Sequence record: NC_019423.1
Strand: one strand, 5' to 3'
Origin: Escherichia phage IME11
DNA: 64,000 bases
In this document: one piece after another, positions 1 to 64,000 of the stretch
Position numbering within the stretch: position 1 is the stretch's first letter
Layout of the letters: each line of letters opens with the position of its first letter
Notes under the pieces: model-generated
What the model was told of the DNA's origin: nothing
Seen by the model: only the letters and a program-made list of their open reading frames with translations
Databases searched by the model: none
Program-made: the position numbers and the translations under genes

Positions 1-153
1 GTTTCAGTTCTATCAAGTGGTACTACGGTATTCTGGTTAAACGTCCAGAACGTCTGGCTATGATTAAGACTGTTGCTCCTCTGTAATAGTCCGAAATAAA
101 ACAAGGGGGACTAATGTCCCCCTCTTAATAAAACTAAATGAACCACAGGAAAT

Positions 154-795
154 ATGAACATGAGCATTAACGATAAACCGACCACTGACGTAGAACTGAA
201 CGTACAGGGCAACGAAGATACCGTTAACGATATTGCAATGCCTAGTGAACTTGAAGTTCTTAAGCAACGTGCAACGTTGATGAATATTAAGTTCTCTAAC
301 AACATCTCCGTTGAGAAACTTCGTGAGAAGATTGAAGCTGCACAAGCAAGTGATGAACCAGAAGTAGAAGAAGCTGCTGTTAACCCACTGGGTGCTAAAC
401 AAGAAGCAGGCGTTAAGAAGATGACCCTGGGTCAGAAGATTCGTGCAGAACAGACTCGACTGATTCGTGTACGTATCCAGAACCTTGACCCTAAGAAGAA
501 AGACCTGCCAGGTGAGATTATCACCGTAGCTAATGAATATATGGGTACTGTACGTAAGTTTGTTCCGTTCGGTGAAGTAACCGACAATGGTTATCACATT
601 CCGTACTGTATCTATGAGTTCCTTAAAGAACGTAAGTTTATCAACATTACGACTCGTAAAGGTAAGAATGGCTTACCGGATATCCGTGCAACAGAAGCAC
701 GTGAGTTCTCCATTGAGGTACTGCCACCACTGACTGAAGCAGAGCTGGCTCAACTGGCTCAAGCACAGATTGCTGCTGGTAGCCTGAACGATTAA
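154..795 (+). CDS. hypothetical protein of the late/virion module
   Basis: ATG with AGGAAAT RBS; 213 aa; same strand as vRNAP and structural genes; hairpin plus T-run downstream. Confidence 0.55.
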   Translation: MNMSINDKPTTDVELNVQGNEDTVNDIAMPSELEVLKQRATLMNIKFSNNISVEKLREKIEAAQASDEPEVEEAAVNPLGAKQEAGVKKMTLGQKIRAEQTRLIRVRIQNLDPKKKDLPGEIITVANEYMGTVRKFVPFGEVTDNGYHIPYCIYEFLKERKFINITTRKGKNGLPDIRATEAREFSIEVLPPLTEAELAQLAQAQIAAGSLND

Positions 796-815
796 CGTAT
801 AAGCTACAGTTCAAC

Positions 816-857
816 ACGGCTCACTGGGGTAACTCCGTGGGCCGTTTCTTTTTGAAC
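816..857 (+). terminator. putative rho-independent terminator
   Basis: ACGGC...GCCGT inverted repeat followed by TTTCTTTTT after the 154-795 stop. Confidence 0.4.
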
Positions 858-865
858 CAAGAGGA

Positions 866-1708
866 ATGATTATGTCTTGTTCTGCTGAGGTAGAAGCTAA
901 CCGACTCCTAGAAGAGTTAACCAAGGGTGATGATTTTACCCTTCCCATTATTGATATGACCGGACCTGAATGGGATATCCCTGGTGGGGATAATTCACCA
1001 ATCTTTTCAGAAGTACCCCGAATCACTAACGAATCCCTTACTACTCGTGAAGTTGGTGGCTCTGGTGTATTTGATGCATTAATGGAATCTGCCGGTAAGC
1101 ATCTTAAAGCTGAGTTTAAAGAGAACCGAATTACAGGTGGTGAGTACACTAAAGCCTATATCGCTACCTTGGAAGCATGTATGGGTAACGCTGTTCAATT
1201 CCTTCTGGGTCGTGACTCTGCTTACTTCCAGGCAGCACTGGCACAGATTCAAGCAGTTACTGCACGTGTTGGTTTGGCAACGGCTAAGGCTCAGTTTGTA
1301 CTTGCTAAGGTACAGGCACTGTCTACTAAGTCTGAGTATGCCTTAACTAAGATGAAACTCTCTATTGAGGGCCAGAATTACTGTGCTGCAAAGTTCAATA
1401 TGGATGAGATTCTTCCAGCTCAGGGGCGTTTACTGCAAGAGCAATATGAAGTACAACGTGCACAGACTATGGAAACACGTTCTGACTCTTTACCAATCAA
1501 AGGTAGTATTGGTAAGCAGAAGGAGTTGTATGACCAGCAGATTACTTCATATCAACGTGATGCAGAAGTTAAAGCATCTAAATTGTTTACTGATGCATGG
1601 ATTACACAGAAGACTATTGATGAAGGCTTGAATCCACCAAATGGTTTCACTAACGCAAGTATTGATACCATTTTGACCAAGCTGAAGACTAACAACGGGC
1701 TGAACTAA
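866..1708 (+). CDS. hypothetical virion-module protein (start may be the second ATG at 872)
   Basis: 280-aa ORF; GAGGA RBS before the ATG at 872; co-oriented and tightly packed with neighbours. Confidence 0.55.
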
Positions 1709-1709
1709 T

Positions 1710-4352
1710 ATGGGTTTATTCAGTGGGAAGACCAAAGTATACGTAGCATCCTCTGTCTATAACATGGCAGGGGATATACATAAACGTCCAAACTATATGA
1801 AGACTGTAGTCATTGGTAATATTATTTCCAATACAGGATTCACTATGGCAGATACTATTTCTGATAGTTATCTGAATGGACCGGGTATTCGTATGCGACT
1901 GTTCTCTAGCTGGAGTAAGAACCACTATGATTCAGAAGTTGGTATGGCAGGTTCTTCATTAGGTGTACTGGCTAAGATTGACCCTACTGTTATAGAGGGT
2001 CAAATTACACCTCCTGCTGGAGAGTCTGTCTATGTTCAGGCAGCAGAGATAGGCTTTGCTGACTTTGAGCAATGGTGTGACCAGTATCTTTATGAGAATG
2101 CCCCAAGTCGAATCATGGAACGATTCGACATAGACATTGCTGAAGATACCAATGAAATTACTATGACCTCCTTAGATGGAGGCTCTACTATTACATTCAC
2201 ACCTACTAACTTTGAACCAGGTGCTTTGTATCTCTATGCTGACTACACATTCTATAAGTCACCTACTACTAATCCACCGGTAGAAGGTCCGACTACTGTC
2301 TATGATGATGAGGATGACTTACCCTCCACTTTATTATGGACTACCGTCTCCAGTGATACGACTGCTAATACAACTAACCTTACCAAGACTATACAGACTC
2401 ATTCTGTATACTCTGATGGCAGACCGGATGAAGACAGCACTGTCACAGAACCAAGTGTGGATAACTGGAACTCTTACGTTAAGGTTTATCGCAGAGGATT
2501 CACTGAGAAACCTGATGATGTGACTGTAGTTGTATCTGACAGAGTAATGACTCATACAAAGTTTGGTGAGATTCAATCCAGTACTGCTGTAACTACCAAT
2601 GTAGTTGATATAGGTGGTGGTGTTACTCGCACTGACACAATTACTACAACTACAGAGTCACTGGTTCGCAAGTATTCATCACAGACTACTCGTACTGATA
2701 CAGAAATGGCTGCTGCTGGTACACCTAAGATGCTTATCTATAAACAGAACTCTGGTAACGTTGCACTAGACTCACTGTTTGAAACTGAGGCTACTGATAA
2801 CCGGTTCTACCCATTCATCCCAATAAGGAACGATAAACAATGGGTAGAGAATGACCCAATCTACCCTCACTGCAAGAAGGCTCTTTATAAAGCTACCGGA
2901 GGAAAACTCAATAAAGTAACAGCAGAGCTTAAGAAGAATGATGACATTGGAGATATTCAATACATCTATGGCTCATTCGGTGTATCTCTTAATACACCAG
3001 AGGATACTGCTAAGGAATACATCTACCGTTTCTTTCAGATGGCTACTGAAGCATTCCCACCCGACCCAACTTATCCTACTTTGGAGGCAGTCATTGCAGG
3101 TTATCAGGCAGCTAATGATGCAGTTGATGACTATGTAGCATGGTGGAACAGGCAGGAAGGCCAGATTGTTGGAGCACCCCCACCGCTACCAGAATACCCG
3201 GTCATACCTAAGCGGGAGTTTAGGGTGCACAGTAATAAGCAGTACAAGTATGACATGACTATTGGCTGGAACTACGTATCTGAAACTACCCACTCAGGAC
3301 AAGCATGGGCTGGTGCTAAACAGGGACAACTACGAGCCAGGTATGCAGGAGATATAACTCTTACTCGCAAGAACATACGTACAGGTGATAGCAAAAAACT
3401 AGAGATTACCCCCACGTTTTACTCTATGCAGGAGTATGAATTACTTTGGCAGGATAGTAATAACTCTTACCGTAAACTTAGAGTACTGGGCCTACACCAT
3501 AATAACAGGGTGTATAAAAATAAATCAGTAAACATTGATGTTGCTGAGGCAATGAGTGACGCAGAAGAGAGTGGATTCATTATTCCACTACATACCAACA
3601 TCTACCGTTCCATGTCACTGGTTCGTAGCACTCAGTTATCTACTGCCTGTTCTTACTTAGTAATGAACTCATATAAAAAGGTTAAGAAAAAGTGGTATCA
3701 GTCTTCTGCCTTTAAGATTGTAGTTGTAGTGGTTGCTGTGGTTGTGTCTGTATTTACAGCTGGTGCTGGTGGTGTAGGTATACTTGGGGCATATGGTGCA
3801 GTTGGTGCATCACTAGGTTTTGTTGGATTAGCTGCTGTAATAGTTGGTGCTGTAGCAAATGCCATTGCTGGAATGATTCTGGTATCCCTTATCACAAAAG
3901 TATCCACTTCACTGTTTGGGGATAAACTAGGCTTTATCGTTGCTGCTATTGCTTCAATGGTAGCTACGAACGTTGGTACTGCTTTGTCTACTGGTACATC
4001 ATTATCTACCTTAGCAGGTGAAATGATGAATGCCCAAAACATCATGCAGCTTACCAGCTCAGTAGGTAATGGTATTAGTCAGTATATTAATGCATCCACG
4101 GCTGCTACTATTCAGAAAGCAGAGAGTGTAATGCAGCAGTACAATACTGATATGATGGCAATTAATAAGCAGTACGAAGAAATGTTTGGTACTGCTGGAC
4201 AGGGTGTAATTGACCCTATGCAATTCGTGTCAATGGAGTCGATGGAATCTTTCTTATCACGTACTCTTATGACTGGTTCGGATATAGCTGACTTGTCTTT
4301 AAACATGATTGGCAGCTACTCTGACATGACCCTTAATACTGACCTTGCTTAA
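1710..4352 (+). CDS. putative virion internal/structural protein with C-terminal Gly/Ala-rich hydrophobic segment
   Basis: 880-aa ORF; Thr/Ser-rich middle; long hydrophobic Gly/Ala/Val stretch (VVVVVAVVVSVFTAGAGGVGILGAYGAVGA...) near the C-terminus; three genes upstream of vRNAP. Confidence 0.6.
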   Translation: MGLFSGKTKVYVASSVYNMAGDIHKRPNYMKTVVIGNIISNTGFTMADTISDSYLNGPGIRMRLFSSWSKNHYDSEVGMAGSSLGVLAKIDPTVIEGQITPPAGESVYVQAAEIGFADFEQWCDQYLYENAPSRIMERFDIDIAEDTNEITMTSLDGGSTITFTPTNFEPGALYLYADYTFYKSPTTNPPVEGPTTVYDDEDDLPSTLLWTTVSSDTTANTTNLTKTIQTHSVYSDGRPDEDSTVTEPSVDNWNSYVKVYRRGFTEKPDDVTVVVSDRVMTHTKFGEIQSSTAVTTNVVDIGGGVTRTDTITTTTESLVRKYSSQTTRTDTEMAAAGTPKMLIYKQNSGNVALDSLFETEATDNRFYPFIPIRNDKQWVENDPIYPHCKKALYKATGGKLNKVTAELKKNDDIGDIQYIYGSFGVSLNTPEDTAKEYIYRFFQMATEAFPPDPTYPTLEAVIAGYQAANDAVDDYVAWWNRQEGQIVGAPPPLPEYPVIPKREFRVHSNKQYKYDMTIGWNYVSETTHSGQAWAGAKQGQLRARYAGDITLTRKNIRTGDSKKLEITPTFYSMQEYELLWQDSNNSYRKLRVLGLHHNNRVYKNKSVNIDVAEAMSDAEESGFIIPLHTNIYRSMSLVRSTQLSTACSYLVMNSYKKVKKKWYQSSAFKIVVVVVAVVVSVFTAGAGGVGILGAYGAVGASLGFVGLAAVIVGAVANAIAGMILVSLITKVSTSLFGDKLGFIVAAIASMVATNVGTALSTGTSLSTLAGEMMNAQNIMQLTSSVGNGISQYINASTAATIQKAESVMQQYNTDMMAINKQYEEMFGTAGQGVIDPMQFVSMESMESFLSRTLMTGSDIADLSLNMIGSYSDMTLNTDLA

Positions 4353-4365
4353 CAGGAGAATCCTC

Positions 4366-4809
4366 ATGGATTTGTCATTCTTAACAGGCAACCAAGCTCC
4401 ACAGCCAGCGGCTATGTCTTGGATGTCTAATAACAATCAGAATTTTAATACCCCGGCTATGAACTACAACCCAGGTGCTGCTATTGGTATGGGGGCAGGT
4501 TCGGGAGTAGCTTCCCCTACTTCTTTCATGTCTGGTTCAGCTAATCAGTTGGGCATGAACGTACCAACCTTCCAACTAGGATTAGGTGCACTTGGTTCAT
4601 TAGCTAATATTTACAGTGGTTTCCAGGCTAATAAGTTAGCCAAAGACCAGTTGAACTTTACTAAGAGTGTTACTAACACTAACCTGAATAATCAGATTAA
4701 GTCTTATAACACTGCACTGGAAGACCGTGCTCGTAGTCGTGCTACGGCAGAGAACCGTGACCAGTCTTCGGCTGATGCTTACATTGCAGCCAATAAACTA
4801 ACTCGTTAA
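4366..4809 (+). CDS. hypothetical Gly-rich virion-module protein
   Basis: Track ORF 4345-4809 begins at TTG; ATG at 4366 follows an AGGAGA RBS; low-complexity Gly/Asn-rich. Confidence 0.5.
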   Translation: MDLSFLTGNQAPQPAAMSWMSNNNQNFNTPAMNYNPGAAIGMGAGSGVASPTSFMSGSANQLGMNVPTFQLGLGALGSLANIYSGFQANKLAKDQLNFTKSVTNTNLNNQIKSYNTALEDRARSRATAENRDQSSADAYIAANKLTR

Positions 4810-4823
4810 TAGGAAACACTATC

Positions 4824-6776
4824 ATGCCGATTACATGGAGAAATGTTGATGCACCTAACTTCTCTGGGGTAGGTGACAGCATTCGCACATTTGGTAGCAT
4901 GATTGGTAACGCCACCTCCGGCTTAAGTGATGCACTGGGTAATTTCCAGAACGCTGCCAAGCAGGAGGCTGGCAATGCCGTCATGATGAATGCTATGCAG
5001 TACCAAGACCCAACTGAGTATCGTAATGCTTTGGCATCTGGTGCACTGTTTCAGGGGGTCGATCCTTCTCTGGTAAACCAGCGTACTCTCCAGAATCTGG
5101 ATGAGCGAGCAGGTACATTACTGACTCAACAAGGTCAACAGGGAACCAATGACTACAATGCTTATCGTTTTGGTCGTTTACAGAATACTGACTCTGCATT
5201 AGATAATGCTTCTCCTGCTATTCGTTTATTGTCTGAGGCTTATCAGTCTGGTGACCAGAACCGTATTAATGCTGCATTAGGTCAGACTCGTGAGGCACTA
5301 TCTGCACTCCCTGCTGACCAACAACTGGATATGTTGGGTAGTCTTCAGGGTCAAGGTGGTCAGGCTATTAACCAAGCACAGAACCGTTTTGATTTGGGTG
5401 TGGCTCAACGTAATGATGCTGATAGTCAGGCAGCTATGGGTGTAATGTCACAGATTACCCGTGGTGCTGAGAACCCTAATGATGCACGTCTGTTGGCAGA
5501 GGCATATAGCAAGAACTTGTCTCCAGTTGCTCAGGCACGTTTGCAGGGATTACTGGCTAGTGCTTATCCTGGTGTATATGGTAATGGTGTAGGTGCTGCA
5601 TCTGCTCCGGGTACTGCCGGTACTCGTCAGGGTTCCCCATATGATGTTACTTACCAGTTTGCTGGTACTTCCACTCCTATTACTCAAATGAGTATTGGTG
5701 ATGTAATCAAGCACCAGGATGGTATGAAGACGAACCAAGGTGCTTCACCTGTTGGTGCATTCCAGATTAACCAAGCTACCTTGAAAGACTTTGCTCCCAA
5801 AGTTCTCGGTTCAGATTGGCAAAGCCAGCCTCTTTCTGCTGAGAACCAGGATAAGATTGGTAAGGCTATCTTCGAACAGCGTAAGAATGGCAACCTTAAG
5901 GATACTTGGGCTGCACTTCCTAATGCTGGTGTTGGTGCATATAAGGATATGACCTGGGAAGAGATTAAACCAATTATTGCACAGGCAGAAGTTGGTGCTA
6001 ATCCGTTAGCTATGCGTCAAACTGCACAGGGTAACCAAGCTGTATCTACCTTGGCTCAGGGTATGATTGGTACTCGTTCTATGCAGGATAACACCGGTAG
6101 TCTTAATACCGACTTCCTTGGTACTGTCACTGATAATACCCCGGTAGGTGAGATTGCTAATCGACTGTTGGAAGGTGACTTTAAAGGTGCTGACCGTAAC
6201 TGGGTACTGAACCGACTAACTGATATTTCTCAACGTGGGAATATGTCACCAGCTATGGCTGCTGCTGTTATGCAACGTGCACAGACTGGCGTACCGGAAG
6301 GTTACATTAGCCGTGCTATTGATGCGGTTAACCCATTCATTACCAATGAAGCTGGTAATGGTATGCGTCTTAATGACCGTCAGGTAGAGCAGTTAATTGA
6401 GGGTGTACGTCGAGGCGAACCACTGGAAGGTAGTGTACGTAACCTGAGTCGTGCTCAGGCAGCACAGAACATTCAGGCAGCACAGACTGCTTATGATGCT
6501 GCTGTAGCTGCACTGATGAATACCCAGAACAAGATTAACACTGGACAAAGTGGTCTTACTGCATTGTTACCTGCACGACAGGAAGCTGTTACTAAAGCTG
6601 CTGCAATGCTACAAGCTGCTCAAGGACAAGTACAAGCAGACCCGGCTAACCTGGCTCCAAGAGGTTTCCAGTCACAGGCTAGTGTGGACAGAGCGCGAGC
6701 CAAGGAAGATGAAGAGCGTGCTGCTCGATACTTACGTCAGGCACAAGGTTTGCCTGAGTATATGCAACCTCGTTAA
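4824..6776 (+). CDS. putative virion protein with possible lytic-transglycosylase-like segment
   Basis: 650-aa ORF directly upstream of vRNAP; segment GAFQINQ...WAALPNAGVG weakly resembles SLT-domain motifs; strong terminator downstream. Confidence 0.5.
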   Translation: MPITWRNVDAPNFSGVGDSIRTFGSMIGNATSGLSDALGNFQNAAKQEAGNAVMMNAMQYQDPTEYRNALASGALFQGVDPSLVNQRTLQNLDERAGTLLTQQGQQGTNDYNAYRFGRLQNTDSALDNASPAIRLLSEAYQSGDQNRINAALGQTREALSALPADQQLDMLGSLQGQGGQAINQAQNRFDLGVAQRNDADSQAAMGVMSQITRGAENPNDARLLAEAYSKNLSPVAQARLQGLLASAYPGVYGNGVGAASAPGTAGTRQGSPYDVTYQFAGTSTPITQMSIGDVIKHQDGMKTNQGASPVGAFQINQATLKDFAPKVLGSDWQSQPLSAENQDKIGKAIFEQRKNGNLKDTWAALPNAGVGAYKDMTWEEIKPIIAQAEVGANPLAMRQTAQGNQAVSTLAQGMIGTRSMQDNTGSLNTDFLGTVTDNTPVGEIANRLLEGDFKGADRNWVLNRLTDISQRGNMSPAMAAAVMQRAQTGVPEGYISRAIDAVNPFITNEAGNGMRLNDRQVEQLIEGVRRGEPLEGSVRNLSRAQAAQNIQAAQTAYDAAVAALMNTQNKINTGQSGLTALLPARQEAVTKAAAMLQAAQGQVQADPANLAPRGFQSQASVDRARAKEDEERAARYLRQAQGLPEYMQPR

Positions 6777-6792
6777 AATACTTCATACTAAT

Positions 6793-6816
6793 AAAAGCCC
6801 TCCGGGGCTTTTTTCT
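6793..6816 (+). terminator. rho-independent terminator
   Basis: AGCCC-tccg-GGGCT hairpin followed by TTTTTT, directly after the 4824-6776 stop. Confidence 0.7.
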
Positions 6817-6879
6817 TTAACTGGCTTACTGTAGAGTAAGCTTCCTATATACGATATAAGTTTGAACAGGAAACATGCT

Positions 6880-9800
6880 ATGTCAACATTTGACCGTCTG
6901 GCAGGTTTCGCAGACAGCATCACTAATGCTAAGCAAGTCGATGTCTCTACTGCAACCTCTCAGAAGCAAGCTGCACAAGGGCAAAGCCCTTTCCAATTAA
7001 CCCCAGAGAACGCTTACAATCTCCAAACAGGACGAGTAGGTAATCTTGGAACTGGTGCATTCGATCCAGGTTCACTTCAGGCTGATTTCACCCAAGCCTC
7101 CCCATTAGAAATCATTAATAAGTACGGTAATGAGCAAGGTCTACAGATTCTTAATAGCCGAGCTAATGCTGCTGATGTCGTACGTCAGGACTTATCTAAA
7201 CAGCGTACTAACTCAGAAGCATTTGGCGATACTCTTTCTGGTGTTGGTCTTGGTGTTGCTAATACCCTTGGGGGCATTGCTGCTCTTGGCACAGGTCTGG
7301 TCAATGATAATGCCGGGGCATCCATTGCTTCCGGGATGGATTGGCTGAATGAAGGTGTACATAATCTACAGTCTGATGCACTGAATGCTACTCGTAAGGT
7401 TGTTCAGAATCAGAACCAGATTTCTGCACAAGAGAACCAGAAACTCTATGAAGAAGATATCAAAAATGGGGAGAGCAGTTTGGTTGCCTCCTTGTCTCGC
7501 ATTGGTCGTGACGCTTTTGATTCTGTTGCTAATACACTTGATAATGGTATGGCTGCTTCCGATGGACTGAGTGAAGGTGTTGGTTCTCTCTTTACTGGTG
7601 GTCCACTTATCCGTGGTGTGTCTGCACTAGGTAAAGTAATGGTAGGTGGGGATAAAGCTGTTAAGGGTATTACCCTAGCTGCTGAGTTAGGTTCACGTCC
7701 TGCACAGGTTGCTCTGTCTGCTGGTCGTGTTGCTGCACCTGCTGTAGCAATCGGTGGTATGGAAGCTGGTGGAGCATACCAACAGACTGCTTCTGAAATC
7801 ATGAAGATGTCTCATCAAGAGTTGGCAAGTAAGTCTCCTGTATATCGACAACATATTGCTGATGGTTTATCTCCTGATGAAGCACGCCGTCAGACTGCAT
7901 CTGAAACAGGTATTACTGCTGCTGGCTTAACTGCTCCAGTTGCTGCTGCTACTGGTCCACTGGTATCTCGTTTTGAACTTAACCCACTTAAGGTAGGTTC
8001 ACTGGCTGGTGCTGGTTCTAACATGCTCCGTGAAACTGTAGAAGAGGGTATTCAATCCGGCTTCGGTCAGTTCGCACAGAACACTGCAATTAAGGAAAAT
8101 GTTGATGCATCCCGTGACACCCTCAAAGGGGTTGGTGAGCAAGCAGGTCTGGGTGCACTCTATGGCTTTGGTAGTGCTGGAGTTGCTCAAGCTCCTGGTG
8201 CAACTGTTAAAGCTGCTGGTGCTGCCGTTGGTCCTACTGTACGTACTACCTTGGCTGGTGCTTCTCTGGTTGGTAATGCACTAGCAAAAGTAGCTTCTCC
8301 TATCACTAACATTCTGGTTCAACGTGGAGAAGAAGTTGCTAAGCGAAATGAACAAGCATCTCCTGTATCAGATGCTACCGTTAATGCTGCTGCACAAGAA
8401 GCTACTGCTCAAGCAGAACAAGCACAAGCAACCGTACAGGAAGCAGTAGATGCAATGGATATTTCTCCTGAAGAGAAAGCTGCTGCTACTCAGTATGCTG
8501 CTGACTTAACTCAGGCAATGAAGTTTGACCCAGTAGAACTGGAGCAAGCTAACCCGGCAATCCGTGAAGCTGTTTCTGGTTCCACTAACCGTGTTGAGGC
8601 TATCCAGAAGATGGCTGACTTGGTTAATACTGCCGAAGACCCTAACATTCAAATGGAAGCTGCTATTCAGATGTATGACAACATCATGTCTATGGATAGC
8701 TTCATTAACCGTGACCCAGGTGCACTAGCTAATCTGGAACAAGGCTCTCCTGCTGCTAATATTGTTGACCAGTTCTCTGGTCTGATGGCTAACGTTCAGA
8801 ATACACCGAAGGTACTTCGTGCATTCCGTGCTATTCATTCCATGATTCAGGAACAGGCTGAAGCAGGTAAACTGAAAGCTACTGAAGAAGCTAACCAAGC
8901 TCAGGCAAACAACATTGCTATGGCTGCTGATATGTCTCCAGAAGTTCTGGATGCAGATTCAGTGAACATGGTTCTGAAACATGCTAGTGAAGGTAAGATT
9001 ACACTGGGGAATCGTCAACGTGCTGCCCTGCAATCGGCTGCTGCTGTCTTACAGGGTGCACGTGAGTTCGACGCTAAGGCAGAAGAACTTGGCTTACGTC
9101 CTCAAGACATTGTTAGTAAACAGATTAAAACTGACGAATCTCGTTCTAATGAAGGCCAGTACTCTGCGTTGCAACATGCGAAACGCATTCGCTCTGCGTA
9201 CAACTCTGGTAACTTTGATTTGGCCTCCGCTTACCTTGACGACTTTATGAAGTTCGCCCAGCACATGCAGAATAAGGTCGGAGCGTTGAATGAGCATCTG
9301 ATTTCGGGGAATGCGGATAAGAATAAGTCTGTTCACTATCAGGCTCTCTCGCCTTCCCGTGAATGGGTACGTAGTCGTACTGGCCTCGGTGTTAATCCGT
9401 ATGATACCAAGTCGGTTAAGTTTGCCCAGCAAGTAGGACTGGAAGCCAAGACCGTAGCTGATATTGCTAATGCACTTGCTACGGCTTACCCGGAGCTTAA
9501 TGTTTCTCATGTTAAAGTTACTCCATTAGATTCACGTCTGGACAAGCCTGCTGCCCAGGTGGTTAAAGAGTTCCGTCAGGGCAATCTTGACGCTGCTCAA
9601 TCCCAACAGACTAATGAACCAGTGAATCAGGTTGATGAATCTCCTGCACCAGTGCAAGAGGCCACTACTACTGTACAGCCTAAAACTAAACCAGTGGTAG
9701 AAAATAAATCTGCTCCTGTTAAGGATACTAGTTCAAAACCAGAAGAAGTAACTACTACTGAGTCTGAAACAGTAGATACTGCCCTCACCAATGAGGATAC

Positions 9801-12800
9801 CACTCAGGAAGTAGCTGAAACTAAAACGGAAATGGAAACAGTGTTCCCTGTCTATAACAATGACAAGACACCGAGCCAGTTCCTTAAAGCATTTGCTCTG
9901 CCGGAAGAACCTAAGACTCGTACCATTGGTTCTGAATCTCCTTTGACTGATGTTAAGCAAGCACTGTCTTCTGCTGCTCGCTTTGAAGCATTCACACAAA
10001 AAGAAAATAACGCTCTCACGGGTGATGTGATGAAACGTTATCAAGACTTACTAGGCTTTGGTGAAACTCTGAAGAGTACTCTGTCTGACCGTCTGGCTAA
10101 GTTCCTTGCTAACAAGAATGTTGGTAAACGTTTTGCAGAGGGTACTGAGGCTAACCGTTGGGTAGGTGGCAAACTGCTGAATATCGTTGAGAAAGATGGC
10201 GACACCTTTAAGTTCAACGACCAGTTGTTGGAGACTGCTGTACTTGCTGGATTGCAATGGCGATTAACTGCTACGCAGAATGCTGCCATTAAAGACATGA
10301 AAGACGTAGCTGCTATTACTGGTGTAGAAGTATCCTTGTTACCTGATGGTATTCTGGCTGACTTTGAGAATGCTCAGACCCTGGTTGAAGCTACTAACTC
10401 ACTGGCCCAAAAGATTGAATCTTACTGGGGTTTGAATCGTAATCCAAATGCACCACTGGGTTATACCAAAGGTATCCCAATGGCAATGGCTACGGAGATT
10501 CTGTCTTCTCTCATTGAGATGGGTGAAGTTAAAGAGTCTATGCTGGATGTGTCTGAAATTGACCCAGCCTCCAATAAGACTGTTGGTCTGTATACTATTG
10601 AGAAGCTGGATGATAATGATGCCATTAATAATTTTCCTACTGCTATTGAGGAAGCTGTCCTCGTAGAACCAGAAGAGAAAATGTACTTCGGTGATGATAT
10701 TCCTTCCGTGGCTCAAACTCAGTTACGTAACCCGGCTGTTAAGAATACCCCGGAACAGCAAGCTGCTCTTAAAGCAGAACAGGCTACTGAGTTCCGTGTA
10801 CACATGCCTATGGTTAACTTCTATGAAGCATTGGGTCGTGACAACATTCTGGAACTGATGGGTGCTGGTACTCTTAATCCTGAATTACTGAACGTAAACA
10901 CTGCTAAATCATTGGAAGGTAAAAACCTGTCCGTGTCTATGGCATACGATTCCTTGTTTGGGGTAATCAATCAGGTTCAGGAACAGGAGAACGGACTGGA
11001 TACACCTATTCACTATGGTTACAACATGACCCGTGTAGGTCGTATGCAGATGCTTGGTAAGAATAACCCACAATCCAGTAAGCTGGTTCGTGAAGCAATT
11101 CTGCCAACCTTCTCTACTATCGACTTGAGTAATGAAAACAGCCAAACGTTCTCAGACTTCCAGTTAGGTCTGGCTCAGGCATTAGGCATCAAGGTACATA
11201 ACATGTCCCGTGAAGCTATGTCTGAAAAGCTGACTAAAGCTCTGGAAGGTAATCTGAAACCTGCTGTTGATATGATGGTTGAGTTTGATAAGTCTGGTCA
11301 CTTACCTACTGATGCAGTGGATATTCTGAAGACCTCTTTAGGTGGCGATAAATCATTCGTAGCTCTCATGGCTCTGATGGAATATGCCCGTTACCTGAAT
11401 AGTAACGACCGTGCTAATTTTAATACCCCACTGTACGTTGAAGCCGATGGTGTAACCAACGGACCAATTAACGCAATGGTATTAATGACCGGTGGTAAGT
11501 TCACTCCAGACTGGATTAAGAATACTGCTAAAGGTGGTTTGTTCTTCGGTAAAGCTGGTAAGACTATGAACGAGCATCGTTCACAGGATGACAGTGTTGA
11601 CCTGTATGAAGCATCTACTAATGGTCTGCAACAGGCACTTGGTGAATTACGTAGTACTTACCGTAACAACGTTCCTGTTATGAGCCAGATGAGTCATCTC
11701 CAGAAGTTAATGGACCTGTTCATCAAAGACTTTAACCTGAATGAAGACGGTACACTGGACCTGAAACGTGGTATCGCTAAAAATCCACTAACCATTACCA
11801 TCTATGGTTCTGGTGCTCGTGGTATTGCTGGCAAGATGGTTAGTGCAATTACTGATACCATCTACGAACGCTTCAGCGACGTTCTGCAAGCTCGTGCTGC
11901 TGACCCTAGCATTTCCCCGGCTATGGCAATGTTTGGTAAGGAGGCTGCATCTGAGGCCGATGCTCAGGCTATGCTGGATACTTTCCTTACTTCTATGGAA
12001 GCACTGACTGGTAATGTTCCAGTTATGCGTAAGGGTGAGTTGTCTATTCAGCAAGCAGAAGGTGCTCTGACTGGTAAGTTAGACCCACAGAAGTTTACTG
12101 TATCTGGTAATGCCCTGAAGAACTTACAAGAGAACATGCTTCACCTGTTCGTTGAACCAATGCGTACTGGTATCCGAAATACTGTTGGTGAAGGTCTGAT
12201 GCATTCTACTGAGAACTTACAGAAGGCTACCCAGATTCAATCTCTGGTATTGCAGGATATGTTCCAACAAGCAGTACAGGCTAAACTGGCAGAAAAAGAA
12301 AAAGACCCAACATGGAAGAAAGGTGATTTCTTAACACAGAAAGAACTGAATGAAATTCAGGAATCATTATCTCCACTGGCTCCAATGATTGAGACTGGCT
12401 CACAGACTTTCTACATTGCTGGTAGTGAGAACACTGATGTTGCTAACCAAGTACTGGCTACTAACTTAGATGACCGTATGCGTGTGCCAATGAGCATCTA
12501 TGCTCCTTCACAAGCAGGTGTTGCAGGTATTCCATTTATGACCATCGGTACTGGTGACGGCATGATGATGCAGACCCTTTCTACTATGAAAGGTGCTCCG
12601 AAGAATACCCTGAAAATCTTTGATGGTATGAACATTGGTATCAATGACATCACTGATGCAAGTCGTAAAGCTAATGAGGCTGTATATACTTCCTGGCAGG
12701 GTAACCCTATCAAGAATGTTTATGACTCCTTTGCTAAGTTCATGAAGAACGTAGACTTCAGCAAACTGTCTGATGAAACCAAACAGGCTATCGCTAAATC

Positions 12801-15800
12801 TGCTCTGGAATACGACCAGCGTGAGGGTGCTACTGATGACCTGTTACGTATTGGTGCTGAACAGATTGAACGTAATCTGCGTAACATTGCTCTGGGTGTA
12901 GATATTCGCCACAAGGTAATGAACCAGGTACAGACTACTGTTGACCAGATGGCTGCTGTAGGTGCTCCTTATGTGAACAACGGTAAAATTTCTCTGGAAG
13001 GTCTGACTGTAGACCAACAAGTAGCTAAGCTGAACGAACTGTTTGATGTTGAATTAAACAAGCGTCGTGATGCAGTACGTGCTGCTAAAGCAGAACCAGT
13101 GAAAGAAGTACCAGCAATGGAACAGGTTGGTCGTGTACTGAAGTCTGGTGTACGTCTACTGTCTAATACTGCTATTACTAAGTTGGCTAAAGAGATGACT
13201 CCAGAACAGGCTGCTGTACTGAAAGAAGTACAGAACTCCCTTGCTGCTAAAGACTACAAGGTTGTTTATGGCACTCCTTCTCAACTGGATGCCTACGCTA
13301 TTGAGAAGAACATTACTCGCCCAGCACCGGAAGATATTGAAGCTGCTGAAGCTGGTAATGCATACGGCTGGACTAACTTTGATGATAAGACCATCTACTT
13401 AGTTACTCCTTCCTTAGAGACTCTGGTTCATGAATTGGTACATGCTTCTACTTTTGAATCTGTACTGGCTCACTATGAAGGTACTCCTAATGAAGCAGTT
13501 CAGAATATTGAAGACCTGATGAACCAGTTCCGAACTCTGGATGTTAAGGATGAATCCCCGGCAGTACGTGAAGCATATGCTGATGCACTCAATACCATTA
13601 ATGGTCACTTGTCTAATGGCTTTATTGAACCAGCAATGGCTAAAGCTGCTGCACTGAATGAGTACATGGCATGGGGCTTAACCAACCGTGAACTGATTGG
13701 TAAGCAGAAGAAAACCACTGCACTTAAGGCCATGGTTCAGTCTGTGTATGAAGCAATCAAACGTCTGGTATTCGGACGTAAGAAAGCCCCTGCTAACGCA
13801 GATGATATGTTCTCTGGCTTACTGTTTAACTCTTCTGTAGTTATGCGTGGGCAGGCTCCTACTGCTGCTGTAGCCAAGGACACTACTCTGTTCCATAACA
13901 AAGCATATGGTGACAATACTCGTCTGGAAGAGCTAGGGAAGACCTTCGATAAACTGATTACTAACTACATTGGTTCAGAACCAGTACAACAAGTAATTCG
14001 TAAAGGTAAGTTCTCTGATGCAGTAGTGAATGCAACTAAAGTAACCCGTGATGTTCAGGCTCATGGCTTCACTATGAATATGCAGGAACAGCGTCTCTTT
14101 ACTAACATTGTTGCTGCACTGGCTACCGAAGCTGCTATTAGTCCAGCTGCTCTGGCTCGTGCACAAGAATACTATGCACACGTAACCAAGAACCTGACTG
14201 TTGAAGCGTTCATGACTGACCCGGATAGTACTAACCCTGCTGACCGTTACTACGCACAGCAGAAGTTCGATACCATCATGGGTGCTAACAACATTGAGTT
14301 TGATGCACAAGGTCGTTCTTCCTTACTGCCTACCTTTGTGGCACTGGCAATGGTAAGTGAAGATGTACGTAATGTGCTGGCTGACATTCCTGTTATGAAA
14401 GCAGATAAGCAATCCGGTAATACCGTTGATGCAATGCTGACTAATATCGGTACTGCTGCAATGGCTAGTCTGAATGCTCGTGTAGCAGGTGATACTAAAG
14501 CTACCAATGTACAAGAAGGTATGGATGCACTGGCTCAGACCATCATGCAGACCAGTCTTAATGCACAGTCATTCTATGATTCCGTCGCCACTCCTAGTGG
14601 TAATGCTATAGACCGTGCTAACCAGTATCTGGTGGACTCTATTGATGTACTGTCTACCCGTGCTTTAGAAGGTGCTCGTGAAGTTGCAGCTAATACCAAG
14701 AACCCGTTGGTTAAAGGTGCTGCTCATGCTGCACAACTGGTAGCTGCTATTGCTACAGAGAAGAATGGTGCAATCGTAGCTGAAGGTGTTATGGCTGCAA
14801 TGAACCAGGGTAAAGCATGGCAACCTTTCCACGACCTGGTTAATGACTTAACCGGACGTACTAAGAGCAATGCTTCTGTATATGATTTGATTAAAGCAGT
14901 TCGTGCACAGGTACAGGCTGACCGTCAACAGTTCCGTGAACACTTACCTACCACTATCGCATCCAAGTTCAGCCGTAAGCTGACTAATGATGAGTGGAAA
15001 GCAATGCATACCGGTATGGGTAAAACTGACTTGGCTGTCCTGCGTGACACTATGTCTTTGGCTGAAATTCGTGACCTGCTGACTGACCAGAAGATTGTTG
15101 ACCGTGAGGTGAATAAGCTGGAAGCAGATTTACAGAAACAAGCAGGACGTAACTGGCCTTTGATTAGCCGTAAATCTAAGCAACTGGCTCAGTACATGAT
15201 TAACGGTACAGTCGGTAGTAACCTGCTGCGTAATGCTACTGCAATTTCTCGTATGCTGGGTGAACGACAGGCTGCACGTTCTACCGTAGATGTGGCTCAA
15301 CTGGATAAGCTGATTACCTTGTATGCACTGGAAGCAATGAATAAGACTGACCGTGAGATGTTATCTTCACTGGCTCAGACAGAAATTGAAGGTATGGACT
15401 TTGCTACTTCTTATCTGGTTGGGCAGCGTAAAGATGAAATGGCTAAAGCCAAGTCTGATATGCGTGCAACCTTGAACCAGTACAAAGGACATATCCCCAG
15501 TGAAACTAAACAGGGTGTTAACCTGATTGTTGCTGAAGATAGTCAGTTTGCTGATTTGATTGAGAAGTCCTATGTACGTCTGGGTACTTATCAAGGTAGT
15601 TCTGCTAACCGTGGTCCAGCACGTAGCTACTACTTTGCACCAGTACAGGCACAGGCTCCATTCTCACAGGGTATATTACAGAACGTTCGCAATACTGCTG
15701 GTGGTGTGGACCTTGGTACAGGCTTTACGATGGGTTCCATGGTAGCAGGTCGTATCACTGACAAGCCTTCCGTAGACCGTATCACTAAAGCTCTGGCTCG

Positions 15801-17232
15801 TGGTGAACGTGGTAATGAACCACTGCTGCCTGTATATGATGACAAAGGGAATGTGGTTGCTTATGAGCAATCCATTGACCCTAACATGCTGAAGCACATT
15901 GAGGGTGAGAACCATCTTGCTCGTGCAATCGGTGTATGGCGTGGTCGTCAGGTAGAAGAGGCTAAGGCTCAGCGTTTCAACGATATGCTTATTGAGAACC
16001 TACATAGCATGTATGAGAACGACATTAAGATGTCTGCCTCTAATAAGTCCCAGTACGTTAACCTTCTTGGTTCTAAACTGGACCCAGTAACTGCCGATGC
16101 TCTTAAGCTGATGAATAGTGAAACTCGTCAGAAAGCAGAAAGCCTGTTTGGCCCGGGTGAGTTGTGGGTACGTCGTGATATGCTCAACGATGCTCTTGGT
16201 TATCGTGCAGCTTCTGTAGGGGATGCCTGGTCTGGTAATTCTCGTTGGTCCCCAGAAACACTGGATACCTTCAAGAAAGCTATGCTAGGTGTATTTGGCA
16301 ATCGTGCATATAAGTACACAATGGGTGGTGAGAACCTGGTTCAGAACTTAGTTAAAGAAGCTAAGACCCTGATTGTAGTTAAGTCAGTAGTCGTACCTGC
16401 AGTTAACTTCCTAGCTAACCTTTACCAGATGGTTGCTCGTGGTGTACCGGTTAAGAACATTGCTAAGAGCATTCCACAGAAGACTGCTGAGATTAACCAG
16501 TACCTGAAATCTCGTCTACGTCAGGTAGATGCAGAAGCAGAATTACGTGCAGCTACTAACCCGAACCAGATTCGTAAACTTAAGGCTGAGATTCAGTCCA
16601 TCTCTGATAGCCATAAGCGTTTAAGTATCTGGCCTCTGTTAGAAGCTGGTGAGTTCTCTTCAATTGCAGATGCTGGTATCGGACGTGATGACATCCTTAT
16701 TACTGAGGGTAAACTTCACGAATACATGGATAAGCTGGCTGATAAGCTACCTAAGTCTGTACGTAACGCAGGTCGTTATGCACTTATCACTAAGGATACT
16801 GCTCTCTTCCAGGGTATCCAGAAGACGGTTGAGTACTCTGACTTTATCGCTAAAGCAATCATCTATGATGAACTGACTCAGCGTAAAGGTAAGACTCGTG
16901 AGGAAGCACTGGGACGTGTAACGGAAGAGTTCATTAACTATGATCGTTTACCTGGTCGCTTCCGTGGGTATATGGAAAGCATTGGCTTAATGTGGTTCTA
17001 CAACTTTAAGATTCGTTCTGCAAAAGTTGCAGTGTCCATGATTCGTAATAACCCAGTACATGCTGCTATGGCTATGTTGGCTCCAACCCCTACCATGTTT
17101 GGTAATGTTGGTTTACCTATTCAGGACAACATCTTCAGCATTGCTGCACAGGGCAATCTCGGTTACTCCTTCGGTTTCGGTCAGGGCTTACGTGCCCATA
17201 ACCTGAACCCTTGGCTCAATCTTACTAACTAA
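6880..17232 (+). CDS. virion-encapsidated giant RNA polymerase (N4 vRNAP-like)
   Basis: ~3450-aa single ORF (track start 6862 is TTG; ATG at 6880 follows AGGAA). T7-like motif A YVEADGVTNGPIN (Asp codon 11446-11448), motif B RGIAKNPLTITIYGSG (~11770-11815), motif C KIFDGMNIG (Asp codon 12622-12624). The two Asp are 392 aa apart, the spacing I recall for N4 vRNAP. Confidence 0.9.
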   Translation: MSTFDRLAGFADSITNAKQVDVSTATSQKQAAQGQSPFQLTPENAYNLQTGRVGNLGTGAFDPGSLQADFTQASPLEIINKYGNEQGLQILNSRANAADVVRQDLSKQRTNSEAFGDTLSGVGLGVANTLGGIAALGTGLVNDNAGASIASGMDWLNEGVHNLQSDALNATRKVVQNQNQISAQENQKLYEEDIKNGESSLVASLSRIGRDAFDSVANTLDNGMAASDGLSEGVGSLFTGGPLIRGVSALGKVMVGGDKAVKGITLAAELGSRPAQVALSAGRVAAPAVAIGGMEAGGAYQQTASEIMKMSHQELASKSPVYRQHIADGLSPDEARRQTASETGITAAGLTAPVAAATGPLVSRFELNPLKVGSLAGAGSNMLRETVEEGIQSGFGQFAQNTAIKENVDASRDTLKGVGEQAGLGALYGFGSAGVAQAPGATVKAAGAAVGPTVRTTLAGASLVGNALAKVASPITNILVQRGEEVAKRNEQASPVSDATVNAAAQEATAQAEQAQATVQEAVDAMDISPEEKAAATQYAADLTQAMKFDPVELEQANPAIREAVSGSTNRVEAIQKMADLVNTAEDPNIQMEAAIQMYDNIMSMDSFINRDPGALANLEQGSPAANIVDQFSGLMANVQNTPKVLRAFRAIHSMIQEQAEAGKLKATEEANQAQANNIAMAADMSPEVLDADSVNMVLKHASEGKITLGNRQRAALQSAAAVLQGAREFDAKAEELGLRPQDIVSKQIKTDESRSNEGQYSALQHAKRIRSAYNSGNFDLASAYLDDFMKFAQHMQNKVGALNEHLISGNADKNKSVHYQALSPSREWVRSRTGLGVNPYDTKSVKFAQQVGLEAKTVADIANALATAYPELNVSHVKVTPLDSRLDKPAAQVVKEFRQGNLDAAQSQQTNEPVNQVDESPAPVQEATTTVQPKTKPVVENKSAPVKDTSSKPEEVTTTESETVDTALTNEDTTQEVAETKTEMETVFPVYNNDKTPSQFLKAFALPEEPKTRTIGSESPLTDVKQALSSAARFEAFTQKENNALTGDVMKRYQDLLGFGETLKSTLSDRLAKFLANKNVGKRFAEGTEANRWVGGKLLNIVEKDGDTFKFNDQLLETAVLAGLQWRLTATQNAAIKDMKDVAAITGVEVSLLPDGILADFENAQTLVEATNSLAQKIESYWGLNRNPNAPLGYTKGIPMAMATEILSSLIEMGEVKESMLDVSEIDPASNKTVGLYTIEKLDDNDAINNFPTAIEEAVLVEPEEKMYFGDDIPSVAQTQLRNPAVKNTPEQQAALKAEQATEFRVHMPMVNFYEALGRDNILELMGAGTLNPELLNVNTAKSLEGKNLSVSMAYDSLFGVINQVQEQENGLDTPIHYGYNMTRVGRMQMLGKNNPQSSKLVREAILPTFSTIDLSNENSQTFSDFQLGLAQALGIKVHNMSREAMSEKLTKALEGNLKPAVDMMVEFDKSGHLPTDAVDILKTSLGGDKSFVALMALMEYARYLNSNDRANFNTPLYVEADGVTNGPINAMVLMTGGKFTPDWIKNTAKGGLFFGKAGKTMNEHRSQDDSVDLYEASTNGLQQALGELRSTYRNNVPVMSQMSHLQKLMDLFIKDFNLNEDGTLDLKRGIAKNPLTITIYGSGARGIAGKMVSAITDTIYERFSDVLQARAADPSISPAMAMFGKEAASEADAQAMLDTFLTSMEALTGNVPVMRKGELSIQQAEGALTGKLDPQKFTVSGNALKNLQENMLHLFVEPMRTGIRNTVGEGLMHSTENLQKATQIQSLVLQDMFQQAVQAKLAEKEKDPTWKKGDFLTQKELNEIQESLSPLAPMIETGSQTFYIAGSENTDVANQVLATNLDDRMRVPMSIYAPSQAGVAGIPFMTIGTGDGMMMQTLSTMKGAPKNTLKIFDGMNIGINDITDASRKANEAVYTSWQGNPIKNVYDSFAKFMKNVDFSKLSDETKQAIAKSALEYDQREGATDDLLRIGAEQIERNLRNIALGVDIRHKVMNQVQTTVDQMAAVGAPYVNNGKISLEGLTVDQQVAKLNELFDVELNKRRDAVRAAKAEPVKEVPAMEQVGRVLKSGVRLLSNTAITKLAKEMTPEQAAVLKEVQNSLAAKDYKVVYGTPSQLDAYAIEKNITRPAPEDIEAAEAGNAYGWTNFDDKTIYLVTPSLETLVHELVHASTFESVLAHYEGTPNEAVQNIEDLMNQFRTLDVKDESPAVREAYADALNTINGHLSNGFIEPAMAKAAALNEYMAWGLTNRELIGKQKKTTALKAMVQSVYEAIKRLVFGRKKAPANADDMFSGLLFNSSVVMRGQAPTAAVAKDTTLFHNKAYGDNTRLEELGKTFDKLITNYIGSEPVQQVIRKGKFSDAVVNATKVTRDVQAHGFTMNMQEQRLFTNIVAALATEAAISPAALARAQEYYAHVTKNLTVEAFMTDPDSTNPADRYYAQQKFDTIMGANNIEFDAQGRSSLLPTFVALAMVSEDVRNVLADIPVMKADKQSGNTVDAMLTNIGTAAMASLNARVAGDTKATNVQEGMDALAQTIMQTSLNAQSFYDSVATPSGNAIDRANQYLVDSIDVLSTRALEGAREVAANTKNPLVKGAAHAAQLVAAIATEKNGAIVAEGVMAAMNQGKAWQPFHDLVNDLTGRTKSNASVYDLIKAVRAQVQADRQQFREHLPTTIASKFSRKLTNDEWKAMHTGMGKTDLAVLRDTMSLAEIRDLLTDQKIVDREVNKLEADLQKQAGRNWPLISRKSKQLAQYMINGTVGSNLLRNATAISRMLGERQAARSTVDVAQLDKLITLYALEAMNKTDREMLSSLAQTEIEGMDFATSYLVGQRKDEMAKAKSDMRATLNQYKGHIPSETKQGVNLIVAEDSQFADLIEKSYVRLGTYQGSSANRGPARSYYFAPVQAQAPFSQGILQNVRNTAGGVDLGTGFTMGSMVAGRITDKPSVDRITKALARGERGNEPLLPVYDDKGNVVAYEQSIDPNMLKHIEGENHLARAIGVWRGRQVEEAKAQRFNDMLIENLHSMYENDIKMSASNKSQYVNLLGSKLDPVTADALKLMNSETRQKAESLFGPGELWVRRDMLNDALGYRAASVGDAWSGNSRWSPETLDTFKKAMLGVFGNRAYKYTMGGENLVQNLVKEAKTLIVVKSVVVPAVNFLANLYQMVARGVPVKNIAKSIPQKTAEINQYLKSRLRQVDAEAELRAATNPNQIRKLKAEIQSISDSHKRLSIWPLLEAGEFSSIADAGIGRDDILITEGKLHEYMDKLADKLPKSVRNAGRYALITKDTALFQGIQKTVEYSDFIAKAIIYDELTQRKGKTREEALGRVTEEFINYDRLPGRFRGYMESIGLMWFYNFKIRSAKVAVSMIRNNPVHAAMAMLAPTPTMFGNVGLPIQDNIFSIAAQGNLGYSFGFGQGLRAHNLNPWLNLTN

Positions 17233-17266
17233 ATAAAAAAGCCCCTCTAGTGAGGGGCTTTACTTT
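17233..17266. terminator. bidirectional rho-independent terminator between convergent vRNAP and minus-strand block
   Basis: AAATAAAAAA-GCCCCTC-tagt-GAGGGGC-TTTACTTT: 7-bp GC stem flanked by an A-run and a T-run. Confidence 0.7.
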
Positions 17267-17501
17267 AGAATCTTTCAATTCGTTTATTTAGTACATATAG
17301 ATAGGAACCCATAGCTTGATGTTGTAACCCAAGCAGGTATTTCTCTTCCGGTTCAATATCACGTGCTTTGGGACTGAGTAATAAATCACCTAAAGCTTCA
17401 TACTTCTCTTTGAGATTATCTCTTTCCACTAATACTCTTACTTGATATGCTGCAAATGATTTAGTCATGTGTTCTCCACATCTTAGGCTTACGCCCTTCA
17501 C
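17265..17501 (-). CDS. hypothetical protein
   Basis: 78-aa ORF at the distal end of the minus-strand block. Confidence 0.4.
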   Translation of the reverse strand: MKGVSLRCGEHMTKSFAAYQVRVLVERDNLKEKYEALGDLLLSPKARDIEPEEKYLLGLQHQAMGSYLYVLNKRIERF

Positions 17502-17694
17502 TTAGGAATTTACCAGTCTCCTTAATCTTCTGTAGTGTTTCCTCAGAAGGGAACCACAGGAATGAGAAGTAAAGTTTCTTAGCTACGTAACGAGTTACTC
17601 CTAGTTTCTCTGCGATTTCATCAAATGAATATGTACGGACGGTATTGTTGAGAATGGCCTCACGAACAACAGAGGTAATAGATACTTGTGTCAT
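17461..17694 (-). CDS. hypothetical protein (possible small DNA-binding protein)
   Basis: 77-aa ORF; short HTH-like stretch; overlaps its neighbour by 41 nt. Confidence 0.4.
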   Translation of the reverse strand: MTQVSITSVVREAILNNTVRTYSFDEIAEKLGVTRYVAKKLYFSFLWFPSEETLQKIKETGKFLSEGRKPKMWRTHD

Positions 17695-17704
17695 GCTATC
17701 TTCC

Positions 17705-18205
17705 TTACAGAATTACCCAGTCTTCTGCTAATACATCTGATTGGGATGGAACCCAAGGCATAAACTGGTCATCGACAGTTTTGATTCCCAACCACGGGCG
17801 TGGCTTCAGTTCATCAGCAAATCCTGGACGCTCTAAGCTACTACTGTTCCAATCTTGAGCGTCAACGTACTCAACATACATTCCTTTTCCGTTCCAACCT
17901 TTGCGGGCTAGCTTGAATCCTGATTTGAGAAGCTCTACTGCATGACCAAAGGTACAACCTTTTTCTACGTCATGGTATGCAGCTTCGAATGCAGTTTTAG
18001 GTGACCAGCTAATATAGCCACGGAACTGAGGATGGTTGGACTTCGAGTCTGGATACTCAACTAAGTAACCTACTTCTAGCGGGTCTTCATCTGCTGGTAC
18101 ATCCCAGCCACGAAGTTTGCAGTATGTTTCTTTGTTCATCCGGAAACCATTTACACACTTGGTTCCGATATAGTTGGTGAAATGGACTTTAATTTCTTCT
18201 GACAT
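17705..18205 (-). CDS. DUF2829-domain (Tad2-like) protein with extra N-terminal domain
   Basis: ATG at 18205 with GAGGT RBS (track ORF extends to 18343). C-terminal half LKSGFKLARKGWNGKGMYVEYV...RPWLGIKT...MPWVPSQSDVLAEDWVIL matches the DUF2829 pattern as I recall it. Confidence 0.5.
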   Translation of the reverse strand: MSEEIKVHFTNYIGTKCVNGFRMNKETYCKLRGWDVPADEDPLEVGYLVEYPDSKSNHPQFRGYISWSPKTAFEAAYHDVEKGCTFGHAVELLKSGFKLARKGWNGKGMYVEYVDAQDWNSSSLERPGFADELKPRPWLGIKTVDDQFMPWVPSQSDVLAEDWVIL

Positions 18206-18349
18206 AACTACCTCAAATGATAAAGCCCTCACTAGGAGGGCTTGTTTTGTTTTGGCTTCTAAAGCCTTACCACATGTCGGGTAGTTCTGTACCTTTCGGT
18301 GAAAACTACCATATACCTGTTTGCTAAATGGTGCAACCACCACTAACTT

Positions 18350-18598
18350 TTATTTAGAATATTGCCCTTTCGTATACTCAATGAAGTATCCGAACTTAGC
18401 TTCATACTCTGTAGGGGGATGTTTGCTTACATGGTGTTTAGCCATACTAAGTAATTCCTTTTCCAACTTATTTACATTGATTGTATCTGCTGTTTCCCCA
18501 ATAGGGAACTTATGGTGGTAAGCTGGTTCAGAAGTAATTTTTCCGCTTTTAGCTAAAACTTTAACGGAAGCAAACCCAACTTTAGGGTTTATATCCAT
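18350..18598 (-). CDS. hypothetical protein
   Basis: 82-aa ORF abutting its neighbour. Confidence 0.4.
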   Translation of the reverse strand: MDINPKVGFASVKVLAKSGKITSEPAYHHKFPIGETADTINVNKLEKELLSMAKHHVSKHPPTEYEAKFGYFIEYTKGQYSK

Positions 18599-19020
18599 TA
18601 GATTTTACAACCCCCACCTTCACACTCATTATTTTCCAGGAAGCCCTTCAGCATTTCTTGGCTCTGAGCTTGCTCATGCAGATTCTGCTTAAGCAGGTAA
18701 CCTTCCAGTAACCAGACCTTATCGATTGCATTTTCATAGGCAATCTTACGCCCAATTTCTTCGTTGAAGTTTCCCGGGGATGCACAGGCAGACTCACCAG
18801 TAACAGTGAAGCCATTCTCCAGAACCAGTACACAGAAAGTCAGCAGAGATAGTGACTGTACTTCCTGGTTCTTAATGGTTGCTAAGTCTGGTAGTACAGA
18901 TGCTGCACCATCCAGGCCAGTAAAGAAGTAAGTACCAAGTACTTTACTCTTGATGTGGTCAGGGGTAATGCGTGGAGCTTTATCAGCACCAGCTTCTTTA
19001 ATCTGTTGTTCGAGTTCCAT
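18598..19020 (-). CDS. N4 gp49-like protein (Phage_gp49_66 family)
   Basis: ATG at 19020 with GAGGA RBS (track start 19047); segment TFCVLVLENGFTVTGESACASPGNFNEEIGRKIAYENAIDKVWLLEGYLL resembles the gp49/Sf6 gene 66 family. Confidence 0.5.
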   Translation of the reverse strand: MELEQQIKEAGADKAPRITPDHIKSKVLGTYFFTGLDGAASVLPDLATIKNQEVQSLSLLTFCVLVLENGFTVTGESACASPGNFNEEIGRKIAYENAIDKVWLLEGYLLKQNLHEQAQSQEMLKGFLENNECEGGGCKI

Positions 19021-19046
19021 AGATTCCTCAGTGTTTATGTTATTCA

Positions 19047-19069
19047 AATAAAAAAGTCCCCCAGAGGGG
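19047..19069 (-). terminator. putative rho-independent terminator downstream of the tRNA cluster
   Basis: Minus-strand reading gives CCCC-tct-GGGG followed by ACTTTTTTATTT. Confidence 0.45.
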
Positions 19070-19328
19070 CGACTCTAGGGGACTTAGTACTATTTACCCA
19101 TAGCTGGGAGGCTTTTGGTTCTTACCACGAAGACAGTCCACGCTGACTAGGCTTGGGATTGATAGTCCCGTTCCTGTGGTAATTACTCAGGCTAGGATTT
19201 AAGGAGTTCCTATTCTCCAGCGAAATTCCCGTCGAGGGGAATAACAATACAATAGCAGTCACTGGACTGTCTTACCAGTGTTGTCTTTAGAGTGCTATGC
19301 AATCAGGACTATGTTACTGCTGAATGGG

Positions 19329-19402
19329 TGTCCACTACTGGATTTGAACCAGTGACTTTCCGATTATTAGTCGGTTGCTTTCCCCGTCTAAGCTAAGTGG
19401 AC
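19329..19402 (-). tRNA. tRNA; manual fold gives anticodon loop CUAAUAA (anticodon AAU, Ile-reading) - needs software confirmation
   Basis: 74-nt cloverleaf: 7-bp acceptor GTCCACT/AGTGGAC, D arm GCTT/AAGC, anticodon stem CCGA/TCGG, T arm ACTGG-TTCAAAT-CCAGT; CCA not encoded. Confidence 0.6.
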
Positions 19403-19408
19403 TTATTA

Positions 19409-19484
19409 TGGTTACCCAGGCAGGATTCGAACCTGCGTCCTAGTTGGTTTACTAGTGGGGCTTTACCACTAAGCCTACTGGGTA
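19409..19484 (-). tRNA. tRNA-like gene with encoded CCA and non-canonical anticodon loop (6 or 8 nt)
   Basis: 76 nt: perfect 7-bp acceptor TACCCAG/CTGGGTA, D arm GGCT/AGCC, T arm GCAGG-TTCGAAT-CCTGC, discriminator A plus CCA. The anticodon arm only pairs as CTAGT/ACTAG with a 6-nt loop (AAACCA) or as a 4-bp stem with an 8-nt loop. Confidence 0.55.
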
Positions 19485-19724
19485 TTAATAGGGGAGTCAT
19501 GCCAGGCTTTAACTGGCTCCTTCTTCGCAATCCTTACATACCCCTACATAATTATTGCGTTAAGCTTTTTTGTTTAAGTTTAAGTGAAGGCGTTCTTGCT
19601 GACTCATTGTTGGATGCTCCCGGGTATCTGAACTATTGAACGGGTGTTTCCAGCCATGCAGGCGTTCAAGATGTTTGGGAGCATAATTCTTTCAATTCAG
19701 AGTAGCACTGTTGCAGTCGTCACT

Positions 19725-19798
19725 GCCCATAGGTAAGGATTCGAACCTTACAATACCGTTAGTTTGCAACGTCGCTGTACCATTTCGCGTTCTATGCA
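19725..19798 (-). tRNA. tRNA-like element, possibly degenerate
   Basis: T arm TAAGG-TTCGAAT-CCTTA present; acceptor pairing has a G-G mismatch; anticodon loop lacks U33; resembles the neighbouring element. Confidence 0.3.
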
Positions 19799-19812
19799 AT
19801 GCTACTTTGAAT

Positions 19813-19879
19813 TGGTTCCGGCGTCTGGACTCGAACCAGAACACTCACGTTTGTGCACAACGCTAGTACCTACACCGGA
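19813..19879 (-). tRNA. compact tRNA-like gene (67 nt, encoded CCA, anticodon loop GUGCACA suggesting GCA/Cys, reduced D arm)
   Basis: Acceptor TCCGGTG/CGCCGGA (one G-U), T arm TCTGG-TTCGAGT-CCAGA, anticodon stem GCGTT/AACGT, 3' ACCA; only 7 nt where the D arm should be. Confidence 0.4.
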
Positions 19880-21105
19880 ATTAATTGCCAGGGATTCCAC
19901 CTGGCTCTATCTGTTTTTATAGTCACTCAGATATCGTCTGGACTTGTTGTGGTGACCGGTACTGATCTCCGGCATAAGGCGCTTATTCGGCGGCGTCGAG
20001 CTTGCTTATTCGCTTGAGCCATCCTCGTGAGTCAGCCACGTCCCACTGCGCATCAGCCTGCACATTCACCACAACGGAAAGAGCACTGATGCGCTCACTT
20101 GGGACTCCTTAGCCATAACCCACGGGCTTCTGGTACACCAATGCTCTTACCTGTTGTGTGCCCATTATTAATCACACCGGGCCAGTGCGCCGAATTTGTT
20201 TACAAGGAATCGGAAGACCTTGCTGACTTATAGGCTATTACGCCGCCATCAGAACAACATCATCGTTTGCATTTATGTTATTGGTTCGTTTCTAAAAAAC
20301 CACATAATCGCTTACGAAAACTATCAAAGAGTACACTTACTCGACTGGTTAAACTACATCTGTCCAGCTCCGCAACAAATATACTCATTGATAGGATGTC
20401 ATAATAGGGGAGGGAGGACGAATCCCTCTTTACCCTATGGTTTAGTTTACATGTAAGACCTAACATCTCTATGCTGGATGAATAGCGTAATGAACTATCC
20501 GACATCATTGGTTAATGTTGTGCTCAACATGAGCGTTAGTTGATAAGGGATCTGAAGCCTTATCCTAAAGATACTAACCTTTGGGATATAGCCTAAGATT
20601 CAGAAATGGCCCCTATAGGGAGAGGCCATTGATTAACCCGAATGTTGCTTTACATTTTCTGTGATAACCCATTCTTAAAATAGTCTACCTGACGGATGGG
20701 AGTTAACCCTAGCGTCAGTGCCATACGGCAAAGATTAAGTTAAGAAAGGTTACGATAGGAGTTCCTATCTCAAAGGATTCTAACAGAACCCTTCACGATA
20801 TTAACTATTCATTGTGAAATTCTTTGTTTCCTTCAGCAGGTTCTACACCCAAGAAAAAGCTAACTTTTCCACTTAGTTTAGATTGAACCAATGGACTTCG
20901 GAGAGTATTAAAGCCCACTGGTTCGGTTGTTGTTGTTACTCTGGCGGCTTGTCACCACCGTGTTTACCACTGCATTTCCACAGGATAATGACAGTGATGA
21001 TAAAAGCTATGTATGGAGCCGACACGTCTATAATCCTGACCAGTAGTAGCATCAGGACTATAAACACTACCACACCTAGCAGCAGCTTCTGAGCCACCTA
21101 CCAGA

Positions 21106-21546
21106 TTAACTACGTTTCAGGCCAGCGAACAGTGAAGGTTTCGCAGCAGGTTTCTCTACTGGTTCTTCAGCCTTAACTTCTTCCTGCACAACTTCTTCTT
21201 GTGCTTCTGGTTCAGCTACTGCTTCTTCTTCAGGTTCCGGCGTAGAACTCTCGTTCTGACCACCAGTAGAGGTCTGGGTTTCTTCTACCTTTACCTCTTC
21301 AACTACTTCTTCCGGCTCTGGTTCTACCGGGCGATGTTTAGCTTCTTGAGGGTTCTTACGAGAACGGCGAGTTTTCTTCTCTACTCCCACGGGTGGAGTA
21401 TCTTCATGAACCTCTTCGTTGATGCCAACGGAGGCAGTACCATCTGCATTGATGACAATACTAATGTCACCAGCAAGATTGATTTGATCATCGACATAAG
21501 CCTGTACAGCAGCTTCTACTTCGGACTGGTTCAAAATGATTTGCAT
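21106..21546 (-). CDS. acidic Glu-rich hypothetical protein
   Basis: 146-aa ORF with ATG start; extremely Glu/Val/Pro-rich C-terminal half; stop overlaps the RuvC-like start. Confidence 0.5.
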   Translation of the reverse strand: MQIILNQSEVEAAVQAYVDDQINLAGDISIVINADGTASVGINEEVHEDTPPVGVEKKTRRSRKNPQEAKHRPVEPEPEEVVEEVKVEETQTSTGGQNESSTPEPEEEAVAEPEAQEEVVQEEVKAEEPVEKPAAKPSLFAGLKRS

Positions 21547-21547
21547 A

Positions 21548-22102
21548 TTACGCCTTTAATAACTTAATGAGGTTCTGGAAAGCTGAGAGATTTACACCAG
21601 CATGTATTGCACCGATTGCATCTGCTAAGTGCTCATTCTTATTCAGAAGTTTACCCTTCTTATCAGTGAGCCAGTTGGCTTCAGGATAGATGGCATGAGC
21701 AGCACGAATCATCGTGTCTTTGGATGCAGTTTTATCACCGACCAGTGCAAGTTTGTTTTCAATTGGGGATACTTCAAAGATTGGACAACCCAATGCACGA
21801 AATGCACCTATTAATCCTACGCATACGCCATATGATTTCATACCGTTAGCAGACTGAGAGCCTACTGGTACTTCTACGAATACTGCTTTAGCAGATCGTA
21901 ACCATTCTTCACAACCAAGAAACAAATCGTGAGCGGCTTGTATATCTTTGGAGTTGGTTCGAACTTGTTTGTTGTGGTCAACTTCAGTTTGAACCAGTTT
22001 AAGTTCGACCTGCTCGAAGACGCCGGACTCAATGTCCAGCATCCCACGAGCTAAACCCCAATTGCGGAGACTAATGTCTGCACCGACAATTGGGATTTTC
22101 AT
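21548..22102 (-). CDS. RuvC-like Holliday junction resolvase
   Basis: 184 aa; N-terminal KIPIVGADIS, mid VFVEVP, C-terminal HLADAIGAIHAG match RuvC-family acidic catalytic positions. Confidence 0.6.
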   Translation of the reverse strand: MKIPIVGADISLRNWGLARGMLDIESGVFEQVELKLVQTEVDHNKQVRTNSKDIQAAHDLFLGCEEWLRSAKAVFVEVPVGSQSANGMKSYGVCVGLIGAFRALGCPIFEVSPIENKLALVGDKTASKDTMIRAAHAIYPEANWLTDKKGKLLNKNEHLADAIGAIHAGVNLSAFQNLIKLLKA

Positions 22103-22899
22103 TATTTCTTACCGAACAGTGATTTACCACCAGCAGGAGTAGTACCTGTGCCAGCACCTGGTTTAGGAGGCAATCCACCTTTACCATTACCACCGGCAGA
22201 ACTCTTAGTTTTATCACGAGTCTTGCCTTTGTTCTTCTCCAACCATGCTGCATGGAATACAGCCAGTTCTGGGGTCAGTTCTTTTTCAGCCTTCTCTGCT
22301 TCCTGAGCCTCAACGACTGTGACCAGCAGTTCCGGGTGAAACACTTTCTGAATCTCGTTTACTTCACGGGTTTCACCGGAGTCAACGTAACCGTTGTCAC
22401 CCTTGACCTGCTTAGCTTCCAGAACCTTTTCCAGAGCAAAGGTAACAGTCTGTCCAACCAGTTCAACCGGAACCATGACAGACTTATTAACTTCTGCTTT
22501 AGCGTCGAAATCGTAGACTTTAACAATCTTCTCTTCGAAATCTGCTTCAGGCAGTTCAGTACCAGTTGCCATCAGCATCATGTCATTAATGACAGTGTAG
22601 CCAGGCAGGAAGTACTCTTTACCGTTCTTCTCGTAAGTTGGCTTGTTGCCTTTAGCATTACCGGAAGTGAAGTACACCTGGGCACGGAACTCACCGGCAG
22701 GTACGCCATCAGAGTTCTTCAAGTTTTCAATAATTAACTGCATCCAGTCTGCACCAGAGTCAGCTTTACCTACGTAAGCTACTTTTACAGTACCGGTGTA
22801 GATATCGGATTCTTTTGCACCGAAGCCACCACCACCCAGGGAGTCTTTAACAGCTTCAACGTTTTTGGTTTTTTCTTTCAGATTACTGAACAATGACAT
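22102..22899 (-). CDS. putative single-stranded DNA-binding protein (N4 SSB-like by size and position)
   Basis: 265-aa ORF with Gly-rich N- and C-terminal tails, sited between recombination and resolvase genes; assignment is by synteny and size only. Confidence 0.4.
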   Translation of the reverse strand: MSLFSNLKEKTKNVEAVKDSLGGGGFGAKESDIYTGTVKVAYVGKADSGADWMQLIIENLKNSDGVPAGEFRAQVYFTSGNAKGNKPTYEKNGKEYFLPGYTVINDMMLMATGTELPEADFEEKIVKVYDFDAKAEVNKSVMVPVELVGQTVTFALEKVLEAKQVKGDNGYVDSGETREVNEIQKVFHPELLVTVVEAQEAEKAEKELTPELAVFHAAWLEKNKGKTRDKTKSSAGGNGKGGLPPKPGAGTGTTPAGGKSLFGKK

Positions 22900-22938
22900 A
22901 TGATTTTCCTAATAAGTGATTAACAACCAGGCAAACGC

Positions 22939-23691
22939 TTAAGCGTAGTATTCAGCCAGATGGTCTAAGAGTTTCTGGGCATCGTTGTCGATATAAGTCT
23001 CGGACTTATCGAACATACCCATTGGGGAACGAAGTCGTTTGCCAACTGACTTCTTGGTTGGACGGGTCTGGAATACGTGCTTATACCCTAAGTCACGTTC
23101 TTCTTCCGTAATTTCAAGCATCTTGTTCCCATACTTCTCCAGTTCTTTAATGTCTACGCGTTCTGCGTAAACTACTGTAGAGAAGTAGGCTTCAAGTCCG
23201 TTATTCTTCAGGGAGCCTTTCACTGGGATGAATGTTTTAATCACACCAGCAGCTTCATCCAGTTCGTCTTTAGCATGTGCAGTAATGATTACTGGCTTAC
23301 CAAATTTAACAACTTTCTGTTGTAGCAGTACTTTAAAGAATTGTGCAAAGTCCCCCCAAGCCTTTTGCGTATTTGCAGAAGGCAGAACATACTGTGATTC
23401 CAGCATGTCCATCATGAAGGTTGCTGAGTCAATAATGATACCATCAACATCGTCTGCCATTTCTCCACCCGGAGATGCAACATCAAATGCTTCCCAGATT
23501 TGATATGGGTCTTCAATGTTATAAGTGTTGAACTTGTTACGGAAAGGCAGACGCTTACCTGCTTCAGTATTCAGATATAACCAGCGTTCCTGGTTCCGGA
23601 TGTTGCGCAGTGATGCTGATTTACCACTCGCTGAGAATCCTGCAATCAGGATTAGCTGAGTGTTCATATCATTGGAGATTTCTTCGGACAT
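22939..23691 (-). CDS. Sak4-like RecA-fold ATPase (AAA_24-like)
   Basis: Walker A GFSASGKSAS and Walker B IIIDSATFMMD in a 250-aa protein. Confidence 0.6.
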   Translation of the reverse strand: MSEEISNDMNTQLILIAGFSASGKSASLRNIRNQERWLYLNTEAGKRLPFRNKFNTYNIEDPYQIWEAFDVASPGGEMADDVDGIIIDSATFMMDMLESQYVLPSANTQKAWGDFAQFFKVLLQQKVVKFGKPVIITAHAKDELDEAAGVIKTFIPVKGSLKNNGLEAYFSTVVYAERVDIKELEKYGNKMLEITEEERDLGYKHVFQTRPTKKSVGKRLRSPMGMFDKSETYIDNDAQKLLDHLAEYYA

Positions 23692-23747
23692 TATTTTTCC
23701 TCGTTTAGTTTAGGAGTCCTTCAAACCAAAGAAAGACTCCTGTTTGC

Positions 23748-25901
23748 TTATTTGCCAGCGAAGCGTTTAGCCACGGTGACCATTACGGTTGCATTCAATT
23801 CATCATCCGGCAACGGATTAGCCAGTTTCTTATTGAATGAGTAGACGGCTTGCTGTACTTGAGCAAAGTCCCAACCACTGTCTACTAATGCCAGTGCGTA
23901 TTTAATCATTTGATTATTACGATTACCGGAGGCAATACGACCAGCGAACCAACGCTCCAGATTATCCAACGACTGTACTTCCTTCATCTGGTTCTGGAAC
24001 TGCTCGTTCTTACTGGTACGAGGAATAAAGTCACGCACGTCCAACAGATTCGCATCAAGGTTGTAATGATAGGAACCAGTTTCACAGGACATCCACTTCT
24101 TGGCTCGTTGGTTAGCAGACTCATCCGTTTCGAATGGTAGCCAAGCCATAACGTTATTCATGAACTCTTTGTATTCCTCAGTGTCGAGGTGTAACTCATA
24201 GTTCATTGGAATAATTAGACGGAAGCGGTTCTCTTCATTAGAATGACGCTTAGTGGTATAGGTCATGAACTTATATTCCTTCATTAGTTCATGGCACGTA
24301 TGCAGTGGTACTCCACCATCACAATCAATAACAATCATGTTAAATCCTGGAATAACGTTCTCTTCAGAACGATGCCCATTCTTCATGTGATGGTTTACCC
24401 AGTGCATACCGGGAGCTTGGGTTAATACATGTAGCTGGTCAAACGGTACACGTTCACCAACATAGTCATAAGCAAAGCTATCACTATATGCCACCAGCAT
24501 CTCATTGGTGTCAGTCTCTTTCAGAGTCTCACCACGGAAGAACTCAATACCTTCATTGAAGGTCTTCTTAATAATGATGTGCTGTTTGTAACCCCATGCT
24601 GTAGCAAGAGTCATCATCTCATTACGAGCTGCATTACCACTCTTATAGAAAGGTAAAGACTCCAGTAAGTCAGCATGAGTTACTTCTTTACCTACGGAAG
24701 CAATGTACTTAGCCAGCTTCACATAAGCCTTCTCACGATTGAGGATTGTCTGGAATGCTGCCCCGGATTCCTCTACGAGCAGGATTGCTTGTTTAAGGTG
24801 AGTCATTTCAATGAATGAACTCTGGTCAACAAACGCCAGTGCACCTGCCAGCTTAAGAGCCTTGAAGTAACGGTGGGATATTTCAGCCTTACGAATTTCT
24901 TCGTGGTCAGCCATAGCCTCTGCTTGTTTCTCACAATCAATTTTGTAAGTAATCAGAGCAATACCCACTGCATCTTCCACAATCATCTTAAAGCCAAACA
25001 GGTTTGGGTCAGCCAAACTATGGAAGTGGTTAGCCCACTTACCAAGAGACTGTACGTTATCCTGCTTAATCAGGTTGCGGTAGATTTCTTCCGGGGTCAG
25101 CGTTGCATGTGCTCGTTTGTCTAAGTGCCCAATGGCAAACAGGCAGCGACGTGCATACCCTGTATCCAGGAAATCATAGAACTGGTCTTCAGTCTGACCA
25201 CCGTCCAGCAACTTACTTGGAGTACCAAATAACAGTAGGTTAGCGGGGGTCTTACCATCCAGTTCTTCGCCACGAACACTTTCAGCAGTGTTCTTGGTTA
25301 GTTTCTGCTTAACTTTCCCCTGGTCATACAACTCAAGGAACAGGTTAAGAACTTCAACGTTAGCAATGAGGTTGGAACCAATCTCATCAATCTGTAGGTT
25401 AATAGCGCCACAACCAGCCATAAGCAGTTTGTGACGAAGCTGTTTTACAGCAGGTGCTGTACCGGAGTCGAATGTGAATGGGAATGCCCCAGCACGTTTA
25501 TATTCTGCTTCAACTTTATCAAACTCTTCCTGCTGGTCAGTGCCCTGACGTGCAGAACGTTCGTTAGCAATCTTCCATAGACGGTCATTTGCAATGACGG
25601 GCATGGTGTCTTCCATAAAACGTTTACGGAAGCCAGTCATGAACCCGTCTTCAATGATATTTACTGAGTGACCTTTACCGAAACCAGATGTAGCCAACGC
25701 CATAGCGTAGATGTTTACCGGCAGGTCACCACGGTCTTTAGTTACGATGGTTGCACCCATGCAGGATGCCATTTTAGCCAAGAAGTAGGCCACTTCGACA
25801 CGGAAGAATCCCCGGTCATTATTCTGGGTTTTATTGCAGAGCACATCTACGATTTCTTCAATCGCTGGATGGTGCACTACTCCGGTAAGGTCAATACTCA
25901 T
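23748..25901 (-). CDS. putative DNA primase / replication initiation protein
   Basis: Track ORF to 25958 starts at TTG; ATG at 25901. Contains hhhDxD-type motif MIVIDCDGG and a C-terminal region reminiscent of primase C-terminal domains. Confidence 0.5.
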   Translation of the reverse strand: MSIDLTGVVHHPAIEEIVDVLCNKTQNNDRGFFRVEVAYFLAKMASCMGATIVTKDRGDLPVNIYAMALATSGFGKGHSVNIIEDGFMTGFRKRFMEDTMPVIANDRLWKIANERSARQGTDQQEEFDKVEAEYKRAGAFPFTFDSGTAPAVKQLRHKLLMAGCGAINLQIDEIGSNLIANVEVLNLFLELYDQGKVKQKLTKNTAESVRGEELDGKTPANLLLFGTPSKLLDGGQTEDQFYDFLDTGYARRCLFAIGHLDKRAHATLTPEEIYRNLIKQDNVQSLGKWANHFHSLADPNLFGFKMIVEDAVGIALITYKIDCEKQAEAMADHEEIRKAEISHRYFKALKLAGALAFVDQSSFIEMTHLKQAILLVEESGAAFQTILNREKAYVKLAKYIASVGKEVTHADLLESLPFYKSGNAARNEMMTLATAWGYKQHIIIKKTFNEGIEFFRGETLKETDTNEMLVAYSDSFAYDYVGERVPFDQLHVLTQAPGMHWVNHHMKNGHRSEENVIPGFNMIVIDCDGGVPLHTCHELMKEYKFMTYTTKRHSNEENRFRLIIPMNYELHLDTEEYKEFMNNVMAWLPFETDESANQRAKKWMSCETGSYHYNLDANLLDVRDFIPRTSKNEQFQNQMKEVQSLDNLERWFAGRIASGNRNNQMIKYALALVDSGWDFAQVQQAVYSFNKKLANPLPDDELNATVMVTVAKRFAGK

Positions 25902-26878
25902 GATGGAAAATATCTCTCTCTTTGTTTGCAAATGGACGCGACAGGGCAGTACAGACAACGCTTAACCTGCCCCTCCACGACCTTGATAGCACCCTTGCCA
26001 CCTTTTTCAGCCATGAAGATACGGGCAGATGACATATCGTCAAAGTTTTTAGTACTTCTGGCTCCAGGTACATCTACCTTAGAAGCATCAGAGAAGTATT
26101 TGAACTGTGGCTCTGTTCGCCACAACTCCTCGTCAGTACATTCAGGGATTTGCTCTTCAGGAGCATCCCAGTACTTCTCAATGAGGTGAATCTTCTCTTC
26201 TACCCAACGTTCAGTCTTCTCGACAGATAGCAACGGAATATCCTTATGCATAATACGATTAGCAGGATAATTCGGATTGCTATTAGCCATGTGTTTCATG
26301 AAGTCAGTGAAGATGTAGTTAATACGAATTACATCCTCGGTAATGATGTCGTTGTGAATCCAACGATACAAGCTACCTTGCATCTTGTGTTCATCATCAC
26401 GGGAACCAGCAACCCAGGAATAGGTTGAGGTAGACTTAAAGTCTTGCAACAGACCTTCTGTTACGATGTCGAACTTACCACCGATAGTCCAACCCTTAAC
26501 TATCTTGGTTCCACGTTGTTCAATGTAGATTGGAATAATGTCAGGGTTAGCATCAAAGTCTGCTTTGGTTGGGTTAATGACTACTGCATCAATTACTCGT
26601 TGAGGATAACCCAACTTCTTCAATGCAGTCTTATGACCTAGCTTCCAGGCTTTCTCGATAGAGTCATGTAAGCCAGTACCCATTGATGTGGAGACGAAAT
26701 CCATAACATCAATAGACTGGTCACTGAAATCTACACGATGTTTCATGACAATTTGCTTAAGAGGTTTAAGCAATGTAGTAGCAGACAGATACTTAGGATT
26801 GTCTACGTAATCATACTCATCATGCAATAGCCATACAGCCAGAGCCAGTGAGACATCATGGTTGTTGGTTATCTTCAT
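25898..26878 (-). CDS. PD-(D/E)XK nuclease, Cas4/RecB-like with C-terminal Cys cluster
   Basis: 326 aa; GGKFDIVTEGLLQDFKST fits the D...(D/E)xK core; C-terminal CLYCPVASIC (C-x2-C-x5-C) plus an N-terminal Cys suggest an Fe-S cluster. Confidence 0.5.
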   Translation of the reverse strand: MKITNNHDVSLALAVWLLHDEYDYVDNPKYLSATTLLKPLKQIVMKHRVDFSDQSIDVMDFVSTSMGTGLHDSIEKAWKLGHKTALKKLGYPQRVIDAVVINPTKADFDANPDIIPIYIEQRGTKIVKGWTIGGKFDIVTEGLLQDFKSTSTYSWVAGSRDDEHKMQGSLYRWIHNDIITEDVIRINYIFTDFMKHMANSNPNYPANRIMHKDIPLLSVEKTERWVEEKIHLIEKYWDAPEEQIPECTDEELWRTEPQFKYFSDASKVDVPGARSTKNFDDMSSARIFMAEKGGKGAIKVVEGQVKRCLYCPVASICKQRERYFPS

Positions 26879-27351
26879 CAGAAGGTAATCCTATAACGAT
26901 AAATATTTTCCCAATTAATGGACTCGAAAAGGAATCCTCCAGGAAAGCATGTGTATGTTTTACAATGGTCCTTGTACTCATACTCAATCTTCTTCCACTT
27001 ACGCATGAAGGAAGGTCTTTCATTACTGTAAACCCAATCGGTACAGGATTCTTCTTCCTTAACTGCTTCAGCACTAGCCTTAGAATCAATGAAAGCTTTA
27101 GCAAGTAGACGATTAGTGTAATGAACCAGCTTCTCACAGTCATACACTGTAGTGTTTCCTGGCTTACCATTACCCATACGGGCAGCAGCATTTCGCCATA
27201 GAGCTTTAAAGGCACAACCCTCATCGAAGGTCATGCCCAGTGCTTGGATAATATCCTCGCACTCTGCTTGATATGGCTCTTGCTCTTTCCGTTGAGGGTG
27301 CTTAACTGGTACTACATACCAGTTATTCAATCCACCGGAGAGCTTAGTCAT
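26878..27351 (-). CDS. hypothetical protein (possibly DUF3310-like)
   Basis: 157-aa ORF, ATGA overlap with neighbour; segment ALWRNAAARMGNGKPGNTTVYDCEKLVHY. Confidence 0.4.
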   Translation of the reverse strand: MTKLSGGLNNWYVVPVKHPQRKEQEPYQAECEDIIQALGMTFDEGCAFKALWRNAAARMGNGKPGNTTVYDCEKLVHYTNRLLAKAFIDSKASAEAVKEEESCTDWVYSNERPSFMRKWKKIEYEYKDHCKTYTCFPGGFLFESINWENIYRYRITF

Positions 27352-27656
27352 TATTCCCCCTTGGGAACCATGTTTGCTTGGAACTCTGGTTCAGACATTA
27401 GGCCCAGGTTGTTAATAGACAGATAAACAATGTCTTTCAAATCAACCGAGGTGTCGAAACGCTGGTCCAGACTAATCTTCAGAGAGTGATTGGCACGAGC
27501 CAAATCTTTATAGGTCACATGAGGTTCGTCAGTGAGCAACATTGTGTTCATAGTAAGCAGGGAACCGTCATCCACCTTAGGAAGCTGGAAGATTACCTGT
27601 GCTGCTATCATCCAATGATATTTTCTGACGACGGTTTCTTTAGTACTTTTAGTCAT
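27351..27656 (-). CDS. hypothetical protein
   Basis: 101-aa ORF translationally coupled between DNA polymerase and downstream gene. Confidence 0.4.
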   Translation of the reverse strand: MTKSTKETVVRKYHWMIAAQVIFQLPKVDDGSLLTMNTMLLTDEPHVTYKDLARANHSLKISLDQRFDTSVDLKDIVYLSINNLGLMSEPEFQANMVPKGE

Positions 27657-30232
27657 GCGAATGCCTTTTGAATTGTTTGATGAACTTCTTCTGGGGTAGC
27701 GTGATTTGGAATTTCAATCTCGTTAGCCCACGTTGGGTAGAACAAGGATAGTTCCCCACCCAAACCAACTTCTGGATGAGCAATATCAGGATGGTCTTGC
27801 CAGTTAACAGCCTCAACCAAGTGCTTGTTCGTGTACTGCAAGGTATCCATGTTGTCACGAATCATGAAGTACTGGGCATCATGAATGTGAATACTAGGAC
27901 GTATATCTAATCTGAACTCACTGGCTCTGACTTTACGCATAAACTCGGAACCCGCACGGTTATTCAGTAGACACCAGCTTTGCCCTAAAGCATTACCAGC
28001 GGTTCTGCCTTCAGCTTCTGCTTCATACGGAGTCTTACATGTCCCACGTAAAACCTGAGCCAGTAAAGGAGTACGCACTCTCAAACCGAATGCGGCAGTA
28101 ACATAACCAGTTTTGGCAGCTTCGTCTAGCTTAGCCTGAACCCACCTGTCACTAACTACATAGAGGTCGTGATAACGTTTCTCTGTAGTCTTAGCCTTCT
28201 CTTCAGAGAAGCCACAGTTTTTCATTAAGCCCATATACGTACCACCATAGGTAAGCAAGAAGGTTGGAGCCTTCGAGTCACTACGCAATGATTTGTACTT
28301 ATGCTGAATGGAGTTAATGGATTCTACCGTGTCTTCAATGTCTGGCATCTGCTCACCAAAGTAAGCATATGCACGGAGACTGTGCCCATCATAGCCATCG
28401 GTATACACCTTAAGCTTCTGTGGGTCTTTAGTAGTCAGTGCAGAGATTCTGTCTTCCAGCGAGGCGAAATCCAAGCCGCAAAATACCCAGCCAGGGGCTG
28501 CTTCGAAACATTTCTTAATCTTCTTGGCATATTTAGAGCCGGATGGAATTGTTTGTAGATTTGGCTCTGAAGCCGATAGCCTACCGGAGACTGTGCCTCC
28601 CAGATTGAGGTTGCCGAATAGGTAGTGCCAACCATCCGGTCCCGGTTGGGCATTCCTGAAAGCTGGTATAAAGCTAGTGATAATCTTATCCACGAGCTTA
28701 TAGTCGATAAGTGCATTGAGCAGTTCCTTAACATCTTCACTCTGCGTATGTGTACGCAGTGCTTTAATAGTGTCACCGTCAGTAGCAGGTTGCTTGCTCT
28801 TAGTAAGACCAAGAACTGGTAAGCCAATATAATCAAATAACAGTTTTTGTAATTGTGGACCAGAGTTTGGATTAAACTCGATGTCACAATCAGCAAGTGT
28901 TACCTGCTTCTTCTTCAACTTAGCATTCTTATCATCTACCCATTCCTGACGAAGCATCAGGGTGAAATTCTTCATGAGCTTAGATTCACGAATAGTTTTC
29001 AGAGCCTGGTTCCTGTCAGTTTCCATCTCTTTAGCTACTTGGTTAACGGTTTCCATATTCATGGGCATACCGGTTAACTGCATCTGAATAATGTCTTCAC
29101 AGGCTGGTTTAAAGATGTTGTTGTAAACATCCAGTTGGTCATCAGCAATGAGAGTATCCCAGTGCTTCTCATAGGTGTACCAAGTACACAAACCATCAAT
29201 GAGGTTGTAGCGTAACAGCTGTTCATTAGGAATAAGACGGATGTCTTTAATATCATCCTGAGCATAGTTACCAGCATACTCCTGAGCCTGGTCTTTCAGA
29301 CTAAGGTGATTACCAGCACAGCTGTTAGTAGCCAGGTAGGTGATTAACTTAGTACAGTCCCAATTACGTAGCATGATATCCATGCCATGCAGTAAGCCTT
29401 CTGTATCAATCAGGTTATCCATGAATAACTGATAGATGAGTACGTACACGTCATAGCTAATGTTGTGATACATCTGCCGTTGAGTGTACTTAATAAAGAA
29501 CTCACGTAGAAGATTTCGAACAACATCATTTCTATTGATACGCCCGTATGGTGCTTCTGTAGCTCCAGGAATCGGCTCGTAGTCCACATTAAAGGCTATG
29601 CCTTGTGTCTTACTCCAACAGAATGTAATTGTTCCTATACCGGCGTTATAGTGCTTTAAACCGAATGCTTCGATGTCTATAGCCAGTGGCTTATTCATCT
29701 CAAGCAGCTGGTCTAGCCAGGCTTTAATCTTCTCTGGGGTATCCGGGTAAGCTTCAAACTCAATGATTCCTTGTCCTGGTTCAGCATACTGTCCACGAAT
29801 GTGGTTAAGTAATGCATCCATACCTTGAGCAATCTTGGATTTCACTACAGGTGGGTCATAAAAGACCTGCCTGTAGCTAGGTGCATAGATAACCTTTTGA
29901 TTACCCCATACTGAATCACAAACATAGCCAAGGTTAGCCTCTGCTTTAGCTTCTTTAGTCAGTATTTTGAAGTAATCAGAATCGGTACAGATAATGTACT
30001 GAGTTTCTGCATCATCCAGTACTTGCTGCAATTCCTGCTGTATGAACTCCTTAATCTCCCTTGCAGGAGTCTTCTTCTTGCCTGGGGCAGAATGAAGTTC
30101 GATGAAGATGAAATCTTCCATGCTTAGGTCATTAGGCAGCAGGTAGGTTTTAATCATCTCCTCCCTTCGGATTTGATGACCGAGGATAGCAATAGGATAC
30201 TTACCCGTATCTTGAGAGGTGATGTAACGCAT
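27653..30232 (-). CDS. family-A DNA polymerase with 3'-5' exonuclease domain
   Basis: 859 aa; exo motif LAIDIEAFG; Pol motif A CGLDFASLEDR, motif B KAPTFLLTYGGTYMG, motif C IHIHDAQYF; ATG with AAGGT RBS. Confidence 0.85.
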   Translation of the reverse strand: MRYITSQDTGKYPIAILGHQIRREEMIKTYLLPNDLSMEDFIFIELHSAPGKKKTPAREIKEFIQQELQQVLDDAETQYIICTDSDYFKILTKEAKAEANLGYVCDSVWGNQKVIYAPSYRQVFYDPPVVKSKIAQGMDALLNHIRGQYAEPGQGIIEFEAYPDTPEKIKAWLDQLLEMNKPLAIDIEAFGLKHYNAGIGTITFCWSKTQGIAFNVDYEPIPGATEAPYGRINRNDVVRNLLREFFIKYTQRQMYHNISYDVYVLIYQLFMDNLIDTEGLLHGMDIMLRNWDCTKLITYLATNSCAGNHLSLKDQAQEYAGNYAQDDIKDIRLIPNEQLLRYNLIDGLCTWYTYEKHWDTLIADDQLDVYNNIFKPACEDIIQMQLTGMPMNMETVNQVAKEMETDRNQALKTIRESKLMKNFTLMLRQEWVDDKNAKLKKKQVTLADCDIEFNPNSGPQLQKLLFDYIGLPVLGLTKSKQPATDGDTIKALRTHTQSEDVKELLNALIDYKLVDKIITSFIPAFRNAQPGPDGWHYLFGNLNLGGTVSGRLSASEPNLQTIPSGSKYAKKIKKCFEAAPGWVFCGLDFASLEDRISALTTKDPQKLKVYTDGYDGHSLRAYAYFGEQMPDIEDTVESINSIQHKYKSLRSDSKAPTFLLTYGGTYMGLMKNCGFSEEKAKTTEKRYHDLYVVSDRWVQAKLDEAAKTGYVTAAFGLRVRTPLLAQVLRGTCKTPYEAEAEGRTAGNALGQSWCLLNNRAGSEFMRKVRASEFRLDIRPSIHIHDAQYFMIRDNMDTLQYTNKHLVEAVNWQDHPDIAHPEVGLGGELSLFYPTWANEIEIPNHATPEEVHQTIQKAFA

Positions 30233-30241
30233 AGCTTTACC

Positions 30242-30772
30242 TTAGAAAATCAGATGGGAAGCTGCATAGTACTCAATAGAAGGCAGAATCTTCTCATACT
30301 GTTTTATTGCCATAGTATCACCAGCAAGAGTCCAGGCTGCTTCACGAGTACGTGGCAGTTCCTTGTACTTACCAGTCTGGTCTTGTGCTACCAGGCATTC
30401 AGGTAAAGCATCACGTACATCCTGATAGGACATACAACCACGAACCAGGCGATATACAGTCTGGTTCACAAGGTGTACTTCCATAATCAGACGACTGGAG
30501 GCTTTCAGATACTTGTCCATTGCAGGCCATAGTTCTGGATTAAGTGTTAATCGTTCACCGTAGGTTGGAGGTCTGGAAGCATTAGAACGCTGATAGAACT
30601 CCCCTTGATAAAGAAATCCAGCTGATACATCAATACCATTGATACGGTCATTCTTATCAATGATACCGTTTAACACACTATCAAGACGAACCAGTTCTGC
30701 TAAGAACAGGTGTTTGACTATCTCGCTGCTATTGGCAACTTGACCAATAGTCGCTGAACCAATCTGAGGCAT
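30242..30772 (-). CDS. hypothetical protein
   Basis: 176-aa ORF between helicase and polymerase. Confidence 0.45.
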   Translation of the reverse strand: MPQIGSATIGQVANSSEIVKHLFLAELVRLDSVLNGIIDKNDRINGIDVSAGFLYQGEFYQRSNASRPPTYGERLTLNPELWPAMDKYLKASSRLIMEVHLVNQTVYRLVRGCMSYQDVRDALPECLVAQDQTGKYKELPRTREAAWTLAGDTMAIKQYEKILPSIEYYAASHLIF

Positions 30773-30782
30773 ATATCCTCCC

Positions 30783-32093
30783 TTAGAAAGTTAGACCACC
30801 ATACTTACTGGCAAGATTGCCGTAGAACACTACTCGCTTACGGGCACGAGACACAGCGACGTAAAGCAGACGGGCAACCATATCAGGTTGGCGACAGCTT
30901 GAGAGGTCATCTGCATCAATGAAGATTGTGTCGTAAGTAGAGCCTTGTGATTTATGGACAGTACATGCATGAGTAGCACGTAGGTCTGGAATGGTTTCTT
31001 TAAGACGGAAGTATGGTTCCCAGTTCTTCTCTTTACCTAGCCACTTAACCAAACGGTTGAAGTATTCCGGGTCAGTAGGTACTGGAACTTCACTTACGAT
31101 ACCACCGTAACCAAGGTCCAGAGTACTATCACGAACTTCCAGTTCCAGGTCACCTGTAACCTTAATCATGCGAGTACTACTGTCCTGGTCAATGAGTTTT
31201 ACGTCTTGCTCGATAGACAGACGGTCATCCACCCCCAAACGAACAGCAGAGTTAGAAACTAACTGTTCACCAATGGAGTATTCACCTACGTAGCCATTGG
31301 CTTCACGAATGTAGTTATTGTAATTAATAACCTGGTCATTTGTGTAAGCAACAATACGGCTGTTGGTAGGTTGAGTGAAGTGACTGAGAACCAGTTTCTC
31401 CATCTCTTCCCCCTGTACCCAGTCAATAATGCCTGGAATACATTTAATAGGCAGGAAGCCTGTCTTACCTTCCACCGTATCACGCAATTGCTGGTGCAAT
31501 GCTTTGAGTTCCGGTGCATCGGTACGCATCTGTTCAGTCAGATAGTGTGTTGGGATATTACCTGCATACACTGGAGACTTATTCTCTTTAACAGGTAGAA
31601 GCTGAGAAGCATCTCCTACGAATACCAGTTTACACTGGTGAGTACCTTCACGAGCATACTTAAGTAACTGACGGTCAATCATGGATGCTTCATCTACGAA
31701 GATAATTTTGTTCTTCTTAATAGTGAATGATTTAGATGGCACTACGTTAGCCTCACCAGTCTTAAAGTCATTCTTAACAATCAGACCCTGGAAGGAATGA
31801 TAGGTAGACGTTGGACGACCTGTAGCTTGAGCCAGAACTTCAGCAGCTTTGTTCGTGGTCGCAGTCATAACAACTTCGTTATACAGAGGCTTGGTTCCCA
31901 TTAGAGAACAAGTTTCCATATATGCAGGCATAGTGTCATCAATGAGGTGCGACATCAGGAATGTCTTACCAGTACCTCCTGGGCCTGAAATTCCAAATTC
32001 GGTAGCATTAGGGTCGAGCAGGAAGTCGAAGAACTCCTTCGCAACCGCTTCTTGCCCCTTGTTCAGTGGGGCTTTGGTAGGTTTGGAAAACAT
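30783..32093 (-). CDS. SF1 DNA helicase (Dda/RecD-like)
   Basis: Walker A GPGGTGKT, Walker B FVDEASM, motif VI-like TVHKSQGSTYD. Confidence 0.8.
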   Translation of the reverse strand: MFSKPTKAPLNKGQEAVAKEFFDFLLDPNATEFGISGPGGTGKTFLMSHLIDDTMPAYMETCSLMGTKPLYNEVVMTATTNKAAEVLAQATGRPTSTYHSFQGLIVKNDFKTGEANVVPSKSFTIKKNKIIFVDEASMIDRQLLKYAREGTHQCKLVFVGDASQLLPVKENKSPVYAGNIPTHYLTEQMRTDAPELKALHQQLRDTVEGKTGFLPIKCIPGIIDWVQGEEMEKLVLSHFTQPTNSRIVAYTNDQVINYNNYIREANGYVGEYSIGEQLVSNSAVRLGVDDRLSIEQDVKLIDQDSSTRMIKVTGDLELEVRDSTLDLGYGGIVSEVPVPTDPEYFNRLVKWLGKEKNWEPYFRLKETIPDLRATHACTVHKSQGSTYDTIFIDADDLSSCRQPDMVARLLYVAVSRARKRVVFYGNLASKYGGLTF

Positions 32094-32105
32094 TAAAATC
32101 TCCAG

Positions 32106-32126
32106 TAAAAAACCCTCCGTAGAGGG
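32106..32126 (-). terminator. putative rho-independent terminator
   Basis: ACCCTC-cgta-GAGGGT hairpin with adjacent A-run on plus (T-run on minus). Confidence 0.45.
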
Positions 32127-32594
32127 TTAGATGTAAGGGGTTAAATCCGGGGGAGTATAGTCTTTCCCTTTCATAACTTTCATATTCTCATTGAAGACAG
32201 GTTCCCCATCTTCAAACTTAGAATAGTTTGAGCGATTGACTTCAGCCAATGCTCCGGGGACATTCATCCCAAGGAAAGTACCGACGCCAGTTGCTGTAAC
32301 AATCTGGTCTGCCAGCGAGTCCAGCAAAGCTAAGCGATTGCTATTCGCTGGGAAGATAGCCATGTGGTTTGCTTTCATCAGCAGAGATAATTTACCCAAA
32401 GCAGCCTGTGCATCGGCTAACACTTGCATACTATCCTCACAGGATGGGGTCAACTCATCTAACATTTCACATACTTCTTCCAGATGGCAACCAATCTGGG
32501 TACTAATGTTTTTACTCGTTGGATTTGGTACTGCTTTCCGGAACCAGGCTTCCGTATTTGCCAGCGTACAAACGGATGAACTTTTCATGTTCAC
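32127..32594 (-). CDS. hypothetical protein, possibly MazG-like NTP pyrophosphohydrolase (start uncertain)
   Basis: 155-aa ORF; acidic helix pattern HLEEVCEMLDEL and LLDSLADQIV; overlaps the upstream gene by 83 nt. Confidence 0.35.
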   Translation of the reverse strand: MNMKSSSVCTLANTEAWFRKAVPNPTSKNISTQIGCHLEEVCEMLDELTPSCEDSMQVLADAQAALGKLSLLMKANHMAIFPANSNRLALLDSLADQIVTATGVGTFLGMNVPGALAEVNRSNYSKFEDGEPVFNENMKVMKGKDYTPPDLTPYI

Positions 32595-32907
32595 TCTCTT
32601 GGTTAAGGTGGCGATTATTATATGCCTCCAGAATCAAGTCTCTTACATATGAGCGAATCTCATAAGCAGGACCAACTTGTTCTGACAGCCAATCAGCCAC
32701 ATGGGTTGGTAAAGGTCGTAATACGTTTTCCATGAACGTCCGACGTGTGTCGGCTGGTTCAATGTTTAGAGAACGCAATCGCAAAGTAACCGTAGTGGGG
32801 TGAACCCCCAGCGTCTTAGCGATAGTTGCGAGGGACAGACCAACAGCATTCATGCGAATGATGTCTTCATCAGTTGCTTTGCGATTACTTCTGAATACTT
32901 TAGACAT
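32512..32907 (-). CDS. small HTH DNA-binding protein
   Basis: 131 aa; helix-turn-helix-like GLSLATIAKTLGVHPTTVTLRLRSL. Confidence 0.5.
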   Translation of the reverse strand: MSKVFRSNRKATDEDIIRMNAVGLSLATIAKTLGVHPTTVTLRLRSLNIEPADTRRTFMENVLRPLPTHVADWLSEQVGPAYEIRSYVRDLILEAYNNRHLNQESEHEKFIRLYAGKYGSLVPESSTKSNE

Positions 32908-33133
32908 AGCTTATTTCCTCCTCAAAATTACCCTCACTTTATTACAAGTGAGGGCTTTTGAACAGGCTAGGACTGGTTCTTATACCATTCTCCGAACTCT
33001 TTCATCGCATCTTCTAGAGACAAGCCTTCAAAGAATTGACCAAAGTGTCCGTTGTACTTCACACAAATCCTTATAACGGTTTGCTTTAGGGGTGTGATTA
33101 CTTCCCGTATATCCACCTTATCAATGCTAACCA

Positions 33134-35185
33134 TTACTTAGCAGCCTTAACCAGCTTGGTAGCTAACTTAGCTTCTTCCTCAGTCAAACCCATTGCAGTG
33201 AATGACTTCTTAGCATGACGCTTATAGTCTTGCAGAGCATGGCCTTTCTGATAGTCGGAGTACGACGTATCGTTCAGGATGCTACGCAGATTATCAGCGT
33301 GTTTACCAGATGGAGCTACTTTAGTGGCAGCAGCAGAACGCGTAGGTTTAACTGTCTTATCCTGCTTAACAGCTTTAGGTTCTGGTTTACGTGTAGAACG
33401 TACATCAGCAATCTTAGCTACTACATCACTGCCGACACCGAATGCACCCCAAGGCTTTCTGGCTTTGGAACGCAGTTCTACCAGAAGGTCAGCAGCAGCT
33501 AACTCATCTTCTTGGGTTGGTGCATTTAGGAACTCTTTAACCAGTTCCTGGATTTGTTCTTTCACAGTAGGAGCCTTCTTATTAACAGGTTTAAGGTCAG
33601 TAGCCTTCACTGGTTCAGTAGCTACAGCTTCATTCAGTGTCTCTTCCATATTCAGTGCCTCTTTATTAGCAACTGTACGGAATTGTTCTACAGAACCAGA
33701 TGTAAGATTAGTGTATTTGAGGTTAGTACCACGGTGACCACCAACCATAATAAGTGTGGTAGGTGAACTATGGTTCCCAACGATGGCATCATTAAGTAAT
33801 TTCTTACCTACTTCTGTTTTAGACAGATAGATGCCATTGTTAACGTTATTACGTTCTTCTTCCGGCAGTTCAGCAATAATATGATATGCAGATACACGCA
33901 TCTTATTGGTGCTGTACTGAGGAACAGCAAATACATCTTCCGGTGCTACTTTACCAAGGATAGTTACGTTACCACCGAAGCTACGGATATAACTCATGGA
34001 TGCTACATGCAGACCATTTGAGCAGTCCTGACGACGGTCAGGGTCTACCAGGTCTTCACGCACTTGCACTTTACAGCCTACCCATTGACGGATATTGCCT
34101 GAATGACAGTCAACGAATACACGACGTTTGTGTTCATCTTCTCCTTTATACTGAAGACGTTTCAGGAACAGGATTGAACCATCATCAGCAATAGGCAGTT
34201 CAGCAGTCTCCATGAATTTCATCAGGTCTTCCACTGAGTGCAGACGGTCTTTAATAACCGGAGCCAGACGCTCAAGGAACTTAGTAAAGCCTTTGTAGTC
34301 TTTCAGCTTGGCAGACTGACGTAGGTGACGTTGTAGGTTTTCAACTCCAGGGATAACCCCATTGTTGGTGACAGCAACAACTACTTCATCTTCCCTCACA
34401 TCAGTGTGGAAGTTAGCATCATCGGTACTAATAGCCCCCAATGCAGCTAACTTCTCAGAAGCAGCAGCCAGTTTATCCTGGTTCGTAGTTTTAGTTACTT
34501 CTACGTAAGGAAATGGCGTTTCATCACGATTGGTAAATACAACGTGTACTCCTTTGATGTGCTTGGCTTGTTTAGAAAACTCACCCATCTCATCATCGGA
34601 TACTGCACGAATTGCAATAGGCCATTCTTGTGCAAGAGTACGGTTGGTATGGTCATAACCACAACGCAGTACGTCATTGATAAAACGAACCAGTGCAGGA
34701 TGGTTGTGGTCCTTATCCCAGCCAGTAACCCACATCAGATTGTCACGTCTGTCATAATAGCCATCTGTTACTGTTACTTCTGGTTCATTAGCCTGTACAG
34801 CCAGGAAGGTATCCATAGCTTTAGATACTAATGTTTTAGTAGGATTGCCTAGCTTAATATCAGAAACGATACGGGCAGGTGGAGCACCTGTACCATCTTC
34901 GAAGAACTCTTTCAGTTTAGCTTTTGCTACCTTGAAGAAACGGACGAATCCGTTAGTGTTCTTCTCTGCTTCCAGATATTCAGTACGTAGTTCTACTTCT
35001 GGTGCAATGTTTACTTCTACTTGGTCTTTGGTAGTTCCCAGACCTTTGGTTTGTGCTTCAGATACAATACGAGCAACCCGTGGGTCGCTCTGTGGATATA
35101 CAACCGTGGAGCCATCTGGCTTCCACAGTGTAAGGTTACGACTGTCAACTGCCAGTGCGATGATAGAAATCAGTTCGATTTTCAT
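33134..35185 (-). CDS. rIIB: rIIB-like protein (by position next to rIIA-like gene)
   Basis: 683-aa ORF immediately downstream of the rIIA-like gene; assignment is by synteny, not motif. Confidence 0.4.
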   Translation of the reverse strand: MKIELISIIALAVDSRNLTLWKPDGSTVVYPQSDPRVARIVSEAQTKGLGTTKDQVEVNIAPEVELRTEYLEAEKNTNGFVRFFKVAKAKLKEFFEDGTGAPPARIVSDIKLGNPTKTLVSKAMDTFLAVQANEPEVTVTDGYYDRRDNLMWVTGWDKDHNHPALVRFINDVLRCGYDHTNRTLAQEWPIAIRAVSDDEMGEFSKQAKHIKGVHVVFTNRDETPFPYVEVTKTTNQDKLAAASEKLAALGAISTDDANFHTDVREDEVVVAVTNNGVIPGVENLQRHLRQSAKLKDYKGFTKFLERLAPVIKDRLHSVEDLMKFMETAELPIADDGSILFLKRLQYKGEDEHKRRVFVDCHSGNIRQWVGCKVQVREDLVDPDRRQDCSNGLHVASMSYIRSFGGNVTILGKVAPEDVFAVPQYSTNKMRVSAYHIIAELPEEERNNVNNGIYLSKTEVGKKLLNDAIVGNHSSPTTLIMVGGHRGTNLKYTNLTSGSVEQFRTVANKEALNMEETLNEAVATEPVKATDLKPVNKKAPTVKEQIQELVKEFLNAPTQEDELAAADLLVELRSKARKPWGAFGVGSDVVAKIADVRSTRKPEPKAVKQDKTVKPTRSAAATKVAPSGKHADNLRSILNDTSYSDYQKGHALQDYKRHAKKSFTAMGLTEEEAKLATKLVKAAK

Positions 35186-35189
35186 CAGA

Positions 35190-37754
35190 TTAGTTACCTT
35201 TCAGTTTATTTAGACGATTACGGTAGAGGGACTTAAACCCAGGAATATCCTCTGGATTCTTCTTAAGGTGTTTTACCAAACTACCTAAGTCCAGCGTCTG
35301 TAGGATGTCATTTTTATTCCAGCTATAGCTGAATAACTCTTTGTAACCATTAAGTATCTCATAGTACTTATGGTTACGTGGATTAACCATCTTTACATAT
35401 GGCTCTAAGTCATTCACTGACTTAATACAACCCATTTCAACAAGTTTTTCTTTGTTGTTGAGTGGTCGATTACGTAAAAAGTCATATGCCCATTCATACT
35501 CTGGTTTAAAAATCAGATTCTGTAATGGTTTGAATGTTAGACCTAGTATGTTGAGGATTTCCCAATACTCTCTGTCATCCAGTCCTATGTATTCCAGAAT
35601 ATCGATGCGGTGTTCAGTAACATATTTCTTGAAGCCTTTACTGGTAATAACTGACATCAATTCACTAAAGCGAACATCATCAATGTGGATAGCACCTCGT
35701 CGTTTGGCCTTGTTAGCTTCGATTTGATTACGGCAGACAACTGTCTCTGCTTTCATCTCATCGGTCAGCTCATACCATTTCCACATGGTTCCAATCTGAG
35801 CAGTTACAGAACTACCCGAACCAACCTGATTGGCTAGTACGTAGTACTTAGGTTGCTCCACTTCAACGAAACCGTGCTTCTCATGACGACTTGGGTCAGC
35901 AAATCCCTTGTCAATGAATGGCTTATATATCAAATCACCGCTCTTATCCCATCCAAGAGTAGTACCAAGAACTGCATTCAATGAAATCAGTGCATTAGTT
36001 TTACCTTCTGCTTTGGTTTTATTGGCAGCTATTGTCTTAGCCCGTTTCTCAGCAGCCATCTTAGCCTGTTCCCTGCGGAAGTTAGTTGGTTTGTCCCACT
36101 CATTATATTGAGTAAGGTCAATTACCCGATAACCCATAGCAGTGAACTTAGCTACAGCCTCTTCTGCTGCACCCTTCTTAGGACCAACGACGTGAACAAA
36201 AGCTGTACGCTCCAGGTCACCTCGGTTGTACTCAGGGAAGTATGAGAAAGAGTCTGCACAATCAGATAAACGTCGGGTAACTACAACATTCTTGGTAGTG
36301 AATATGCCAATACTCTGGTGGGAGTTATGGTAAATCTTAAAGTAGTCAGTAAGTTTACCTTTCACCAGGTCTACAGTGTTACCTTGATTCATTATGTAAC
36401 CAGACCACTTAACACCAGAAGCTTTTAAAGCAGCAAGCTGGGGTAAATGTAGATGACGGTATACTAAATCCTGAAATAAGGTTGCACAGTCTGCACGTGT
36501 ATGTTTAAGAGCACCCATAGCCTTACTATATAGTTTTTTAAGTCCTGCATATTCAGGACGGGCTAATAATGCCTTATTGGATAAGTTACGCCAGTGCTTG
36601 ATGTGGTGCTTACGTTGCTTAGCCCATAAACTGGAGGACATATAGCGTTGAACAATTGGGTCTGTAACAGCACCCAGGAAAGAAGGATATTCCCAGAAGC
36701 GAGTAGAGGATTTAGAGGCATATTCTTCAACCTGCTTAATAGCTTCAGGAATCTTAGCCTTAATCTCTTTCTCCATACGGTCTACTAAATCTACACATAG
36801 AGTAGTAATACCATCGTCGGTTAACTTCTGGTTAGATAGTGTTTCTCGACTAGGAGCAATAGCCAGCGTATCTGGTGCAGCCTGAACTACTAAATTGTCA
36901 GCACCAATAATATTCATGAAGTTGAGGATAAGACCTACAGCCTCTTCACTAGCTGGGCTGGATACAATTGGGTACATTACGTTACCGTAGCGAACGTATA
37001 TGTTACTGCTTCCCATATAGCCTTGATACCAGCTATCAGACATATCATATGAACCAGGCTCAAATGACATGCCTAGTGTACTCAGTAGAGTGTAGTCGCC
37101 CTGCTGAATACTATTACTCTCGTCTGTTCTAATGAGTTTGGGGGTACTTAGCTCAGCTTTAATCTCACCGTTAAACACGATTGACTTGATGTAATGTACA
37201 AAGGTATTTACATCATGCTTACCTAGCTGGAATTTAACTTCCAGACCAGATTCCTTAGTAGGAATATTAGTAACAATAGGAACAATACCAGGCTTACCAT
37301 CATTCTCAATCGCAGCCTTAGCTACGTTATATACAGACATCTTTCCTTGGTTCCATGAAGTAACCTGGAAGCTATCTGTATAAGCGAATGGGGATTTACA
37401 TCCCAGACCAAAGCCACCAGTAACACTACTGTTGGACTTCTTAGTAGATGCACCATAGACACCATAGATGGAACCAATGAGTTCATCTGGGATTCCGTTA
37501 CCGAAGTCACGGAAGGTAATAAAGTTGTCTGTATCAATGGTAATACGGATAGGGGTATCAGTTTTACCTGCTTCAATATGAGCATCCCAACTGTTACAGA
37601 TAGTCTCACGAACTACTGCCAGAGTAGGATTGTTATACAGGGAAGTACTTAATACATGAAAGAATGCCGGGTCATCAGAGATGCCAAAGGCAATAGTTTC
37701 TTTGCCACCCAGTGTCGCTGAGGTAGCTACTTCATTGGTATCTGCAACTAACAT
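35190..37754 (-). CDS. rIIA: rIIA-like protein with GHKL-type ATPase N-terminal domain
   Basis: 854 aa; N-box ETICNSWDAH and G1-box DFGNGIPDE near the N-terminus. Confidence 0.65.
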   Translation of the reverse strand: MLVADTNEVATSATLGGKETIAFGISDDPAFFHVLSTSLYNNPTLAVVRETICNSWDAHIEAGKTDTPIRITIDTDNFITFRDFGNGIPDELIGSIYGVYGASTKKSNSSVTGGFGLGCKSPFAYTDSFQVTSWNQGKMSVYNVAKAAIENDGKPGIVPIVTNIPTKESGLEVKFQLGKHDVNTFVHYIKSIVFNGEIKAELSTPKLIRTDESNSIQQGDYTLLSTLGMSFEPGSYDMSDSWYQGYMGSSNIYVRYGNVMYPIVSSPASEEAVGLILNFMNIIGADNLVVQAAPDTLAIAPSRETLSNQKLTDDGITTLCVDLVDRMEKEIKAKIPEAIKQVEEYASKSSTRFWEYPSFLGAVTDPIVQRYMSSSLWAKQRKHHIKHWRNLSNKALLARPEYAGLKKLYSKAMGALKHTRADCATLFQDLVYRHLHLPQLAALKASGVKWSGYIMNQGNTVDLVKGKLTDYFKIYHNSHQSIGIFTTKNVVVTRRLSDCADSFSYFPEYNRGDLERTAFVHVVGPKKGAAEEAVAKFTAMGYRVIDLTQYNEWDKPTNFRREQAKMAAEKRAKTIAANKTKAEGKTNALISLNAVLGTTLGWDKSGDLIYKPFIDKGFADPSRHEKHGFVEVEQPKYYVLANQVGSGSSVTAQIGTMWKWYELTDEMKAETVVCRNQIEANKAKRRGAIHIDDVRFSELMSVITSKGFKKYVTEHRIDILEYIGLDDREYWEILNILGLTFKPLQNLIFKPEYEWAYDFLRNRPLNNKEKLVEMGCIKSVNDLEPYVKMVNPRNHKYYEILNGYKELFSYSWNKNDILQTLDLGSLVKHLKKNPEDIPGFKSLYRNRLNKLKGN

Positions 37755-37781
37755 TTATTTACTCTCTAGATTAAATGTTGC

Positions 37782-38030
37782 TTACATTAGAACTTGTTTA
37801 CATTTATCAAAAATAGCCTTACGAAGTTCAGCTTCTTCCCGTGGTTCATCATTGGGATGGTGACCCACTGGACTATTTTGAAAAGCATTCATTAGGAATA
37901 AGACCTGATACTCGGTTAATCCATTAATCTGAATGCTATACGTTTTCTCTGAGGCGATATTTACATTAGCCATTACGTTTACCTGCCATTGCTTGCAATA
38001 CAAACACAGCCATATCTGATGCCATGTCAT
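37782..38030 (-). CDS. hypothetical protein
   Basis: 82-aa ORF, overlaps neighbour. Confidence 0.35.
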   Translation of the reverse strand: MTWHQIWLCLYCKQWQVNVMANVNIASEKTYSIQINGLTEYQVLFLMNAFQNSPVGHHPNDEPREEAELRKAIFDKCKQVLM

Positions 38031-38340
38031 CTGTTATATCGTTGACAGTCCCATAAGGGAGTGGGCCATTCTCTTCCCAGTTATCTAACGTGTTTTGCAC
38101 TTCAGCTAAACCAGCCAGTACCATTTCCTTGCTTGGTTCCAGCCATAATTTACGTTCTTCTGCCAGTGCAGCAATACACATACGGAGAGAAGCAATATTT
38201 GCAGGGCAAGCAGCAATATCTCCAGTTACTGCAATCTCACTAAGTGGTACAGCCTTACCGGTTTTACTATGAATTACTTCAGGATTTATCATGAATTTGC
38301 TCCAGGTTATGGGCAGGAATAGGGAAGCATGGATAGTCAC
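37966..38340 (-). CDS. hypothetical protein
   Basis: 124-aa ORF. Confidence 0.4.
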   Translation of the reverse strand: MTIHASLFLPITWSKFMINPEVIHSKTGKAVPLSEIAVTGDIAACPANIASLRMCIAALAEERKLWLEPSKEMVLAGLAEVQNTLDNWEENGPLPYGTVNDITDDMASDMAVFVLQAMAGKRNG

Positions 38341-38497
38341 CGGTAGGGTCCAGTGTTACTGATACATGCAGTGTATTGGTCATTTGGGTTAGCATCTGGG
38401 CAGCATTGAAGTCATCCTGAATACAGGCATACACAATGTCACCCTTCTCACCTTCACACATTACGGGTGTGTCTTTGATACGGTATTTAGCAGGCAT
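38279..38497 (-). CDS. hypothetical protein
   Basis: 72-aa ORF. Confidence 0.4.
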   Translation of the reverse strand: MPAKYRIKDTPVMCEGEKGDIVYACIQDDFNAAQMLTQMTNTLHVSVTLDPTGDYPCFPIPAHNLEQIHDKS

Positions 38498-38516
38498 ATG
38501 CCCTCCTGAAAGAGTT

Positions 38517-38541
38517 AATTGAAACCAAAAAAAGACCTCCC
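38517..38541 (-). terminator. rho-independent terminator
   Basis: GACCTCC-cgga-GGAGGTC with 7-nt A-run on plus (T-run on minus). Confidence 0.55.
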
Positions 38542-38557
38542 GGAGGAGGTCTTAGGT

Positions 38558-38797
38558 TTACTTACTATTTTCTTCAATGAAGCGTCTCATACGTTCCTTT
38601 GCTTCATCATGTTCACGAATTGCTTCATAATCACGAGCAAAGTAGTAAATGCACCACAAACCAATTTCACTTACAAAGAGCAGAATGCTGGCTCGAATGA
38701 ACTGCATATCTGTTTCTAATACAAAGGCTACTTTGTATGCGAAGATTAGTGTGAGTAAGGCACTAGTTAGCATTGTGTACAGAGCTAGTTTTTTCAT
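38558..38797 (-). CDS. small membrane protein
   Basis: 79 aa with two predicted hydrophobic helices. Confidence 0.45.
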   Translation of the reverse strand: MKKLALYTMLTSALLTLIFAYKVAFVLETDMQFIRASILLFVSEIGLWCIYYFARDYEAIREHDEAKERMRRFIEENSK

Positions 38798-39738
38798 TCA
38801 GTAATAGTCTCACCGGGGATTAACTTACGGAATTGGATAAAGTGAAGCAGGTTACCTGAATACAGATTCCCTTCTTTATCCATGGATGTAACACCTTGTT
38901 CCCAGGTAACTGGGTTCATGTTATTCACGTACTTCTCACCAAGGTTCATAGGCGTAGCTTGATGTTCCGTTGGAGAAGCATGAATAGGTTGGTTTTCCAC
39001 TAACTTAGCGAACAAGCCGAGGTCTTCTTCGATAGTAGAAGGGCGTCCTTCAAAGTTGTTATAGGAAGCTCGTGCACAACGTGCAGCACTCACTTTGAGA
39101 AGTAATCCATACATTTCTGCAATACTTGGTTCATCGCGTGTAACTCGATTACGTTTGCAGAAATTATAAGCCCCAACACGGTCACTATGAGTAATATATG
39201 GCAGATGCCAATGTCCATGCGATAGTGTTTTTGGTGAACTCTCTTCTTGTGCCTTACGCATTGCTTGAGCCAGTTCACGAATTTCTGGTTGTGCATCTTT
39301 GTGGTCACGCAGTCCATAGAAGTTAGCCCAGCTTGTTGAAGTTACCACTACACGGATATGTGTGAATGGTTCCAGAATACGGTTAACAATCTGCTTATGT
39401 ACTTGCCCACGACGCAACATTTCAGCATAGGTGGCAACACTGGATGCAGCCTGTTCCCAGATAAAAATTGCATCACTGCGTTGGTCTTCTGATAGCTCTT
39501 CAAATGCTTGCATACCTTTCTGGTTCTTACCCCAGTGACTTGGCATCACTGGTTCATTACGAACTTGTTCGATGAACTTAGCAGTGGGGATAGCACGACT
39601 ACTTGAAGCATTACGGTTGAATACACGGTGGGTCATAAACTCACTGTGAATGAATCGGGGATAAACCAATTCAAAGGTTGTGATACGAGTTCCTGTTTCT
39701 GGATGAACGGAATCTGCAATTACTGATGCCTTAATCAT
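38794..39738 (-). CDS. thyX: ThyX-like flavin-dependent thymidylate synthase (putative, motif variant)
   Basis: 314 aa; segment FMTHRVFNRNASSSRAIP resembles the ThyX RHR-x7-S signature but with THR in place of RHR. Confidence 0.45.
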   Translation of the reverse strand: MIKASVIADSVHPETGTRITTFELVYPRFIHSEFMTHRVFNRNASSSRAIPTAKFIEQVRNEPVMPSHWGKNQKGMQAFEELSEDQRSDAIFIWEQAASSVATYAEMLRRGQVHKQIVNRILEPFTHIRVVVTSTSWANFYGLRDHKDAQPEIRELAQAMRKAQEESSPKTLSHGHWHLPYITHSDRVGAYNFCKRNRVTRDEPSIAEMYGLLLKVSAARCARASYNNFEGRPSTIEEDLGLFAKLVENQPIHASPTEHQATPMNLGEKYVNNMNPVTWEQGVTSMDKEGNLYSGNLLHFIQFRKLIPGETITE

Positions 39739-40181
39739 TAGAATGACCTTAGATAGTTGGTGATACCACTTCTCGTCTCTGTGATTCTCTTAACCTGAAC
39801 GTATACCAGCTTAAACTCACTACGAGGTAGTTCTTGTAATACTGCTACACCTTCAGTAAGGGCCACAGAACACGCTACAGCGGTTTCTTCTTTAAAGGAG
39901 TACAAGTCTTCATACATGAGGGCTTCATACTCTTTACGGAGCATACAGAGAGCAACTCTTGCCTTATCACTTACTTCTTGTGAACCAGCAGACATAGCTA
40001 AGCTGTATATGATAAAGACTTGTTCAAAAACAAAGTCCAGTAATCTATCAGGGGTATTAGTACCCATGAATAATTTTGTTGTATAGGAACGAGCTTTACG
40101 GTTGAGTTCATACTCATCCTCTATGCCTTTATTATAAAGAACAGGATTTCGTTCCCTTTTTCTTAGGAATGGGATACGCAT
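39738..40181 (-). CDS. hypothetical protein
   Basis: 147-aa ORF with ATGA coupling. Confidence 0.45.
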   Translation of the reverse strand: MRIPFLRKRERNPVLYNKGIEDEYELNRKARSYTTKLFMGTNTPDRLLDFVFEQVFIIYSLAMSAGSQEVSDKARVALCMLRKEYEALMYEDLYSFKEETAVACSVALTEGVAVLQELPRSEFKLVYVQVKRITETRSGITNYLRSF

Positions 40182-40567
40182 TAGTATTTACTACCTCTTC
40201 TATACCAGGGGTAGTGGTGAGTAGTACTCTTACCCTTGAACAAGTCACGAGTAATGGGATTCTTTCGTAACTGCTCCAGGTATAGGTACATGTGACCTTC
40301 TCCTGGATATGCCCAGAACTTATCTATGATATGGTCTACCTTAGATTTCAGATGCGGTTCTGGGGGAATGTATGAGGTGGTATTAAAAGGTCTTCCAGTA
40401 GTCCATCCTTTCTGAACAAGAACCTGCATTGTTGTATAAAGATCTAATTCACTTTCATTCTCTACTTGGTCATGAATAGTTTTACCCAAAGTAAGCATTG
40501 CAGTTTGTTCCAGCTTACTTAAGTCCAGCCCATACAAGATAGACTTACCATTTCGTCTGTTTGACAT
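40181..40567 (-). CDS. hypothetical protein
   Basis: 128-aa ORF. Confidence 0.45.
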   Translation of the reverse strand: MSNRRNGKSILYGLDLSKLEQTAMLTLGKTIHDQVENESELDLYTTMQVLVQKGWTTGRPFNTTSYIPPEPHLKSKVDHIIDKFWAYPGEGHMYLYLEQLRKNPITRDLFKGKSTTHHYPWYRRGSKY

Positions 40568-40583
40568 ACGAGTACCTGTAATT

Positions 40584-40609
40584 AAAAAAGCCCACGGGTT
40601 ATGTGGGCT
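40584..40609 (-). terminator. rho-independent terminator
   Basis: AGCCCAC-gggttat-GTGGGCT with A-run on plus. Confidence 0.55.
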
Positions 40610-40682
40610 TGGATTAGGAGAAGGATAAGCAATGAGCTGGAAGCAACTTCCAGAAGTACCCTCTTAGGGATACTTCGGTTAG

Positions 40683-40925
40683 TTACTCTGCTTTACTGCC
40701 ACCATTGGTTTGAACAACAGTTACATTTGTAACCTGGTTCTGACCTTTGTTGGACAGTGCCCAAATAAGTGCTACTACCCAGAAGACTAAAGACCAGCCT
40801 AATACGATATTAAGCACACCAATGCCCCACTTAGAGGCATGGCCTCGTGTAAAAGCGATGATAGTAGGGATAAGGTATACAGCTAATACAAATAACAGAA
40901 CAAGGATTGCTGCTAAAGATTCCAT
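40683..40925 (-). CDS. superinfection immunity (Imm)-like membrane protein
   Basis: ATG at 40925 with AGGAA RBS (track start 40961 is GTG); two TM helices; YLIPTIIAFTRGH...NIVLGWSLVFWVVALIWAL resembles the Imm family. Confidence 0.5.
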   Translation of the reverse strand: MESLAAILVLLFVLAVYLIPTIIAFTRGHASKWGIGVLNIVLGWSLVFWVVALIWALSNKGQNQVTNVTVVQTNGGSKAE

Positions 40926-40998
40926 GATGGTTCCTATGTAGGGTTGAGTTAGTTTCTTCACAAATAGCCCAACTATGCTGGGCTATTTAGGCAGCTAC

Positions 40999-41208
40999 TT
41001 ACTCAGAGTCTTTGCTTGCAGGTGTAAGAGCTTTCTTCAGGTAATTGCGTACTGAACGATAGGTTTCTTTGGTTTCTATATAGTTATTATCTACAAATAT
41101 GACGCGTGCATGGTCAGACTGTGGAATCTGTTCTACTGCAATTACATTTGCAGCATTAATGGTTAAGCGTACATCTGAGGTTGCATGAGTTACTTGAAAT
41201 ACTGACAT
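40999..41208 (-). CDS. hypothetical protein
   Basis: 69-aa ORF. Confidence 0.4.
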   Translation of the reverse strand: MSVFQVTHATSDVRLTINAANVIAVEQIPQSDHARVIFVDNNYIETKETYRSVRNYLKKALTPASKDSE

Positions 41209-41217
41209 GAGTTTTCC

Positions 41218-41724
41218 TTATTTACTGCTTCTTGCAGCTACTGGTTTGTTTTCCTGGTTCTGATACTTGCCATTGTAATTAGCAGGTTCCTGAACCAGAT
41301 GAAATAATACTTGAGCTATCCCAGAACCAGCCGGGATATGCAGTTTTTTACGACCATGATAGACCAATTCGAGGGTAAGATACCCTTTCCATCCTGGTTC
41401 GATTACTGTATTAAATACGGATAATGCACGTCTTGCCCATGTAGACTTGTCGTGAACGATAGCCACACAGGATGGTGACATGTTGAACTTCTCAATTGCT
41501 GAAGCCAATGCGAATTTACCGAGATGGCGTGATACTTGATCTCCATCAACGACCTTCACCATTGGAATCAACCCAAATAAGCAATAGAAGGTAATATCTT
41601 GTTTGATGCGAATATCATAACCAGCTTCACCTAATCCATAGCTTACACCATGTTCGGATACCTTACGGTCTGGTACATCCAGCAACTGAGATGAACGATA
41701 TAGAGAATTACCATTAACAACCAT
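41218..41724 (-). CDS. dcd: dCTP deaminase (dUTPase superfamily)
   Basis: 168 aa; VSYGLGEAGYDIRI, VIEPGWKGYLTLEL and IPAGSGIAQVLFH fit Dcd-family motifs. Confidence 0.65.
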   Translation of the reverse strand: MVVNGNSLYRSSQLLDVPDRKVSEHGVSYGLGEAGYDIRIKQDITFYCLFGLIPMVKVVDGDQVSRHLGKFALASAIEKFNMSPSCVAIVHDKSTWARRALSVFNTVIEPGWKGYLTLELVYHGRKKLHIPAGSGIAQVLFHLVQEPANYNGKYQNQENKPVAARSSK

Positions 41725-42899
41725 TATTTCATTCCTTTAGGGATATGAACTACCTCCCCAAAAGGTACGGTAGCATTGGGATTATTCAGAACACACCAGA
41801 TGATAGGGATATCAAATGGTAATTCTTCCATTGGACGAACATACATATCAGAGAATATGATTGCAGCGGTTGGCTTATTCTTAATAATCCAATCTCGTAC
41901 TGGTTCAAGGTTTGTACCACCACGGCCTGTAATCTTAATCTCTTCGAAAGTATCTTCTTCAGTGATGTCTATTTCTTCCTGAATAATATCGTCGAAGGTA
42001 ATTAAGGACATCTTCTTAGGATTAAACTGGCTCTTAACATAGGCAACCTCTGAGTTAAAACGCAGAGAGTCAGCACTACTAATAGAACCAGATACATCCT
42101 CAAAGTAGGCTAAGTGTCGTAAGCGTCCTTCATCATCTTCCAGGGAAGGTAGATAAATGTCAAAGAAACGACGGTTAGGTCTGGCCCACGTATAATGTGT
42201 GTCATCAATGTCGGTAAAGAAGTTCATCAGAACTTCCTGCCAGGGAACCACTGGTTTAAGGAATTGGGTAATAACCTCTTCCATGCGACCAGCACCTTTA
42301 CCGGGCATTGTTCCACCAGCCATCTTCTGGCTCTGCATTGCACGTACTACGTTGTTGACAACAGCACCCTGGGACTGCCCCGAAGAGGGAGCTTTCATGT
42401 CGCCAGCAAGACCTGCTCCAGCACCCCCAGACGGCTTCTGCCTTTTCTGAGGGTTCTTCATCAGGTCATCGTAGATGTCTTCTTCGACCCATCCTTTATA
42501 TTGAGGGTCTTTGCAAATACCTTTATCAATGCCAGTGAACTTATAACCATCTTCCTCTAACTGAAGGTTAATGAAGTGATCACATGCCTGGTTCCAGACT
42601 TCCGGGTCACGGCTTCCACAACGGATGCCATGTAGATATGCTACATGCCAGAGTTCGTGCATTAACACTGTTTCCCTTGCATCTGGGCACATCCAGATAA
42701 AGAAATCTGGGTTGAAATGGAGTTCTATCCCATCAGTACATGCAGTGGGACAATCCTCACGTTTCCATGAGAACTTAAGACTACACAGCAATGAACCAAA
42801 AAACGCTGCACTGCGTCCTAGGAAAGCGTTGGCCTGAATACGGTCATACTCACGCAAGAGTTGTTCATCACTAAGTGTGTGCTGAGGTATCTGGTTCAT
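41724..42899 (-). CDS. VWA-domain protein with N-terminal HExxH metallopeptidase-like domain (DUF2201-type)
   Basis: ATG at 42899 lies 8 nt after the AAA gene stop (track ORF extends to 42983). HExxH in VLMHELWHVAYLHG; MIDAS-like DxSGS in YFEDVSGSIS. Confidence 0.6.
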   Translation of the reverse strand: MNQIPQHTLSDEQLLREYDRIQANAFLGRSAAFFGSLLCSLKFSWKREDCPTACTDGIELHFNPDFFIWMCPDARETVLMHELWHVAYLHGIRCGSRDPEVWNQACDHFINLQLEEDGYKFTGIDKGICKDPQYKGWVEEDIYDDLMKNPQKRQKPSGGAGAGLAGDMKAPSSGQSQGAVVNNVVRAMQSQKMAGGTMPGKGAGRMEEVITQFLKPVVPWQEVLMNFFTDIDDTHYTWARPNRRFFDIYLPSLEDDEGRLRHLAYFEDVSGSISSADSLRFNSEVAYVKSQFNPKKMSLITFDDIIQEEIDITEEDTFEEIKITGRGGTNLEPVRDWIIKNKPTAAIIFSDMYVRPMEELPFDIPIIWCVLNNPNATVPFGEVVHIPKGMK

Positions 42900-42906
42900 A
42901 GTGTGA

Positions 42907-43959
42907 TTACCCGTGAATGTAACGAGAGATATTAGCAGCAGCCTTACGCCATTCAGGAGTAGCCTGAAGATCTGGTAATGCATTGCCTACTGTACGGAAG
43001 TACAGAATCTTATGGGTGAATGTTTTAAAGCGTTCAATATACTGAAGAACATCAGCAAAGTTTTCTTCAGTAGTTTTGTTAGCCAGATGGTTAACGGTAG
43101 CCCAGCACAGGTTGTTATCTTCCGGTAGTGCACAGCCCATAGGGTCTTTAACTACCTTCTCAATCGTAATCATACGATTGTACACCTGAGTAAACTGAAC
43201 AAATTCTGTAGCTTTACCAGCAGTAACGTGACCTGCATAGTAGATAGAATCTTCATCAGGCAGAGCACCTTCTGGCAGGTTCTTGAGGTCTTTGTTAACA
43301 AAGTCCCAAGTACGAGGACAACAGAACGTTTTGTTTTTATGAGCAGGGTCGAAGTCATGTAGATAACCAGGGTTAGCATGTAAGAATGCAACCAGACGTT
43401 CATCCCATTGCTGAGGAACCATTACGTCTTCAACAAAGATGTCGAAGTTAAGTTCCATTTCAAAGTGAACCACACGAGACTGCATTGCAGTACCTAGTGG
43501 GTTAACAATGGCACGGTCGGTAGCTTTGTTACCAGCACATACAATCATCACATTAGGATGAAGTTTTTTCTGACCTGTCATACGGTCCAGAATCAGTTTG
43601 TATGCAGCAGCTACTACTTCTTTCTTAGCTGAGTTGAACTCATCAAGGAATAAGAGCCAGCCATTATACCCTTCTGGTAATTCATCCCCCTCAATAGGAA
43701 ATAAGTCAGCGAATGGGATAAATTCTGCACGGTCACCATTACGAAATGGTAAGCCAGAAAGGTCTTCCGGGGCAGAAGTAGACAGACGGTGGTCTATCAG
43801 CTTCATACCAAATTCTTCTGCAACAGAACGAATAATTGCAGATTTACCCATGCCCGGTGATGAAGTCAGGAACGGTACGTTACCTGCTCTAAGGGCACGG
43901 ATAATAAAGTTACGAGCTTGACGTGTATTACATACGGTCAAGGAGTCAATGCTTGCCAT
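42907..43959 (-). CDS. MoxR-like AAA+ ATPase
   Basis: 350 aa; Walker A SPGMGKSA, Walker B LLFLDEFN, sensor-like VCAGN; immediately upstream of the VWA partner. Confidence 0.7.
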   Translation of the reverse strand: MASIDSLTVCNTRQARNFIIRALRAGNVPFLTSSPGMGKSAIIRSVAEEFGMKLIDHRLSTSAPEDLSGLPFRNGDRAEFIPFADLFPIEGDELPEGYNGWLLFLDEFNSAKKEVVAAAYKLILDRMTGQKKLHPNVMIVCAGNKATDRAIVNPLGTAMQSRVVHFEMELNFDIFVEDVMVPQQWDERLVAFLHANPGYLHDFDPAHKNKTFCCPRTWDFVNKDLKNLPEGALPDEDSIYYAGHVTAGKATEFVQFTQVYNRMITIEKVVKDPMGCALPEDNNLCWATVNHLANKTTEENFADVLQYIERFKTFTHKILYFRTVGNALPDLQATPEWRKAAANISRYIHG

Positions 43960-43993
43960 TTACTTACTCTCCTAAAGTTAATGGAATTACTAA

Positions 43994-44323
43994 TTAAGAT
44001 TTGGTGCAGGGATATGCCTTGTGTACTGAGTACACAACAATTTGAGATGTATTCTTCAATTTGAGGATTGCAGAGTCATAAATAACTACTTTGGCAATCT
44101 TAGGCAGAATGTCTGAATACTTAATACCATCTGGAACACAGTTATCAGTGTTCTCGATGTAAGCAATCATACTGCCCATGAAGAATCCTTGTCCGAATGC
44201 ATCACGAGTGTCATCCAGGTAAGCCTGAGCACCTTCCAGAATTGGTTCTGGTTCAATTGCTTGTGCATTTGGGGCCAAAGCTATCAGTGCAGCTACGGTA
44301 AAACCTTTAAGTAAAGTTTTCAT
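43994..44323 (-). CDS. secreted/periplasmic small protein
   Basis: 109 aa; signal-peptide-like N-terminus MKTLLKGFTVAALIALAPNAQA. Confidence 0.5.
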   Translation of the reverse strand: MKTLLKGFTVAALIALAPNAQAIEPEPILEGAQAYLDDTRDAFGQGFFMGSMIAYIENTDNCVPDGIKYSDILPKIAKVVIYDSAILKLKNTSQIVVYSVHKAYPCTKS

Positions 44324-44509
44324 TTAGTTACCTTTCATTTCATTGAGATGAAGTACACCGATAGGGGTTAATGACCACCCAAGACCAGCATTGAACTGTA
44401 CTAAGCCCAGCTTCTTAAGAGACTGTGCGGTTTTGTTATTACGGTTGCTGGTGGCAGAGCCACCTTGAACCATACGAAGGAAGATTGCTTGGGACTGAGT
44501 TAATTTCAA
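44324..44509 (-). CDS. hypothetical small protein
   Basis: 61-aa ORF, tightly packed. Confidence 0.35.
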   Translation of the reverse strand: MKLTQSQAIFLRMVQGGSATSNRNNKTAQSLKKLGLVQFNAGLGWSLTPIGVLHLNEMKGN

Positions 44510-44715
44510 AGGTAATATCCTTCCAGGTTTATTGGTGTTACGAATGTACTTGCTGATAGACAGAAAGACTTACCAGTCTCTACTGCAACAGCAGCAGGTT
44601 TACCATCAGGTAGGTGAATCTTTAGACATACCGTCTGGTTATAAATAAAACCATTAGCAGGCTGCACATCACCAAAAGTTACCTCATTGTTCTCAGAACG
44701 ATTTGTTACTTTCAT
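44506..44715 (-). CDS. hypothetical small protein
   Basis: 69-aa ORF with ATGA coupling. Confidence 0.35.
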   Translation of the reverse strand: MKVTNRSENNEVTFGDVQPANGFIYNQTVCLKIHLPDGKPAAVAVETGKSFCLSASTFVTPINLEGYYL

Positions 44716-44933
44716 TTCTTCTCCGGTACGAACTGCATTACACAGTTTTGGTTACGAGGGATATTCAATTCACATTCATGCTTGAGGGTTTGTGTTACAG
44801 AGTTTGGAGTAGAACCAAAGTAGGTATTAGAAATAGCTACAAATCCTGCACCTATTAAACCACCCAGTAAGAATGAGAAAAATGCAATCTCTTTATACAT
44901 TTCCTGGCTCCAGATGTAGAAAACCCCAGTCAA
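44712..44933 (-). CDS. small single-TM membrane protein
   Basis: 73 aa with one hydrophobic helix (IAFFSFLLGGLIGAGFVAI). Confidence 0.4.
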   Translation of the reverse strand: MTGVFYIWSQEMYKEIAFFSFLLGGLIGAGFVAISNTYFGSTPNSVTQTLKHECELNIPRNQNCVMQFVPEKK

Positions 44934-44961
44934 TGCTGGGGTTTATCTATCAGTTTATGCT

Positions 44962-45222
44962 TTATAGACCGTGTGGTCGGCATAGGCTGCCCGAACCAAA
45001 GGAACGGTGTCCAAGTCGGCCCAGTATTAGATTGCTTACTTCAGCAGCAGCACGACTGAATGCTTTAAAATCAAAGGTTACAATACCGAAGAGTGGGGCT
45101 GCGATAGCAGCTGCCATGACTGGCGTCAGGTCAATCAATGACATACCCAAGATTAAGTGGGCAGCGTAGGCAATAAGGCCCATTACAGCACCACAACCGT
45201 ATCCAATAGCAATTTTACGCAT
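44962..45222 (-). CDS. small membrane protein
   Basis: 86 aa with two hydrophobic segments. Confidence 0.4.
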   Translation of the reverse strand: MRKIAIGYGCGAVMGLIAYAAHLILGMSLIDLTPVMAAAIAAPLFGIVTFDFKAFSRAAAEVSNLILGRLGHRSFGSGSLCRPHGL

Positions 45223-45282
45223 AGTTACCTTCTTAGTTAGTAGGTTGATTTACATATTTATATAACAGACAAACAATAGTCA

Positions 45283-45311
45283 AAAAAAGACCTCCCTTCA
45301 ATAGGGAGGTC
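45283..45311 (-). terminator. rho-independent terminator
   Basis: GACCTCCC-ttcaata-GGGAGGTC with A-run on plus. Confidence 0.55.
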
Positions 45312-45356
45312 AAACTTGAGGGTTTCATTTCAGGGTTTATAACCCCAAGAAAGCAA

Positions 45357-45671
45357 TCATACTTGCTTGGTTAGATAATTCAGATACTCTTCCGGGTCAT
45401 CAAAGAAATCATCTTCAGTTTCAATATACCAATCCACCCAACGGTCTTCTAAACCCATCTCCACTAGTTCTTGATCAGAGATAGTCTCATCCCACATCTC
45501 AATACCGTTAGCATTAGCATAATTGCCTTTGACATTGTTCTCATACTGAAATAGGTCATAGTCTGCTAATGCATTCTTAATCTTAACAGCTTCCTGAAGA
45601 CTATCTGTCTCTACATGAAATGCCTTCATTGGCACTTGAGGAATGTGCCATACACGCAATTTTTGTGTCAT
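45357..45671 (-). CDS. acidic hypothetical protein
   Basis: 104 aa, Asp/Glu-rich. Confidence 0.45.
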   Translation of the reverse strand: MTQKLRVWHIPQVPMKAFHVETDSLQEAVKIKNALADYDLFQYENNVKGNYANANGIEMWDETISDQELVEMGLEDRWVDWYIETEDDFFDDPEEYLNYLTKQV

Positions 45672-45737
45672 TTTTACTCTCCTATAAATACAAGAAAGCC
45701 CTCACAAGGAGGGCTATAACCACGAAAAGAAATACAC

Positions 45738-46571
45738 TTACTCTGCAACAGTAATAGCGATGGTTACATCGACAGTACCATTGGTAACTACTACAGAAGT
45801 AGCTTCACCAGCAGCCACTGGTTTAACTGTCAGCACATTACCAGCAAGGGTAGCTGTAGCACGAGCAGAATCCGGAGCAGTTTTGATAGTCAGCGTACCA
45901 GCAGAAGAACCAACAGGCATAGCAGCAATTGTTACGGTCTTACCGGCAGCGGTATCAGCAGCAACAGACAGAGCCAGTGAATCAGGAGTAGCTACCAGTG
46001 AGCTTGCTTCGTAGTAGCCTACAGCCAGCAATGAGGTATCTTCTACAGTGGTTCCATTAGCATCAGTAACAATTACTTTATAAGTACCAGCAGAAGCAGC
46101 TGTTACGTCATTAAGAGTCAATGTTGCAGTAATAGCAGATGCGTTCTCACCTGAATCAATATCAGCGAATACTGCACCAGCGGTATCAGCTTTAAATTGC
46201 CATTTATAAGTAAATGGTGCTTTACCACCTGCTACATCAACATGCCAGTTAATATCTTCACCTTCGATAGCGGAGATTACACGAGGCAGTTTGGTAGCAA
46301 TAGTCAGTCGTGGAGTTGCTTTCATATCAATAGAGATAGACTGCATATCCACGATGTTGTTAGGCCAGAAACCTGCTTCAGCAGGGTTTTTAGCAGAGCG
46401 TTTATACAGCAGATCACGTACACCGTGATAGATAACTAAGCTATCAGGGTAAGTGGCATCTGGGTGTACAAAGGTTCCTACTTCTACTGAACCACCGGGG
46501 ATAGAACCACCGGCATCCAGTACAGTTGCGACATTAGTGGTTTTGTTAAAACCTACTTTCAAAGTTGGCAT
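45738..46571 (-). CDS. Ig-like (Big-type) repeat protein
   Basis: ATG at 46571 with GAGGA RBS; Thr/Ala/Val-rich beta-strand repeats (TYKVIVTDANGTTVEDTSLLAVG, VTNGTVDVTIAITVAE) typical of bacterial Ig-like domains. Confidence 0.5.
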   Translation of the reverse strand: MPTLKVGFNKTTNVATVLDAGGSIPGGSVEVGTFVHPDATYPDSLVIYHGVRDLLYKRSAKNPAEAGFWPNNIVDMQSISIDMKATPRLTIATKLPRVISAIEGEDINWHVDVAGGKAPFTYKWQFKADTAGAVFADIDSGENASAITATLTLNDVTAASAGTYKVIVTDANGTTVEDTSLLAVGYYEASSLVATPDSLALSVAADTAAGKTVTIAAMPVGSSAGTLTIKTAPDSARATATLAGNVLTVKPVAAGEATSVVVTNGTVDVTIAITVAE

Positions 46572-46620
46572 ATCAATTTCCTCATAAGTAAATAGCAGGG
46601 TTAGTATACACGATGGGTAA

Positions 46621-46645
46621 AAATAAAAACCCACCTAGTGGTGGG
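46621..46645 (-). terminator. rho-independent terminator
   Basis: CCCACC-tagt-GGTGGG with A-run on plus. Confidence 0.55.
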
Positions 46646-46861
46646 TTAGTTGATTACACAGTAGAGAGCAAAAGCCATCCATCCTGCCATTACAAAGCAG
46701 CCAAATGAATATGCCCCATAGTAGCAATAGGCAAACTTAGACTTGTGGGCACGAACTATCGTAGCCAGAACCAGTACAGATAAAACTATCAGTATTAGCT
46801 GAAAGATTACTTCAAAATTGATTAGCATAGTTGTTACCTCCAAGCAAAAAATAAGCCTCAC
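46646..46861 (-). CDS. small membrane protein
   Basis: 71 aa with two hydrophobic helices. Confidence 0.4.
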   Translation of the reverse strand: MRLIFCLEVTTMLINFEVIFQLILIVLSVLVLATIVRAHKSKFAYCYYGAYSFGCFVMAGWMAFALYCVIN

Positions 46862-47012
46862 TCCCGAAGGAATGAGGCTAGTTTACTAACACACTTGCAC
46901 AGTCCAACCATTGTAGGAATCTACGAAGGCAATCCAGTCATCTTCTGACCAGAAGATAGAACAAACTCCTGGGGCTTTGAATCTATATAAACCTTGTCTA
47001 TAGGCTTCTTTT

Positions 47013-48230
47013 TTAACTAAGGGCATAATCAGTCTCCAGAATGTCCTGCCAGAGGCTGTCATCCAGCTTACCAGCAGAGAACTCTTGCCCCAATACCTGA
47101 GACAGGATGAAGCCCAGCAGGTCACTCTTAGCGATGTCAGACAGAATCTGATTGTACTGACGACGCAGGTCATTACCGTAGTTAGGATGGCAACGGAAGC
47201 AGTCATGCACAGTCATTACAGGGAATGGTTTCTTAGGCAGAGTGTCAATCATATCTGCTACTACCTGACGGTCTACATAAGCAATAGTACATGGGTCAAG
47301 ATAATCAATGATTGATAATGATAAGAAGCCAGATTTCTCATAGTGGCTCCATAGCTCTTGTACCTTCTCCAGATTACCTACAATCTCCCCATATTCTGAT
47401 GGACCTTCATCACAGAGTTCTCTCACAGCTTCCACTAAGTCACGGTCGAAGTTACAACGACGCAGCATCTCACGTACCACCATCCCATCAATTGAGTGAG
47501 TGATGTTAGCAGAGAGCATACGAGTCTTCTCTTCAGTACCCTGAACCATACGAGTGATGTCGAATGGCTTACCTAAGAAGTTAACAGTCTGTACTTCAGG
47601 AACCATTACCTTAATGACAGCGTGGAAGTTGTCAGGCAGTACCCATATATAACGGTTGGCATCCGGGTTACCACATTGCAGTAAGAACTTGTTCAGTGCC
47701 CAAGGACCACTTGCAACAGTTTCCATTACATTCTCAAAAGTCTTGAGACGAATACCTTCACCGAATACCTCTTTGGGCTTGGCTTCTGAGCCGTAGAATG
47801 CAGTCATAACTGCTTGCTTGGTGTCACTACGTTTAATACGGGATGCTTCACCAAGGATGTCCAGCATCTTGTGATAGATGACTGTATAAGCATCACGACG
47901 TAATGGCTTACCATTCTCTCCCATGTAGTTAACTACGTTACACAGTTCAGCAGCAGAACGGTCACCAGTCAGGCAGGCCAGTAACTGCAAGCCTGATGAT
48001 GTAGCATCCAGAGCTACGGCATAACCGATAGGCTTACCTGCTTTCATATCTTTCCATGCGTTTACACCAGCAAAGAACAGTGCAGATTCTTCAGCCTCAT
48101 CTACCAGATTAAGCAGGTTAGTTTCGTTCTCATCGAACCAAGCAATACGCTCATCCCATGTCTTCTTATCTAAGCCATAGTTATTGGCGATATCTACTTT
48201 CAGGTATTCACGAGCGGTTAACAGTTGCAT
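47013..48230 (-). CDS. T7-like RNA polymerase catalytic subunit (N4 RNAP II large-subunit-like)
   Basis: 405 aa; motif A AVALDATSSGLQ, motif B TKQAVMTAFYGSE, motif C MTVHDCF. Confidence 0.75.
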   Translation of the reverse strand: MQLLTAREYLKVDIANNYGLDKKTWDERIAWFDENETNLLNLVDEAEESALFFAGVNAWKDMKAGKPIGYAVALDATSSGLQLLACLTGDRSAAELCNVVNYMGENGKPLRRDAYTVIYHKMLDILGEASRIKRSDTKQAVMTAFYGSEAKPKEVFGEGIRLKTFENVMETVASGPWALNKFLLQCGNPDANRYIWVLPDNFHAVIKVMVPEVQTVNFLGKPFDITRMVQGTEEKTRMLSANITHSIDGMVVREMLRRCNFDRDLVEAVRELCDEGPSEYGEIVGNLEKVQELWSHYEKSGFLSLSIIDYLDPCTIAYVDRQVVADMIDTLPKKPFPVMTVHDCFRCHPNYGNDLRRQYNQILSDIAKSDLLGFILSQVLGQEFSAGKLDDSLWQDILETDYALS

Positions 48231-48287
48231 TTTATGTTCCTTTTGCTTCTTGGCTCCCCACTATGGAGAGCCTGCTTATTGGATGGA

Positions 48288-48527
48288 TTAGCCAGCATTA
48301 AATGATGCCAATACTATTCCTGGTTCCACACCTTCGGTGGCAATGCCCAGATATTCAACGTTTACTTTGTCAGGGGAAGAGCACCAAGCGGAGTATAGTT
48401 TCCATTCCCCGTCTGGGTTAATAAGGCGAGCTTCCTCTTCAGTTTTAGCCGCTACTACAGCAGAATCGTATGAATCCCATCCCGTATTTTCTTCCTGGCT
48501 AATAAGCCATAGTTTTAATCTACTCAT
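48288..48527 (-). CDS. hypothetical protein
   Basis: 79-aa ORF between the two RNAP II subunit genes. Confidence 0.4.
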   Translation of the reverse strand: MSRLKLWLISQEENTGWDSYDSAVVAAKTEEEARLINPDGEWKLYSAWCSSPDKVNVEYLGIATEGVEPGIVLASFNAG

Positions 48528-48697
48528 CGTTTACTAGCTCCTTATCTTAGATGGTTACTACGTCTGCAGTTAGTTTGTAAATTATGGTTTTACTCTTAGG
48601 GTTCTGTAGCTTGTAAAGCTTCTCAAAGTATAAGCACTTCACATATGTACCTGAGTAAATACACTCTTCATTAACCCATAGCTCATAGGAGCCAATG

Positions 48698-49516
48698 TTA
48701 GTCTTCATTTACTAACTCCTTATCAGCGAACTCCAGCACAGCTTTGTTGTAACTGGTTCCCTGATAGTTGATGTGGTAGCCACAGGCATATGTACGCCCA
48801 CGTTTGTCATATTTGTGAGCCAAGGAGAAGTTATTGCCTTCTTTGGTTACTAGCTCCATTACTTCCTTAGCTGTACGACTGTACTTCTCAAAGGCTTTAA
48901 CACGTTTCTCATAGTCCTGACGGGTTTCACCTTCTTTGGGTTTATCCATGTTAGGACGAGAGTCTTTTACGTAGTTAGCAACGTCCCAGTTAATGCAGAG
49001 ACGTTGATTATTCATACGGTTGATGTGGTCAAGACAGACGTCCATCTCATGATGGTTCTTCTTGAGGATGATGCTTCCTTTGCTTTCGTAGTAACCGGTG
49101 TCACGGTTACTCATAACAGGCTTAGGAGCACTTACGATAGGCAATGGGTACTGGAATGCTTCCAGTTCCATCTGTACATCTTCACCAATCTCATAAATAA
49201 CACCGAACTTGTCGATGGTAGGGTCATAGTTGAAGCAGTCATTCTCTGCCATCTTATACAGACAGTCAGCGATGTACTGAGCATCATCTGAGTGACTCAT
49301 GAGGGAGCCAATCATAGTTTGAATGTCAGCTCGTTTATGTAGGGCAATCTGCACCATTGCATCAATGAGCAGCTTATAATCAATTTCTAAATAGGCAGCG
49401 AATGCCTTAAAGTCAATTTCTTTGGAGTCCTCGAATTCCTTCCTCATGCGAGGCAGGAGCTGATTTTTATTGAATAGTACTTCGAGTTGCTTCTGATGTT
49501 CGATTGACGAGTACAT
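48698..49516 (-). CDS. putative RNAP II small subunit (by position and size)
   Basis: 272-aa ORF immediately downstream of hairpin promoter 49546-49564 and upstream of the catalytic subunit; assignment is by synteny. Confidence 0.45.
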   Translation of the reverse strand: MYSSIEHQKQLEVLFNKNQLLPRMRKEFEDSKEIDFKAFAAYLEIDYKLLIDAMVQIALHKRADIQTMIGSLMSHSDDAQYIADCLYKMAENDCFNYDPTIDKFGVIYEIGEDVQMELEAFQYPLPIVSAPKPVMSNRDTGYYESKGSIILKKNHHEMDVCLDHINRMNNQRLCINWDVANYVKDSRPNMDKPKEGETRQDYEKRVKAFEKYSRTAKEVMELVTKEGNNFSLAHKYDKRGRTYACGYHINYQGTSYNKAVLEFADKELVNED

Positions 49517-49545
49517 CGCTTATTCTCCTAAATGTGATTAATAAC

Positions 49546-49564
49546 CAAAAGCTGCGGAGCAGCT
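49546..49564 (-). promoter_or_regulatory. N4-type vRNAP hairpin promoter (template on plus strand, transcription leftward)
   Basis: CCAAAA-AGCTGC-GGA-GCAGCT: 6-bp stem, GGA loop; CC at 49545-49546 sits 11 nt 5' of the loop-centre G (template +1/+2, giving a GG-initiated RNA). Confidence 0.6.
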
Positions 49565-49569
49565 ATTAC

Positions 49570-49830
49570 CTAACGCTTAGTCCAAAAGGTAATACGAATA
49601 CTATTTTCATTACCAATGTAGTCGATACGTACATGCAAGCCATTACCATTAAACTCATTGCTTTTATTCTGATAAGGCCAGACTAGGCTAGTCATAGGTA
49701 TTTTAATGAAACCTGATATGTGTCCTAGTTTAGTACGGCTCTTTAATTCGTTCTGTAATGCACAATAGATATCGTGTCGTGTAAGTGCTCTGGCTCTGAC
49801 TTGAGCAGACCATAATTCTTCATAAGTCAT
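49570..49830 (-). CDS. hypothetical protein
   Basis: 86-aa ORF. Confidence 0.4.
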   Translation of the reverse strand: MTYEELWSAQVRARALTRHDIYCALQNELKSRTKLGHISGFIKIPMTSLVWPYQNKSNEFNGNGLHVRIDYIGNENSIRITFWTKR

Positions 49831-49832
49831 TA

Positions 49833-50183
49833 TTAACTCCAGTAGTTGTAAGCATCGCCTAAGTGTTTACGCCATGCTTCTGGTAACAGTACATTTCCAG
49901 TTACGTTAATGAATTGGTATGGGTCCAGATAGTCATTACTCATAACTTTGAAATCCCATTGTGGATTAGAAGATGCATAGGCAATGAAACCTTCAATGAA
50001 GCCATAGATAGCACCCTCTTTAATCCGGTTACCATAACCATCCTTTACTGGAATGGCAAAGCTATTACCATAATGACCATAGGCCATACCCCAGCGAGCA
50101 CCATGCTTCTTATATGCTAATTTGGCAGCAGCATTATTATGCTGCCCAAGTAAATTGGTAGTGAATACTAAGATTTCTTTCAT
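49833..50183 (-). CDS. hypothetical protein
   Basis: 116-aa ORF. Confidence 0.45.
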   Translation of the reverse strand: MKEILVFTTNLLGQHNNAAAKLAYKKHGARWGMAYGHYGNSFAIPVKDGYGNRIKEGAIYGFIEGFIAYASSNPQWDFKVMSNDYLDPYQFINVTGNVLLPEAWRKHLGDAYNYWS

Positions 50184-50186
50184 GAA

Positions 50187-50567
50187 TTATCCTTTTGGAT
50201 TTTCTACAAAGTAGTTATACATAGCCTTTACTAGCTTCTCTTTAATAACTTCACCATGACATGGTTTTGGATAGCAGAAGCACTGTAAGGCTAATCCTTT
50301 CTCGTCAATGGCTTTATTACCAAGACGATTAAGTTCATCCAGCACAACTGGATTACCTTTATCAATCTGTTCTTGTAACCAGACTCTATACTTAGCAATT
50401 ACTTGCTCTCTGGTTCCATGTTTACCAATGACGAATGGATTGCCTAATGGTGAGCCACGTCCAATATACTCACCGGATTTACCGTGATGTTTATTAACAA
50501 TAATGATTGGACGTGCAGATACACCTAGTAAAGCATTGGTGTCGTCACCTAATGACATAATCTTCAT
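50187..50567 (-). CDS. DUF4326-like protein
   Basis: 126 aa; GRGSPLGNPF...AKYRVWL resembles the DUF4326 WGNPF-type signature. Confidence 0.4.
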   Translation of the reverse strand: MKIMSLGDDTNALLGVSARPIIIVNKHHGKSGEYIGRGSPLGNPFVIGKHGTREQVIAKYRVWLQEQIDKGNPVVLDELNRLGNKAIDEKGLALQCFCYPKPCHGEVIKEKLVKAMYNYFVENPKG

Positions 50568-50878
50568 GGTTTAAGTACCTGAAATGCAAACACAGGACGT
50601 TTACTACGCCACTGGTTCATAGCTAATTCACTAGTTTCAGAACCATCATGTAAGTCATAGATAAATGAGATTACATAGTCTGGTTCCTCTGGGAAGTTCT
50701 CTGTAGAGAATGGTAGACCTGATTCCTTAAGGATTGGAACTAGTGGTGATTCAGCATTGCAGTACAGAGTAAACTCTTCATTGAATGCTTGGCTTGTCTG
50801 AGATACATAATCAATATTACGCATCATCTTATCTACATCAGTAAATGTAGAATCATGAATTACTAGAATAGTTTTCAT
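50564..50878 (-). CDS. hypothetical protein
   Basis: 104-aa ORF, ATGA coupling. Confidence 0.4.
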   Translation of the reverse strand: MKTILVIHDSTFTDVDKMMRNIDYVSQTSQAFNEEFTLYCNAESPLVPILKESGLPFSTENFPEEPDYVISFIYDLHDGSETSELAMNQWRSKRPVFAFQVLKP

Positions 50879-51129
50879 ACCTTTCTCAATGTCCCATAGA
50901 TGTTATTATTGACAATACTCAAATCACAGAAACCAATCTCTTCTTGTCTCCCAGCGGATACCCAGATATTGTTTTCTGTTAGCTTAGGTTTCTTAGAGAA
51001 TCCTATTAATGAGGTATTAGCACTCTTATACTGTCGGGTATATAACGCTATATACTTAACCCAGTGAGGCACTTGAATAGTATGTTTCATATACTCCACA
51101 GTCTTGCCTGTAGGATATGTAATAATCAT
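50875..51129 (-). CDS. hypothetical protein
   Basis: 84-aa ORF. Confidence 0.4.
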   Translation of the reverse strand: MIITYPTGKTVEYMKHTIQVPHWVKYIALYTRQYKSANTSLIGFSKKPKLTENNIWVSAGRQEEIGFCDLSIVNNNIYGTLRKV

Positions 51130-51347
51130 TTCTGATACCCTTCTATGAAGTTAGTACGACGAATGAGCTGAGTAGATGCCTTAACAGCCGTCTTCTTGAA
51201 CTCATCTTTGTGTTGGTTTTCCAATATCTTATCCCATTCTTTCTGGTTCCGGCGTTTCTGTAGAATACGACTACACTTCTTATGATTAGCAACTCCTTTA
51301 CGTTTATTACATATAGGGCAAACACCATAATCAGTTGAGTACATCAT
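51126..51347 (-). CDS. small Cys-containing basic protein (possible Zn-ribbon)
   Basis: 73 aa; CPIC...KKCS pattern; basic. Confidence 0.4.
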   Translation of the reverse strand: MMYSTDYGVCPICNKRKGVANHKKCSRILQKRRNQKEWDKILENQHKDEFKKTAVKASTQLIRRTNFIEGYQK

Positions 51348-51652
51348 TGGCTTAAAGCCTCCATTAATATTTTACGAATAACGTTAACATCAGATTCAGT
51401 ACCAATTAAGCCAACAGGTTTACCTGTACTATCTGTTACAAAGGATGCAATCCTTTCCATCTCTGCTATAATTAACTTGTCACCACTAATAAGACGATTA
51501 CGAAGGTAAGCTTCATAAGCTACCTCTACATCTTCTACCGTGGTTCTTTCATTACGAGAGAATGGATTACTTAATGGAAAGGGTAAATGTACCCTTATAT
51601 TCCTGTCAGCTACCTTAGCTAAATGAGGAAGTATACATACTATTTCATTCAA
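51344..51652 (-). CDS. hypothetical protein
   Basis: 102-aa ORF. Confidence 0.4.
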   Translation of the reverse strand: MNEIVCILPHLAKVADRNIRVHLPFPLSNPFSRNERTTVEDVEVAYEAYLRNRLISGDKLIIAEMERIASFVTDSTGKPVGLIGTESDVNVIRKILMEALSQ

Positions 51653-51734
51653 GGTTATTTCTCCTATTTAAATACATATCTAACTATTCAAGAATAAAAA
51701 ATAGAAGCCCTCCTAATGGAGGACTCCTTACAGT

Positions 51735-51947
51735 TTAGGAATATAGCTTGAATAGTTTTACTAATAACTCCATTACAAACCAAATCGTATAACCAATAGT
51801 TACACCACTGAGTAATGAACTGAAGTAACCCAATACAACAGCAGCAATATAATTATCACTGTTTTTAAGTGCACATAGTGCTTCTTTACCATTACGCTTC
51901 TGCCAACCATTCATGATTAGCAGTGTTACTAAGATAATAATTTCCAT
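51735..51947 (-). CDS. small membrane protein
   Basis: 70 aa with two hydrophobic helices. Confidence 0.4.
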   Translation of the reverse strand: MEIIILVTLLIMNGWQKRNGKEALCALKNSDNYIAAVVLGYFSSLLSGVTIGYTIWFVMELLVKLFKLYS

Positions 51948-52132
51948 TAGTTGTTTCCTAAGATTGATGGATGGTTGAAGGTTACGATACGAGCTTTACT
52001 TTGTTTAAGTCCTGCATCAATGAACTCTTGTAATTGTTCATTGGTCATGCTGAGTGCCCGTTTACTTGCTACATTACGATTACGCATACGTGATACGTCT
52101 TCTTTGGTTCCCATGATTAATGACTTACGCAT
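51947..52132 (-). CDS. hypothetical small protein
   Basis: 61-aa ORF. Confidence 0.35.
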   Translation of the reverse strand: MRKSLIMGTKEDVSRMRNRNVASKRALSMTNEQLQEFIDAGLKQSKARIVTFNHPSILGNN

Positions 52133-52289
52133 GATTTAGTTGTCCACATAAAACGTTGAGGGTTACTGTTACGTACAATACGCACAGCAATGAGATGACC
52201 TTTCTGTACCAGACCATAATGTCTTATCTGAGGACCACTGGTCATACGATACATAGCTTCTTCAATAGCAGCCTCTATATCGGTGAACA

Positions 52290-52508
52290 TCACTGGTTCC
52301 TCTTAGCATAGTCTTCTGCTTCCTTAGCCCAGAGTTGCTTACGAACTTCTTTAGCTACGATGGAAGCAAACAGACACTTAACGAATACAACTGGTAGCTT
52401 ACAGATAAGTACCAGCTTAGTGATTACCCACTTGGCTCCATTGAGGATGTAACCACGTAGGCGATACAGCACATAACAGAGTATTACAAACGCAATGAAG
52501 TCCAACAT
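52290..52508 (-). CDS. small membrane protein
   Basis: 72 aa, hydrophobic N-terminal half. Confidence 0.4.
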   Translation of the reverse strand: MLDFIAFVILCYVLYRLRGYILNGAKWVITKLVLICKLPVVFVKCLFASIVAKEVRKQLWAKEAEDYAKRNQ

Positions 52509-52512
52509 AGTC

Positions 52513-52698
52513 TTACTCCTTATGGAGTTTACGGATTTGTTTACGGGTAGGTTTAGTTACAAAGAAGTGGTCATAGCAACGACCATTTTCATCTTTTACA
52601 GATACCTGCCAACGAGCATTCAATGTCATCTTACTGCCCCAAGGCTGTAATGTAACAATCAACTTCTGTGAGTTATAACGGTTACATACTGTACGCAT
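52513..52698 (-). CDS. small basic protein, paralog of 53352-53558
   Basis: 61 aa ending KPTRKQIRKLHKE; shares N-terminal MR and C-terminal KPT(K/R)KQIRKL with its paralog. Confidence 0.45.
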   Translation of the reverse strand: MRTVCNRYNSQKLIVTLQPWGSKMTLNARWQVSVKDENGRCYDHFFVTKPTRKQIRKLHKE

Positions 52699-52803
52699 AA
52701 TGGTTACTCCTTCATCTAATATAAATCTATATCTATTGAGTTACTGTTTCAGTACCCTTCGTCTAAAGATACTCAAAAAGTAGAAATAGCTTATCGTCTA
52801 GTT

Positions 52804-52831
52804 AAAAATAAAAGACTCCCCGAAGGGAGTC
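52804..52831 (-). terminator. rho-independent terminator
   Basis: GACTCCC-cgaa-GGGAGTC preceded on plus by AAAAATAAAA (T-run on minus). Confidence 0.55.
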
Positions 52832-52841
52832 CAGTGGTTGA

Positions 52842-53318
52842 TTAGAAAGTCAGTTTACGAGCATATTTATTCTCGTCTGCTGGGATGTCAGCAGCCTCTG
52901 CTTTCACTCGACGAAGTTGAACTTGCAGGTTAATGATACCTTCTTCACCTGGTTCCAGGTTCTGAGCATATTCAATTAACTGTTCCAGCAAGTCGTTCTG
53001 TGCACAACGCATAGCACGGAAGTCAGCATTGCTGCTATTAGTAGGCAGTGGTTCCTGAGTATCCAGTGGAATACCAGTGGGCAAAGAGATGAACTTCTCT
53101 TCTTCAGAGCCTTCATTAGCTACATAACCAATGTTTAACCAGAACTGTGCCTTAGGCTTAGCAGCTTTAGATTCAGTAGAAGCAGCAGCGTTAGATTGAC
53201 CGAAAGTGAATTTTTGAATAGACATTTTGTACTCTCCAGATTTATGTGATTTACGGGTGAACTCGTCGGTGAGAACACCCAAACAAAAGGATAAAAGTTC
53301 AATGATTAGTGGATGCAT
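52842..53318 (-). CDS. hypothetical early protein (probable start near 53228)
   Basis: 158-aa track ORF; internal MSIQKF start more plausible; directly downstream of hairpin promoter 53329-53347. Confidence 0.45.
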
Positions 53319-53328
53319 TTACATCATC

Positions 53329-53347
53329 CATAAGACGCGGAGCGTCT
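53329..53347 (-). promoter_or_regulatory. N4-type vRNAP hairpin promoter
   Basis: CATCCATA-AGACGC-GGA-GCGTCT; CC at 53328-53329 is 11 nt 5' of the loop-centre G. Confidence 0.6.
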
Positions 53348-53351
53348 AGTT

Positions 53352-53558
53352 TTAGATTGCTTCTTTACGAAACTCTCTACGCAATTTACGGATTTGTTTC
53401 TTGGTAGGCTTAGCAGGGAATGAATGACAAGCAACATAGTGCTGTCTCTCTGTTACGTTAGTAATCTCTGAGAACCAAAGATTCCACTGAGCATCCATCT
53501 TACCTAACAATCCACCATTGTTACTCTTGTTTGCAAACAGGGAAGTTTGAATACGCAT
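53352..53558 (-). CDS. small basic protein, paralog of 52513-52698
   Basis: 68 aa with C-terminal KPTKKQIRKLRREFRK; flanked by two hairpin promoters. Confidence 0.45.
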   Translation of the reverse strand: MRIQTSLFANKSNNGGLLGKMDAQWNLWFSEITNVTERQHYVACHSFPAKPTKKQIRKLRREFRKEAI

Positions 53559-53587
53559 AGCTTAATCTCCAATAGTTAAATGATAGC

Positions 53588-53606
53588 CAATAGATGTGGA
53601 GCATCT
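53588..53606 (-). promoter_or_regulatory. N4-type vRNAP hairpin promoter
   Basis: AGCCAAT-AGATGT-GGA-GCATCT (one T-G in stem); CC at 53587-53588 is 11 nt 5' of the loop-centre G. Confidence 0.55.
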
Positions 53607-53612
53607 TGGTTT

Positions 53613-53813
53613 TTAAGGAATGTAAGAAAACCAGGTTAGCAGTTCAGCTTTAGCTTTCTGATACTTACTGTCTACATTTTCATCTGAGATATCTATGTCT
53701 GATTCTCCATAATGATGGAGGTCAGACTGATATTGTTCTTGCTGACGAACGGCTTCTTCAAAGCGTTCTAAAGCTTCTTGTGGAGATTCAGATTTGCAAT
53801 CTGTTAGAGACAT
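53613..53813 (-). CDS. hypothetical small acidic protein
   Basis: 66-aa ORF. Confidence 0.4.
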   Translation of the reverse strand: MSLTDCKSESPQEALERFEEAVRQQEQYQSDLHHYGESDIDISDENVDSKYQKAKAELLTWFSYIP

Positions 53814-53815
53814 AC

Positions 53816-53998
53816 TTATTCCTTAGTTAGTTCAACTATAAAGTTATCTAGTTTCTGCCTAGCTATTTCACACGATTCTACTATTGATTCATAGTCATCA
53901 GGGTCTGCTGAACCAGCCCAACTATCTGCAATTGCTGATTCTGCGTAGTTACTAATTAGCTTTTTAAGCTTCTCTGCTTGCTTAGGATTAAGGGACAT
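53816..53998 (-). CDS. hypothetical small protein
   Basis: 60-aa ORF. Confidence 0.4.
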   Translation of the reverse strand: MSLNPKQAEKLKKLISNYAESAIADSWAGSADPDDYESIVESCEIARQKLDNFIVELTKE

Positions 53999-54041
53999 TT
54001 TACTTCTCCTAAAGTAGATAGTTATCTACTTTTGACTATCT

Positions 54042-54068
54042 ATCTAATGTTCAAAACAGGAGACTCCG
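54042..54068 (-). terminator. putative terminator hairpin
   Basis: GGAGACTC-cgaa-GAGTCTCC downstream of 54087-54410. Confidence 0.4.
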
Positions 54069-54086
54069 AAGAGTCTCCTAGGTGAC

Positions 54087-54410
54087 TTAGTCTTTAGTCA
54101 GGATGTCAATTACTTTAGAATATTCTGCGTTATAGATACGAGCGTTCTCTGAATCTTTGCAGAAATCTTCGATACTTTTCTTACGCAGAGTCTCGTTCCT
54201 AGCTGTTTCCTCTGCCAGTTTATTAACAAAGGTATGCATTTCTAATTTAGTACGAATGGCTTGTTTCTCTGCCATAGTACTTACATATGAATTAAGCATA
54301 CCTACTGCTTTAGTTGCTGTACCAAATGTATCTGCAACAGTAGTAGCAGCTGAGTTAACAGTACCAAGTAAAGTTCCTGCGGTCATACGTACAGTAGCGG
54401 TAGTAGTCAT
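54087..54410 (-). CDS. hypothetical early protein
   Basis: 107-aa ORF, first gene downstream of hairpin promoter 54449-54467. Confidence 0.45.
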   Translation of the reverse strand: MTTTATVRMTAGTLLGTVNSAATTVADTFGTATKAVGMLNSYVSTMAEKQAIRTKLEMHTFVNKLAEETARNETLRKKSIEDFCKDSENARIYNAEYSKVIDILTKD

Positions 54411-54448
54411 GATGATAGCTCCAATAGTTGATGATAGGACGACATGTC

Positions 54449-54467
54449 CATAACATGCGGAGCATGT
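54449..54467 (-). promoter_or_regulatory. N4-type vRNAP hairpin promoter (the one furthest to the right in this window)
   Basis: GTCCATA-ACATGC-GGA-GCATGT; CC at 54448-54449 is 11 nt 5' of the loop-centre G. Confidence 0.6.
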
Positions 54468-54643
54468 GTAACGTGTAAGGTGGGGTAGGGTAGTGGCTAC
54501 ACCGTCAACATACCGGGGGGGCTAGTTGAGTGTAAGGGTGTAGCCCCAGCCACACCACTGTAGCCATACATAGCTATCATCATTTTGGTATGCAAAAATA
54601 CCATAGCTATCCTACTTATAAGCAGTTAAATAGGAGGAAGCTT

Positions 54644-54964
54644 TCAGGTGATTATGCGTGCTATACCAGGGTAATAGTCCGGATGGTTAGGATTACCACT
54701 ACTATTCCTTACGGTAGCATCTTTGATAAATACATGGGCATAATCACCGTATGGTATGAATACTGACTCACCATTTTGCAGGATAACTATCTCTGCATTA
54801 CTGTTAGTAAGTAGCTTATGTCCCTGTGCAAAGTCTGCTAACTCTCCTGGCTCCATTATTAGTGTAGAAGTTCCATGGGTCATAATGTGGATGATTGCTT
54901 TTTCTGGTACAGAGGAATAATGCAGTAAGTCCGTACCTTTCATTCCTAATAGTTTAACGTTCAT
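54644..54964 (-). CDS. small protein of tandem paralog family (member F)
   Basis: 106 aa; core EPGELADFAQGHKLLTNSNAEIVILQNGESVFIP shared with 55265-55615 and others. Confidence 0.5.
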   Translation of the reverse strand: MNVKLLGMKGTDLLHYSSVPEKAIIHIMTHGTSTLIMEPGELADFAQGHKLLTNSNAEIVILQNGESVFIPYGDYAHVFIKDATVRNSSGNPNHPDYYPGIARIIT

Positions 54965-55268
54965 GCTTCAGTACCTGTTTAAGAAGACTATCCATGTAAT
55001 AGCAGTATGCCTCGGAGTTATCATCGTTGATTGGTAATCCAATGAACCCGAAGGTGTATATACAGAAGTGATTAAGTTCATGAACCAAGGTGATAGGGTC
55101 ACTATCTTGTGCATAGATAAGTACCGAACCATCAGATAGCAGTGTAGTTACACCTTTGCTTTGTTCCTCTGGTTCACAGCCCTTAGCTTTCTTGTACTTC
55201 TTAATGAAGGTATCCCAGTCGAATACTACCTCTAACTGTACCGGATAGGGGGATGTGTTTAGTTTCAT
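54954..55268 (-). CDS. small HExxH-motif protein (putative mini metallopeptidase-like)
   Basis: 104 aa; LVHELNHFCIY contains HExxH; embedded in the paralog array. Confidence 0.45.
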   Translation of the reverse strand: MKLNTSPYPVQLEVVFDWDTFIKKYKKAKGCEPEEQSKGVTTLLSDGSVLIYAQDSDPITLVHELNHFCIYTFGFIGLPINDDNSEAYCYYMDSLLKQVLKHER

Positions 55269-55615
55269 AGAGATACCTTTGGATAAATGGTGCGTACTCT
55301 TTTAAAATCTTTATTAGGTCTACCATCTATAGTAAGCCCAACAAACCCTTCTTCTATCCTTGGTTCAAAGAACAAGAATGCAGATTCACCAGCAGGTATC
55401 TTTATGGATTCCCCTGGATTAAGGATGGTTAAATTAGCAGGGCTGTTGAGTAGAAGGATGGAACCACGAGTACTATCTGCTAACTCACCGGGTAACATAA
55501 GCATATGACAGTCTTGCGGGAGTAACCAATCAATAGCTTTAGTGACATTCTCAGAGTAAACGGATACCTCATCTGTATACTGGTGAAGGAATAATACTCT
55601 ATTCATAAGGTACAC
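55265..55615 (-). CDS. small protein of tandem paralog family (member E)
   Basis: 116 aa; core LPGELADSTRGSILLLNSPANLTILNPGESIKIP. Confidence 0.5.
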   Translation of the reverse strand: MYLMNRVLFLHQYTDEVSVYSENVTKAIDWLLPQDCHMLMLPGELADSTRGSILLLNSPANLTILNPGESIKIPAGESAFLFFEPRIEEGFVGLTIDGRPNKDFKRVRTIYPKVSL

Positions 55616-55923
55616 TCGTCGCTAGATAAATATGAGGTAGAAGGATAGAGGGTAATAAGTCTACCTGTTAGGGTAGTTACTACCATAGGTTCACAGGAGG
55701 AGTAGATGTATACAACTACATTCTCTGGAACTTCAATGGAAGTATCTATTTTAATAAAGGTAATAGGTACACCCAACATGAGGCAGGTTCCGATGAACTC
55801 ATCCGCTTTTTCACATTGTTCGTAGTACATGGTCATAGGTGTGCTTATCCTCAACCAATGGGATTTACCTACCCCCAGATTAAGGGGACTGGTACTACGA
55901 TAACTCAAACCATAGAAGTGCAT
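55603..55923 (-). CDS. small protein, possible divergent member of the paralog family (D)
   Basis: 106 aa; weaker similarity (ADEFIGTCLMLGVPITFIKIDTSIEVP). Confidence 0.4.
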   Translation of the reverse strand: MHFYGLSYRSTSPLNLGVGKSHWLRISTPMTMYYEQCEKADEFIGTCLMLGVPITFIKIDTSIEVPENVVVYIYSSCEPMVVTTLTGRLITLYPSTSYLSSDECTL

Positions 55924-55926
55924 AAC

Positions 55927-56304
55927 TTACTTCCTTACATAGTAGTAACGATAGTCATCATTATCATGACGACTATCCCACTGGTAGTCATGAGATATCA
56001 TCATGAAAGGTAGAGCATCATATGCACAACTAACGGTGTATACTGAGGGAGGAATGATACATACAACCTTACGGTCACAACCAGCTAAGAATAGCTGACC
56101 CCTTACTTCATGATAATCTTCTAAAGTAGGAACCAGTATTACTCGTTGGGGACTGCTGTTCATCACTTCTTCTAAAGTGAAGTCAGTTGTAAACAATAGT
56201 TCCCCTTTAATAAAACTGGGGGCGGTCATTATGAATTTCATGATTGATTCTCCTTCCTTTAGGAATAGGTCTGAAGTAAATGGAAAGTGTTTTATTAAAG
56301 ACAT
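55927..56304 (-). CDS. small protein of tandem paralog family (member C)
   Basis: 125 aa; core VPTLEDYHEVRGQLFLAGCDRKVVCIIPPSVYTV; overlaps member B by 98 nt. Confidence 0.45.
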   Translation of the reverse strand: MSLIKHFPFTSDLFLKEGESIMKFIMTAPSFIKGELLFTTDFTLEEVMNSSPQRVILVPTLEDYHEVRGQLFLAGCDRKVVCIIPPSVYTVSCAYDALPFMMISHDYQWDSRHDNDDYRYYYVRK

Positions 56305-56605
56305 TATGGTCAGCTATCAATTCCCAACCAGGTATCTTATAGAAACGTACACCGGGGAAGATCATACTAAAGTCATTGTAAAACGAAAGATCATACACCT
56401 TTGGTTCAGTAAGTATCTTAGTATTGAGTTGCAGATTGGATAGGAAAAGAGAACCAATAACTTCATGGGACTCTTCGCAGTCAGGTAAGAATACCGTTTG
56501 CCACGGGGTAATGAACTTACTTACTACTTCTGGTTCCCCTAGTAGATAGGGTTCCTGCTTATGAAGTACTCCAGTAATATCAATATCAAAAGCGTAGATG
56601 CTCAT
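56207..56605 (-). CDS. small protein of tandem paralog family (member B)
   Basis: 132 aa; core LPDCEESHEVIGSLFLSNLQLNTKILTEPKVYDL. Confidence 0.45.
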   Translation of the reverse strand: MSIYAFDIDITGVLHKQEPYLLGEPEVVSKFITPWQTVFLPDCEESHEVIGSLFLSNLQLNTKILTEPKVYDLSFYNDFSMIFPGVRFYKIPGWELIADHNVFNKTLSIYFRPIPKGRRINHEIHNDRPQFY

Positions 56606-56620
56606 AGTTGCATACCTCCT

Positions 56621-56657
56621 GAAAAAGAAATGGGGTAGAGCCTCTCGACTCTACCCC
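56621..56657 (-). terminator. putative rho-independent terminator
   Basis: 9-bp stem GGGGTAGAG/CTCTACCCC with 8-nt loop, preceded on plus by GAAAAAGAAA (T-run on minus). Confidence 0.45.
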
Positions 56658-56805
56658 TTACCGTTTTCTATCACGGGTCAGTTCATCACCCTAGATACAT
56701 GTGTATCGTTAGCCTACTAGGTAGGAAAGGAGCCGGGTAACCCTGACTGTAGAAGTTATTAACTCTTTACGAGTACCGCCACTGTCTACTAGGCGGTATG
56801 ACTAA

Positions 56806-57096
56806 TCACATCGTCACCGTCATCCGAACGCTGTCTTTGCTTCGTTTGATGGAGACACTATGAGGTAATTTTGTGAAGAACACAAGAGCTGAAAAGCGTT
56901 TTTCTAAAGAGTAAGTTTCTCTTGGTTCTAGGATTTTAATGCCAGGACGATTCTCTAACAGCATCATCCCAGCTAATTCATGATAGGTGTCTTCATCATG
57001 CGTAATGATAATATCACCTGAAAGGAAGCCAGTCTTAGTGTGGTCTAGCTCCTTGTATTCATCTTTAGAGTCCTGGACTCTCATATAGATTCTCAA
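56806..57096 (-). CDS. small protein of tandem paralog family (member A)
   Basis: 96 aa; core YHELAGMMLLENRPGIKILEPRETYSL; first minus-strand gene next to the divergent junction with terminase. Confidence 0.5.
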   Translation of the reverse strand: MRIYMRVQDSKDEYKELDHTKTGFLSGDIIITHDEDTYHELAGMMLLENRPGIKILEPRETYSLEKRFSALVFFTKLPHSVSIKRSKDSVRMTVTM

Positions 57097-57267
57097 AGGT
57101 TACTCCTTTAGGGAATAAGGTCATCGGAACATTACATACTATTTAGTATCATGAACTTTTTCTATATCATGACTAAAGTGTAACTGTATGGTATGGTTTC
57201 TTCAAGGGGTATCTCACCCCAAGAAAAGAATCTTCGTTAATAGACATAACTTTGTAGAGAGATAAGT

Positions 57268-57957
57268 ATGAGTGAGTTAACCAGACAGCAAATTATTAAT
57301 GCACTACCTGCTAACTTCAAAAATAGTGTAAGCCAGGAATTGGTAGACACGATTAACAACATTACCCAAGACCAGCTGGTTGCTGAGGCATTCCGTGAAA
57401 ACTTCATCTCTTACTCTGGTGTAATGAAGGAGGGTAAGTTCAAGACACAGGACTACATGAATGCAGTTCAGTATGTGACTTACAAACATATGGGCTATTC
57501 CAATAAGGAAGCCTACTTCAAAACATTCCCTAACCGACAAGCAGAACTTGTAGCACGGGGAACCAGTGAGAAAGATATTAGTGCTTATGTATCTGCTTAC
57601 CACAGGGGTAAGCTAGTTAACCTCATCATGGAACAAAGTTTGGTTCCAGTGTGGATTGTGAACCAAGACAATTATCAGAAGGCAATCAATGTTCAGGTTG
57701 AACTGATGACTACAGCAGCAAGTGAGAAGGTAAGATGTGATGCAGCTAACTCTATCCTTACCCACTTAGCTAAACCAAAAGACCAGGTAACTAACATCAA
57801 TCTGGACTTGAGAGAGAACTCCGGGTTGACCGACCTCAAAGCAACACTTGCTGCATTAGCTGAACAGCAAATCAATGCAATCAATAGTGGTGTACCTACT
57901 AAAGAGATTGCTGGTTCTAAACTAGTACGTGCAGATGAGGACATTACAGATGTCTGA
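57268..57957 (+). CDS. putative terminase small subunit (by position)
   Basis: 229-aa ORF immediately upstream of and overlapping the terminase large subunit; assignment is by synteny. Confidence 0.4.
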   Translation: MSELTRQQIINALPANFKNSVSQELVDTINNITQDQLVAEAFRENFISYSGVMKEGKFKTQDYMNAVQYVTYKHMGYSNKEAYFKTFPNRQAELVARGTSEKDISAYVSAYHRGKLVNLIMEQSLVPVWIVNQDNYQKAINVQVELMTTAASEKVRCDAANSILTHLAKPKDQVTNINLDLRENSGLTDLKATLAALAEQQINAINSGVPTKEIAGSKLVRADEDITDV

Positions 57958-59539
57958 GTTAATTAAACAGGAACTGGATGAATGGCTAGACCAGGTGGAT
58001 TATTCCCACCTTAACTCTTCTAACTATGTTCCCAGTCAGTTTGCTCTTACCTTTGCCAACTTTATTAAGTTGGTTAATGGTAAGGAAGGTGAATCCAACA
58101 AAACACCACCAGTTCACTTGAAGATGTTGGATAAGATGATTAGCCCGAACCAGTATGTAGTTAACCTGTGCTTCCGTGGTGCAGGTAAGACTGCTGTGTT
58201 CATGGAATACTTTACATTGTTCTTGGCAGTGTTTGGACACTTACCAAGTCTGGGAAAAGTAGAAGGAATGATTTACGTATCCGACTCAATGGATAACGGT
58301 GCTAAGTCTGCACGTAAGAATATTGAGTTCCGGTATAAGAATAGTGAGTTCCTTCAGCAGTGGATACCTGAAGCTACCTTTACGGATAACCTGTTAGAGT
58401 TCCGTAATGCAGAAGGGCATCGACTGGGTGTTAAGTTGTTTGGTGCTAAGACAGGTCTTCGTGGTACGAAGATATATGGTAAACGTCCAACACTCTGTGT
58501 ACTGGATGACTTGATTAGTGATGGTGATGCTAACTCTAAGACTAGCATGGAAGCTATTAAAGATACCGTCTATAAAGGTGTGAACCATGCTCTTGACCCA
58601 ACCCGTCGTAAAGTAATCTTCAACGGTACTCCCTTTAATAAGGAAGACATTATCATTGAGGCTGTTGAGTCTGGTGCATGGGATGTAAACGTATGGCCTG
58701 TATGTGAGAAGTTCCCTTGCAGTGAAGAAGAATTTCAGGGTGCATGGGATGACCGTTTCTCTTACGACTACATCAAAGCCCAATACGATATGGCAGTTAA
58801 GACCGGTAAGCTGGCAGGCTTCTATCAGGAACTTATGCTCCGTATCAGTTCTGAGGATGAGAGACTGGTTCAGGATAGTGAAATTAAATGGTACAGCAGG
58901 CAGCAGCTATTAAGGATGAAATCCTGCTACAACTATTACATTACAACTGACTTTGCTACTTCGGAGAAACAGACCAGTGACTACAGTGTCATATCAGTTT
59001 GGGCTTATAGTTCTAATGGAGATTGGTTCTGGGTTGATGGTGTGGCTAATCGCCAGCTTATGGATAAAAACTTTGATGACCTGTTCCGTCTGGTTCAGGA
59101 ATACCAACCACAAAACGTTGGTGTCGAAATTACAGGACAACAGAATGGATTCATCTCACTCCTTCAGAAAGAAATGATTAACCGTAACGTCTTCTTTAAC
59201 TTTGCTACCTCTGAGGGTGGTAAGCCAGGCATCCGTCCTGTAACCTCTAAGCTGTCACGCTTTAACCTGGTAGTTCCATGGTTCAAGGCTGGTAAGATGT
59301 ATTTCCCGGAAGAGTTGAGAGATACAACTATTATGGGGCTGTTCATGGGCCAGATTAAACTAGCTACCATTAATGGAATCAAAGGTAAGGATGACTGTAT
59401 TGATACTATTTCCATGCTGGGTTATCTCAATCCTTGGAAACCACAAGCAGGTATGACTATGGTGGATAGTAAGGGTGACCCAATGTGGGATGAGGAAGAA
59501 GAAGATAGTGTTAACCCACTACGTTCATATATTGTATGA
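57950..59539 (+). CDS. terminase large subunit
   Basis: ATG at 57950 with GAGGA RBS (track start 57929 is GTG); Walker A CFRGAGKT, Walker B LCVLDD, C-terminal nuclease-like acidic motifs (ITTDFATS, DDCIDT). Confidence 0.8.
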   Translation: MSELIKQELDEWLDQVDYSHLNSSNYVPSQFALTFANFIKLVNGKEGESNKTPPVHLKMLDKMISPNQYVVNLCFRGAGKTAVFMEYFTLFLAVFGHLPSLGKVEGMIYVSDSMDNGAKSARKNIEFRYKNSEFLQQWIPEATFTDNLLEFRNAEGHRLGVKLFGAKTGLRGTKIYGKRPTLCVLDDLISDGDANSKTSMEAIKDTVYKGVNHALDPTRRKVIFNGTPFNKEDIIIEAVESGAWDVNVWPVCEKFPCSEEEFQGAWDDRFSYDYIKAQYDMAVKTGKLAGFYQELMLRISSEDERLVQDSEIKWYSRQQLLRMKSCYNYYITTDFATSEKQTSDYSVISVWAYSSNGDWFWVDGVANRQLMDKNFDDLFRLVQEYQPQNVGVEITGQQNGFISLLQKEMINRNVFFNFATSEGGKPGIRPVTSKLSRFNLVVPWFKAGKMYFPEELRDTTIMGLFMGQIKLATINGIKGKDDCIDTISMLGYLNPWKPQAGMTMVDSKGDPMWDEEEEDSVNPLRSYIV

Positions 59540-59545
59540 GGAATT

Positions 59546-60253
59546 ATGATTAAACTAACCGAGCTGTATAAGAGTCTGGCTCTAAGTGTTCTGAATAACA
59601 CCAGTGTTGTTACTGATGATAAGAAGGACATTGAGACAGATAAGAAAGAATACATCCTCGAATTTATTAATGAGGGGCTTACCCGTTTACACGGCAGGTT
59701 CCCACTTAAAACTGAGAATATATTCGTAGAAATGAGGGAGGGTAGAACAGAGTACCCATTGCTCAAGCGATACTCTTTTATGGGGTTTGACCCTGAGCTA
59801 GCCCAGTACCCTTTCATAATGGATTCAGTAACTAACCCATTTGAGGAGAATGTGATAAAGATACTGATGGTGTATGACTCTTGGGGGGAACGTCGAGGAC
59901 TTAACGACAGCCACAATCCACATGGGTTATTCACCCCAAGACCAGACACGTTACAGTGTATTCGTCCTCGTCATTGTGAAGTACTTACGGTAACATATCA
60001 GGCGAAGCATCCAACTCTTACTGTAGAAGGTGAGAACCAGGAAGTAGACCTGCCTGATTCCTTACTGCCTGCATTAAAGTACTGGGTAGCATATAGCTAT
60101 TACACTGGCCTCAACACTGCTGAAAGTACAAGTAAGGCAGCAGAGTATTTGCAAATGTACGAGTCAATCTGTGGAGAGGTTAAGGACTATGACCTTGGTA
60201 GCAGCAGTGAGTCAAACACCAATACATTATTTGAAAGAAGAGGGTGGATATGA
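59546..60253 (+). CDS. hypothetical structural-module protein
   Basis: 235-aa ORF with AGGAA RBS between terminase and tail fibre. Confidence 0.5.
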   Translation: MIKLTELYKSLALSVLNNTSVVTDDKKDIETDKKEYILEFINEGLTRLHGRFPLKTENIFVEMREGRTEYPLLKRYSFMGFDPELAQYPFIMDSVTNPFEENVIKILMVYDSWGERRGLNDSHNPHGLFTPRPDTLQCIRPRHCEVLTVTYQAKHPTLTVEGENQEVDLPDSLLPALKYWVAYSYYTGLNTAESTSKAAEYLQMYESICGEVKDYDLGSSSESNTNTLFERRGWI

Positions 60254-62940
60254 ATTCTCATAATCCGTTTAACACAGGTGGTAGTGGGTGCACTAATGAT
60301 TTTCGTTCTGCTGACCAGTTAGTAGACCGAATTATTGGTGACGCCTACCATGTAGTAAAAGAGGTATACCTTGCATTAGGTAACCTTACCTACATCTATA
60401 ACTACCTACAGAAGTACGGCCTAATTATTACTGTAGACAGTGAAGATGCAATCAAGGATATCCCCTTATCAATTGGTAAGTTTGCACGTGTCTACAACAA
60501 ATCAGAAACGGCTGGGTACTACTTCACTGACTACCTGTATGTAGCAGATGATACTACAGGCATCCCATCGAATGACCCAACTGCAACTGGTTCATGGGTA
60601 AGTACGAAAGCTACCGGCTCTAATGCATCTTTCGTGCGTATCTGGAAGTATCGGGCTGAGGCCGATGGCGTTACTTCGATAGAGCTACCCACGGATATTC
60701 CAATTGTTGGAGTGCAGACCATTTACGTGGAGGGTGTAAGACAGGACATCAATGAAGGCTTCTCCTACAATGAGGGCACAGCTACAATCACATTAGCTGA
60801 CTCTCTAGAAGCTGGTAATCTGGTTACCGTTATTATAGGTATAACTGACCCAGATTTGGATGTGGATGTTTTCGCCATACTCAAGAACAGCGATGGGGCT
60901 TCCAACATTGGAACCAGCGATGGTAGTACTGTTCAACAAGAATTAGACACTGCACTAAAGAGCTTCATTAGTTTGGAAAAAGGTGGGGTTCTTACCAAAC
61001 GTAACCAATTAGTCTATGACGGAGAGTCGTTTTATAATTGGAGAGGGGACTTACCTAAGACTATCCCAGCAGGTAGCACTATTAGTAGCTTGGGGGGAGT
61101 TGGTAAGAAAACCTGGGGCGTCATCTCAATGACTGAAGCTTCTCAGTTGCTCTGGAAGCGTAATAAATTAATCACTGCAATTACCGGTGTAGGTGGGTTG
61201 TTGGACTCCCAATGGGTAAGTATTTGGGAGTTCGCCAATGAAATTGTAGACATGCCCACCAGCAATCCCCAAACTTGGGACTGGACACCAGCATTTGTAG
61301 CAGCCCGTGACTACATCGAGTCTTATGTGCAGCAGGTTGCAGTTAACTCTACCATGTGGGGAACCAAGACACTCTTCGTGCCTTCTGGTATTTACTTGCT
61401 TAAAGAAGAGGTACTGTTTACTCAGTACGCTAACAGCAGAGGCTCACTCTCTACAGGGTATCGTATCGTCGGTGACGGTATGACATCCACCGTCATTCAG
61501 CCTGTAACGGACGGACAAACTGCCTTCAGAGCTACTAACTGTAAGTTCAATCTACAGGATATTGGTTTCCGTGCTGGGGCTAAGTACAACAAGGGTGTGG
61601 TGATGGGTTCCACTGATAAGTGGGAACCAGTTTTCCACTCTAACTGGGACCGTGTTGGATTCTCTGGTTTTGCTCGTGGTGTTGTAGGCAACCTGGTATT
61701 TGACAGTACTTTTATTGACGTCTTTGTTCAAGAAATTACAGAGATGCAGGACATTAGCGAGTACTCTGCTGGGGTAGACTTCCCTGCCTATATGGGTCCA
61801 GCTAACAATAGCAAGGATGCTGTAAACACAGGGGACTGCTCCAACAATATTACGTTTATTCGTCTTACTGTAGAAACTGCTAAGACTAACAACGCAATCA
61901 TGATTAACTTACGAGGCAGGAACAACTCGTATGCTAACCATGCATTTAACTTCTTTGCTGGTCACGTAGAGACACACAACCGTTACGCTAAAACTCTGTC
62001 AGTACAGAACAGTATTAACATTAACGCATTTGGTGTGATTTTTAGCCAGAACGGTGATGAGGATACGCCTCCTACTCGTGTAATGTATTTCAACAACGCT
62101 TCAGACATTTGCCTGCAAGCTTGTCGTATCATTACTAATAACGTGGTTGCTGCCTATGCAGATACTGATACTAAGATGATTGCAGTAGAGGGCAACTCTG
62201 GTAACGTATCGTTCCCTCACACTTACGTAAGGACCCCTTACTACAACCTCAATACGTACAATGCTGGTATAGCGTATTGTATTGATAGCTCTAATGCTAC
62301 CCGTGGTGTGCGTTCTTATGACGATACTGGTGTCATCATTAACCAGTACTCCAACAAGAAGGTTGCCAGCAGACGTAGACTGACCAGCATGAATAGTATT
62401 GGCCTCTCCTTTGAAGAAAGGGTAGAGGCAGATGGTTCTTTAGTATGGGCTTACAGTACATCACGTGATGATACAACAGTTCCTACTGACAGAATGTCTC
62501 TTACTTCGGCTGGTGCACTGCAAACCACAGGTAACCTACAGATTGGTGCAATGTCTTCTTCTGGGGTCACCCGTGGAATTGACTTTATCAACAACGGTGA
62601 CAAGAGTACCATCACTGCACGTATTCAGGCAGATAATGTAGGGCGACTGTACTTTGGTTCCTATGGCTTAACCCAAAACTGGGTAATGGGTAGTAATACA
62701 TTTAACCCAACTACTGATAACACCCATAGCATGGGTACAGCAGCAAATAGAATCAATGCAGTTTACGCTGTAGTATTCCGCTTCTCTGCAACAGTAGGTA
62801 TCTTTTCTGGTTCTGGTAGCCCAGAAGGCATAGTAACTGCTGGAGCCGGTTCTATGTACTTAAGGACAGATGGTGGTGCTAATGCATCAATGTATGTTAA
62901 AGAAACCGGTTCAGGTAACGTAGGGTGGGTAGCCAAATGA
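60250..62940 (+). CDS. tail fibre / tailspike protein
   Basis: ~897 aa (track start 60244 is GTG); beta-rich Ser/Thr/Asn/Gly composition; C-terminal GSPEGIVTAGAGSMYLRTDGGANASMYVKETGSGNVGWVAK resembles conserved podophage tail-fibre C-termini. Confidence 0.55.
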   Translation: MNSHNPFNTGGSGCTNDFRSADQLVDRIIGDAYHVVKEVYLALGNLTYIYNYLQKYGLIITVDSEDAIKDIPLSIGKFARVYNKSETAGYYFTDYLYVADDTTGIPSNDPTATGSWVSTKATGSNASFVRIWKYRAEADGVTSIELPTDIPIVGVQTIYVEGVRQDINEGFSYNEGTATITLADSLEAGNLVTVIIGITDPDLDVDVFAILKNSDGASNIGTSDGSTVQQELDTALKSFISLEKGGVLTKRNQLVYDGESFYNWRGDLPKTIPAGSTISSLGGVGKKTWGVISMTEASQLLWKRNKLITAITGVGGLLDSQWVSIWEFANEIVDMPTSNPQTWDWTPAFVAARDYIESYVQQVAVNSTMWGTKTLFVPSGIYLLKEEVLFTQYANSRGSLSTGYRIVGDGMTSTVIQPVTDGQTAFRATNCKFNLQDIGFRAGAKYNKGVVMGSTDKWEPVFHSNWDRVGFSGFARGVVGNLVFDSTFIDVFVQEITEMQDISEYSAGVDFPAYMGPANNSKDAVNTGDCSNNITFIRLTVETAKTNNAIMINLRGRNNSYANHAFNFFAGHVETHNRYAKTLSVQNSININAFGVIFSQNGDEDTPPTRVMYFNNASDICLQACRIITNNVVAAYADTDTKMIAVEGNSGNVSFPHTYVRTPYYNLNTYNAGIAYCIDSSNATRGVRSYDDTGVIINQYSNKKVASRRRLTSMNSIGLSFEERVEADGSLVWAYSTSRDDTTVPTDRMSLTSAGALQTTGNLQIGAMSSSGVTRGIDFINNGDKSTITARIQADNVGRLYFGSYGLTQNWVMGSNTFNPTTDNTHSMGTAANRINAVYAVVFRFSATVGIFSGSGSPEGIVTAGAGSMYLRTDGGANASMYVKETGSGNVGWVAK

Positions 62941-63134
62941 GTAAGCAAACTGTTATCAGAGATGCAGCGGGTAATGTGATTAACATCGGTCCTTGGGATT
63001 TTGTTAAAACTGTAGAGACTGATTTAAGCACAGGTGAAGACTATCTGGTCATAAATAATCCTATGCCAGATGGTTGTTATGAGAGTACTGCTGAGATTAC
63101 AACTCTACCTGATGGTGGATTATCAGCTGAGTAG
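62937..63134 (+). CDS. hypothetical small protein
   Basis: 65-aa ORF; ATG overlaps the tail-fibre stop (ATGA). Confidence 0.35.
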   Translation: MSKQTVIRDAAGNVINIGPWDFVKTVETDLSTGEDYLVINNPMPDGCYESTAEITTLPDGGLSAE

Positions 63135-63190
63135 TAACTAAGGCTAGGGGGGTGTTAGCCCCCTTAAAACTACAACATGAGGAATGACCC

Positions 63191-64000
63191 ATGAATAAGG
63201 TGTTTACCCAACCCACAGGCCCAGTGGCTAAACAGGTTAATAAGCAAACTATAGCCCGATTGCTGGGTATAAAGACAGCACAAGTAGGTTATATAAATAG
63301 GCTCTCCCCTATTGATTCATATACTGTACTTTTTGATGAGTCCTCTCAGTTGCCCTTTTACAGAGGCTCAGCATTAGGTACTCCAACCTCATGGGCTTAT
63401 AACGCGGCCCTAGACGTGTTGGACATAACAACCACATCTGGGACTTATTCCCTGGTTCTAGCTAATAAAGTTAAAGAGCTAGAGAACAATCTAAAATCAG
63501 AAGATACAGGCAAAGGGGCTGATACTGTTAAAGTACGTAAAGGTAGAGCAAGCATTACTCCTGCTCGTACTGTGGCAGAGTTGTTATTAGATGGTATGGC
63601 TGGATTGCGTAAAAATTTCGGGGCAATTGGTAATGGTATTGCTGATGATACCAATGCTATCAATGATATGTGGGAATGCATGTATGATGCATCCTACAAA
63701 AGATTTGGAGCACTCACTGATGAAGCAGCTATCAGTTTTATGCTTCAAAAAGGCCCAGCTTGTTTAGTTGAAAATGGGGTGTATGTTTACTCTGGCCCCG
63801 GTTTAACTTTTCCAAGTGGTGCTGCATTTGTAATGAATATCCATGGTGAAAGTGCTCTTTCGTCTAAGTTCCTTATTACTTCAGATGCTTATCTTTTTGA
63901 TTTGGATAATAACCCAGTACATAGTTATTTAGGTAAATTAACTATTCATGGGGGGCGAGGGGCTGTACGAATGAAATCCGATGCCCGAACTACGGCGGGT
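63191..64000 (+). CDS. tailspike / depolymerase with pectate-lyase-like beta-helix N-terminal motif (3'-truncated by window end)
   Basis: ATG with GAGGAA RBS; open frame to window end (270 codons, absent from ORF track); motif GAIGNGIADDTNAINDMW resembles the G-D-G-x-T-D-D-T signature of Pectate_lyase_3-type tailspikes. Confidence 0.55.
   Translation, partial: MNKVFTQPTGPVAKQVNKQTIARLLGIKTAQVGYINRLSPIDSYTVLFDESSQLPFYRGSALGTPTSWAYNAALDVLDITTTSGTYSLVLANKVKELENNLKSEDTGKGADTVKVRKGRASITPARTVAELLLDGMAGLRKNFGAIGNGIADDTNAINDMWECMYDASYKRFGALTDEAAISFMLQKGPACLVENGVYVYSGPGLTFPSGAAFVMNIHGESALSSKFLITSDAYLFDLDNNPVHSYLGKLTIHGGRGAVRMKSDARTTAG

What the first reader, a model, noticed from the sequence alone, without database searches (positions are those of the whole stretch)
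52513..53558. Two paralogous small basic proteins bracketing hairpin promoters
ORFs 53352-53558 and 52513-52698 both start MR and end with KPT(K/R)KQIRKL followed by basic residues. The first is flanked on both sides by hairpin promoters. A duplicated, lysine/arginine-rich C-terminal motif suggests nucleic-acid or polymerase binding.
Basis: seen in the sequence. Interest (0 to 1): 0.45.

Follow-up and report, generated by a model that had tools for sequence, protein, structure and literature searches.

The report
Two TifA-like anti-defence genes in phage
The two small basic proteins are real, related early genes of an N4-like coliphage and belong to the known TifA family (phage T4 gp61.4), small RNA-binding proteins that T4 uses to disarm a bacterial RNase toxin, so this is a recognisable but untested pair of new members, not a new kind of system.

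Summary
ORF A (53352-53558, minus strand, 68 aa) and ORF B (52513-52698, minus strand, 61 aa) are basic (pI 10.4 and 10.3). They share KPT(K/R)KQIRKL and are homologous over about 40 residues (BLASTP E 7e-7; hhalign 96%, E 1.6e-9). Both exceed the Pfam DUF7279 gathering score.

ORF A sits between two N4-type virion-RNA-polymerase hairpin promoters. The motif CCAWWA-stem-GGA-stem occurs four times in the window, all on the template strand; about 0.003 are expected by chance.

DUF7279 also contains T4 gp61.4, now called TifA. TifA is an early, RNA-binding inhibitor of the type III toxin ToxN. It needs the same Pro-Thr-capped basic C-terminal helix (published mutagenesis). ORF A falls in the same PHROG as T4 TifA. 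ORF B belongs to a divergent subfamily found only in N4-like phages. AlphaFold models (pLDDT 93 and 90) give the published TifA architecture.

"Polymerase binding" is not: the family also occurs in T4-like, FelixO1-like and Chaseviridae phages, which are not N4-like.

The target is unproven. Published tests found that TifA homologs outside T2/T4/T6/RB69, including one from an N4-like phage, neutralised no tested toxin.

Verdict: new members of a known kind, modest interest.

The parts
53352..53558 (-). ORF A, 68 aa. A TifA-family (Pfam DUF7279) small basic protein in the same PHROG (phrog_2375) as T4 TifA/gp61.4. The Pro-Thr helix cap is P51-T52; the basic helix spans residues 53-67.
   Evidence: phrog_2375, E 2.8e-23; PF23945, 74 bits; AF2 pLDDT 92.7: strands 2-10, 13-16, 19-21, 24-32, 42-47, helix 53-67.
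52513..52698 (-). ORF B, 61 aa. A divergent TifA-family paralog (phrog_7840, the G7C gp2.2 type) with P50-T51 and a basic helix at 52-60. It has an extra helix at 11-20 and a tight turn in place of the variable loop. Its stop codon overlaps the Shine-Dalgarno sequence of the next gene.
   Evidence: phrog_7840, E 1e-32; phrog_2375, E 8e-4; PF23945, 39 bits; 56 N4-like phage records; AF2 pLDDT 90.1.
53587..53605 (-). N4-type vRNAP hairpin promoter driving ORF A. The template strand is the + strand: CC AATA GATGT GGA GCATC. The inferred start site is C53588, giving a 30-nt leader. The loop-closing pair is a T.G wobble.
   Evidence: weakest fold, -4.1 kcal/mol. The promoter is conserved with stem covariation in SP5M, St11Ph5 and G7C.
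53328..53346 (-). N4 P2-equivalent vRNAP hairpin promoter, immediately downstream of ORF A and upstream of the gp2 homolog: CC ATAA GACGC GGA GCGTC. The inferred start site is C53329.
   Evidence: same position as N4 P2 at N4 nt 571; -5.6 kcal/mol, z -3.75.
52842..53224 (-). Homolog of N4 gp2, the ssDNA-binding cofactor of RNAPII. It lies between the two paralogs. The mechanical ORF extends to 53318, but the family alignment begins at the internal ATG at 53224, which has a GGAG upstream.
   Evidence: (phrog_4099, residues 32-158); PMC4496689.
52813..52832 (-). Intrinsic terminator-like hairpin plus T-run after gp2, upstream of ORF B.
   Evidence: Annotated as a terminator at the homologous place in SP5M.
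54448..54466 (-). P1-equivalent vRNAP hairpin promoter upstream of the gp1 homolog (54087-54410).
49545..49563 (-). P3-equivalent vRNAP hairpin promoter upstream of the gp15-like RNAPII subunit gene (48698-49516). The 19-nt promoter motif (CCAAAA GCTGC GGA GCAGC) is identical to that upstream of N4 gp15.
   Evidence: (N4 nt 4560).

Best explanation
Both ORFs are genuine early genes of a Gamaleyavirus (a G7C-like, N4-like coliphage). They encode two diverged paralogs of the TifA family (Pfam DUF7279; prototype T4 gp61.4).

By homology, each is a roughly 7-kDa protein made of a small beta-sheet packed against a Pro-Thr-capped, solvent-exposed basic C-terminal helix that binds RNA. The variable N-terminal sheet and loop would recognise a host defence RNase, with ToxN-type type III toxins the only known target. 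The toxin is then trapped in an inactive ribonucleoprotein on abundant cellular RNA, which protects phage transcripts.

ORF A has its own virion-RNA-polymerase hairpin promoter, so it should be made in the first moments of infection. ORF B is presumably made by read-through of the gp2 terminator or from an unrecognised promoter. The two copies differ exactly where published work places toxin specificity, so they most likely cover different toxin variants.

Shown here: the ORFs, their homology, family membership, conserved functional residues, predicted fold and promoter motifs. Inferred: RNA binding, early expression, an anti-toxin role and the identity of the target.
For: Family and homology:
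- Both ORFs hit PF23945 above the gathering score.
- T4 gp61.4, JS98 gp61.4, Moogle gp4 and ST32 gp17 hit the same model.
- T4 and RB69 TifA fall in phrog_2375, which is ORF A's best PHROG over its full length.
- gp61.4 is TifA, an inhibitor of ToxN expressed from an early promoter (PMC9391042).

Functional residues and fold:
- TifA binds RNA through the C-terminal basic helix. The PT cap and K55/R56/R59 are needed for RNA binding, ToxN co-precipitation and rescue (PMC10853763).
- The equivalent residues are P51 T52 K53 K54 R57 in ORF A and P50 T51 R52 K53 R56 in ORF B. P, T, Q and R are invariant across ten diverse members.
- AF2 models with pLDDT 92.7 and 90.1 show a beta-sheet plus C-terminal helix, as published for TifA.
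- Structure searches of BFVD return only family members, including an 80-residue uncharacterised protein of phage EcS1, a phage whose TifA homolog was in the published test panel.

Expression and ecology:
- Early expression is inferred from hairpin promoters with -12A, -11G, -10G, -8G and +1C, as vRNAP requires.
- Patterns typical of an arms race are present. The gene slot between the two promoters holds an unrelated gene in G7C and St11Ph5. Phage ST4 shares only the helix-coding 3' end. Both subfamilies have alternative C-terminal tails.
- ToxN homologs are present on 55 Escherichia plasmid records.
Against: No experiment exists for either subfamily.

In the published neutralisation screen, the six homologs outside T2/T4/T6/RB69 neutralised none of the six ToxN homologs or TenpN tested. 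These included JS98 gp61.4 (about 40% identical to ORF A, in the same PHROG) and the homolog from the N4-like Pectobacterium phage CB4.

ORF B lacks the roughly 20-residue loop that the published model places over the ToxN active site, and its basic helix is short.

ToxIN is triggered by phage shut-off of host transcription. N4-type phages depend on host RNA polymerase for late genes, so it is unclear that they trigger ToxIN at all.

There is no dmd or other anti-TA-island neighbour here.

ORF A's own promoter carries a T.G at the loop-closing pair, and a C:G pair there is reported as required for hairpin extrusion.
Confidence: 0.6

Rival explanations
1. The proteins have the TifA fold but a different job. 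They are small RNA-binding early proteins that do not target ToxN. They might instead neutralise another host RNase or defence effector, or act generally on RNA, for example by shielding phage mRNA or binding 16S rRNA or the ribosome to bias translation.
For: Most tested TifA homologs, including one from an N4-like phage, neutralised no ToxN or TenpN. TifA binds RNA, ssDNA and dsDNA without evident sequence specificity and associates with 16S rRNA. ORF B's subfamily has lost the variable loop and is confined to N4-like phages.
Against: The only characterised members act through a specific protein-protein contact with ToxN, not by coating RNA. The patchy, swap-prone distribution and intragenic mosaicism fit a strain-specific defence target better than a housekeeping RNA role. 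N4 itself does without the family.
Confidence: 0.3
2. The basic motif binds a polymerase (vRNAP, RNAPII or host RNAP) or the hairpin-promoter DNA, and regulates the N4-type early-to-middle transcription programme.
For: The genes flank gp2, the RNAPII cofactor, and sit among vRNAP promoters. TifA binds ssDNA and dsDNA in vitro with RNA-like affinity. The model for N4 middle transcription still has an unidentified promoter-melting protein 'X'.
Against: The family is present in T4-like, FelixO1-like and Chaseviridae phages and a 249-kb Enterobacter phage, none of which is N4-like. It is absent from the annotated small early ORFs of N4. ORF A's slot holds an unrelated gene in G7C and St11Ph5, so it cannot be a core transcription factor. 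Only six phage records carry this ORF A allele.
Confidence: 0.07
3. The ORFs are spurious, or share a low-complexity basic motif by chance.
For: The ORFs are short. Pairwise BLAST aligns only 18 residues.
Against: Both score above the Pfam gathering threshold. hhalign gives E 1.6e-9. Conserved homologs number in the dozens, with 54-98% identity and preserved reading frames. Both have strong ribosome-binding sites and confident AF2 folds.
Confidence: 0.01

Closest known systems
TifA (ToxN inhibitory factor A; T4 gp61.4, RB69 TifA), Pfam DUF7279/PF23945
   Same: Same Pfam family for both ORFs, and the same PHROG (phrog_2375) for ORF A. Size is similar (61-85 aa). Both have a beta-sheet plus a Pro-Thr-capped basic C-terminal helix, with the mutationally defined RNA-binding residues conserved. 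Both are early genes, and the N-terminal/loop region is variable.
   Different: Only about 22-24% overall identity to T4 and RB69 TifA. These genes are driven by (A) or sit near (B) vRNAP hairpin promoters in an N4-like podovirus, rather than lying in the dmd-tifA operon of the T-even 'anti-TA island'. ORF B has an extra helix, no long loop and a shorter basic helix. Activity against any toxin is untested.
TifA homolog of Pectobacterium phage vB_PatP_CB4 (N4-like) and JS98 gp61.4
   Same: These are family members outside the T2/T4/T6/RB69 group. CB4 is also a Schitoviridae phage. JS98 gp61.4 is about 40% identical to ORF A, and JS98 also carries two family paralogs (gp61.4 and orf29).
   Different: They were tested and neutralised none of the ToxN or TenpN toxins tried, so their targets are unknown. 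They belong to different PHROG subgroups from ORF B (CB4 is in phrog_12748; JS98 orf29 is in phrog_3272).
N4 vRNAP early promoters P1, P2 and P3
   Same: A 5-6 bp stem with a GGA loop on the template strand. They carry -12A, -11G, -10G, -8G and +1C, preceded by CCA(A/T)(A/T)A. The positions upstream of gp1, gp2 and gp15 are conserved.
   Different: This phage and its Gamaleyavirus relatives have a fourth such promoter, dedicated to the variable gene slot that here holds ORF A. The copy in this window has a T.G loop-closing wobble.
Dmd (T4 gp61.5) and AdfA (T4 gp61.2), phage-encoded anti-toxin proteins
   Same: They are small early phage proteins that neutralise toxin-antitoxin defence toxins.
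   Different: No sequence relationship was seen (no such hits). They act by direct protein-protein inhibition without an RNA partner.

Membership tests
TifA / DUF7279 (PF23945) | Match to the Pfam family model above its gathering score (24.5 bits) | tested here: met
   ORF A scores 74.0 bits and ORF B 39.0 bits. T4 gp61.4 scores 72.7 bits against the same model.
TifA / DUF7279 (PF23945) | Conserved Pro-Thr helix cap immediately followed by a cluster of basic residues (T4/RB69 P53 T54 K55 R56 R59) | tested here: met
   ORF A has P51 T52 K53 K54 R57. ORF B has P50 T51 R52 K53 R56. P, T, Q and R are invariant in alignment A5. The motif is defined in PMC10853763.
TifA / DUF7279 (PF23945) | [quoted passage not shown] | tested here: met
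   AF2 gives ORF A pLDDT 92.7 and ORF B pLDDT 90.1, both with strands followed by a C-terminal helix.
TifA / DUF7279 (PF23945) | A loop of about 20 residues between the last two strands, predicted to reach the ToxN active site (described as variable, not conserved family-wide) | tested here: not met
   ORF A has a loop of about 9 residues (33-41). ORF B has a tight turn of about 5 residues (36-40). The paper itself says this region is not conserved across the family, so this bears on ToxN specificity, not on family membership.
TifA / DUF7279 (PF23945) | Same remote-homology cluster (PHROG) as T4 TifA | tested here: inconclusive
   ORF A is met: phrog_2375 at E 2.8e-23, the best family for T4, RB69 and JS98 TifA. 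ORF B's best family is phrog_7840, and phrog_2375 scores only E 8e-4.
TifA / DUF7279 (PF23945) | Expressed early in infection | tested here: inconclusive
   A vRNAP early-promoter motif lies 30 nt upstream of ORF A but has a T.G closing pair. ORF B lies in the early region behind a terminator, with no recognised promoter. No expression data are available.
TifA / DUF7279 (PF23945) | Binds RNA | not testable with these tools
   This needs purified protein, for example fluorescence polarisation or the A260/A280 ratio of the purified protein, as in PMC10853763.
TifA / DUF7279 (PF23945) | Neutralises ToxN and restores plating on toxIN+ hosts | not testable with these tools
   This needs co-expression and plaque assays. 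Six homologs outside T2/T4/T6/RB69 failed in the published screen.
TifA / DUF7279 (PF23945) | Synteny with dmd (the T-even anti-TA island) | tested here: not met
   None of the seven neighbouring early ORFs scanned has a Dmd or AdfA match. This synteny is a T-even feature and does not define the family.
N4-type vRNAP hairpin promoter | Template-strand hairpin with a 5-7 bp stem and a 3-nt loop centred at -11, with -11A/G, -10G, -8G and +1C | tested here: met
   All four sites have the GGA loop, -8G and +1C. Three fold as a 6-bp stem with a 3-nt loop. The requirements are taken from PMC4496689.
N4-type vRNAP hairpin promoter | C:G loop-closing base pair | tested here: inconclusive
   Met at 53328, 54448 and 49545. 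The promoter upstream of ORF A (53587) has T.G. Relatives have C:G (SP5M, St11Ph5) or T:A (G7C) at that pair.
N4-type vRNAP hairpin promoter | Transcription initiation by vRNAP | not testable with these tools
   This needs run-off transcription with mini-vRNAP or 5'-end mapping in infected cells.

The most novel reading that the evidence does not exclude
ORF B's subfamily (phrog_7840) is found in most Gamaleyavirus-like and related N4-like phages and in no other group. It has replaced the toxin-facing loop with a tight turn and gained an N-terminal helix, and in many relatives a CxxC...HxxC tail. It may have been re-purposed from counter-defence to a function specific to the N4 lifestyle. One example would be binding the single-stranded or hairpin nucleic acids of the early/middle transcription switch next to gp2. 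Another would be neutralising a so far unknown RNase defence that targets N4-like phages.
Probability: 0.12. Interest if true: 0.6.

Novelty: new member of a known kind. Interest (0 to 1): 0.3.

Why it matters
This assigns a concrete, testable function to two "hypothetical" early genes that recur in therapeutic-candidate N4-like coliphages (the G7C group). They are probably RNA-dependent inhibitors of host RNase toxins.

The two diverged copies, and the promoter-bounded swappable slot that holds one of them, would give a natural system for studying how TifA specificity evolves. They could also reveal which defence systems limit the host range of N4-like phages.

The work also shows that Pfam DUF7279 and six PHROG families, all still labelled "unknown function", correspond to the published TifA family.

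Tried and rejected
- Sequence search of the PDB gave only noise (best E 0.0057, to designed ankyrin repeats).
- BFVD fold searches returned only unannotated family members.
- NCBIfam has no model for the family.
- A literature search for "DUF7279" found nothing. The link to TifA came from finding that JS98 and T4 gp61.4 belong to the family.
- I considered that ORF A lies in the terminal repeat, because G7C annotates nt 1-1160 as "contains terminal repeat". However, the ORF A sequence occurs only once in each linear relative's record, so this is not supported.
- I looked for a hairpin promoter upstream of ORF B and found none. Only a terminator and about 110 nt of spacer are there.
- The annotated small early ORFs of N4 (gp3-gp8, gp10, gp13) were scanned and none is a family member.
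- A search for papers on ToxIN and phage N4 was swamped by the word "toxin".

Full report
**Context**

The window is a Gamaleyavirus (a G7C-like, N4-like coliphage; Schitoviridae). Region 51.5-55.0 kb matches the left-end early region of SP5M, St11Ph5, Mimir124, G7C and about 70 other records at 88-95% identity. The early genes run on the minus strand.

In minus-strand order the locus reads:
- a gp1 homolog (54410-54087);
- two small ORFs;
- ORF A (53558-53352);
- the homolog of N4 gp2, the ssDNA-binding cofactor of RNAPII (53224-52842);
- a terminator (52832-52813);
- ORF B (52698-52513);
- further small ORFs.

**The observation**

They are basic, with pI 10.4 and 10.3. Each is preceded by a good ribosome-binding site.

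The similarity is significant and is not limited to the decapeptide:
- BLASTP gives E 7e-7.
- Alignments of each ORF's own homologs compare at hhalign probability 96.3%, E 1.6e-9, over about 40 residues.
- Both exceed the gathering score of Pfam DUF7279/PF23945, at 74 and 39 bits against a cut-off of 24.5.
- In a 52-member alignment, W25 and P51 are invariant and K50, T52, Q55 and R57 are nearly so.

An exhaustive HMMER search of 1.84 billion cluster representatives found only 44 with E up to 0.001. The family is therefore small; its named members found here are all phage proteins.

**The hairpin promoters**

I searched for perfect 5-bp stems with 3-nt loops and found three GGA-loop hairpins on the + strand, plus a fourth with one wobble. 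All four share the form CC-A(A/T)(A/T)A-stem-GGA-stem. This form occurs 4 times on the + strand, 0 times on the - strand, and 0.003 times per simulated window.

The + strand is the template for the minus-strand early genes, and that is the strand on which N4 promoter hairpins are recognised. The sites carry -12A, -11G, -10G, -8G and +1C, the bases reported as recognised by vRNAP (PMC4496689).

The same scan recovers the N4 P2 sequence upstream of N4 gp2 and a site upstream of N4 gp15. It also finds positionally equivalent sites in SP5M, St11Ph5 and G7C. In the window:
- 54448 corresponds to P1 (upstream of gp1);
- 53328 corresponds to P2 (upstream of gp2);
- 49545 corresponds to P3 (upstream of the gp15-like gene);
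- 53587 is an extra promoter, found here in the four Gamaleyaviruses compared and absent from the corresponding place in N4, 30 nt upstream of ORF A.

The stem of the extra promoter covaries between phages: GAAGC/GCTTC, GCTGT/ACAGC, and here GATGT/GCATC with a T.G closing pair. The copy in this window folds least well. ORF B has no hairpin promoter of its own.

**What the proteins are**

tblastn with ORF A found relatives in three kinds of place:
- the same slot of a few other N4-like phages;
- FelixO1-like phages (Moogle, Sf17), Chaseviridae (ST32) and a 249-kb Enterobacter phage;
- T-even-like phages, where the hit is annotated gp61.4.

T4 gp61.4 itself scores 72.7 bits against PF23945. It falls in phrog_2375, which is ORF A's best PHROG.

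T4 gene 61.4 was renamed tifA. It is an early gene whose 85-aa product inhibits the type III toxin ToxN (PMC9391042). Follow-up work showed four things (PMC10853763):
- A conserved Pro-Thr caps that helix.
- The mutants P53A/T54A and K55A/R56A/R59A abolish RNA binding, ToxN co-precipitation and rescue.
- TifA traps ToxN in an RNA-protein complex, notably on 16S rRNA.

In ORF A it is P51 T52 K53 K54 Q55 I56 R57. In ORF B it is P50 T51 R52 K53 Q54 I55 R56.

AlphaFold models built from the family alignment are confident (pLDDT 92.7 and 90.1). Both have the beta-sheet plus C-terminal-helix architecture.

The two ORFs differ in the N-terminal and loop region:
- ORF A has an extra beta-hairpin and a loop of about 9 residues.
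- ORF B has a helix at 11-20, a tight turn and a shorter basic helix.

The published work identifies that region as the likely determinant of toxin specificity.

**Function and mechanism**

The best-supported reading has three parts. Both proteins are early counter-defence factors. They bind RNA through the shared helix. They use their diverged N-terminal surfaces to capture a host RNase toxin.

Several features fit a gene under strain-specific selection:
- The DNA between the two promoters is a swappable cassette. Window and SP5M carry the TifA-like gene, while St11Ph5 and G7C carry an unrelated phrog_20790 gene. Homology resumes exactly at the promoter hairpins.
- Only six phage records have this ORF A allele. 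One of them, ST4, shares just the 3' 70 nt that encode the helix.
- Both subfamilies exist in long forms with different C-terminal tails.
- JS98 likewise carries two family paralogs.
- ToxN genes occur on Escherichia plasmids.

**Caveats**

- The published screen found that the six homologs outside T2/T4/T6/RB69 neutralised none of the toxins tried. These included JS98 gp61.4 and the homolog from the N4-like phage CB4.
- ToxIN is activated by phage shut-off of host transcription. N4-type phages need host RNA polymerase late in infection.
- ORF B lacks the loop modelled over the ToxN active site.

I therefore rate family membership as near-certain, RNA binding as likely, and the ToxN target as only one possibility.

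Nucleic-acid binding is supported by homology. Polymerase or promoter binding is not supported. The family is found in phages that are not N4-like, the annotated small early ORFs of N4 include no member, and ORF A's slot is dispensable in close relatives.

**Other searches**

**Verdict**

The proteins are new, untested members of the known TifA family, in an arrangement of mild interest: two diverged paralogs, one of them in a promoter-bounded swappable immediate-early slot.

Noticed in passing
window 53347-53592 (compare L002:3540-3920 and L004:770-1290): The segment between the two hairpin promoters behaves as an exchangeable cassette. Window and SP5M carry the TifA-like gene. St11Ph5 and G7C carry an unrelated 71-aa gene (phrog_20790). 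Nucleotide homology resumes exactly at the hairpins.
   Followed up: yes
window 53593-53605; L001:3331, L002:3850, L004:808: The stem of the extra promoter covaries between phages: GAAGC/GCTTC, GATGT/GCATC (T.G) and GCTGT/ACAGC. The window's copy has the wobble at the loop-closing pair and the weakest predicted DNA hairpin (-4.1 kcal/mol, folding with a 5-nt loop).
   Followed up: partly
window 49545-49563: A fourth vRNAP-type hairpin promoter lies upstream of the gp15-like RNAPII subunit gene (48698-49516, minus strand). Its 19-nt promoter motif (CCAAAA GCTGC GGA GCAGC) is identical to the site upstream of N4 gp15.
   Followed up: partly
L005:3516-3737 (phage JS98 orf29) and L005:2486-2725 (gp61.4): The T4-like phage JS98 also has two DUF7279/TifA-family genes about 800 bp apart, in the region between the gene 41 helicase and gene 61 primase. 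They fall in phrog_2375 and phrog_3272. Carrying more than one paralog is therefore not unique to this window.
   Followed up: partly
P0013, P0014, P0021, P0128 and L002:2651-2878 (relatives of ORF B); P0001 and P0005 (relatives of ORF A): Many ORF B relatives are 98 aa long, with an added C-terminal CYECGKRI...NYAHxDC (CxxC...HxxC, zinc-ribbon-like) tail. Some ORF A relatives are 85 aa with an acidic, aromatic tail. The window has the short form of both.
   Followed up: no
window 53352-53421; phage ST4 (OM982646) 27946-28015: Phage ST4 shares only the 3' 70 nt of ORF A (98.6% identity), the part encoding the basic helix. Its N-terminal half is about 50% identical at protein level. This is an intragenic mosaic.
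   Followed up: partly
window 52842-53318: The N4 gp2 homolog is annotated in several relatives as 'RNA polymerase RNAP1 subunit A', and in K57alpha1.2 the region carries other unrelated product names. The mechanical ORF starts at 53318, but the family alignment and a GGAG site point to the ATG at 53224.
   Followed up: partly
window 53816-53998 (minus strand): A 60-aa ORF between gp1 and ORF A matches Pfam DUF7438 (51 bits), with a weak PHROG hit to a family labelled 'helicase loader' (E 1.4e-4).
   Followed up: no
window 52290-52508 (minus strand): A 72-aa hydrophobic, membrane-like ORF (phrog_13158) starts 5 nt after the ORF B stop codon. Its Shine-Dalgarno sequence overlaps the last codons of ORF B, which suggests translational coupling.
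   Followed up: no
window 52538-52552 and 53392-53406: The two paralogs share an identical 15-nt stretch (AAACAAATCCGTAAA). They are identical at 26 of 33 nt across the motif, including the synonymous positions of the shared P, T, K, Q, I, R and K codons. This was read from the sequence and not tested against codon usage.
   Followed up: no

Follow-up and report, generated by a model that had tools for sequence, protein, structure and literature searches.

A GC-rich element in an N4-like phage genome coincides with the predicted left chromosome end and a conserved candidate packaging region

What is a GC-rich, repeat-bearing stretch of 133 nt (54480 to 54612) doing between an array of paralogous genes and the first vRNAP hairpin promoter of a phage genome? 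The original prediction was a boundary element, a terminator, or a protein-binding site separating the array from the vRNAP regulon. We addressed this question in the window, by which we mean the whole 64,000-nucleotide stretch of DNA analyzed here, and in related genomes. The sequence features that motivated the prediction are all present. A 9-bp inverted repeat, GGCTACACC (54495-54503) and GGTGTAGCC (54537-54545), encloses a 33-nt spacer that contains a run of seven G (54515-54521), and it is followed by a pair of ATAGCTAT repeats (54570-54577 and 54603-54610) and a small hairpin, GGTAT-gcaaaa-ATACC (54587-54602). Each ATAGCTAT copy is itself palindromic; therefore, the two copies form both a direct and an inverted repeat. 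The genes on either side (54644-54964 upstream and 54087-54410 downstream) are both on the minus strand, so the relevant reading direction is the reverse complement, in which the G run becomes a C-run.

The window contains 67 pairs of 9-bp inverted repeats with arms no more than 60 nt apart, and such pairs are thus common. The pair described here can be extended to 20-nt arms with 75% complementarity (54484-54503 and 54537-54556), which makes it the third longest in the window. The folding results were mixed: the minus-strand RNA of the full 133 nt had a z score of -3.09, with none of 200 shuffles folding equally well, but the plus-strand RNA (z = -0.98) was not better than its shuffles, and the 81-nt core folded unexceptionally as single-stranded DNA (z = -1.2 for the minus strand and -1.6 for the plus strand).

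Comparison with a phage collection by BLAST identified the window as the genome of a Gamaleyavirus (G7C-like, N4-like; Schitoviridae), with best matches at 90 to 95% identity. The genome is circularly permuted and reverse-complemented relative to that of N4, and the terminal repeat appears in it once. The element is not an internal intergenic spacer; judged by its relatives, it is the left physical end of an N4-like chromosome, where a terminal repeat of approximately 400 bp begins. We assigned the two ends of this repeat, 54553 and 54152, by homology at 90 to 95% identity. The commonest read starts reported for phage IME11 are AATCTTTGCAGAAATCTTCG and GTGGCTGGGGCTACACCC..., 401 bp apart (PMC3896407, Table 3). 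The first of these, in forward orientation, matches 54152-54171 exactly, and the second maps to the minus strand at 54534-54553 with two mismatches at its distal end. Minor left-end peaks in IME11 lie 1 nt on either side of the main peak (PMC3896407). We accordingly place the left end at 54552 to 54554, with a main position of 54553, where the minus strand, the top strand in N4 orientation, has its 5' end. Numbered from this end, the inverted repeat around the C/G run (54495-54545) occupies nt 9 to 59. The direct terminal repeat would span approximately 402 bp on the minus strand (54152-54553), present as a single copy here but standing at both ends of the DNA in the virion.

Several independent records agree with this assignment. 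The terminal repeat is 401 bp in IME11 (PMC3896407) and 404 bp in KP8; the Mimir124 record annotates a 403-bp "DTR (short)" equivalent to approximately 54152-54554 of the window, and the G7C record annotates a 1160-bp region that "contains terminal repeat." The end positions of these Gamaleyaviruses (IME11, Mimir124, and G7C), members of the same genus, thus correspond to 54553 and 54152 with a repeat of 401 to 403 bp; the accessible reports on them give positions only and mention neither the motifs nor the inverted repeat. The records of PD38, PhAPEC7, St11Ph5, ShWW44, and SP5M begin at positions equivalent to approximately 54545-54552, those of Bp4, UE-S5a, and UE-M3 end at approximately 54552-54553, and those of Mimir124 and 24-32N end at 54152. 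In GenBank, about ten records spread over three genera begin within a few nucleotides of 54553, and starts within a few nucleotides of the homologous position are found in St11Ph5, ShWW44, PD38, PhAPEC7, G7C, PBM-2, Jgk1, N4, 3HA13, VEc25, OLB145, and KP8. When nt 1 to 156 of N4 were used as the query, the record starts of Enquatrovirus, Gamaleyavirus, and Kaypoctavirus likewise agreed to within a few nucleotides. The left end predicted for the window therefore coincides with the end that has been mapped experimentally in close relatives.

The right end of the repeat falls inside the first early gene, the gp1 homologue (54087-54410, minus strand; phrog_5020; ATG at 54410), which starts at nt 141 to 154 of the G7C, St11Ph5, N4, and KP8 records. 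The 402-bp segment 54152-54553 thus holds the first vRNAP promoter, P1, and the start of gp1, and the right cut at 54152 lies at about codon 86, as in KP8 and N4, so the right-hand copy of the repeat would carry a truncated gp1. For N4, a repeat of approximately 390 to 440 bp, a left end that is unique, and a right end located within gp1 were described by Ohmori, Haynes, and Rothman-Denes in 1988, as relayed in PMC3896407, PMC3670811, and PMC3715699. The right cut follows directly after TTCTGCAAAGAT(T), and its location is homologous in the window, Mimir124, and KP8; N4 has this sequence at about nt 399 to 410, within its reported repeat range. Six right ends have been reported for N4, in comparison to two closely spaced ends for IME11 (PMC3896407). 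We compared the sequence context of the right cut (TTCTGCAAAGATT^CAGAG) with that of the left cut and found no shared motif or evident similarity. No single rule of recognition that would serve both cuts emerges; the dissimilar contexts fit a right-end cut whose position is set by distance from a bound site, as we infer here.

These positions change how the neighborhood of the element should be read. The paralog array is the gp70-72-like block of N4, which lies rightmost in the genome; the vRNAP regulon begins at the left end. The placement of the element between array and regulon holds in concatemers and in a circularized assembly, where the two blocks are contiguous, but in packaged DNA they lie at opposite ends. 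The idea of a boundary element or protein-binding site fared similarly: there is a real boundary at 54553, the left end of the chromosome and edge of the terminal repeat, and a protein site is probable, but for a reason other than a divide between array and regulon.

P1 itself (54454-54466, minus strand) has CATGC-GGA-GCATG on the template (plus) strand followed by TTATGGACATG on the coding strand. It aligns with GTTGC-TTC-GCAAC of N4 and with the annotated "early promoter" at 89-110 of KP8, and its stem changes between lineages are compensatory (GTTGC/GCAAC versus CATGC/GCATG). A second vRNAP promoter is located at 53346. The element is not a further promoter of this class. The vRNAP promoters of N4 have a 5- to 7-bp stem and a 3-nt loop with a central template-strand purine, then TTATGG, whereas the element has 9-bp arms separated by a 33-nt spacer and lacks such a downstream sequence.

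Within the end region, the pentamer TACAC/GTGTA is strongly concentrated. Five copies, four direct and one inverted, occur in 54441-54560, which constitutes the densest 100-nt bin of the 64-kb window (background 0.22 per 100 nt; runner-up bin, three copies). The copies span 54466-54542 on the minus strand: GTGTA stands on the plus strand at 54466, 54473, 54530, and 54538, which are direct copies on the top strand, and TACAC stands on the plus strand at 54498, which is the inverted copy. The inverted repeat consists of two oppositely oriented copies of this terminal (C)TACAC(C) repeat unit, its arms being the first direct copy and the sole inverted copy. We found no TACAC units upstream of the second vRNAP promoter (53346), indicating that they belong to the genome end rather than to promoters. 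Among 40 cassettes, which comprise all fetched relatives after crude de-duplication and include a few near-duplicate rows, half (20) have at least three YACAC copies in approximately 100 nt, in comparison to approximately 0.27 for control windows, and nearly all copies are direct. Overall, the features of this region that are clearly non-random are the density of TACAC/GTGTA and the conserved boxes around the C-run.

We characterized these boxes in an alignment of 12 to 13 junctions from three genera. Reading from the end, the invariant blocks are GGGGCTACA(C)CC..TTACAC; a run of 6 to 13 C followed by GGTA (TGT in N4); CCTACCCCACCT(TG)TACAC..TACAC; and P1 with TTATGGACATGTYGTCC. The most widely conserved feature is TA-polyC-GGT(A), in which the run length varies from 6 to 13. 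In the window, this motif is TAGCCCCCCCGGTAT (54510-54523, minus strand), with the C-run (54515-54521) at nt 33 to 39 from the end, and the C-run starts at nt 29 to 35 from the left end defined by the record in the window, N4, G7C, KP8, LIT1, and LUZ7. The second feature is the CCCTACCCCACC box (54479-54490, minus strand; nt 64 to 75), which occurs once in the window and is invariant in 12 junctions from three genera. N4 has homologous DNA and the same cassette, written TGGTGGGGCTACACCCC..C9..GTGTAGCC..CCTACCCCACC (the start also written TGGTGGGGCTACACCCCTTACAC); its record begins at the left end with TGGTGGGGCTACACCCCTTACACCATAAGCA-C9-TGTCTTTACTAGTGTAGCCTTAGCCTACCCCACCTTGTACACGTTACAC, then the P1 hairpin and gp1 at nt 154, and the records of G7C, St11Ph5, and KP8 begin in the same way. 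The N4 cassette differs from that of the window in having C9 then TGT rather than C7-GGT, so that no GGT follows the C-run, and in a second arm of 8 bp that is offset by 2 nt in the alignment.

Conservation is not confined to the repeat. Approximately 45 nt beyond the cut (54554-54600, minus strand), unique right-end DNA that adjoins the repeat at the concatemer junction, shows conservation across junctions of the Gamaleya, KP8, and N4 types, including those with a different upstream gene. This DNA includes GATAGCTATGTATGGCTACAGTGGT adjoining the cut and the tracts TTTTG (54583-54587) and CAAAA (54593-54597). The TTTTS...SAAAA helix that these tracts form is 93% paired across the alignment, with one two-sided change (a GC-to-CG swap). 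On the G-rich strand, the tracts GGGG-TA-GGG, G7, and GGG are conserved with loops of 14 to 27 nt, although a G-quadruplex at this site would be speculation.

The cassette also recurs well beyond the genera in the alignment, since TA-polyC-GGT and the CCCTACCCCACC box are found in distant Schitoviridae. The ends of the Pseudomonas phages LUZ7 and LIT1 (Migulavirinae) were defined by run-off sequencing. Both have C7-GGT at nt 29 to 38, and LIT1 also has CTACCTACCCCACCTTG at nt 67 to 83. The CTACCCC box is located at nt 70 in LIT1, close to its position of about nt 65 to 70 in N4-like phages, and is not found in the left end of LUZ7. A scan of IMG/VR for CCCCCCGGT-N15-45-CTACCCCACC returned 33 loci, mostly on N4-like contigs of approximately 70 to 76 kb or on short fragments of them, with a few that look like chance matches. 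These loci include a dozen lineages that are otherwise dissimilar in the region, and a looser scan yielded more. Among 140 unique cassettes, a motif outside the search pattern used to gather them, [AG][GT]A[CT]T (e.g., GTACT), ends 28 to 31 nt upstream of the C-run in 29 occurrences, which is the end position in LIT1. Conservation on both sides of the cut, fixed spacing, and a box that is single-copy in the window are what a signal of the terminase type would be expected to display. Searches for the motif strings in the accessible library, which excludes older subscription articles about the ends of N4, T7, and T3, retrieved no phage paper.

The inverted repeat fared much less well in the same comparison. 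In 12 junctions representing three genera, pairing in the 9-bp helix GGCTACACC/GGTGTAGCC reaches only 57% of the cells, and there are no compensatory pairs. An inner helix, TCAAC/GTTGA, is 70% paired with two-sided changes in three pairs; however, the KP8-type rows form only three pairs and no real helix, and we consider this stem unconvincing. Outside the repeat, the outer helix formed by the two ATAGCTAT copies is 65% paired with two two-sided changes. Within the segment that carries the ATAGCTAT pair and the small hairpin (54570-54610), only the cut-proximal ATAGCTAT copy (54570-54577) is conserved. The GGTAT/ATACC hairpin was found in none of the other junctions examined; ECBP1 carries CATAT/ATATG instead, and most of the rest have neither sequence pair. 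The second arm of the inverted repeat falls in the most variable 15 nt or so of the alignment. It reads GTGTAGCC in the window and in N4 (offset by two columns), GGGTGTA in G7C and lineage L109, and, in decayed form, ATGTAACC or ATGTATGACC in KP8-like phages. The repeat is therefore common only to N4 (GGCTACAC/GTGTAGCC) and some Gamaleyaviruses, with a shortened version (TACACCC/GGGTGTA) in G7C.

Inverted repeats of unrelated sequence flank the C-run in LUZ7 (AATCTGG/CCAGATT) and LIT1 (TCCAAA/TTTGGA), and these phages, together with KP8, suggested that a stem enclosing the C-run might be general in the family. Testing 17 lineages against shuffles ruled this out: p was ≤0.05 only in the window (p = 0.0025), N4, G7C, and LUZ7, and >0.1 in approximately 11 of the 17. 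The terminal 80 nt of ten lineages gave DNA fold z scores from +0.07 to -3.2 with no common structure. The repeat does not serve as a family signature either, because an IMG/VR scan for GGCTACAC N25-50 GTGTAGCC returned 96 matches, mostly on unrelated contigs, of which only a handful are N4-like (N4, ECBP1, pSb-1, and one 72.6-kb contig). The proposal that the inverted repeat would be conserved in related phages was thus largely contradicted, and a conserved structured RNA or DNA hairpin can be rejected given the incomplete pairing, the lack of compensatory change, the restriction to 4 of 17 lineages, the absence of Rfam matches, and the heterogeneous z scores. What is conserved is a set of short sequence motifs, and the functional unit is not the hairpin. 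The 9-bp inverted repeat can then be viewed as a lineage-specific by-product of one repeat copy lying in inverted orientation.

The same data bear on a role in replication, in which a 3'-ended strand would fold back to prime synthesis, the end would undergo processing like that of a hairpin telomere, or the cassette would be an origin. The extended inverted repeat (54484-54503/54537-54556) spans the end, N4 ends have been reported with 3' single-stranded extensions, and LUZ7 and LIT1 also have inverted repeats flanking the C-run. However, the repeat is missing or decayed in KP8-like phages and many other lineages, it shows no compensatory changes or common terminal structure, and its arms begin 9 nt inside the end rather than at the end. 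We regard a replication element as very unlikely. In particular, a hairpin-priming telomere of the parvovirus or poxvirus kind can be set aside, given where the arms start and that the structure is not conserved.

We then consider termination, the role most directly suggested by the folding of the minus-strand RNA, which outperformed all of its shuffles. A terminator or insulating structure could stop read-through from the right-end array into the vRNAP regulon, and the array does run into the element in concatemers. In addition, lineages L104, L112 to L114, and L118 carry a terminator-like AGGAGGT...ACCTCCT hairpin with a T-run just upstream of the conserved T-tract. However, no terminator-like site, i.e., a stem plus a T-run, is present on either strand in 53900-55100. 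The GC-rich stem of the window, with arms 33 nt apart, is followed by ACTACCC rather than by a U-run, and it is thus not an intrinsic (rho-independent) terminator. The helix is not kept across relatives, there is no Rfam match, and the two gene blocks are not contiguous in the virion. The terminator of the original prediction consequently found no support, and we consider such a role extremely unlikely.

Other known element classes gave negative results. An Rfam scan of 53500-55500 with E ≤ 10 returned only chance-level matches (eukaryotic snoRNAs and similar). ARAGORN detected no tRNA or tRNA-like element in the region; the only tRNAs in the window are at 19327-19484. An exact Chi site (GCTGGTGG) is present at the end of lineage L110, but one or two mismatches separate other lineages from it, and RecBCD entering here would meet it in the wrong orientation; we attribute it to coincidence.

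The explanation that best accounts for these observations is that the element combines the left chromosome end with conserved cis-acting DNA, probably the region where the terminase recognizes and cleaves the concatemer junction. What the comparisons described above establish is where the ends lie, how far the repeat extends, and how conservation is distributed. The terminase-site reading matches the mapped cut, the two-sided conservation, the fixed spacing between cut and C-run, the single-copy box, and the analogy with T7, in whose concatemers PacB is recognized by the small terminase subunit, gp18, and PacC is cleaved by the large one, gp19 (PMC9860248). Conservation on both sides of the cut, including the approximately 45 nt that lie at the right-hand extreme of the virion DNA, whatever the upstream gene, fits a site that is read in the concatemer. 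We found no binding, cleavage, or packaging data for N4-like junctions in the accessible literature.

According to this packaging model, the gp70-72-like array at the right end of one genome would run straight into a single copy of the approximately 402-bp repeat (54553 down to 54152) in concatemers. The terminase would recognize this junction and cut precisely at 54553 to produce the unique left end, and a second cut approximately 400 bp further in, inside gp1, would produce the right end of the neighboring genome. Recognition would depend on sequence motifs rather than on a hairpin. Outside the repeat, the determinants would be the cut-proximal block (GATAGCTATGTAYGGCTRYAGTG) and the T4/A4 symmetric tract; inside it, they would be the YACAC repeats, TA-polyC-GGT at approximately three helical turns from the cut, and CCCTACCCCACC at approximately nt 65 to 75. 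We infer that the large and small terminase subunits read these motifs and that binding to the polyC motif and the box positions the cut. The large subunit, which is the enzyme expected to act on the site, is encoded at 57929-59539 on the plus strand (phrog_38, E = 9e-101; Pfam Terminase_6C). By position, the upstream open reading frame at 57268-57957, which is similar to gp69 of N4 and belongs to phrog_2109 with no assigned function, is a candidate for the small subunit.

A different use of the same DNA would come after ejection, because the in-repeat motifs lie equally at the leading end during injection. The first 75 bp or so (polyC-GGT, CCCTACCCCACC, and YACAC) would be bound by an ejected virion protein, e.g., the N-terminal domain of vRNAP, or by a host protein; we consider such binding unlikely. 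It is similarly improbable, in our estimation, that the bound protein would anchor or protect the first-entering end and close a topological domain, which gyrase would then supercoil to extrude P1 approximately 90 nt from the free end. This role would be in line with the presence of the two most deeply conserved motifs inside the repeat, in first-entering DNA, and with the CTACCCC box lying 3 to 25 nt upstream of the first hairpin promoter in several lineages. The first 500 bp or so enter with vRNAP, with gyrase supercoiling extruding the promoter hairpins (PMC4496689), and vRNAP is held at the membrane, tethered close to the site of injection (PMC13492108). However, the conserved stretch continues for approximately 45 nt beyond the repeat, in DNA that the virion chromosome carries at its opposite end; these motifs are all missing from the second vRNAP promoter at 53346; and T3 and T7-like phages share the C-run (T3 also the box) without having vRNAP or hairpin promoters. 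A leading-end role is compatible with a packaging role, and the same DNA could do both.

The likeness to T7-like phages extends to the geometry of the end. The C-run is located at nt 26 to 30 from the left end in T7 and phiKMV, 26 to 33 in T3, 26 to 31 in phiYeO3-12, 27 to 31 in gh-1, and 29 to 32 (C4) in SP6, i.e., it starts at nt 26 to 29 in these six phages versus nt 29 to 35 in N4-like phages. CTACCCC starts at nt 66 in both T3 and phiYeO3-12, which matches the 65 to 70 of N4-like phages, and is found in none of T7, gh-1, phiKMV, and SP6. Like N4-like phages, T7-like phages are podophages with short exact terminal repeats and a unique left end cut from a concatemer. Their repeats are 160 to 230 bp (414 bp in phiKMV), and their C-run is followed by (A/G)TAGG, whereas GGT follows it in N4-like phages. 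Beyond the C-run and CTACCCC, we found no similarity among the left-end sequences compared. The C-run of T7 and T3 is reportedly part of PacB, in work credited to Chung and Hinkle in 1990 and to Hashimoto and Fujisawa in 1992. The cos region of lambda (cosQ-cosN-cosB) also has conserved DNA on both sides of the terminase cut and adjoining A/T tracts, but it has no sequence relationship to the element.

Given this likeness, we tentatively raise a doubtful but possible idea: TA-polyC at approximately nt 26 to 35 from the left end, accompanied in N4-like and T3-like phages by CTACCCC at approximately nt 66 to 70, may be an ancient left-end signal of the Schitoviridae and Autographiviridae. It would be read either by terminases, which would use it to place the left-end cut, or by the machinery of the virion or of ejection that secures and delivers the last-packaged, first-ejected end. 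If this is true, such an anchor in N4-like phages would explain how gyrase supercoiling beside a free end can extrude P1.

The feature itself, the left end and terminal-repeat boundary of N4-like phages, was already known. Our analysis adds a motif cassette whose geometry is fixed, a view of the inverted repeat as a by-product of repeat orientation, and a C-run that is common to two families; no packaging signal for N4-like phages is defined in the literature that we could search. For annotation, the "intergenic element" should be treated as a genome end and the window as a permuted genome whose 54152-54553 segment is present twice in the virion. Small open reading frames called across 54553 in related records are probably spurious. 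The pattern of conservation identifies targets for mutagenesis, namely the cut-proximal block, polyC-GGT at its fixed distance, and the CCCTACCCCACC box, and it suggests that the inverted repeat is not required. The cassette also provides a sequence rule for predicting the left ends of metagenomic Schitoviridae, and the C-run position common to T7-like and N4-like left ends gives a small but testable hint of how the ends are set in podophages that have terminal repeats.

The right-end cut, at window position 54152, falls inside gp1, the first early gene (54087-54410, minus strand), at approximately codon 86, which would leave only a truncated gp1 in the virion's right-hand copy of the terminal repeat. 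The sequence immediately ahead of this cut, TTCTGCAAAGAT, is conserved at the nucleotide level across the window, KP8, and N4. At the right end of KP8 (L117, 71922-73679), the junction module 'T-run...ATAGCTATGTA' occurs twice, as diverged tandem copies upstream of the right-hand repeat.

In one lineage of related phage DNA (L110, L147, and L151; IMG/VR 3300007085_000012 and 3300007106_000008), the junction contains a perfect match to the E. coli Chi site, GCTGGTGG, positioned right where the left end is predicted (GGTGCTGGTGGGGCTACACC). In other lineages this stretch differs from Chi by one or two mismatches, and the match in the L110 lineage is probably a coincidence.

On the minus strand, the 53346 region of the window holds a second hairpin promoter of the vRNAP type, in which TTATGG comes after the hairpin GACGC-TCC-GCGTC; it has no TACAC repeats upstream. 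In the lineage of L106 and L146 (IMG/VR 3300006879_000003), the spacing from the CCTACCCCACC box to gp1 is approximately 150 bp greater than in other lineages, and the terminal repeat contains additional hairpin-forming DNA (e.g., GGCTTGCAAGCAAGCC and GACGAACTTCGTTCGTC) that flanks the P1 hairpin, the first vRNAP promoter, on either side.

Small coding sequences are annotated in or beside the noncoding terminal region of related records: Bas96_0088 (L002, 3487-3585), which crosses the genome end, Mimir124 XLZ23735 (L001, 204-314), and OY979416 36139-36381. One of these annotations is labeled 'DNA primase'; all three look like misannotations.

Elsewhere in the window, an inverted repeat with 20-nt arms and 80% complementarity (GAAAAAGAAATGGGGTAGAG / CTCTACCCCTTACCGTTTTC, 56621-56668) lies between right-end genes and may be a terminator or regulatory site. 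On the minus strand at 19327-19484, ARAGORN detected a tRNA-Ile(aat) and an adjoining odd tRNA, to which it assigned no type and a two-base 'ac' anticodon.

Close relatives differ in the length of the C-run of the polyC motif (54515-54521 in the window, and homologous positions), which ranges between 6 and 13 C and is 13 in, for example, L114 and L128; these differences may reflect either true slippage or homopolymer sequencing error. We compared nt 1-110 of six Autographiviridae left ends: T7, T3, phiYeO3-12, SP6, gh-1, and phiKMV (L154, L155, and L265-L268). A C-run begins at nt 26-29 in all six, in each case followed by (A/G)TAGG, and T3 and phiYeO3-12 also carry CTACCCC at nt 66. The polyC motif and box of the N4-like phages occupy the same offsets from the left end as the Autographiviridae C-run and the CTACCCC of T3 and phiYeO3-12, respectively.

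Follow-up and report, generated by a model that had tools for sequence, protein, structure and literature searches.

Six small genes at the right end of the Escherichia phage IME11 genome, all annotated as "hypothetical" and spread over five PHROGs, are, as judged by profile comparison, diverged copies of one superfamily, that of the N4 proteins gp70 and gp71. The block that they form constitutes the accessory module at the right terminus of a G7C-like N4-like phage (Gamaleyavirus), and its members are likely to be non-enzymatic binders made in the middle period of infection, a reading to which we give a probability of roughly 55%. The window, i.e., the whole stretch of 64,000 nucleotides that was analysed (NC_019423.1), is a circularly joined map, and all coordinates below refer to it. 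The array comprises the following genes, lettered A to G from the terminal repeat outwards:

56806..57096, minus strand: G, 96-aa member, orthologue of N4 gp70 and G7C gp70; PHROG 7213
56207..56605, minus strand: F, 132-aa member, orthologue of N4 gp71 and G7C gp71; PHROG 9160
55927..56241, minus strand: E, 104-aa member, G7C gp71.1; PHROG 11661, matched from M22
55603..55923, minus strand: D, 106-aa member, G7C gp71.2; PHROG 12099
55265..55606/55615, minus strand: C, 113-116-aa member; PHROG 12606
54954..55268, minus strand: B, 104 aa with a HELNH motif (HExxH protein), a non-member inside the array; PHROG 1365
54644..54964, minus strand: A, 106-aa member with C as its closest paralogue; PHROG 12606

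Shared descent of the array proteins

The initial annotation had proposed five, possibly six, consecutive paralogues with a common core. Links found with hhalign, together with a family HMM, set the number at six (A, C, D, E, F and G), whereas the run is not strictly consecutive: the seven genes are neighbours on the minus strand, but they are interrupted by B, for which neither method gives any link to the family. Pairwise BLASTP is clear only for A-C (42% identity, 46 bits) and E-F (33%, 32 bits). The alignment and HMM-HMM comparison that had been suggested as a check were run with hhalign on clade profiles made from relatives, including X and Y, two more subfamilies that are known from relatives only. 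The shared core proved significant, with P values of 2e-9 for E-XY, 1e-7 for XY-G, 4e-6 for AC-XY, 5e-6 for E-F, 9.5e-6 for AC-D and 1e-5 for AC-G, and all clades are joined in one register around an invariant glycine. In comparison, 30 reversed-profile decoys gave P values of 0.029 or worse, and in 48 comparisons against small, unrelated proteins encoded in the window none fell below 0.022. D, the most divergent member by sequence, is tied in by its link to AC and by one BLASTP bridge (the D orthologue of relative L009 against C, 4e-4).

Run on every six-frame ORF of the window, the family HMM picks exactly these six (D with 2e-19) and nothing more up to E=10. It also matches N4 gp71 (3e-8), N4 gp70 (1e-4), five KP8 proteins and two JWAlpha proteins, all of them absent from its build, and gave no match in the 1,389 ORFs of the 84 unrelated viral loci in a second set. 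The resulting signature reads hhhP-x2-E-x-h-[HD]-E-h-x-G-x-hhL-x-N-x4-h-x-hL-x-P; the motif first described was correct up to the conserved proline, but its tail, E-x3-hP, is true of A and C only.

The family, which had not been recognised at first, is thereby placed with known N4 genes: G is the orthologue of gp70 (36% identity, tblastn E 2e-16), and F groups with gp71 in BLASTP clustering at E of 1e-6 or below. It is absent from Pfam and NCBIfam, in that scans of all 31 of 31 alignment members against Pfam, and of NCBIfam, returned noise only. The paralogy of gp70 and gp71 and the existence of the extra copies do not seem to have been recorded, and PHROGs keeps five families. Members are narrowly spread, with 26 clusters at 50% identity among 1.84 billion proteins, all of 84-132 aa, one divergent representative adjoining a Phage_N4_Gp1 gene. 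They occur, often in several copies, in N4-like phages from at least four host genera.

Structure prediction gives the same picture. The AlphaFold2 model of E (pLDDT 89.1, pTM 0.82) has an N-terminal beta-hairpin, a beta-alpha-beta core and a C-terminal beta-hairpin, and the signature with its invariant glycine is predicted to sit in the core. C, modelled independently, shows the same order of secondary-structure elements in a model of mediocre quality. In BFVD, Foldseek matches (probability about 1.0) are confined to N4-like phages, and the matching proteins are all small and uncharacterised; the genomes of KP8, Achromobacter phages and Pseudomonas phage Zuri each encode several.

Gene content, turnover and selection

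G is a solitary gene with a 200-nt spacer downstream. Its start codon is TTG at 57096, with GGAG 5 nt before it, while the annotation of relatives begins at ATG 57084. Every one of the 57 Gamaleyavirus records contains it, as do 26 records that are more distant. A tightly packed operon then begins with F and runs to A, the final gene ahead of the terminal repeat. The 3' end of F overlaps E by 35 nt; the open frame of E extends to 56304, yet its homologues and PHROG 11661 begin at M22. Downstream, the likely start of C (ATG 55606) overlaps the stop of D as ATGA. Orthologues of at least 60% identity exist in 54 phage records for F and likewise in 54 for E, 45 of the latter at merely 60-80%. An orthologue of C is present in only 17 records, and one of A at 60% identity or more also in only 17. 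The interloper B is also carried by KP8-like phages, one Salmonella phage and Pseudomonas phage GP100.

The description of the family as expanded and diversifying is borne out. Six copies are present here as against two in N4, and copy number differs among genomes that are about 90% identical: G-F-E-D is kept in nearly all Gamaleyavirus genomes, the repeat-proximal copies (C, A and the alternative subfamilies X and Y) are gained and lost, and relative L010 retains G plus B only. All copies are under purifying selection, at a dN/dS of 0.14-0.28 compared with 0.02 in the adjacent packaging genes (6-12 times). No DNA-level repeats remain between paralogues beyond fragments of 17-24 nt, and the duplications are thus old. 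A further trace of turnover lies just past A:

54615..54632, minus strand: 18-nt sequence that would encode YLTAYK, non-coding in IME11

In other genomes this sequence forms the C-terminus of the array's last gene, which is X in L002-L004; in L007 and G7C it is D. Because it ends whichever gene is last, it marks the distal boundary of recombination.

Position on the virion DNA and likely expression

Four further features, the first with no strand assigned, bear on when these genes enter the cell and how they might be transcribed:

54152..54553: direct terminal repeat of 402 bp, by homology to the Mimir124 repeat_region (97% identity)
54453..54467, plus strand: rightmost vRNAP-type hairpin promoter, template strand ACATGC-GGA-GCATGT, within the terminal repeat
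56632..56657, minus strand: intrinsic-terminator-like hairpin and a trailing T-run that reaches about 56622, immediately ahead of the F ribosome-binding site
56744..56761, minus strand: conserved non-coding motif TAATAACTTCTACAGTCA in the G-F spacer

The repeat of Mimir124, a 95%-identical phage, was determined by PhageTerm, and its left end agrees with the G7C end verified by Sanger run-off sequencing (PMC11640937); the records of Mimir124 and 24-32N both stop at window position 54152. Since the terminal repeat parts the array from the early region and its hairpin promoter at the left end, the array lies at the right end of the virion DNA, and N4 gp70-72 likewise stand just ahead of the right repeat. 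N4 DNA is injected left end first, and finishing entry requires middle transcription (PMC4496689). The array was correctly located between the divergent terminase junction and the rightmost hairpin promoter, but what had been taken for the entry end is the last-entering end. From this position, it follows that the array cannot be a first-line arsenal that acts at entry.

The gene neighbourhood is that of N4. In IME11, the array occupies the early/middle strand between gp69/terminase and the right repeat, and N4 gp70/gp71 and G7C gp70-gp71.2 are direct homologues in this same position. N4 shares the orientation and the terminator-bearing spacer between its gp70-like and gp71-like genes, but has two family copies and an unrelated 42-aa gp72 where IME11 has six copies and the HExxH protein. 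N4, KP8 and JWAlpha have a common layout of gp69-like gene, gp70-like gene, terminator, array and terminal repeat.

Sites of the vRNAP type (CCAWAA-N4-GC-GGA-GC-N4) number exactly three in the window, the other two being at 49550-49564 and 53333-53347. All three are at or below 54467 and none falls within 54644-57300, so that no template-strand hairpin promoter of this kind (5-7 bp stem, 3-nt purine loop) is present upstream of the array, consistent with the earlier suggestion that it is outside the vRNAP regulon. Because such hairpins are lacking, the genes have the early/middle orientation and their DNA enters last, it appears most likely that the phage RNAPII transcribes them during the middle period. 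A precedent for this timing may be seen in the N4-like Pseudomonas phage LUZ7, whose right-end cluster of 29 small ORFans (gp87-gp115) lies under mid-infection transcripts (PMC9163698). The likeness consists in many small hypothetical genes at the rightmost end on the early/middle strand (PMC9163698); the LUZ7 cluster is far larger and is likened by position, with homology suggested only indirectly by the Foldseek matches in phage Zuri.

The terminator structure upstream of F is kept in N4, KP8 and JWAlpha with differing stem sequences, and the JWAlpha record labels the same place as a "putative transcriptional terminator". The motif TAATAACTTCTACAGTCA is kept in the same three phages despite flanking proteins that are only 25-35% identical, and is a candidate promoter or other cis element. 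It occurs once in the window and, for that reason, is not a general middle-promoter consensus. An IMG/VR scan for it returned mostly chance matches, with family members only on known N4-like contigs. Two other elements were set aside: GGGTGATGA, common to the N4 and G7C spacers and considered as a recurrent promoter motif, does not exceed its chance frequency, and the divergent spacer has a TTGGGG...CCCC hairpin that occurs a single time in the window. No convincing sigma-70 promoter was found upstream (6 sites versus 16.8 expected by chance, the nearest being weak), and Rfam gave only a chance miRNA match on 53900-57400. In the arrangement that we propose, G would form a separate transcription unit closed by the conserved terminator. 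The genes from F to A would make up an operon with translational coupling, expressed either through read-through or by way of a promoter located within the conserved spacer; the strong terminator directly before F counts against this arrangement.

Proposed role and competing explanations

The members are about 100 residues long, soluble and mildly acidic (pI 4.9-6.9). Conservation is limited to core hydrophobics plus one glycine, one proline, one asparagine and one acidic residue, and the family alignment holds no conserved polar cluster, metal-binding or catalytic constellation, basic patch or nucleotide-binding motif. As conservation is confined to core positions and a catalytic or metal constellation is lacking, non-enzymatic binders are most likely. 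Their variable surfaces may bind host, or possibly phage, macromolecules, and the cassette would then be an accessory set for host interaction or counter-defence. A literature search found no functional or expression data on any member, N4 gp70 and gp71 included, and nothing relevant on anti-defence work in Gamaleyavirus; nor was sequence or fold similarity found to known anti-defence or host-takeover proteins. The conservation of gp70 (G) across Schitoviridae subfamilies also speaks against our preferred reading of an accessory binder set, as it is more in keeping with a core function than with a part in an arms race.

A bolder version, which we hold to be possible but considerably less probable, is that of an unnamed Schitoviridae-wide superfamily with a small alpha/beta fold of its own, whose right-end arrays are hypervariable, attenuator-gated inhibitors of host proteins. 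These could be, for example, counter-defence factors that work once the whole genome is inside; the attenuator-like leader would consist of the terminator and the cis element, both conserved, that separate the gp70-like gene from the array.

A role in replication, recombination or at the genome ends, acting on DNA ends or concatemer junctions or aiding packaging, is unlikely. It would explain the fixed place adjoining gp69/terminase and the terminal repeat, which is invariant in three Schitoviridae genera, and would fit the wide conservation of gp70 as well as a faint fold likeness to RecA-like helicase lobes; a replication-related role was also proposed for the LUZ7 cluster, from its middle timing (PMC9163698). 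However, copies are freely gained and lost among near-identical genomes, as in L010, dN/dS is about ten-fold that of the packaging genes, and the proteins are mildly acidic and lack a conserved basic patch or nucleotide-binding motif.

Still more doubtful is the view of the initial annotation, in which the array is an entry-end arsenal for host takeover or anti-defence, expressed on DNA entry and independent of vRNAP. The family is variable, expanded and fast-evolving, and both the Gamaleyavirus Bas96 and N4 are markedly resistant to restriction-modification by unexplained means (PMC11990801). A host-takeover or anti-defence role as such is plausible, but the terminal repeat, the left-first entry of N4 DNA with its need for middle transcription, and the lack of a convincing sigma-70 promoter are at odds with expression on entry. 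The T7 class I and T5 pre-early genes are variable accessory or anti-defence clusters that occupy the first-entering end and precede all others in expression. The IME11 array resembles them in its small, fast-evolving genes whose presence varies among close relatives, but it lies at the opposite, last-entering end and has no member that resembles a known inhibitor.

It is very improbable that these are enzymes or pieces of known folds. A cupin was considered on account of a PGE...IP motif and a weak Cupin_3 match, and rejected: Cupin_3 matched A only (E 0.18, 11.9 bits against a cut-off of 23.5), and the beta-alpha-beta core is predicted to contain two helices and no double-stranded beta-helix. 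A degenerate RecA-like domain of an SF1/SF2 helicase fared no better, with no Walker or DEAD motifs. Every score was under its threshold, no PDB sequence scored better than E 0.5 in a profile search, a Foldseek search of the PDB with the mediocre model of C gave no match below E 0.3, and there is no conserved His/Glu metal site. Finally, the idea that the core is a chance likeness or that the ORFs are not genes, to which the pairs lacking significant direct BLASTP similarity might lend some weight, is refuted by transitive profile links of 1e-5 to 1e-9 with clean decoys, the specificity of the family HMM, dN/dS far under 1 in every gene and the recurrence of the fold in BFVD models made independently for other subfamilies.

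N4-like phages are found widely and serve in phage therapy, and how they withstand many restriction systems is unexplained. The present analysis unites five "hypothetical" families, filed as unrelated, into one superfamily with one fold, which is the fastest-evolving portion of its neighbourhood, and corrects the map by placing the cassette at the last-entering end, thereby constraining its possible roles. As such, the unified family, with its multi-copy spread and fast evolution, lends itself, as a compact target, to deletion, pull-down and defence-panel work.

Membership of the gp70/gp71 family

The array region shares 90-96% DNA identity with Gamaleyavirus (Schitoviridae), the G7C-like N4-like coliphages, and its nearest matches are Mimir124 and 24-32N. 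Beside it is a 229-aa plus-strand gene that starts at 57268, is homologous to N4 gp69, is annotated in relatives as the small terminase subunit and is followed on the same strand by the large terminase gene.

Genes of the array
57096 to 54644, minus strand: seven small genes, G, F, E, D, C, B and A in transcription order
54954-55268, minus strand: B, 104 aa, HELNH motif, PHROG 1365, inserted in the array

G is 36% identical to N4 gp70 (E 2e-16) and is its orthologue. In the G7C record, G, F, E and D go by the names gp70, gp71, gp71.1 and gp71.2, and the likeness of the first two to N4 gp70 and gp71 is remarked on. The family that the initial annotation did not recognise is therefore already present in databases as 'hypothetical proteins', and the array is an expansion of the known, uncharacterised N4 gp70/gp71 family. 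Searches of Pfam, NCBIfam and PDB sequences found no relative of this family, and literature searches found no paper assigning it a function.

BLASTP among the seven genes gives clear pairs only for A-C (42% identity over 66 residues) and E-F (33% over 42), weak similarity for C-G, E-G and D-F, and no match of B to any of the other six. PHROGs splits the six genes other than B over five uncharacterised families, with A and C the sole pair sharing one. The array region was gathered from 11 IMG/VR contigs, located through the adjacent 229-aa gene, and N4, G7C, KP8 and JWAlpha were added later. Among these relatives, a bridging D orthologue matches C, two further subfamilies (X and Y) match G and E, and a more distant contig, L011, carries about five divergent family copies. 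Clade profiles made from the collected relatives are joined by hhalign, six clades in one register (E-XY, 2e-9; XY-G, 1e-7; AC-XY, 4e-6; E-F, 5e-6; AC-D, 1e-5; AC-G, 1e-5), against best values of 0.029 for 30 reversed-profile decoys and 0.022 for 48 comparisons with unrelated small window proteins, B included.

The family HMM picks out exactly six genes (A, C, D, E, F and G) from all six-frame window ORFs. It also matches proteins outside the model, namely N4 gp71 (3e-8) and N4 gp70 (1e-4), along with five from KP8 and two from JWAlpha, whereas ORFs from 84 unrelated viral loci gave no match. When 1.84 billion representative proteins were searched exhaustively with HMMER, only 26 clusters came back, all of 84-132 residues and all with the core. 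With these profile links, clean decoys and a selective HMM, the shared core first noticed in the sequence is borne out for six members, and the paralogous array is real and was correctly delimited; its run of family genes is interrupted by B, an unrelated insert. B is variably present in Gamaleyavirus, occurs also in KP8-like phages, a Salmonella phage and Pseudomonas phage GP100, and has no relative that could be found in Pfam or PDB; B may represent a minimal metallopeptidase-like protein.

Position at the right genome end

The N4-type early-promoter form, CCAWAA-N4-GC-GGA-GC-N4 on the template strand, occurs exactly three times in the window, with a common extended consensus in which a 6-bp stem carries a GGA loop and the 5' flank is conserved.

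vRNAP-type hairpin promoters
49550-49564, plus strand
53333-53347, plus strand
54453-54467, plus strand

The array and the DNA upstream of it contain none of the three, as the initial annotation had it. Two early-region small-gene paralogues (53352-53558 and 52513-52698, minus strand) match Pfam DUF7279 (E 9e-21 and 8e-10) and have a KPT+KQIRKL C-terminal motif in common.

The terminal repeat annotated in Mimir124 maps to window 54152-54553 (97% identity); the Mimir124 ends derive from PhageTerm, and the left one matches the Sanger-verified G7C end (PMC11640937). The Mimir124 and 24-32N records both terminate at 54152, which, together with the repeat alignment, identifies the window as a circularly joined map. 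On virion DNA, the final coding stretch ahead of the right repeat is the array, a location it has in common with N4 gp70-72 and with the corresponding genes of KP8 and JWAlpha. Since entry of N4 DNA starts from the left end, which carries the hairpin promoters (PMC4496689), the array is not at the 'entry end', where it had been placed.

Gene H (PHROG 5020; 54087-54410, minus strand) starts inside the repeat, so that a truncated H must also stand at the virion right end, along with the first hairpin promoter in a further copy; such a truncated copy is annotated in the Mimir124 and JWAlpha records. A 20-nt inverted repeat (54484-54503/54537-54556; 75% complementary, 33 nt apart) occupies the extreme left edge of the terminal repeat, beside the physical genome end.

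Probable expression and conserved spacers

From F to A the genes follow closely on one another, with overlaps of the ATGA type or longer, which points to a single operon with coupled translation. G is set apart from them by a 200-nt spacer, and the layout of this spacer (hairpin, motif, terminator-like hairpin) is kept in N4, KP8 and JWAlpha.

Conserved spacer elements
57206-57222, minus strand: hairpin TTCTTTTCTT-GGGGTgagatACCCC-TTG in the divergent gp69-like/G spacer; also in N4 (GGGGTtagcACCCC), KP8 and L011
56774-56798, minus strand: hairpin CCGCC-N11-GGCGG directly 3' of the G stop
56744-56761, minus strand: ~20-nt motif TTAATAAC-N2-3-CTWCAG-YYA in the gp70-like/gp71-like spacer; also in N4 (L013, ~3404-3425), KP8 (L015) and JWAlpha (L016)
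56632-56657, minus strand: intrinsic-terminator-like hairpin with T-run, directly before the F ribosome-binding site

Across E. coli, Klebsiella and Achromobacter phages, the spacer motif outconserves the flanking proteins, which are only 25-35% identical. Its layout is reminiscent of a T7-type promoter; as it occurs once in the window, it cannot be called a general middle promoter. In both G-F spacer hairpins the stem sequence differs by genus and pairing is kept; the stems of the terminator-like hairpin covary, and its A-rich and T-rich flanks make it look bidirectional. The 57206-57222 hairpin, unique in the window, does not form a terminator on either strand. In the N4-like phage LUZ7, mid-infection transcripts cover the rightmost cluster of small ORFans (PMC9163698). 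By analogy with this precedent, and given the early/middle-gene orientation without a vRNAP hairpin, RNAPII is most likely the polymerase for the array.

Copy turnover, predicted fold and possible function

At a threshold of at least 60% identity, the 57 Gamaleyavirus records in the phage collection hold orthologues of G in 57, F in 54, E in 54, D in 46 (plus 11 more divergent), C in 17 and A in 17. The position proximal to the terminal repeat is held in other genomes by X, Y or nothing, and the L010 contig retains only G and B.

Distal edge of the array
54615-54632, minus strand: 18-nt sequence that would encode YLTAYK, non-coding in the window

In some other genomes this 18-mer supplies the C-terminus of the last array gene (X in contigs L002-L004, D in L007 and G7C); P0128 and P0140 have similar tails, and N4 gp71 ends in a similar PAYK. 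The sequence marks a fixed distal recombination boundary, ~60 nt from the terminal repeat. DNA-level repeats no longer remain between family copies, indicating that the duplications are old. Across ten genomes, dN/dS for G, F, E, D and C is 0.14-0.28 versus 0.02 for the 229-aa gene and terminase, and dS is also raised (0.41-0.77 versus ~0.3). The array genes are real genes under selection, with a rate of evolution an order of magnitude above that of the adjacent genes and probably with allele exchange.

AlphaFold2 modelled E from a 31-sequence alignment with pLDDT 89 and pTM 0.82. In this model, an N-terminal beta-hairpin and short helix precede a beta-alpha-beta unit that bears the signature (strand hhhh-P, helix with the invariant Gly mid-helix, strand hxhL-x-P), after which come more strands that end in a C-terminal hairpin; for C, a shallower run reproduced the element order with a confident core. 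A Foldseek search of predicted viral structures gave matches at probability ~1.0 exclusively to small, uncharacterised N4-like phage proteins, among them those of the G7C-like subfamilies X, Y and G, the OLB145 orthologue of gp71, four or five from Klebsiella phage KP8, and several each from Achromobacter JW/Axy phages and Pseudomonas phage Zuri. The predicted fold thus looks specific to Schitoviridae and is frequently multi-copy per genome. Conserved columns are confined to core hydrophobics and Gly (97%), Glu (77%), Pro (71%) and Asn (68%), pI is 4.9-6.9, and no cysteine or histidine pattern was found in the family columns; the conserved positions look like a scaffold rather than an active site.

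The main alternative, that the proteins act at genome ends, in replication or in packaging, is suggested by the invariant position beside terminase and repeat and by how widely gp70 is conserved; the dispensable and divergent nature of the other copies speaks against it. A small scaffold with variable surfaces, copy gain and loss, rapid evolution and occurrence in a single phage family fit non-enzymatic binders, which may serve in host interaction or counter-defence and, from the position of the array, would act after genome entry.

What the first reader, a model, noticed from the sequence alone, without database searches (positions are those of the whole stretch)
54954..55268. 104-aa HExxH-motif protein embedded in the paralog array
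A very small ORF carries a zinc-metallopeptidase-type HExxH (LVHELNHFC) and sits between paralog members E and F. Minimal HExxH proteins in phage early regions can act as proteases or protease-like regulators targeting host factors.
Basis: seen in the sequence. Interest (0 to 1): 0.45.

Follow-up and report, generated by a model that had tools for sequence, protein, structure and literature searches.

The report
Stand-alone mini zinc-peptidase-like phage protein
The 104-residue ORF is a real, conserved gene of an N4-like coliphage that carries the full metal-binding signature of a zinc peptidase and belongs to a large, unnamed phage family that includes P22/HK620 hkcC; its target is unknown.

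Summary
The ORF exists exactly as described: 54954-55268, minus strand, 104 aa, HELNH at residues 63-67. It sits between two paralogous genes in the right-end gene cluster of a Gamaleyavirus (N4-like phage).

One HExxH in a window this size is expected by chance (about 0.5 per window proteome). Conservation settles it. In 150 relatives that share less than 50% identity with each other, H63, E64, H67 and E86 never vary, and Y90 is kept in 148. The usual spacing is HExxH-x18-E, the gluzincin pattern.

The AlphaFold model (pLDDT 90) has the order strand-helix-strand-strand-helix(HExxH)-helix(Glu), which is the published minimal zincin core. Profile comparison links the family specifically to the HExxH (C1/MPTase) domain of this phage's own virion RNA polymerase (90% probability, against 2.7% for a control).

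No Pfam, NCBIfam or PADLOC family matches, and PHROG 1365 has no assigned function. Searches against solved structures were inconclusive.

The gene is dispensable, since it is cleanly deleted in phage Mimir124. It lies outside the hairpin-promoter early region. It is not a metzincin, SprT or ImmA member.

Best reading: an accessory, free-standing zinc metallopeptidase whose substrate is unknown.

The parts
54954..55268 (-). ORF of 104 aa: stand-alone minimal zincin-like (gluzincin-type) protein, member of PHROG 1365
   Evidence: ORF. phrog_1365 E 2e-27. 103 close homologs. 745 clusters at 50% identity with E<=1e-3. AF2 pLDDT 90.3, strand-helix-strand-strand-helix-helix.
55068..55082 (-). HELNH (H63-E64-x-x-H67): predicted two zinc ligands and the general-base glutamate, on helix 58-76
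   Evidence: Invariant in 150/150 divergent representatives. Helix assignment.
54999..55013 (-). E86-A-Y-C-Y90: predicted third zinc ligand (E86) and a conserved tyrosine one helical turn later, on helix 85-103
   Evidence: E86 150/150, Y90 148/150. Spacing HExxH-x18-E in 127 of 161 family members.
54974..55240 (-). Segment missing from phage Mimir124 (replaced by 7 bp). It removes the core of the ORF and leaves both overlapping gene ends.
   Evidence: blastn of the window against L001. Mimir124 annotation shows the two phrog_12606 genes adjacent.
54644..54964 (-). Downstream flanking paralog (phrog_12606; weak, sub-threshold cupin match), overlaps the 3' end of the ORF by 11 nt
55265..55615 (-). 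Upstream flanking paralog (phrog_12606); its stop overlaps the ORF's ATG
13225..13539 (+). Core of the HExxH (C1 / MPTase) domain of the virion RNA polymerase (HELVH at 13429-13443): closest detectable relative of the 104-aa protein within the same genome
   Evidence: hhalign family profile against vRNAP C1 profile: 90% probability, E 1.6e-6, 99 columns. Against the single sequence: 76.6%. Control against the other HExxH protein: 2.7%. Domain described in PMC5512222 and PMC13434306.

Best explanation
The ORF encodes a free-standing, minimal zincin-type (gluzincin-like) metallohydrolase, most likely a zinc-dependent peptidase.

Proposed mechanism:
- H63 and H67 on the first long helix and E86 on the following helix hold one Zn2+.
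- E64 activates the zinc-bound water.
- Y90, one turn after E86, helps stabilise the transition state.
- The two strands before the HExxH helix (G39-T41 and V49-Y52) form the edge of the substrate cleft.

It is a stand-alone relative of the MPTase (C1) domain that N4-like phages carry inside their virion RNA polymerase. It is an accessory, dispensable gene expressed from the right-end cluster of the genome. It most probably cleaves a specific host protein (or a competing element's protein) rather than doing an essential morphogenetic job.

Shown: the gene, its conservation, the invariant residues, the predicted secondary-structure order, the profile link to vRNAP C1, and dispensability.
Inferred: metal binding, peptidase activity, role of Y90, nature of the substrate.
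For: - Invariant H63/E64/H67/E86 and near-invariant Y90 and G39 in 150 representatives that share less than 50% identity with each other.
- Spacing HExxH-x18-E in 127/161 members. From general knowledge this equals the M1 gluzincin spacing and is close to thermolysin's x19.
- The confident AF2 model (pLDDT 90.3, pTM 0.83) has strand 12-15, helix 18-29, strands 39-43 and 49-53, helix 58-76 (HExxH) and helix 85-103 (E86). [quoted passage not shown]
- Profile-profile match to vRNAP C1: 90%, E 1.6e-6, 99 columns. The control against the other HExxH protein in the window gave 2.7%.
- All weak profile hits in the PDB sequence search that align at the motif are zincins: astacins E 0.06-0.08, Spartan, Lys-metalloendopeptidase, myroilysin, N4 vRNAP.
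- BFVD matches include proteins named BepA-like protease (E 2e-3) and PolyVal metallopeptidase (E 7e-3).
- Purifying selection: 21 synonymous against 9 nonsynonymous codon changes.
- Dispensability and mosaic contexts: deleted in Mimir124. Located at known moron sites in P22-like phages (hkcC in the ant moron).
Against: - No curated family matches.
- The hhalign alignment places E86 against a vRNAP glutamate that is not conserved in N4 itself. The register in the last helix is therefore uncertain.
- Nothing here identifies a substrate or the time of expression.
Confidence: 0.62

Rival explanations
1. A late-expressed protease that acts on phage proteins, or is itself packaged. It would process or activate virion or ejection proteins (for example the vRNAP or other ejected proteins) in trans. 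Alternatively it would be packed into the capsid and delivered with the DNA, like the MPTase domains of polyvalent proteins.
For: The gene recurs next to packaging, lysis or ejection genes in podoviruses:
- divergent from terS in Gamaleyavirus and KP8;
- between terS and terL in Possum;
- between the lysis genes and terS in ST104;
- directly after ejection gene 16 in HK620;
- last gene after terminase and lysozyme in temperate T7-like contigs.

Its closest relative is a domain of a packaged, ejected protein (PMC5512222).
Against: - The gene is absent from N4 itself (not among the tblastn hits) and cleanly deleted in Mimir124, so it is not needed for assembly.
- The positions in P22-like phages are classical moron sites (PMC2629481).
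- In other phages it lies among early-type arrays of small ORFs (GP100).
- No virion proteomics evidence was found.
Confidence: 0.15
2. A zincin-fold hydrolase whose substrate is not a protein, for example an immune signalling nucleotide or another small molecule. Alternatively, a non-hydrolytic HExxH enzyme.
For: - One metagenomic homolog lies two genes from an Acb2/Tad1-hairpin (signal sponge) gene.
- The very small size leaves little room for a protein-binding cleft.
Against: - The HExxH + Glu signature with a preceding edge strand is the peptidase arrangement.
- The specific profile match is to an MPTase domain.
- The suggestive hits are all non-significant, and the Acb2 neighbourhood is a single observation.
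Confidence: 0.1
3. An ImmA/IrrE- or SprT-like regulatory protease that cleaves a repressor or a DNA-bound protein.
For: Small HExxH proteins of phages often belong to these families. One of 150 family members gives a weak SprT-like hit (E 0.007), and Spartan appears at E 0.62.
Against: - No Pfam hit for the query at E<=1.
- 149 of 150 members have no SprT-like hit and none hits M78.
- No adjacent HTH repressor gene in any context examined.
- The host phage is strictly lytic.
Confidence: 0.04
4. A chance HExxH in a small protein, or a non-coding ORF with no metal site.
For: About 0.5 chance HExxH motifs are expected per window proteome. Structure searches against solved zincins were negative.
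Against: - The four putative site residues are invariant in 150 divergent relatives.
- 745 homologous clusters exist.
- There is an excess of synonymous change.
- The structure model is confident.
Confidence: 0.01

Closest known systems
Zincin-like MPTase domain of polyvalent proteins, specifically the C1 domain of N4-like virion RNA polymerase (Iyer et al. 2017, PMC5512222; N4 vRNAP res. 2124-2375, PMC13434306)
   Same: - HExxH on one helix and a Glu-bearing helix after it.
- A G-x-T strand and a second strand just before the motif ('...TLVHELxH').
- The same order of secondary-structure elements.
- A specific profile-profile match (90%, 99 columns).
- Both are encoded in the same phage genome.
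   Different: - Free-standing 104-aa protein rather than a domain of a 3,456-aa packaged protein.
- It has an invariant E-x3-Y pair.
- The vRNAP glutamate aligned to E86 is not conserved in N4.
- The Pfam MPTase-PolyVal model matches neither protein.
- It is dispensable, whereas the vRNAP is essential.
Gluzincins with short HExxH-to-Glu spacing (M1 aminopeptidases HExxH-x18-E; thermolysin M4 HExxH-x19-E), and the ~100-residue archaeal 'minigluzincins' (M48/M56-like). Named from general knowledge.
   Same: - Two His plus a downstream Glu as the ligand set.
- x18 spacing.
- N/S-E-A context of the Glu.
- Size comparable to minigluzincins.
- A BFVD relative is labelled BepA (M48)-like.
   Different: - No significant sequence or structure match to any solved gluzincin.
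- The tyrosine four residues after the Glu is not a feature I know of in those families.
- Cytoplasmic phage protein with no pro-segment or membrane anchor.
P22 / HK620 hkcC and ST104 ORF47 (genes of unknown function in P22-like phages)
   Different: Only 25-29% identical to other family members in the tblastn hits used to find them. They are in temperate phages, in the ant moron after ejection gene 16, or between the lysis and terminase genes.
SprT-like (PF10263) and ImmA/IrrE M78 (PF06114) small phage metalloproteases
   Same: Small size, HExxH, phage-borne, zincin superfamily.
   Different: No model match, no partner repressor, no SprT C-terminal zinc-binding module.

Membership tests
Zincin superfamily, gluzincin type | HExxH motif located on an alpha-helix | tested here: met
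   HELNH at residues 63-67 lies inside predicted helix 58-76. It is invariant in 150/150 relatives.
Zincin superfamily, gluzincin type | Third zinc ligand is a Glu on the helix that follows the HExxH helix | tested here: met
   E86 is invariant in 150/150 and lies in helix 85-103. The spacing is x18 in 127/161 members. This holds at the level of sequence and secondary structure only.
Zincin superfamily, gluzincin type | Core fold: three-stranded sheet, N-terminal helix, two C-terminal helices (PMC5512222) | tested here: met
   AF2 elements are E12-15, H18-29, E39-43, E49-53, H58-76, H85-103, matching the description read.
Zincin superfamily, gluzincin type | Three-dimensional similarity to solved zincin catalytic domains | tested here: inconclusive
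Zincin superfamily, gluzincin type | Ligand side chains converge on one metal site; zinc binding; peptidase activity | not testable with these tools
   Model coordinates are not returned.
Metzincins | Extended motif HExxHxxGxxH/D and a Met-turn | tested here: not met
   The sequence is HELNHFCIYTF. The Gly position is Ile, and the third-ligand position is Phe (Phe/Leu/Met across the family).
SprT-like (PF10263) | Match to the family model | tested here: not met
   No hit for the query at E<=1. One of 150 family members hits at E 0.007.
ImmA/IrrE, peptidase M78 (PF06114) | Match to the family model and an adjacent HTH repressor substrate gene | tested here: not met
   No Pfam hit. No HTH gene is adjacent in the contexts.
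MPTase domain of polyvalent proteins (Iyer 2017; Pfam MPTase-PolyVal) | Sequence-profile relationship to an MPTase clade | tested here: met
   hhalign to the vRNAP C1 profile gives 90%, E 1.6e-6. The control gives 2.7%. No Pfam model, including MPTase-PolyVal, matches the query or the vRNAP C1 region.
MPTase domain of polyvalent proteins (Iyer 2017; Pfam MPTase-PolyVal) | Embedded in a large multidomain protein delivered with the DNA | tested here: not met
   Median family length is 116 aa, and 96% of members are 150 aa or shorter. The single 330-aa sequence, which I only inspected by eye, has a low-complexity tail.
PHROG 1365 (function unknown) | Match to the family profile | tested here: met
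   E 2.1e-27, residues 1-102 on profile positions 6-115 of 127.

The most novel reading that the evidence does not exclude
The family (PHROG 1365, including P22 hkcC) would be a widespread class of free-standing phage 'mini-MPTases'. They would be derived from, or ancestral to, the protease domain buried in virion RNA polymerases and polyvalent proteins. They would act as counter-defence or exclusion effectors by cleaving one specific host immune or competitor protein. That would give the first handle on what the enigmatic MPTase domains of ejected phage proteins actually cut.
Probability: 0.25. Interest if true: 0.7.

Novelty: new member of a known kind. Interest (0 to 1): 0.4.

Why it matters
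Zincin-like MPTase domains are the commonest domain of the 'polyvalent' proteins that phages and plasmids inject with their DNA. According to the 2017 survey read here (PMC5512222), their substrates have not been identified.

A soluble protein of about 100 residues from the same lineage would be a far more tractable object for finding the substrate and solving a structure than a 3,500-residue virion polymerase. It is present in about 745 sequence clusters and in model phages (P22, HK620, G7C-like coliphages).

It would also put a predicted activity on a gene of P22 that has been listed as 'unknown function' for decades.

If the protein is only a generic accessory protease, the result is a useful annotation and no more.

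Tried and rejected
- **Curated libraries.** Pfam on the query and on 150 relatives, NCBIfam and PADLOC gave no family. Only isolated sub-threshold hits appeared (SprT-like, astacin, pepF, aKG-HExxH).
- **PDB sequence search.** The close-homolog profile found nothing. The broad profile found only E>=0.057.
- **Source names.** The homolog searches returned only 'hypothetical protein'.
- **Literature.** Searches on HExxH/anti-defence, minigluzincins, N4-like transcriptomes, virion proteomics and hkcC found no functional study of this family.
- **Context sampling.** Sixteen phage or metagenome neighbourhoods were examined for a conserved partner gene, and none was found. The Acb2/Tad1 neighbour is a single case.
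- **Promoters.** The sigma-70 promoter scan of the cluster found fewer sites than shuffles (5 against 11.7), so it says nothing about timing.
- **Rejected readings.**
  - Metzincin: motif test fails.
  - ImmA-type regulator: no repressor partner.
  - Essential morphogenetic protease: natural deletion in Mimir124, and absent from the tblastn hits for N4.
  - Early gene: outside the hairpin-promoter region.

Full report
**What the window is**

The region around the finding is 85-95% identical to Gamaleyavirus genomes (G7C-like, N4-like coliphages; Schitoviridae, Enquatrovirinae). The window is a permuted copy of the genome, so the two ends of the linear molecule are joined.
- Three deposited genomes break at window position about 54143-54152.
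- Mimir124 annotates a 403-bp direct terminal repeat that corresponds to about 54152-54554.
- To the left of the repeat, on the minus strand, lies the early region.
- To the right lies a cluster of small minus-strand genes that ends at the divergently transcribed terminase genes (57268-59539).

**The observation**

- Its ATG overlaps the stop codon of the gene upstream (ATGA, read).
- Its last 11 nt overlap the start of the gene downstream.
- The two flanking genes are true paralogs. Both match phrog_12606, and they are 42% identical over 66 residues (E 3e-13).

**Is the motif more than chance?**

On its own it is not. With this window's amino-acid composition, 0.0023 HExxH are expected per 104 residues and about 0.5 per window proteome. 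The window has three such motifs in ORFs of at least 60 codons.

Conservation decides the matter.
- A search of 5.8 billion proteins returned 103 close homologs, nearly all 104-110 aa. Counting the query with them (104 sequences), H63, E64, N66 and H67 are kept in 103-104.
- An exhaustive profile search of 1.84 billion cluster representatives found 745 clusters with E<=1e-3.
- In the best 150 of these, which share less than 50% identity with each other and 18-63% with the query, H63, E64, H67 and E86 are invariant. Y90 is present in 148 and G39 in 144.
- The spacing between the motif and the glutamate is 18 residues in 127 of 161 members and 19 in 13 more.
- Against the ortholog in phage 24-32N, 21 codons differ synonymously and 9 nonsynonymously.

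The ORF is therefore a real gene under purifying selection. The residues that would make a zinc site are the most constrained positions in the family.

**Structure**

AlphaFold2 with 28 homologs gives a confident model (mean pLDDT 90.3, pTM 0.83). Its elements are strand 12-15, helix 18-29, strands 39-43 and 49-53, helix 58-76 (carrying HExxH) and helix 85-103 (carrying E86 and Y90).

This is the arrangement Iyer et al. give for the core of zincin-like metallopeptidase (MPTase) domains. [quoted passage not shown]

Global structure searches did not confirm this independently.
- Foldseek against the PDB gave nothing better than E 0.17.
- The AlphaFold-database libraries were not available.
- Against predicted viral structures the fold is common: 16 matches with E<=1e-3. 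Nearly all are uncharacterised phage proteins (Ralstonia, Achromobacter, Pseudomonas, Serratia, Eggerthella and Salmonella phages, and, at weaker scores, Erwinia and crAss-like phages).
- The few named viral matches are 'beta-barrel assembly-enhancing protease' (E 2e-3), 'PolyVal metallopeptidase superfamily domain' (E 7e-3) and 'SprT-like' (E 0.08).

I could not obtain model coordinates. Whether the three side chains converge on one point is therefore untested.

**Relationship to known families**

No curated family matches.
- Pfam finds nothing for the query at E<=1, and only four isolated sub-threshold hits among 150 relatives.
- NCBIfam and PADLOC find nothing.
- PHROG 1365, which the protein matches at E 2e-27, has no assigned function.
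- A family profile against all PDB sequences gives only non-significant hits. Most of the 14 align at the HExxH of a zincin or an HExxH domain: astacins BMP1/TLL1 (E 0.06-0.08), Spartan, peptidyl-Lys metalloendopeptidase, myroilysin and the N4 virion RNA polymerase.

That last hit led to the most specific result. The vRNAP of this phage (6862-17232) carries '...GWTNFDDKTIYLVTPSLETLVHELVH...' at residue 2190. This lies in the region that Iyer et al. identified as an MPTase domain (aa 2130-2448). The 2026 N4 structure paper calls it C1 (res. 2124-2375).
- The family profile aligned to that single sequence gives 76.6% probability.
- Aligned to a profile of twelve schitovirus C1 domains (loci, alignment), it gives 90% probability, E 1.6e-6, over 99 columns. 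That covers almost the whole small protein.
- The same family profile against the third HExxH protein of the window, a DUF2201_N/VWA protein at 41724-42983, gives 2.7%.

The similarity is therefore not just the shared motif.

One caveat remains. The vRNAP glutamate that hhalign pairs with E86 is not conserved in N4 itself, while a glutamate one to two turns later is. The register in the last helix is uncertain.

The metzincin signature is absent. The residues at the Gly and third-ligand positions are Ile and Phe.

**Distribution and context**

Within Enquatrovirinae the gene lies in the right-end cluster, in both Gamaleyavirus and the Klebsiella genus Kaypoctavirus.

It is not universal. About 36 Escherichia, Shigella or Gamaleyavirus records carry it, while 59 records match the surrounding 3.2 kb. 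In Mimir124, window positions 54974-55240 are replaced by 7 bp, which removes the ORF core and leaves the two paralogs adjacent. N4 does not appear among the tblastn hits.

The family HMM also recognises, at 79-122 bits:
- Possum gp098, between terS and terL;
- ST104 ORF47, between the lysis genes and terS;
- HK620 hkcC, directly after ejection gene 16;
- a Kuttervirus gene after gp46/gp47;
- a Zobellviridae gene in a left-end array of small ORFs.

Other contexts:
- P22 hkcC is listed in the literature as a gene of unknown function in the 'ant moron' (PMC2629481; PMC4837284).
- In temperate T7-like metagenomic phages it is the last, or next-to-last, gene after terminase and lysozyme, next to the integrase.
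- One short contig has an Acb2/Tad1-hairpin gene two genes upstream.
- No partner gene recurs.

The pattern is that of an accessory, horizontally shuffled gene. It shows a noticeable but not exclusive preference for the late or right-end part of podovirus genomes.

**Early or not?**

N4-type vRNAP promoters are short hairpins with a 3-nt loop. I know this from the N4 literature and did not test it here.
- Perfect hairpins with 6-bp stems and a GGA loop lie on the plus strand (the template for minus-strand genes) at 49550-49564, 53333-53347 and 54453-54467.
- A fourth with a G-T wobble lies at 53593-53605.
- None lies between 54600 and 57300.

The HExxH gene is therefore upstream of the first early promoter and beyond the terminal repeat. 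On the linear genome it is at the end opposite the early region. A strong terminator-like hairpin (56632-56657) follows the first gene of the cluster. The sigma-70 scan is uninformative. Time of expression remains unknown.

**Mechanism proposed**

- Shown: a conserved, dispensable, cytoplasmic-looking 104-aa protein with invariant H-E-x-x-H...E...Y, on two consecutive predicted helices behind a small sheet. It is specifically related to the vRNAP MPTase domain.
- Inferred: H63, H67 and E86 bind Zn2+. E64 is the general base. Y90 assists catalysis. The G39-T41 strand lines the substrate cleft. The enzyme is a peptidase with a narrow target.
- Because it is dispensable and sits in variable regions, I favour a host-directed or competitor-directed accessory role (confidence for an active zincin-type enzyme about 0.6; for this particular role about 0.25-0.3).
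- The main rival is a late-acting or packaged protease that works on phage proteins, suggested by its frequent neighbours. A non-protein substrate cannot be excluded.

**Verdict**

This is a new, uncurated family within a well-known superfamily. Its interest is moderate, and comes mainly from its link to the uncharacterised MPTase domains of ejected phage proteins and from including P22 hkcC.

Noticed in passing
window 54453-54467, 53593-53605, 53333-53347, 49550-49564 (+ strand): Four short hairpins with 5-6 bp stems and a GGA loop (ACATGC-GGA-GCATGT, GATGT-GGA-GCATC, AGACGC-GGA-GCGTCT, AGCTGC-GGA-GCAGCT). Each lies just upstream of minus-strand small genes. They look like N4-type virion-RNA-polymerase early promoters and mark the start of the early region at about 54470.
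   Followed up: partly
window 13429-13443 within the 3,456-aa ORF 6862-17232 (+): The virion RNA polymerase carries a conserved HELVH in its C1 domain ('ETLVHELVH'), strikingly like 'ITLVHELNH' of the 104-aa protein. Across the 12 schitovirus C1 sequences aligned, the HExxH is invariant, but the glutamate nearest to it is not.
   Followed up: yes
window 41724-42983 (-): The third HExxH protein of the window: 419 aa with DUF2201_N putative metallopeptidase (E 3e-54) plus a VWA-like DUF2201 domain (E 2e-33). It is unrelated to the 104-aa family by profile comparison (2.7%).
   Followed up: partly
window 56632-56657 (-): A strong intrinsic-terminator-like hairpin (11-bp stem, 7 GC pairs, then a T-rich tail of 7 T in 10 bases). 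It lies between the first gene of the right-end cluster (56806-57096) and the rest of the array. This implies the array needs read-through or its own promoter.
   Followed up: no
window 54644-57096 (-): The small genes of the right-end cluster (phrog_12606 twice, 12099, 11661, 9160, 7213) share a '...E(L/V)x(G/D)...LL.N....I(L)....E....(P)' core by eye. One has a weak cupin match (E 0.18). They look like a diverged paralog array of small beta-proteins. Content differs between related phages (24-32N, Bp4, Mimir124).
   Followed up: partly
window 52515-52556 and 53372-53413: A 42-nt direct repeat (79% identical). It encodes the shared C-terminal 'KPT(R/K)KQIRKL' tails of two small early ORFs (52513-52698 and 53352-53558), so these are another pair of early-gene paralogs.
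   Followed up: no
L006 128-421 and 671-1138 (metagenome contig ERZ28613684): A distant family member (P0224, 155 aa) lies two genes downstream of a gene with an Acb2/Tad1 hairpin domain (immune-signal sponge). This is a single hint of an anti-defence neighbourhood.
   Followed up: no
L008 2962-3327 (HK620 hkcC); L010 2995-3384 (ST104 ORF47): The long-known unknown-function gene hkcC of P22/HK620, and a second P22-like gene between the lysis and terminase genes, belong to the same HExxH...E...Y family (82 and 79 bits with the family HMM).
   Followed up: yes
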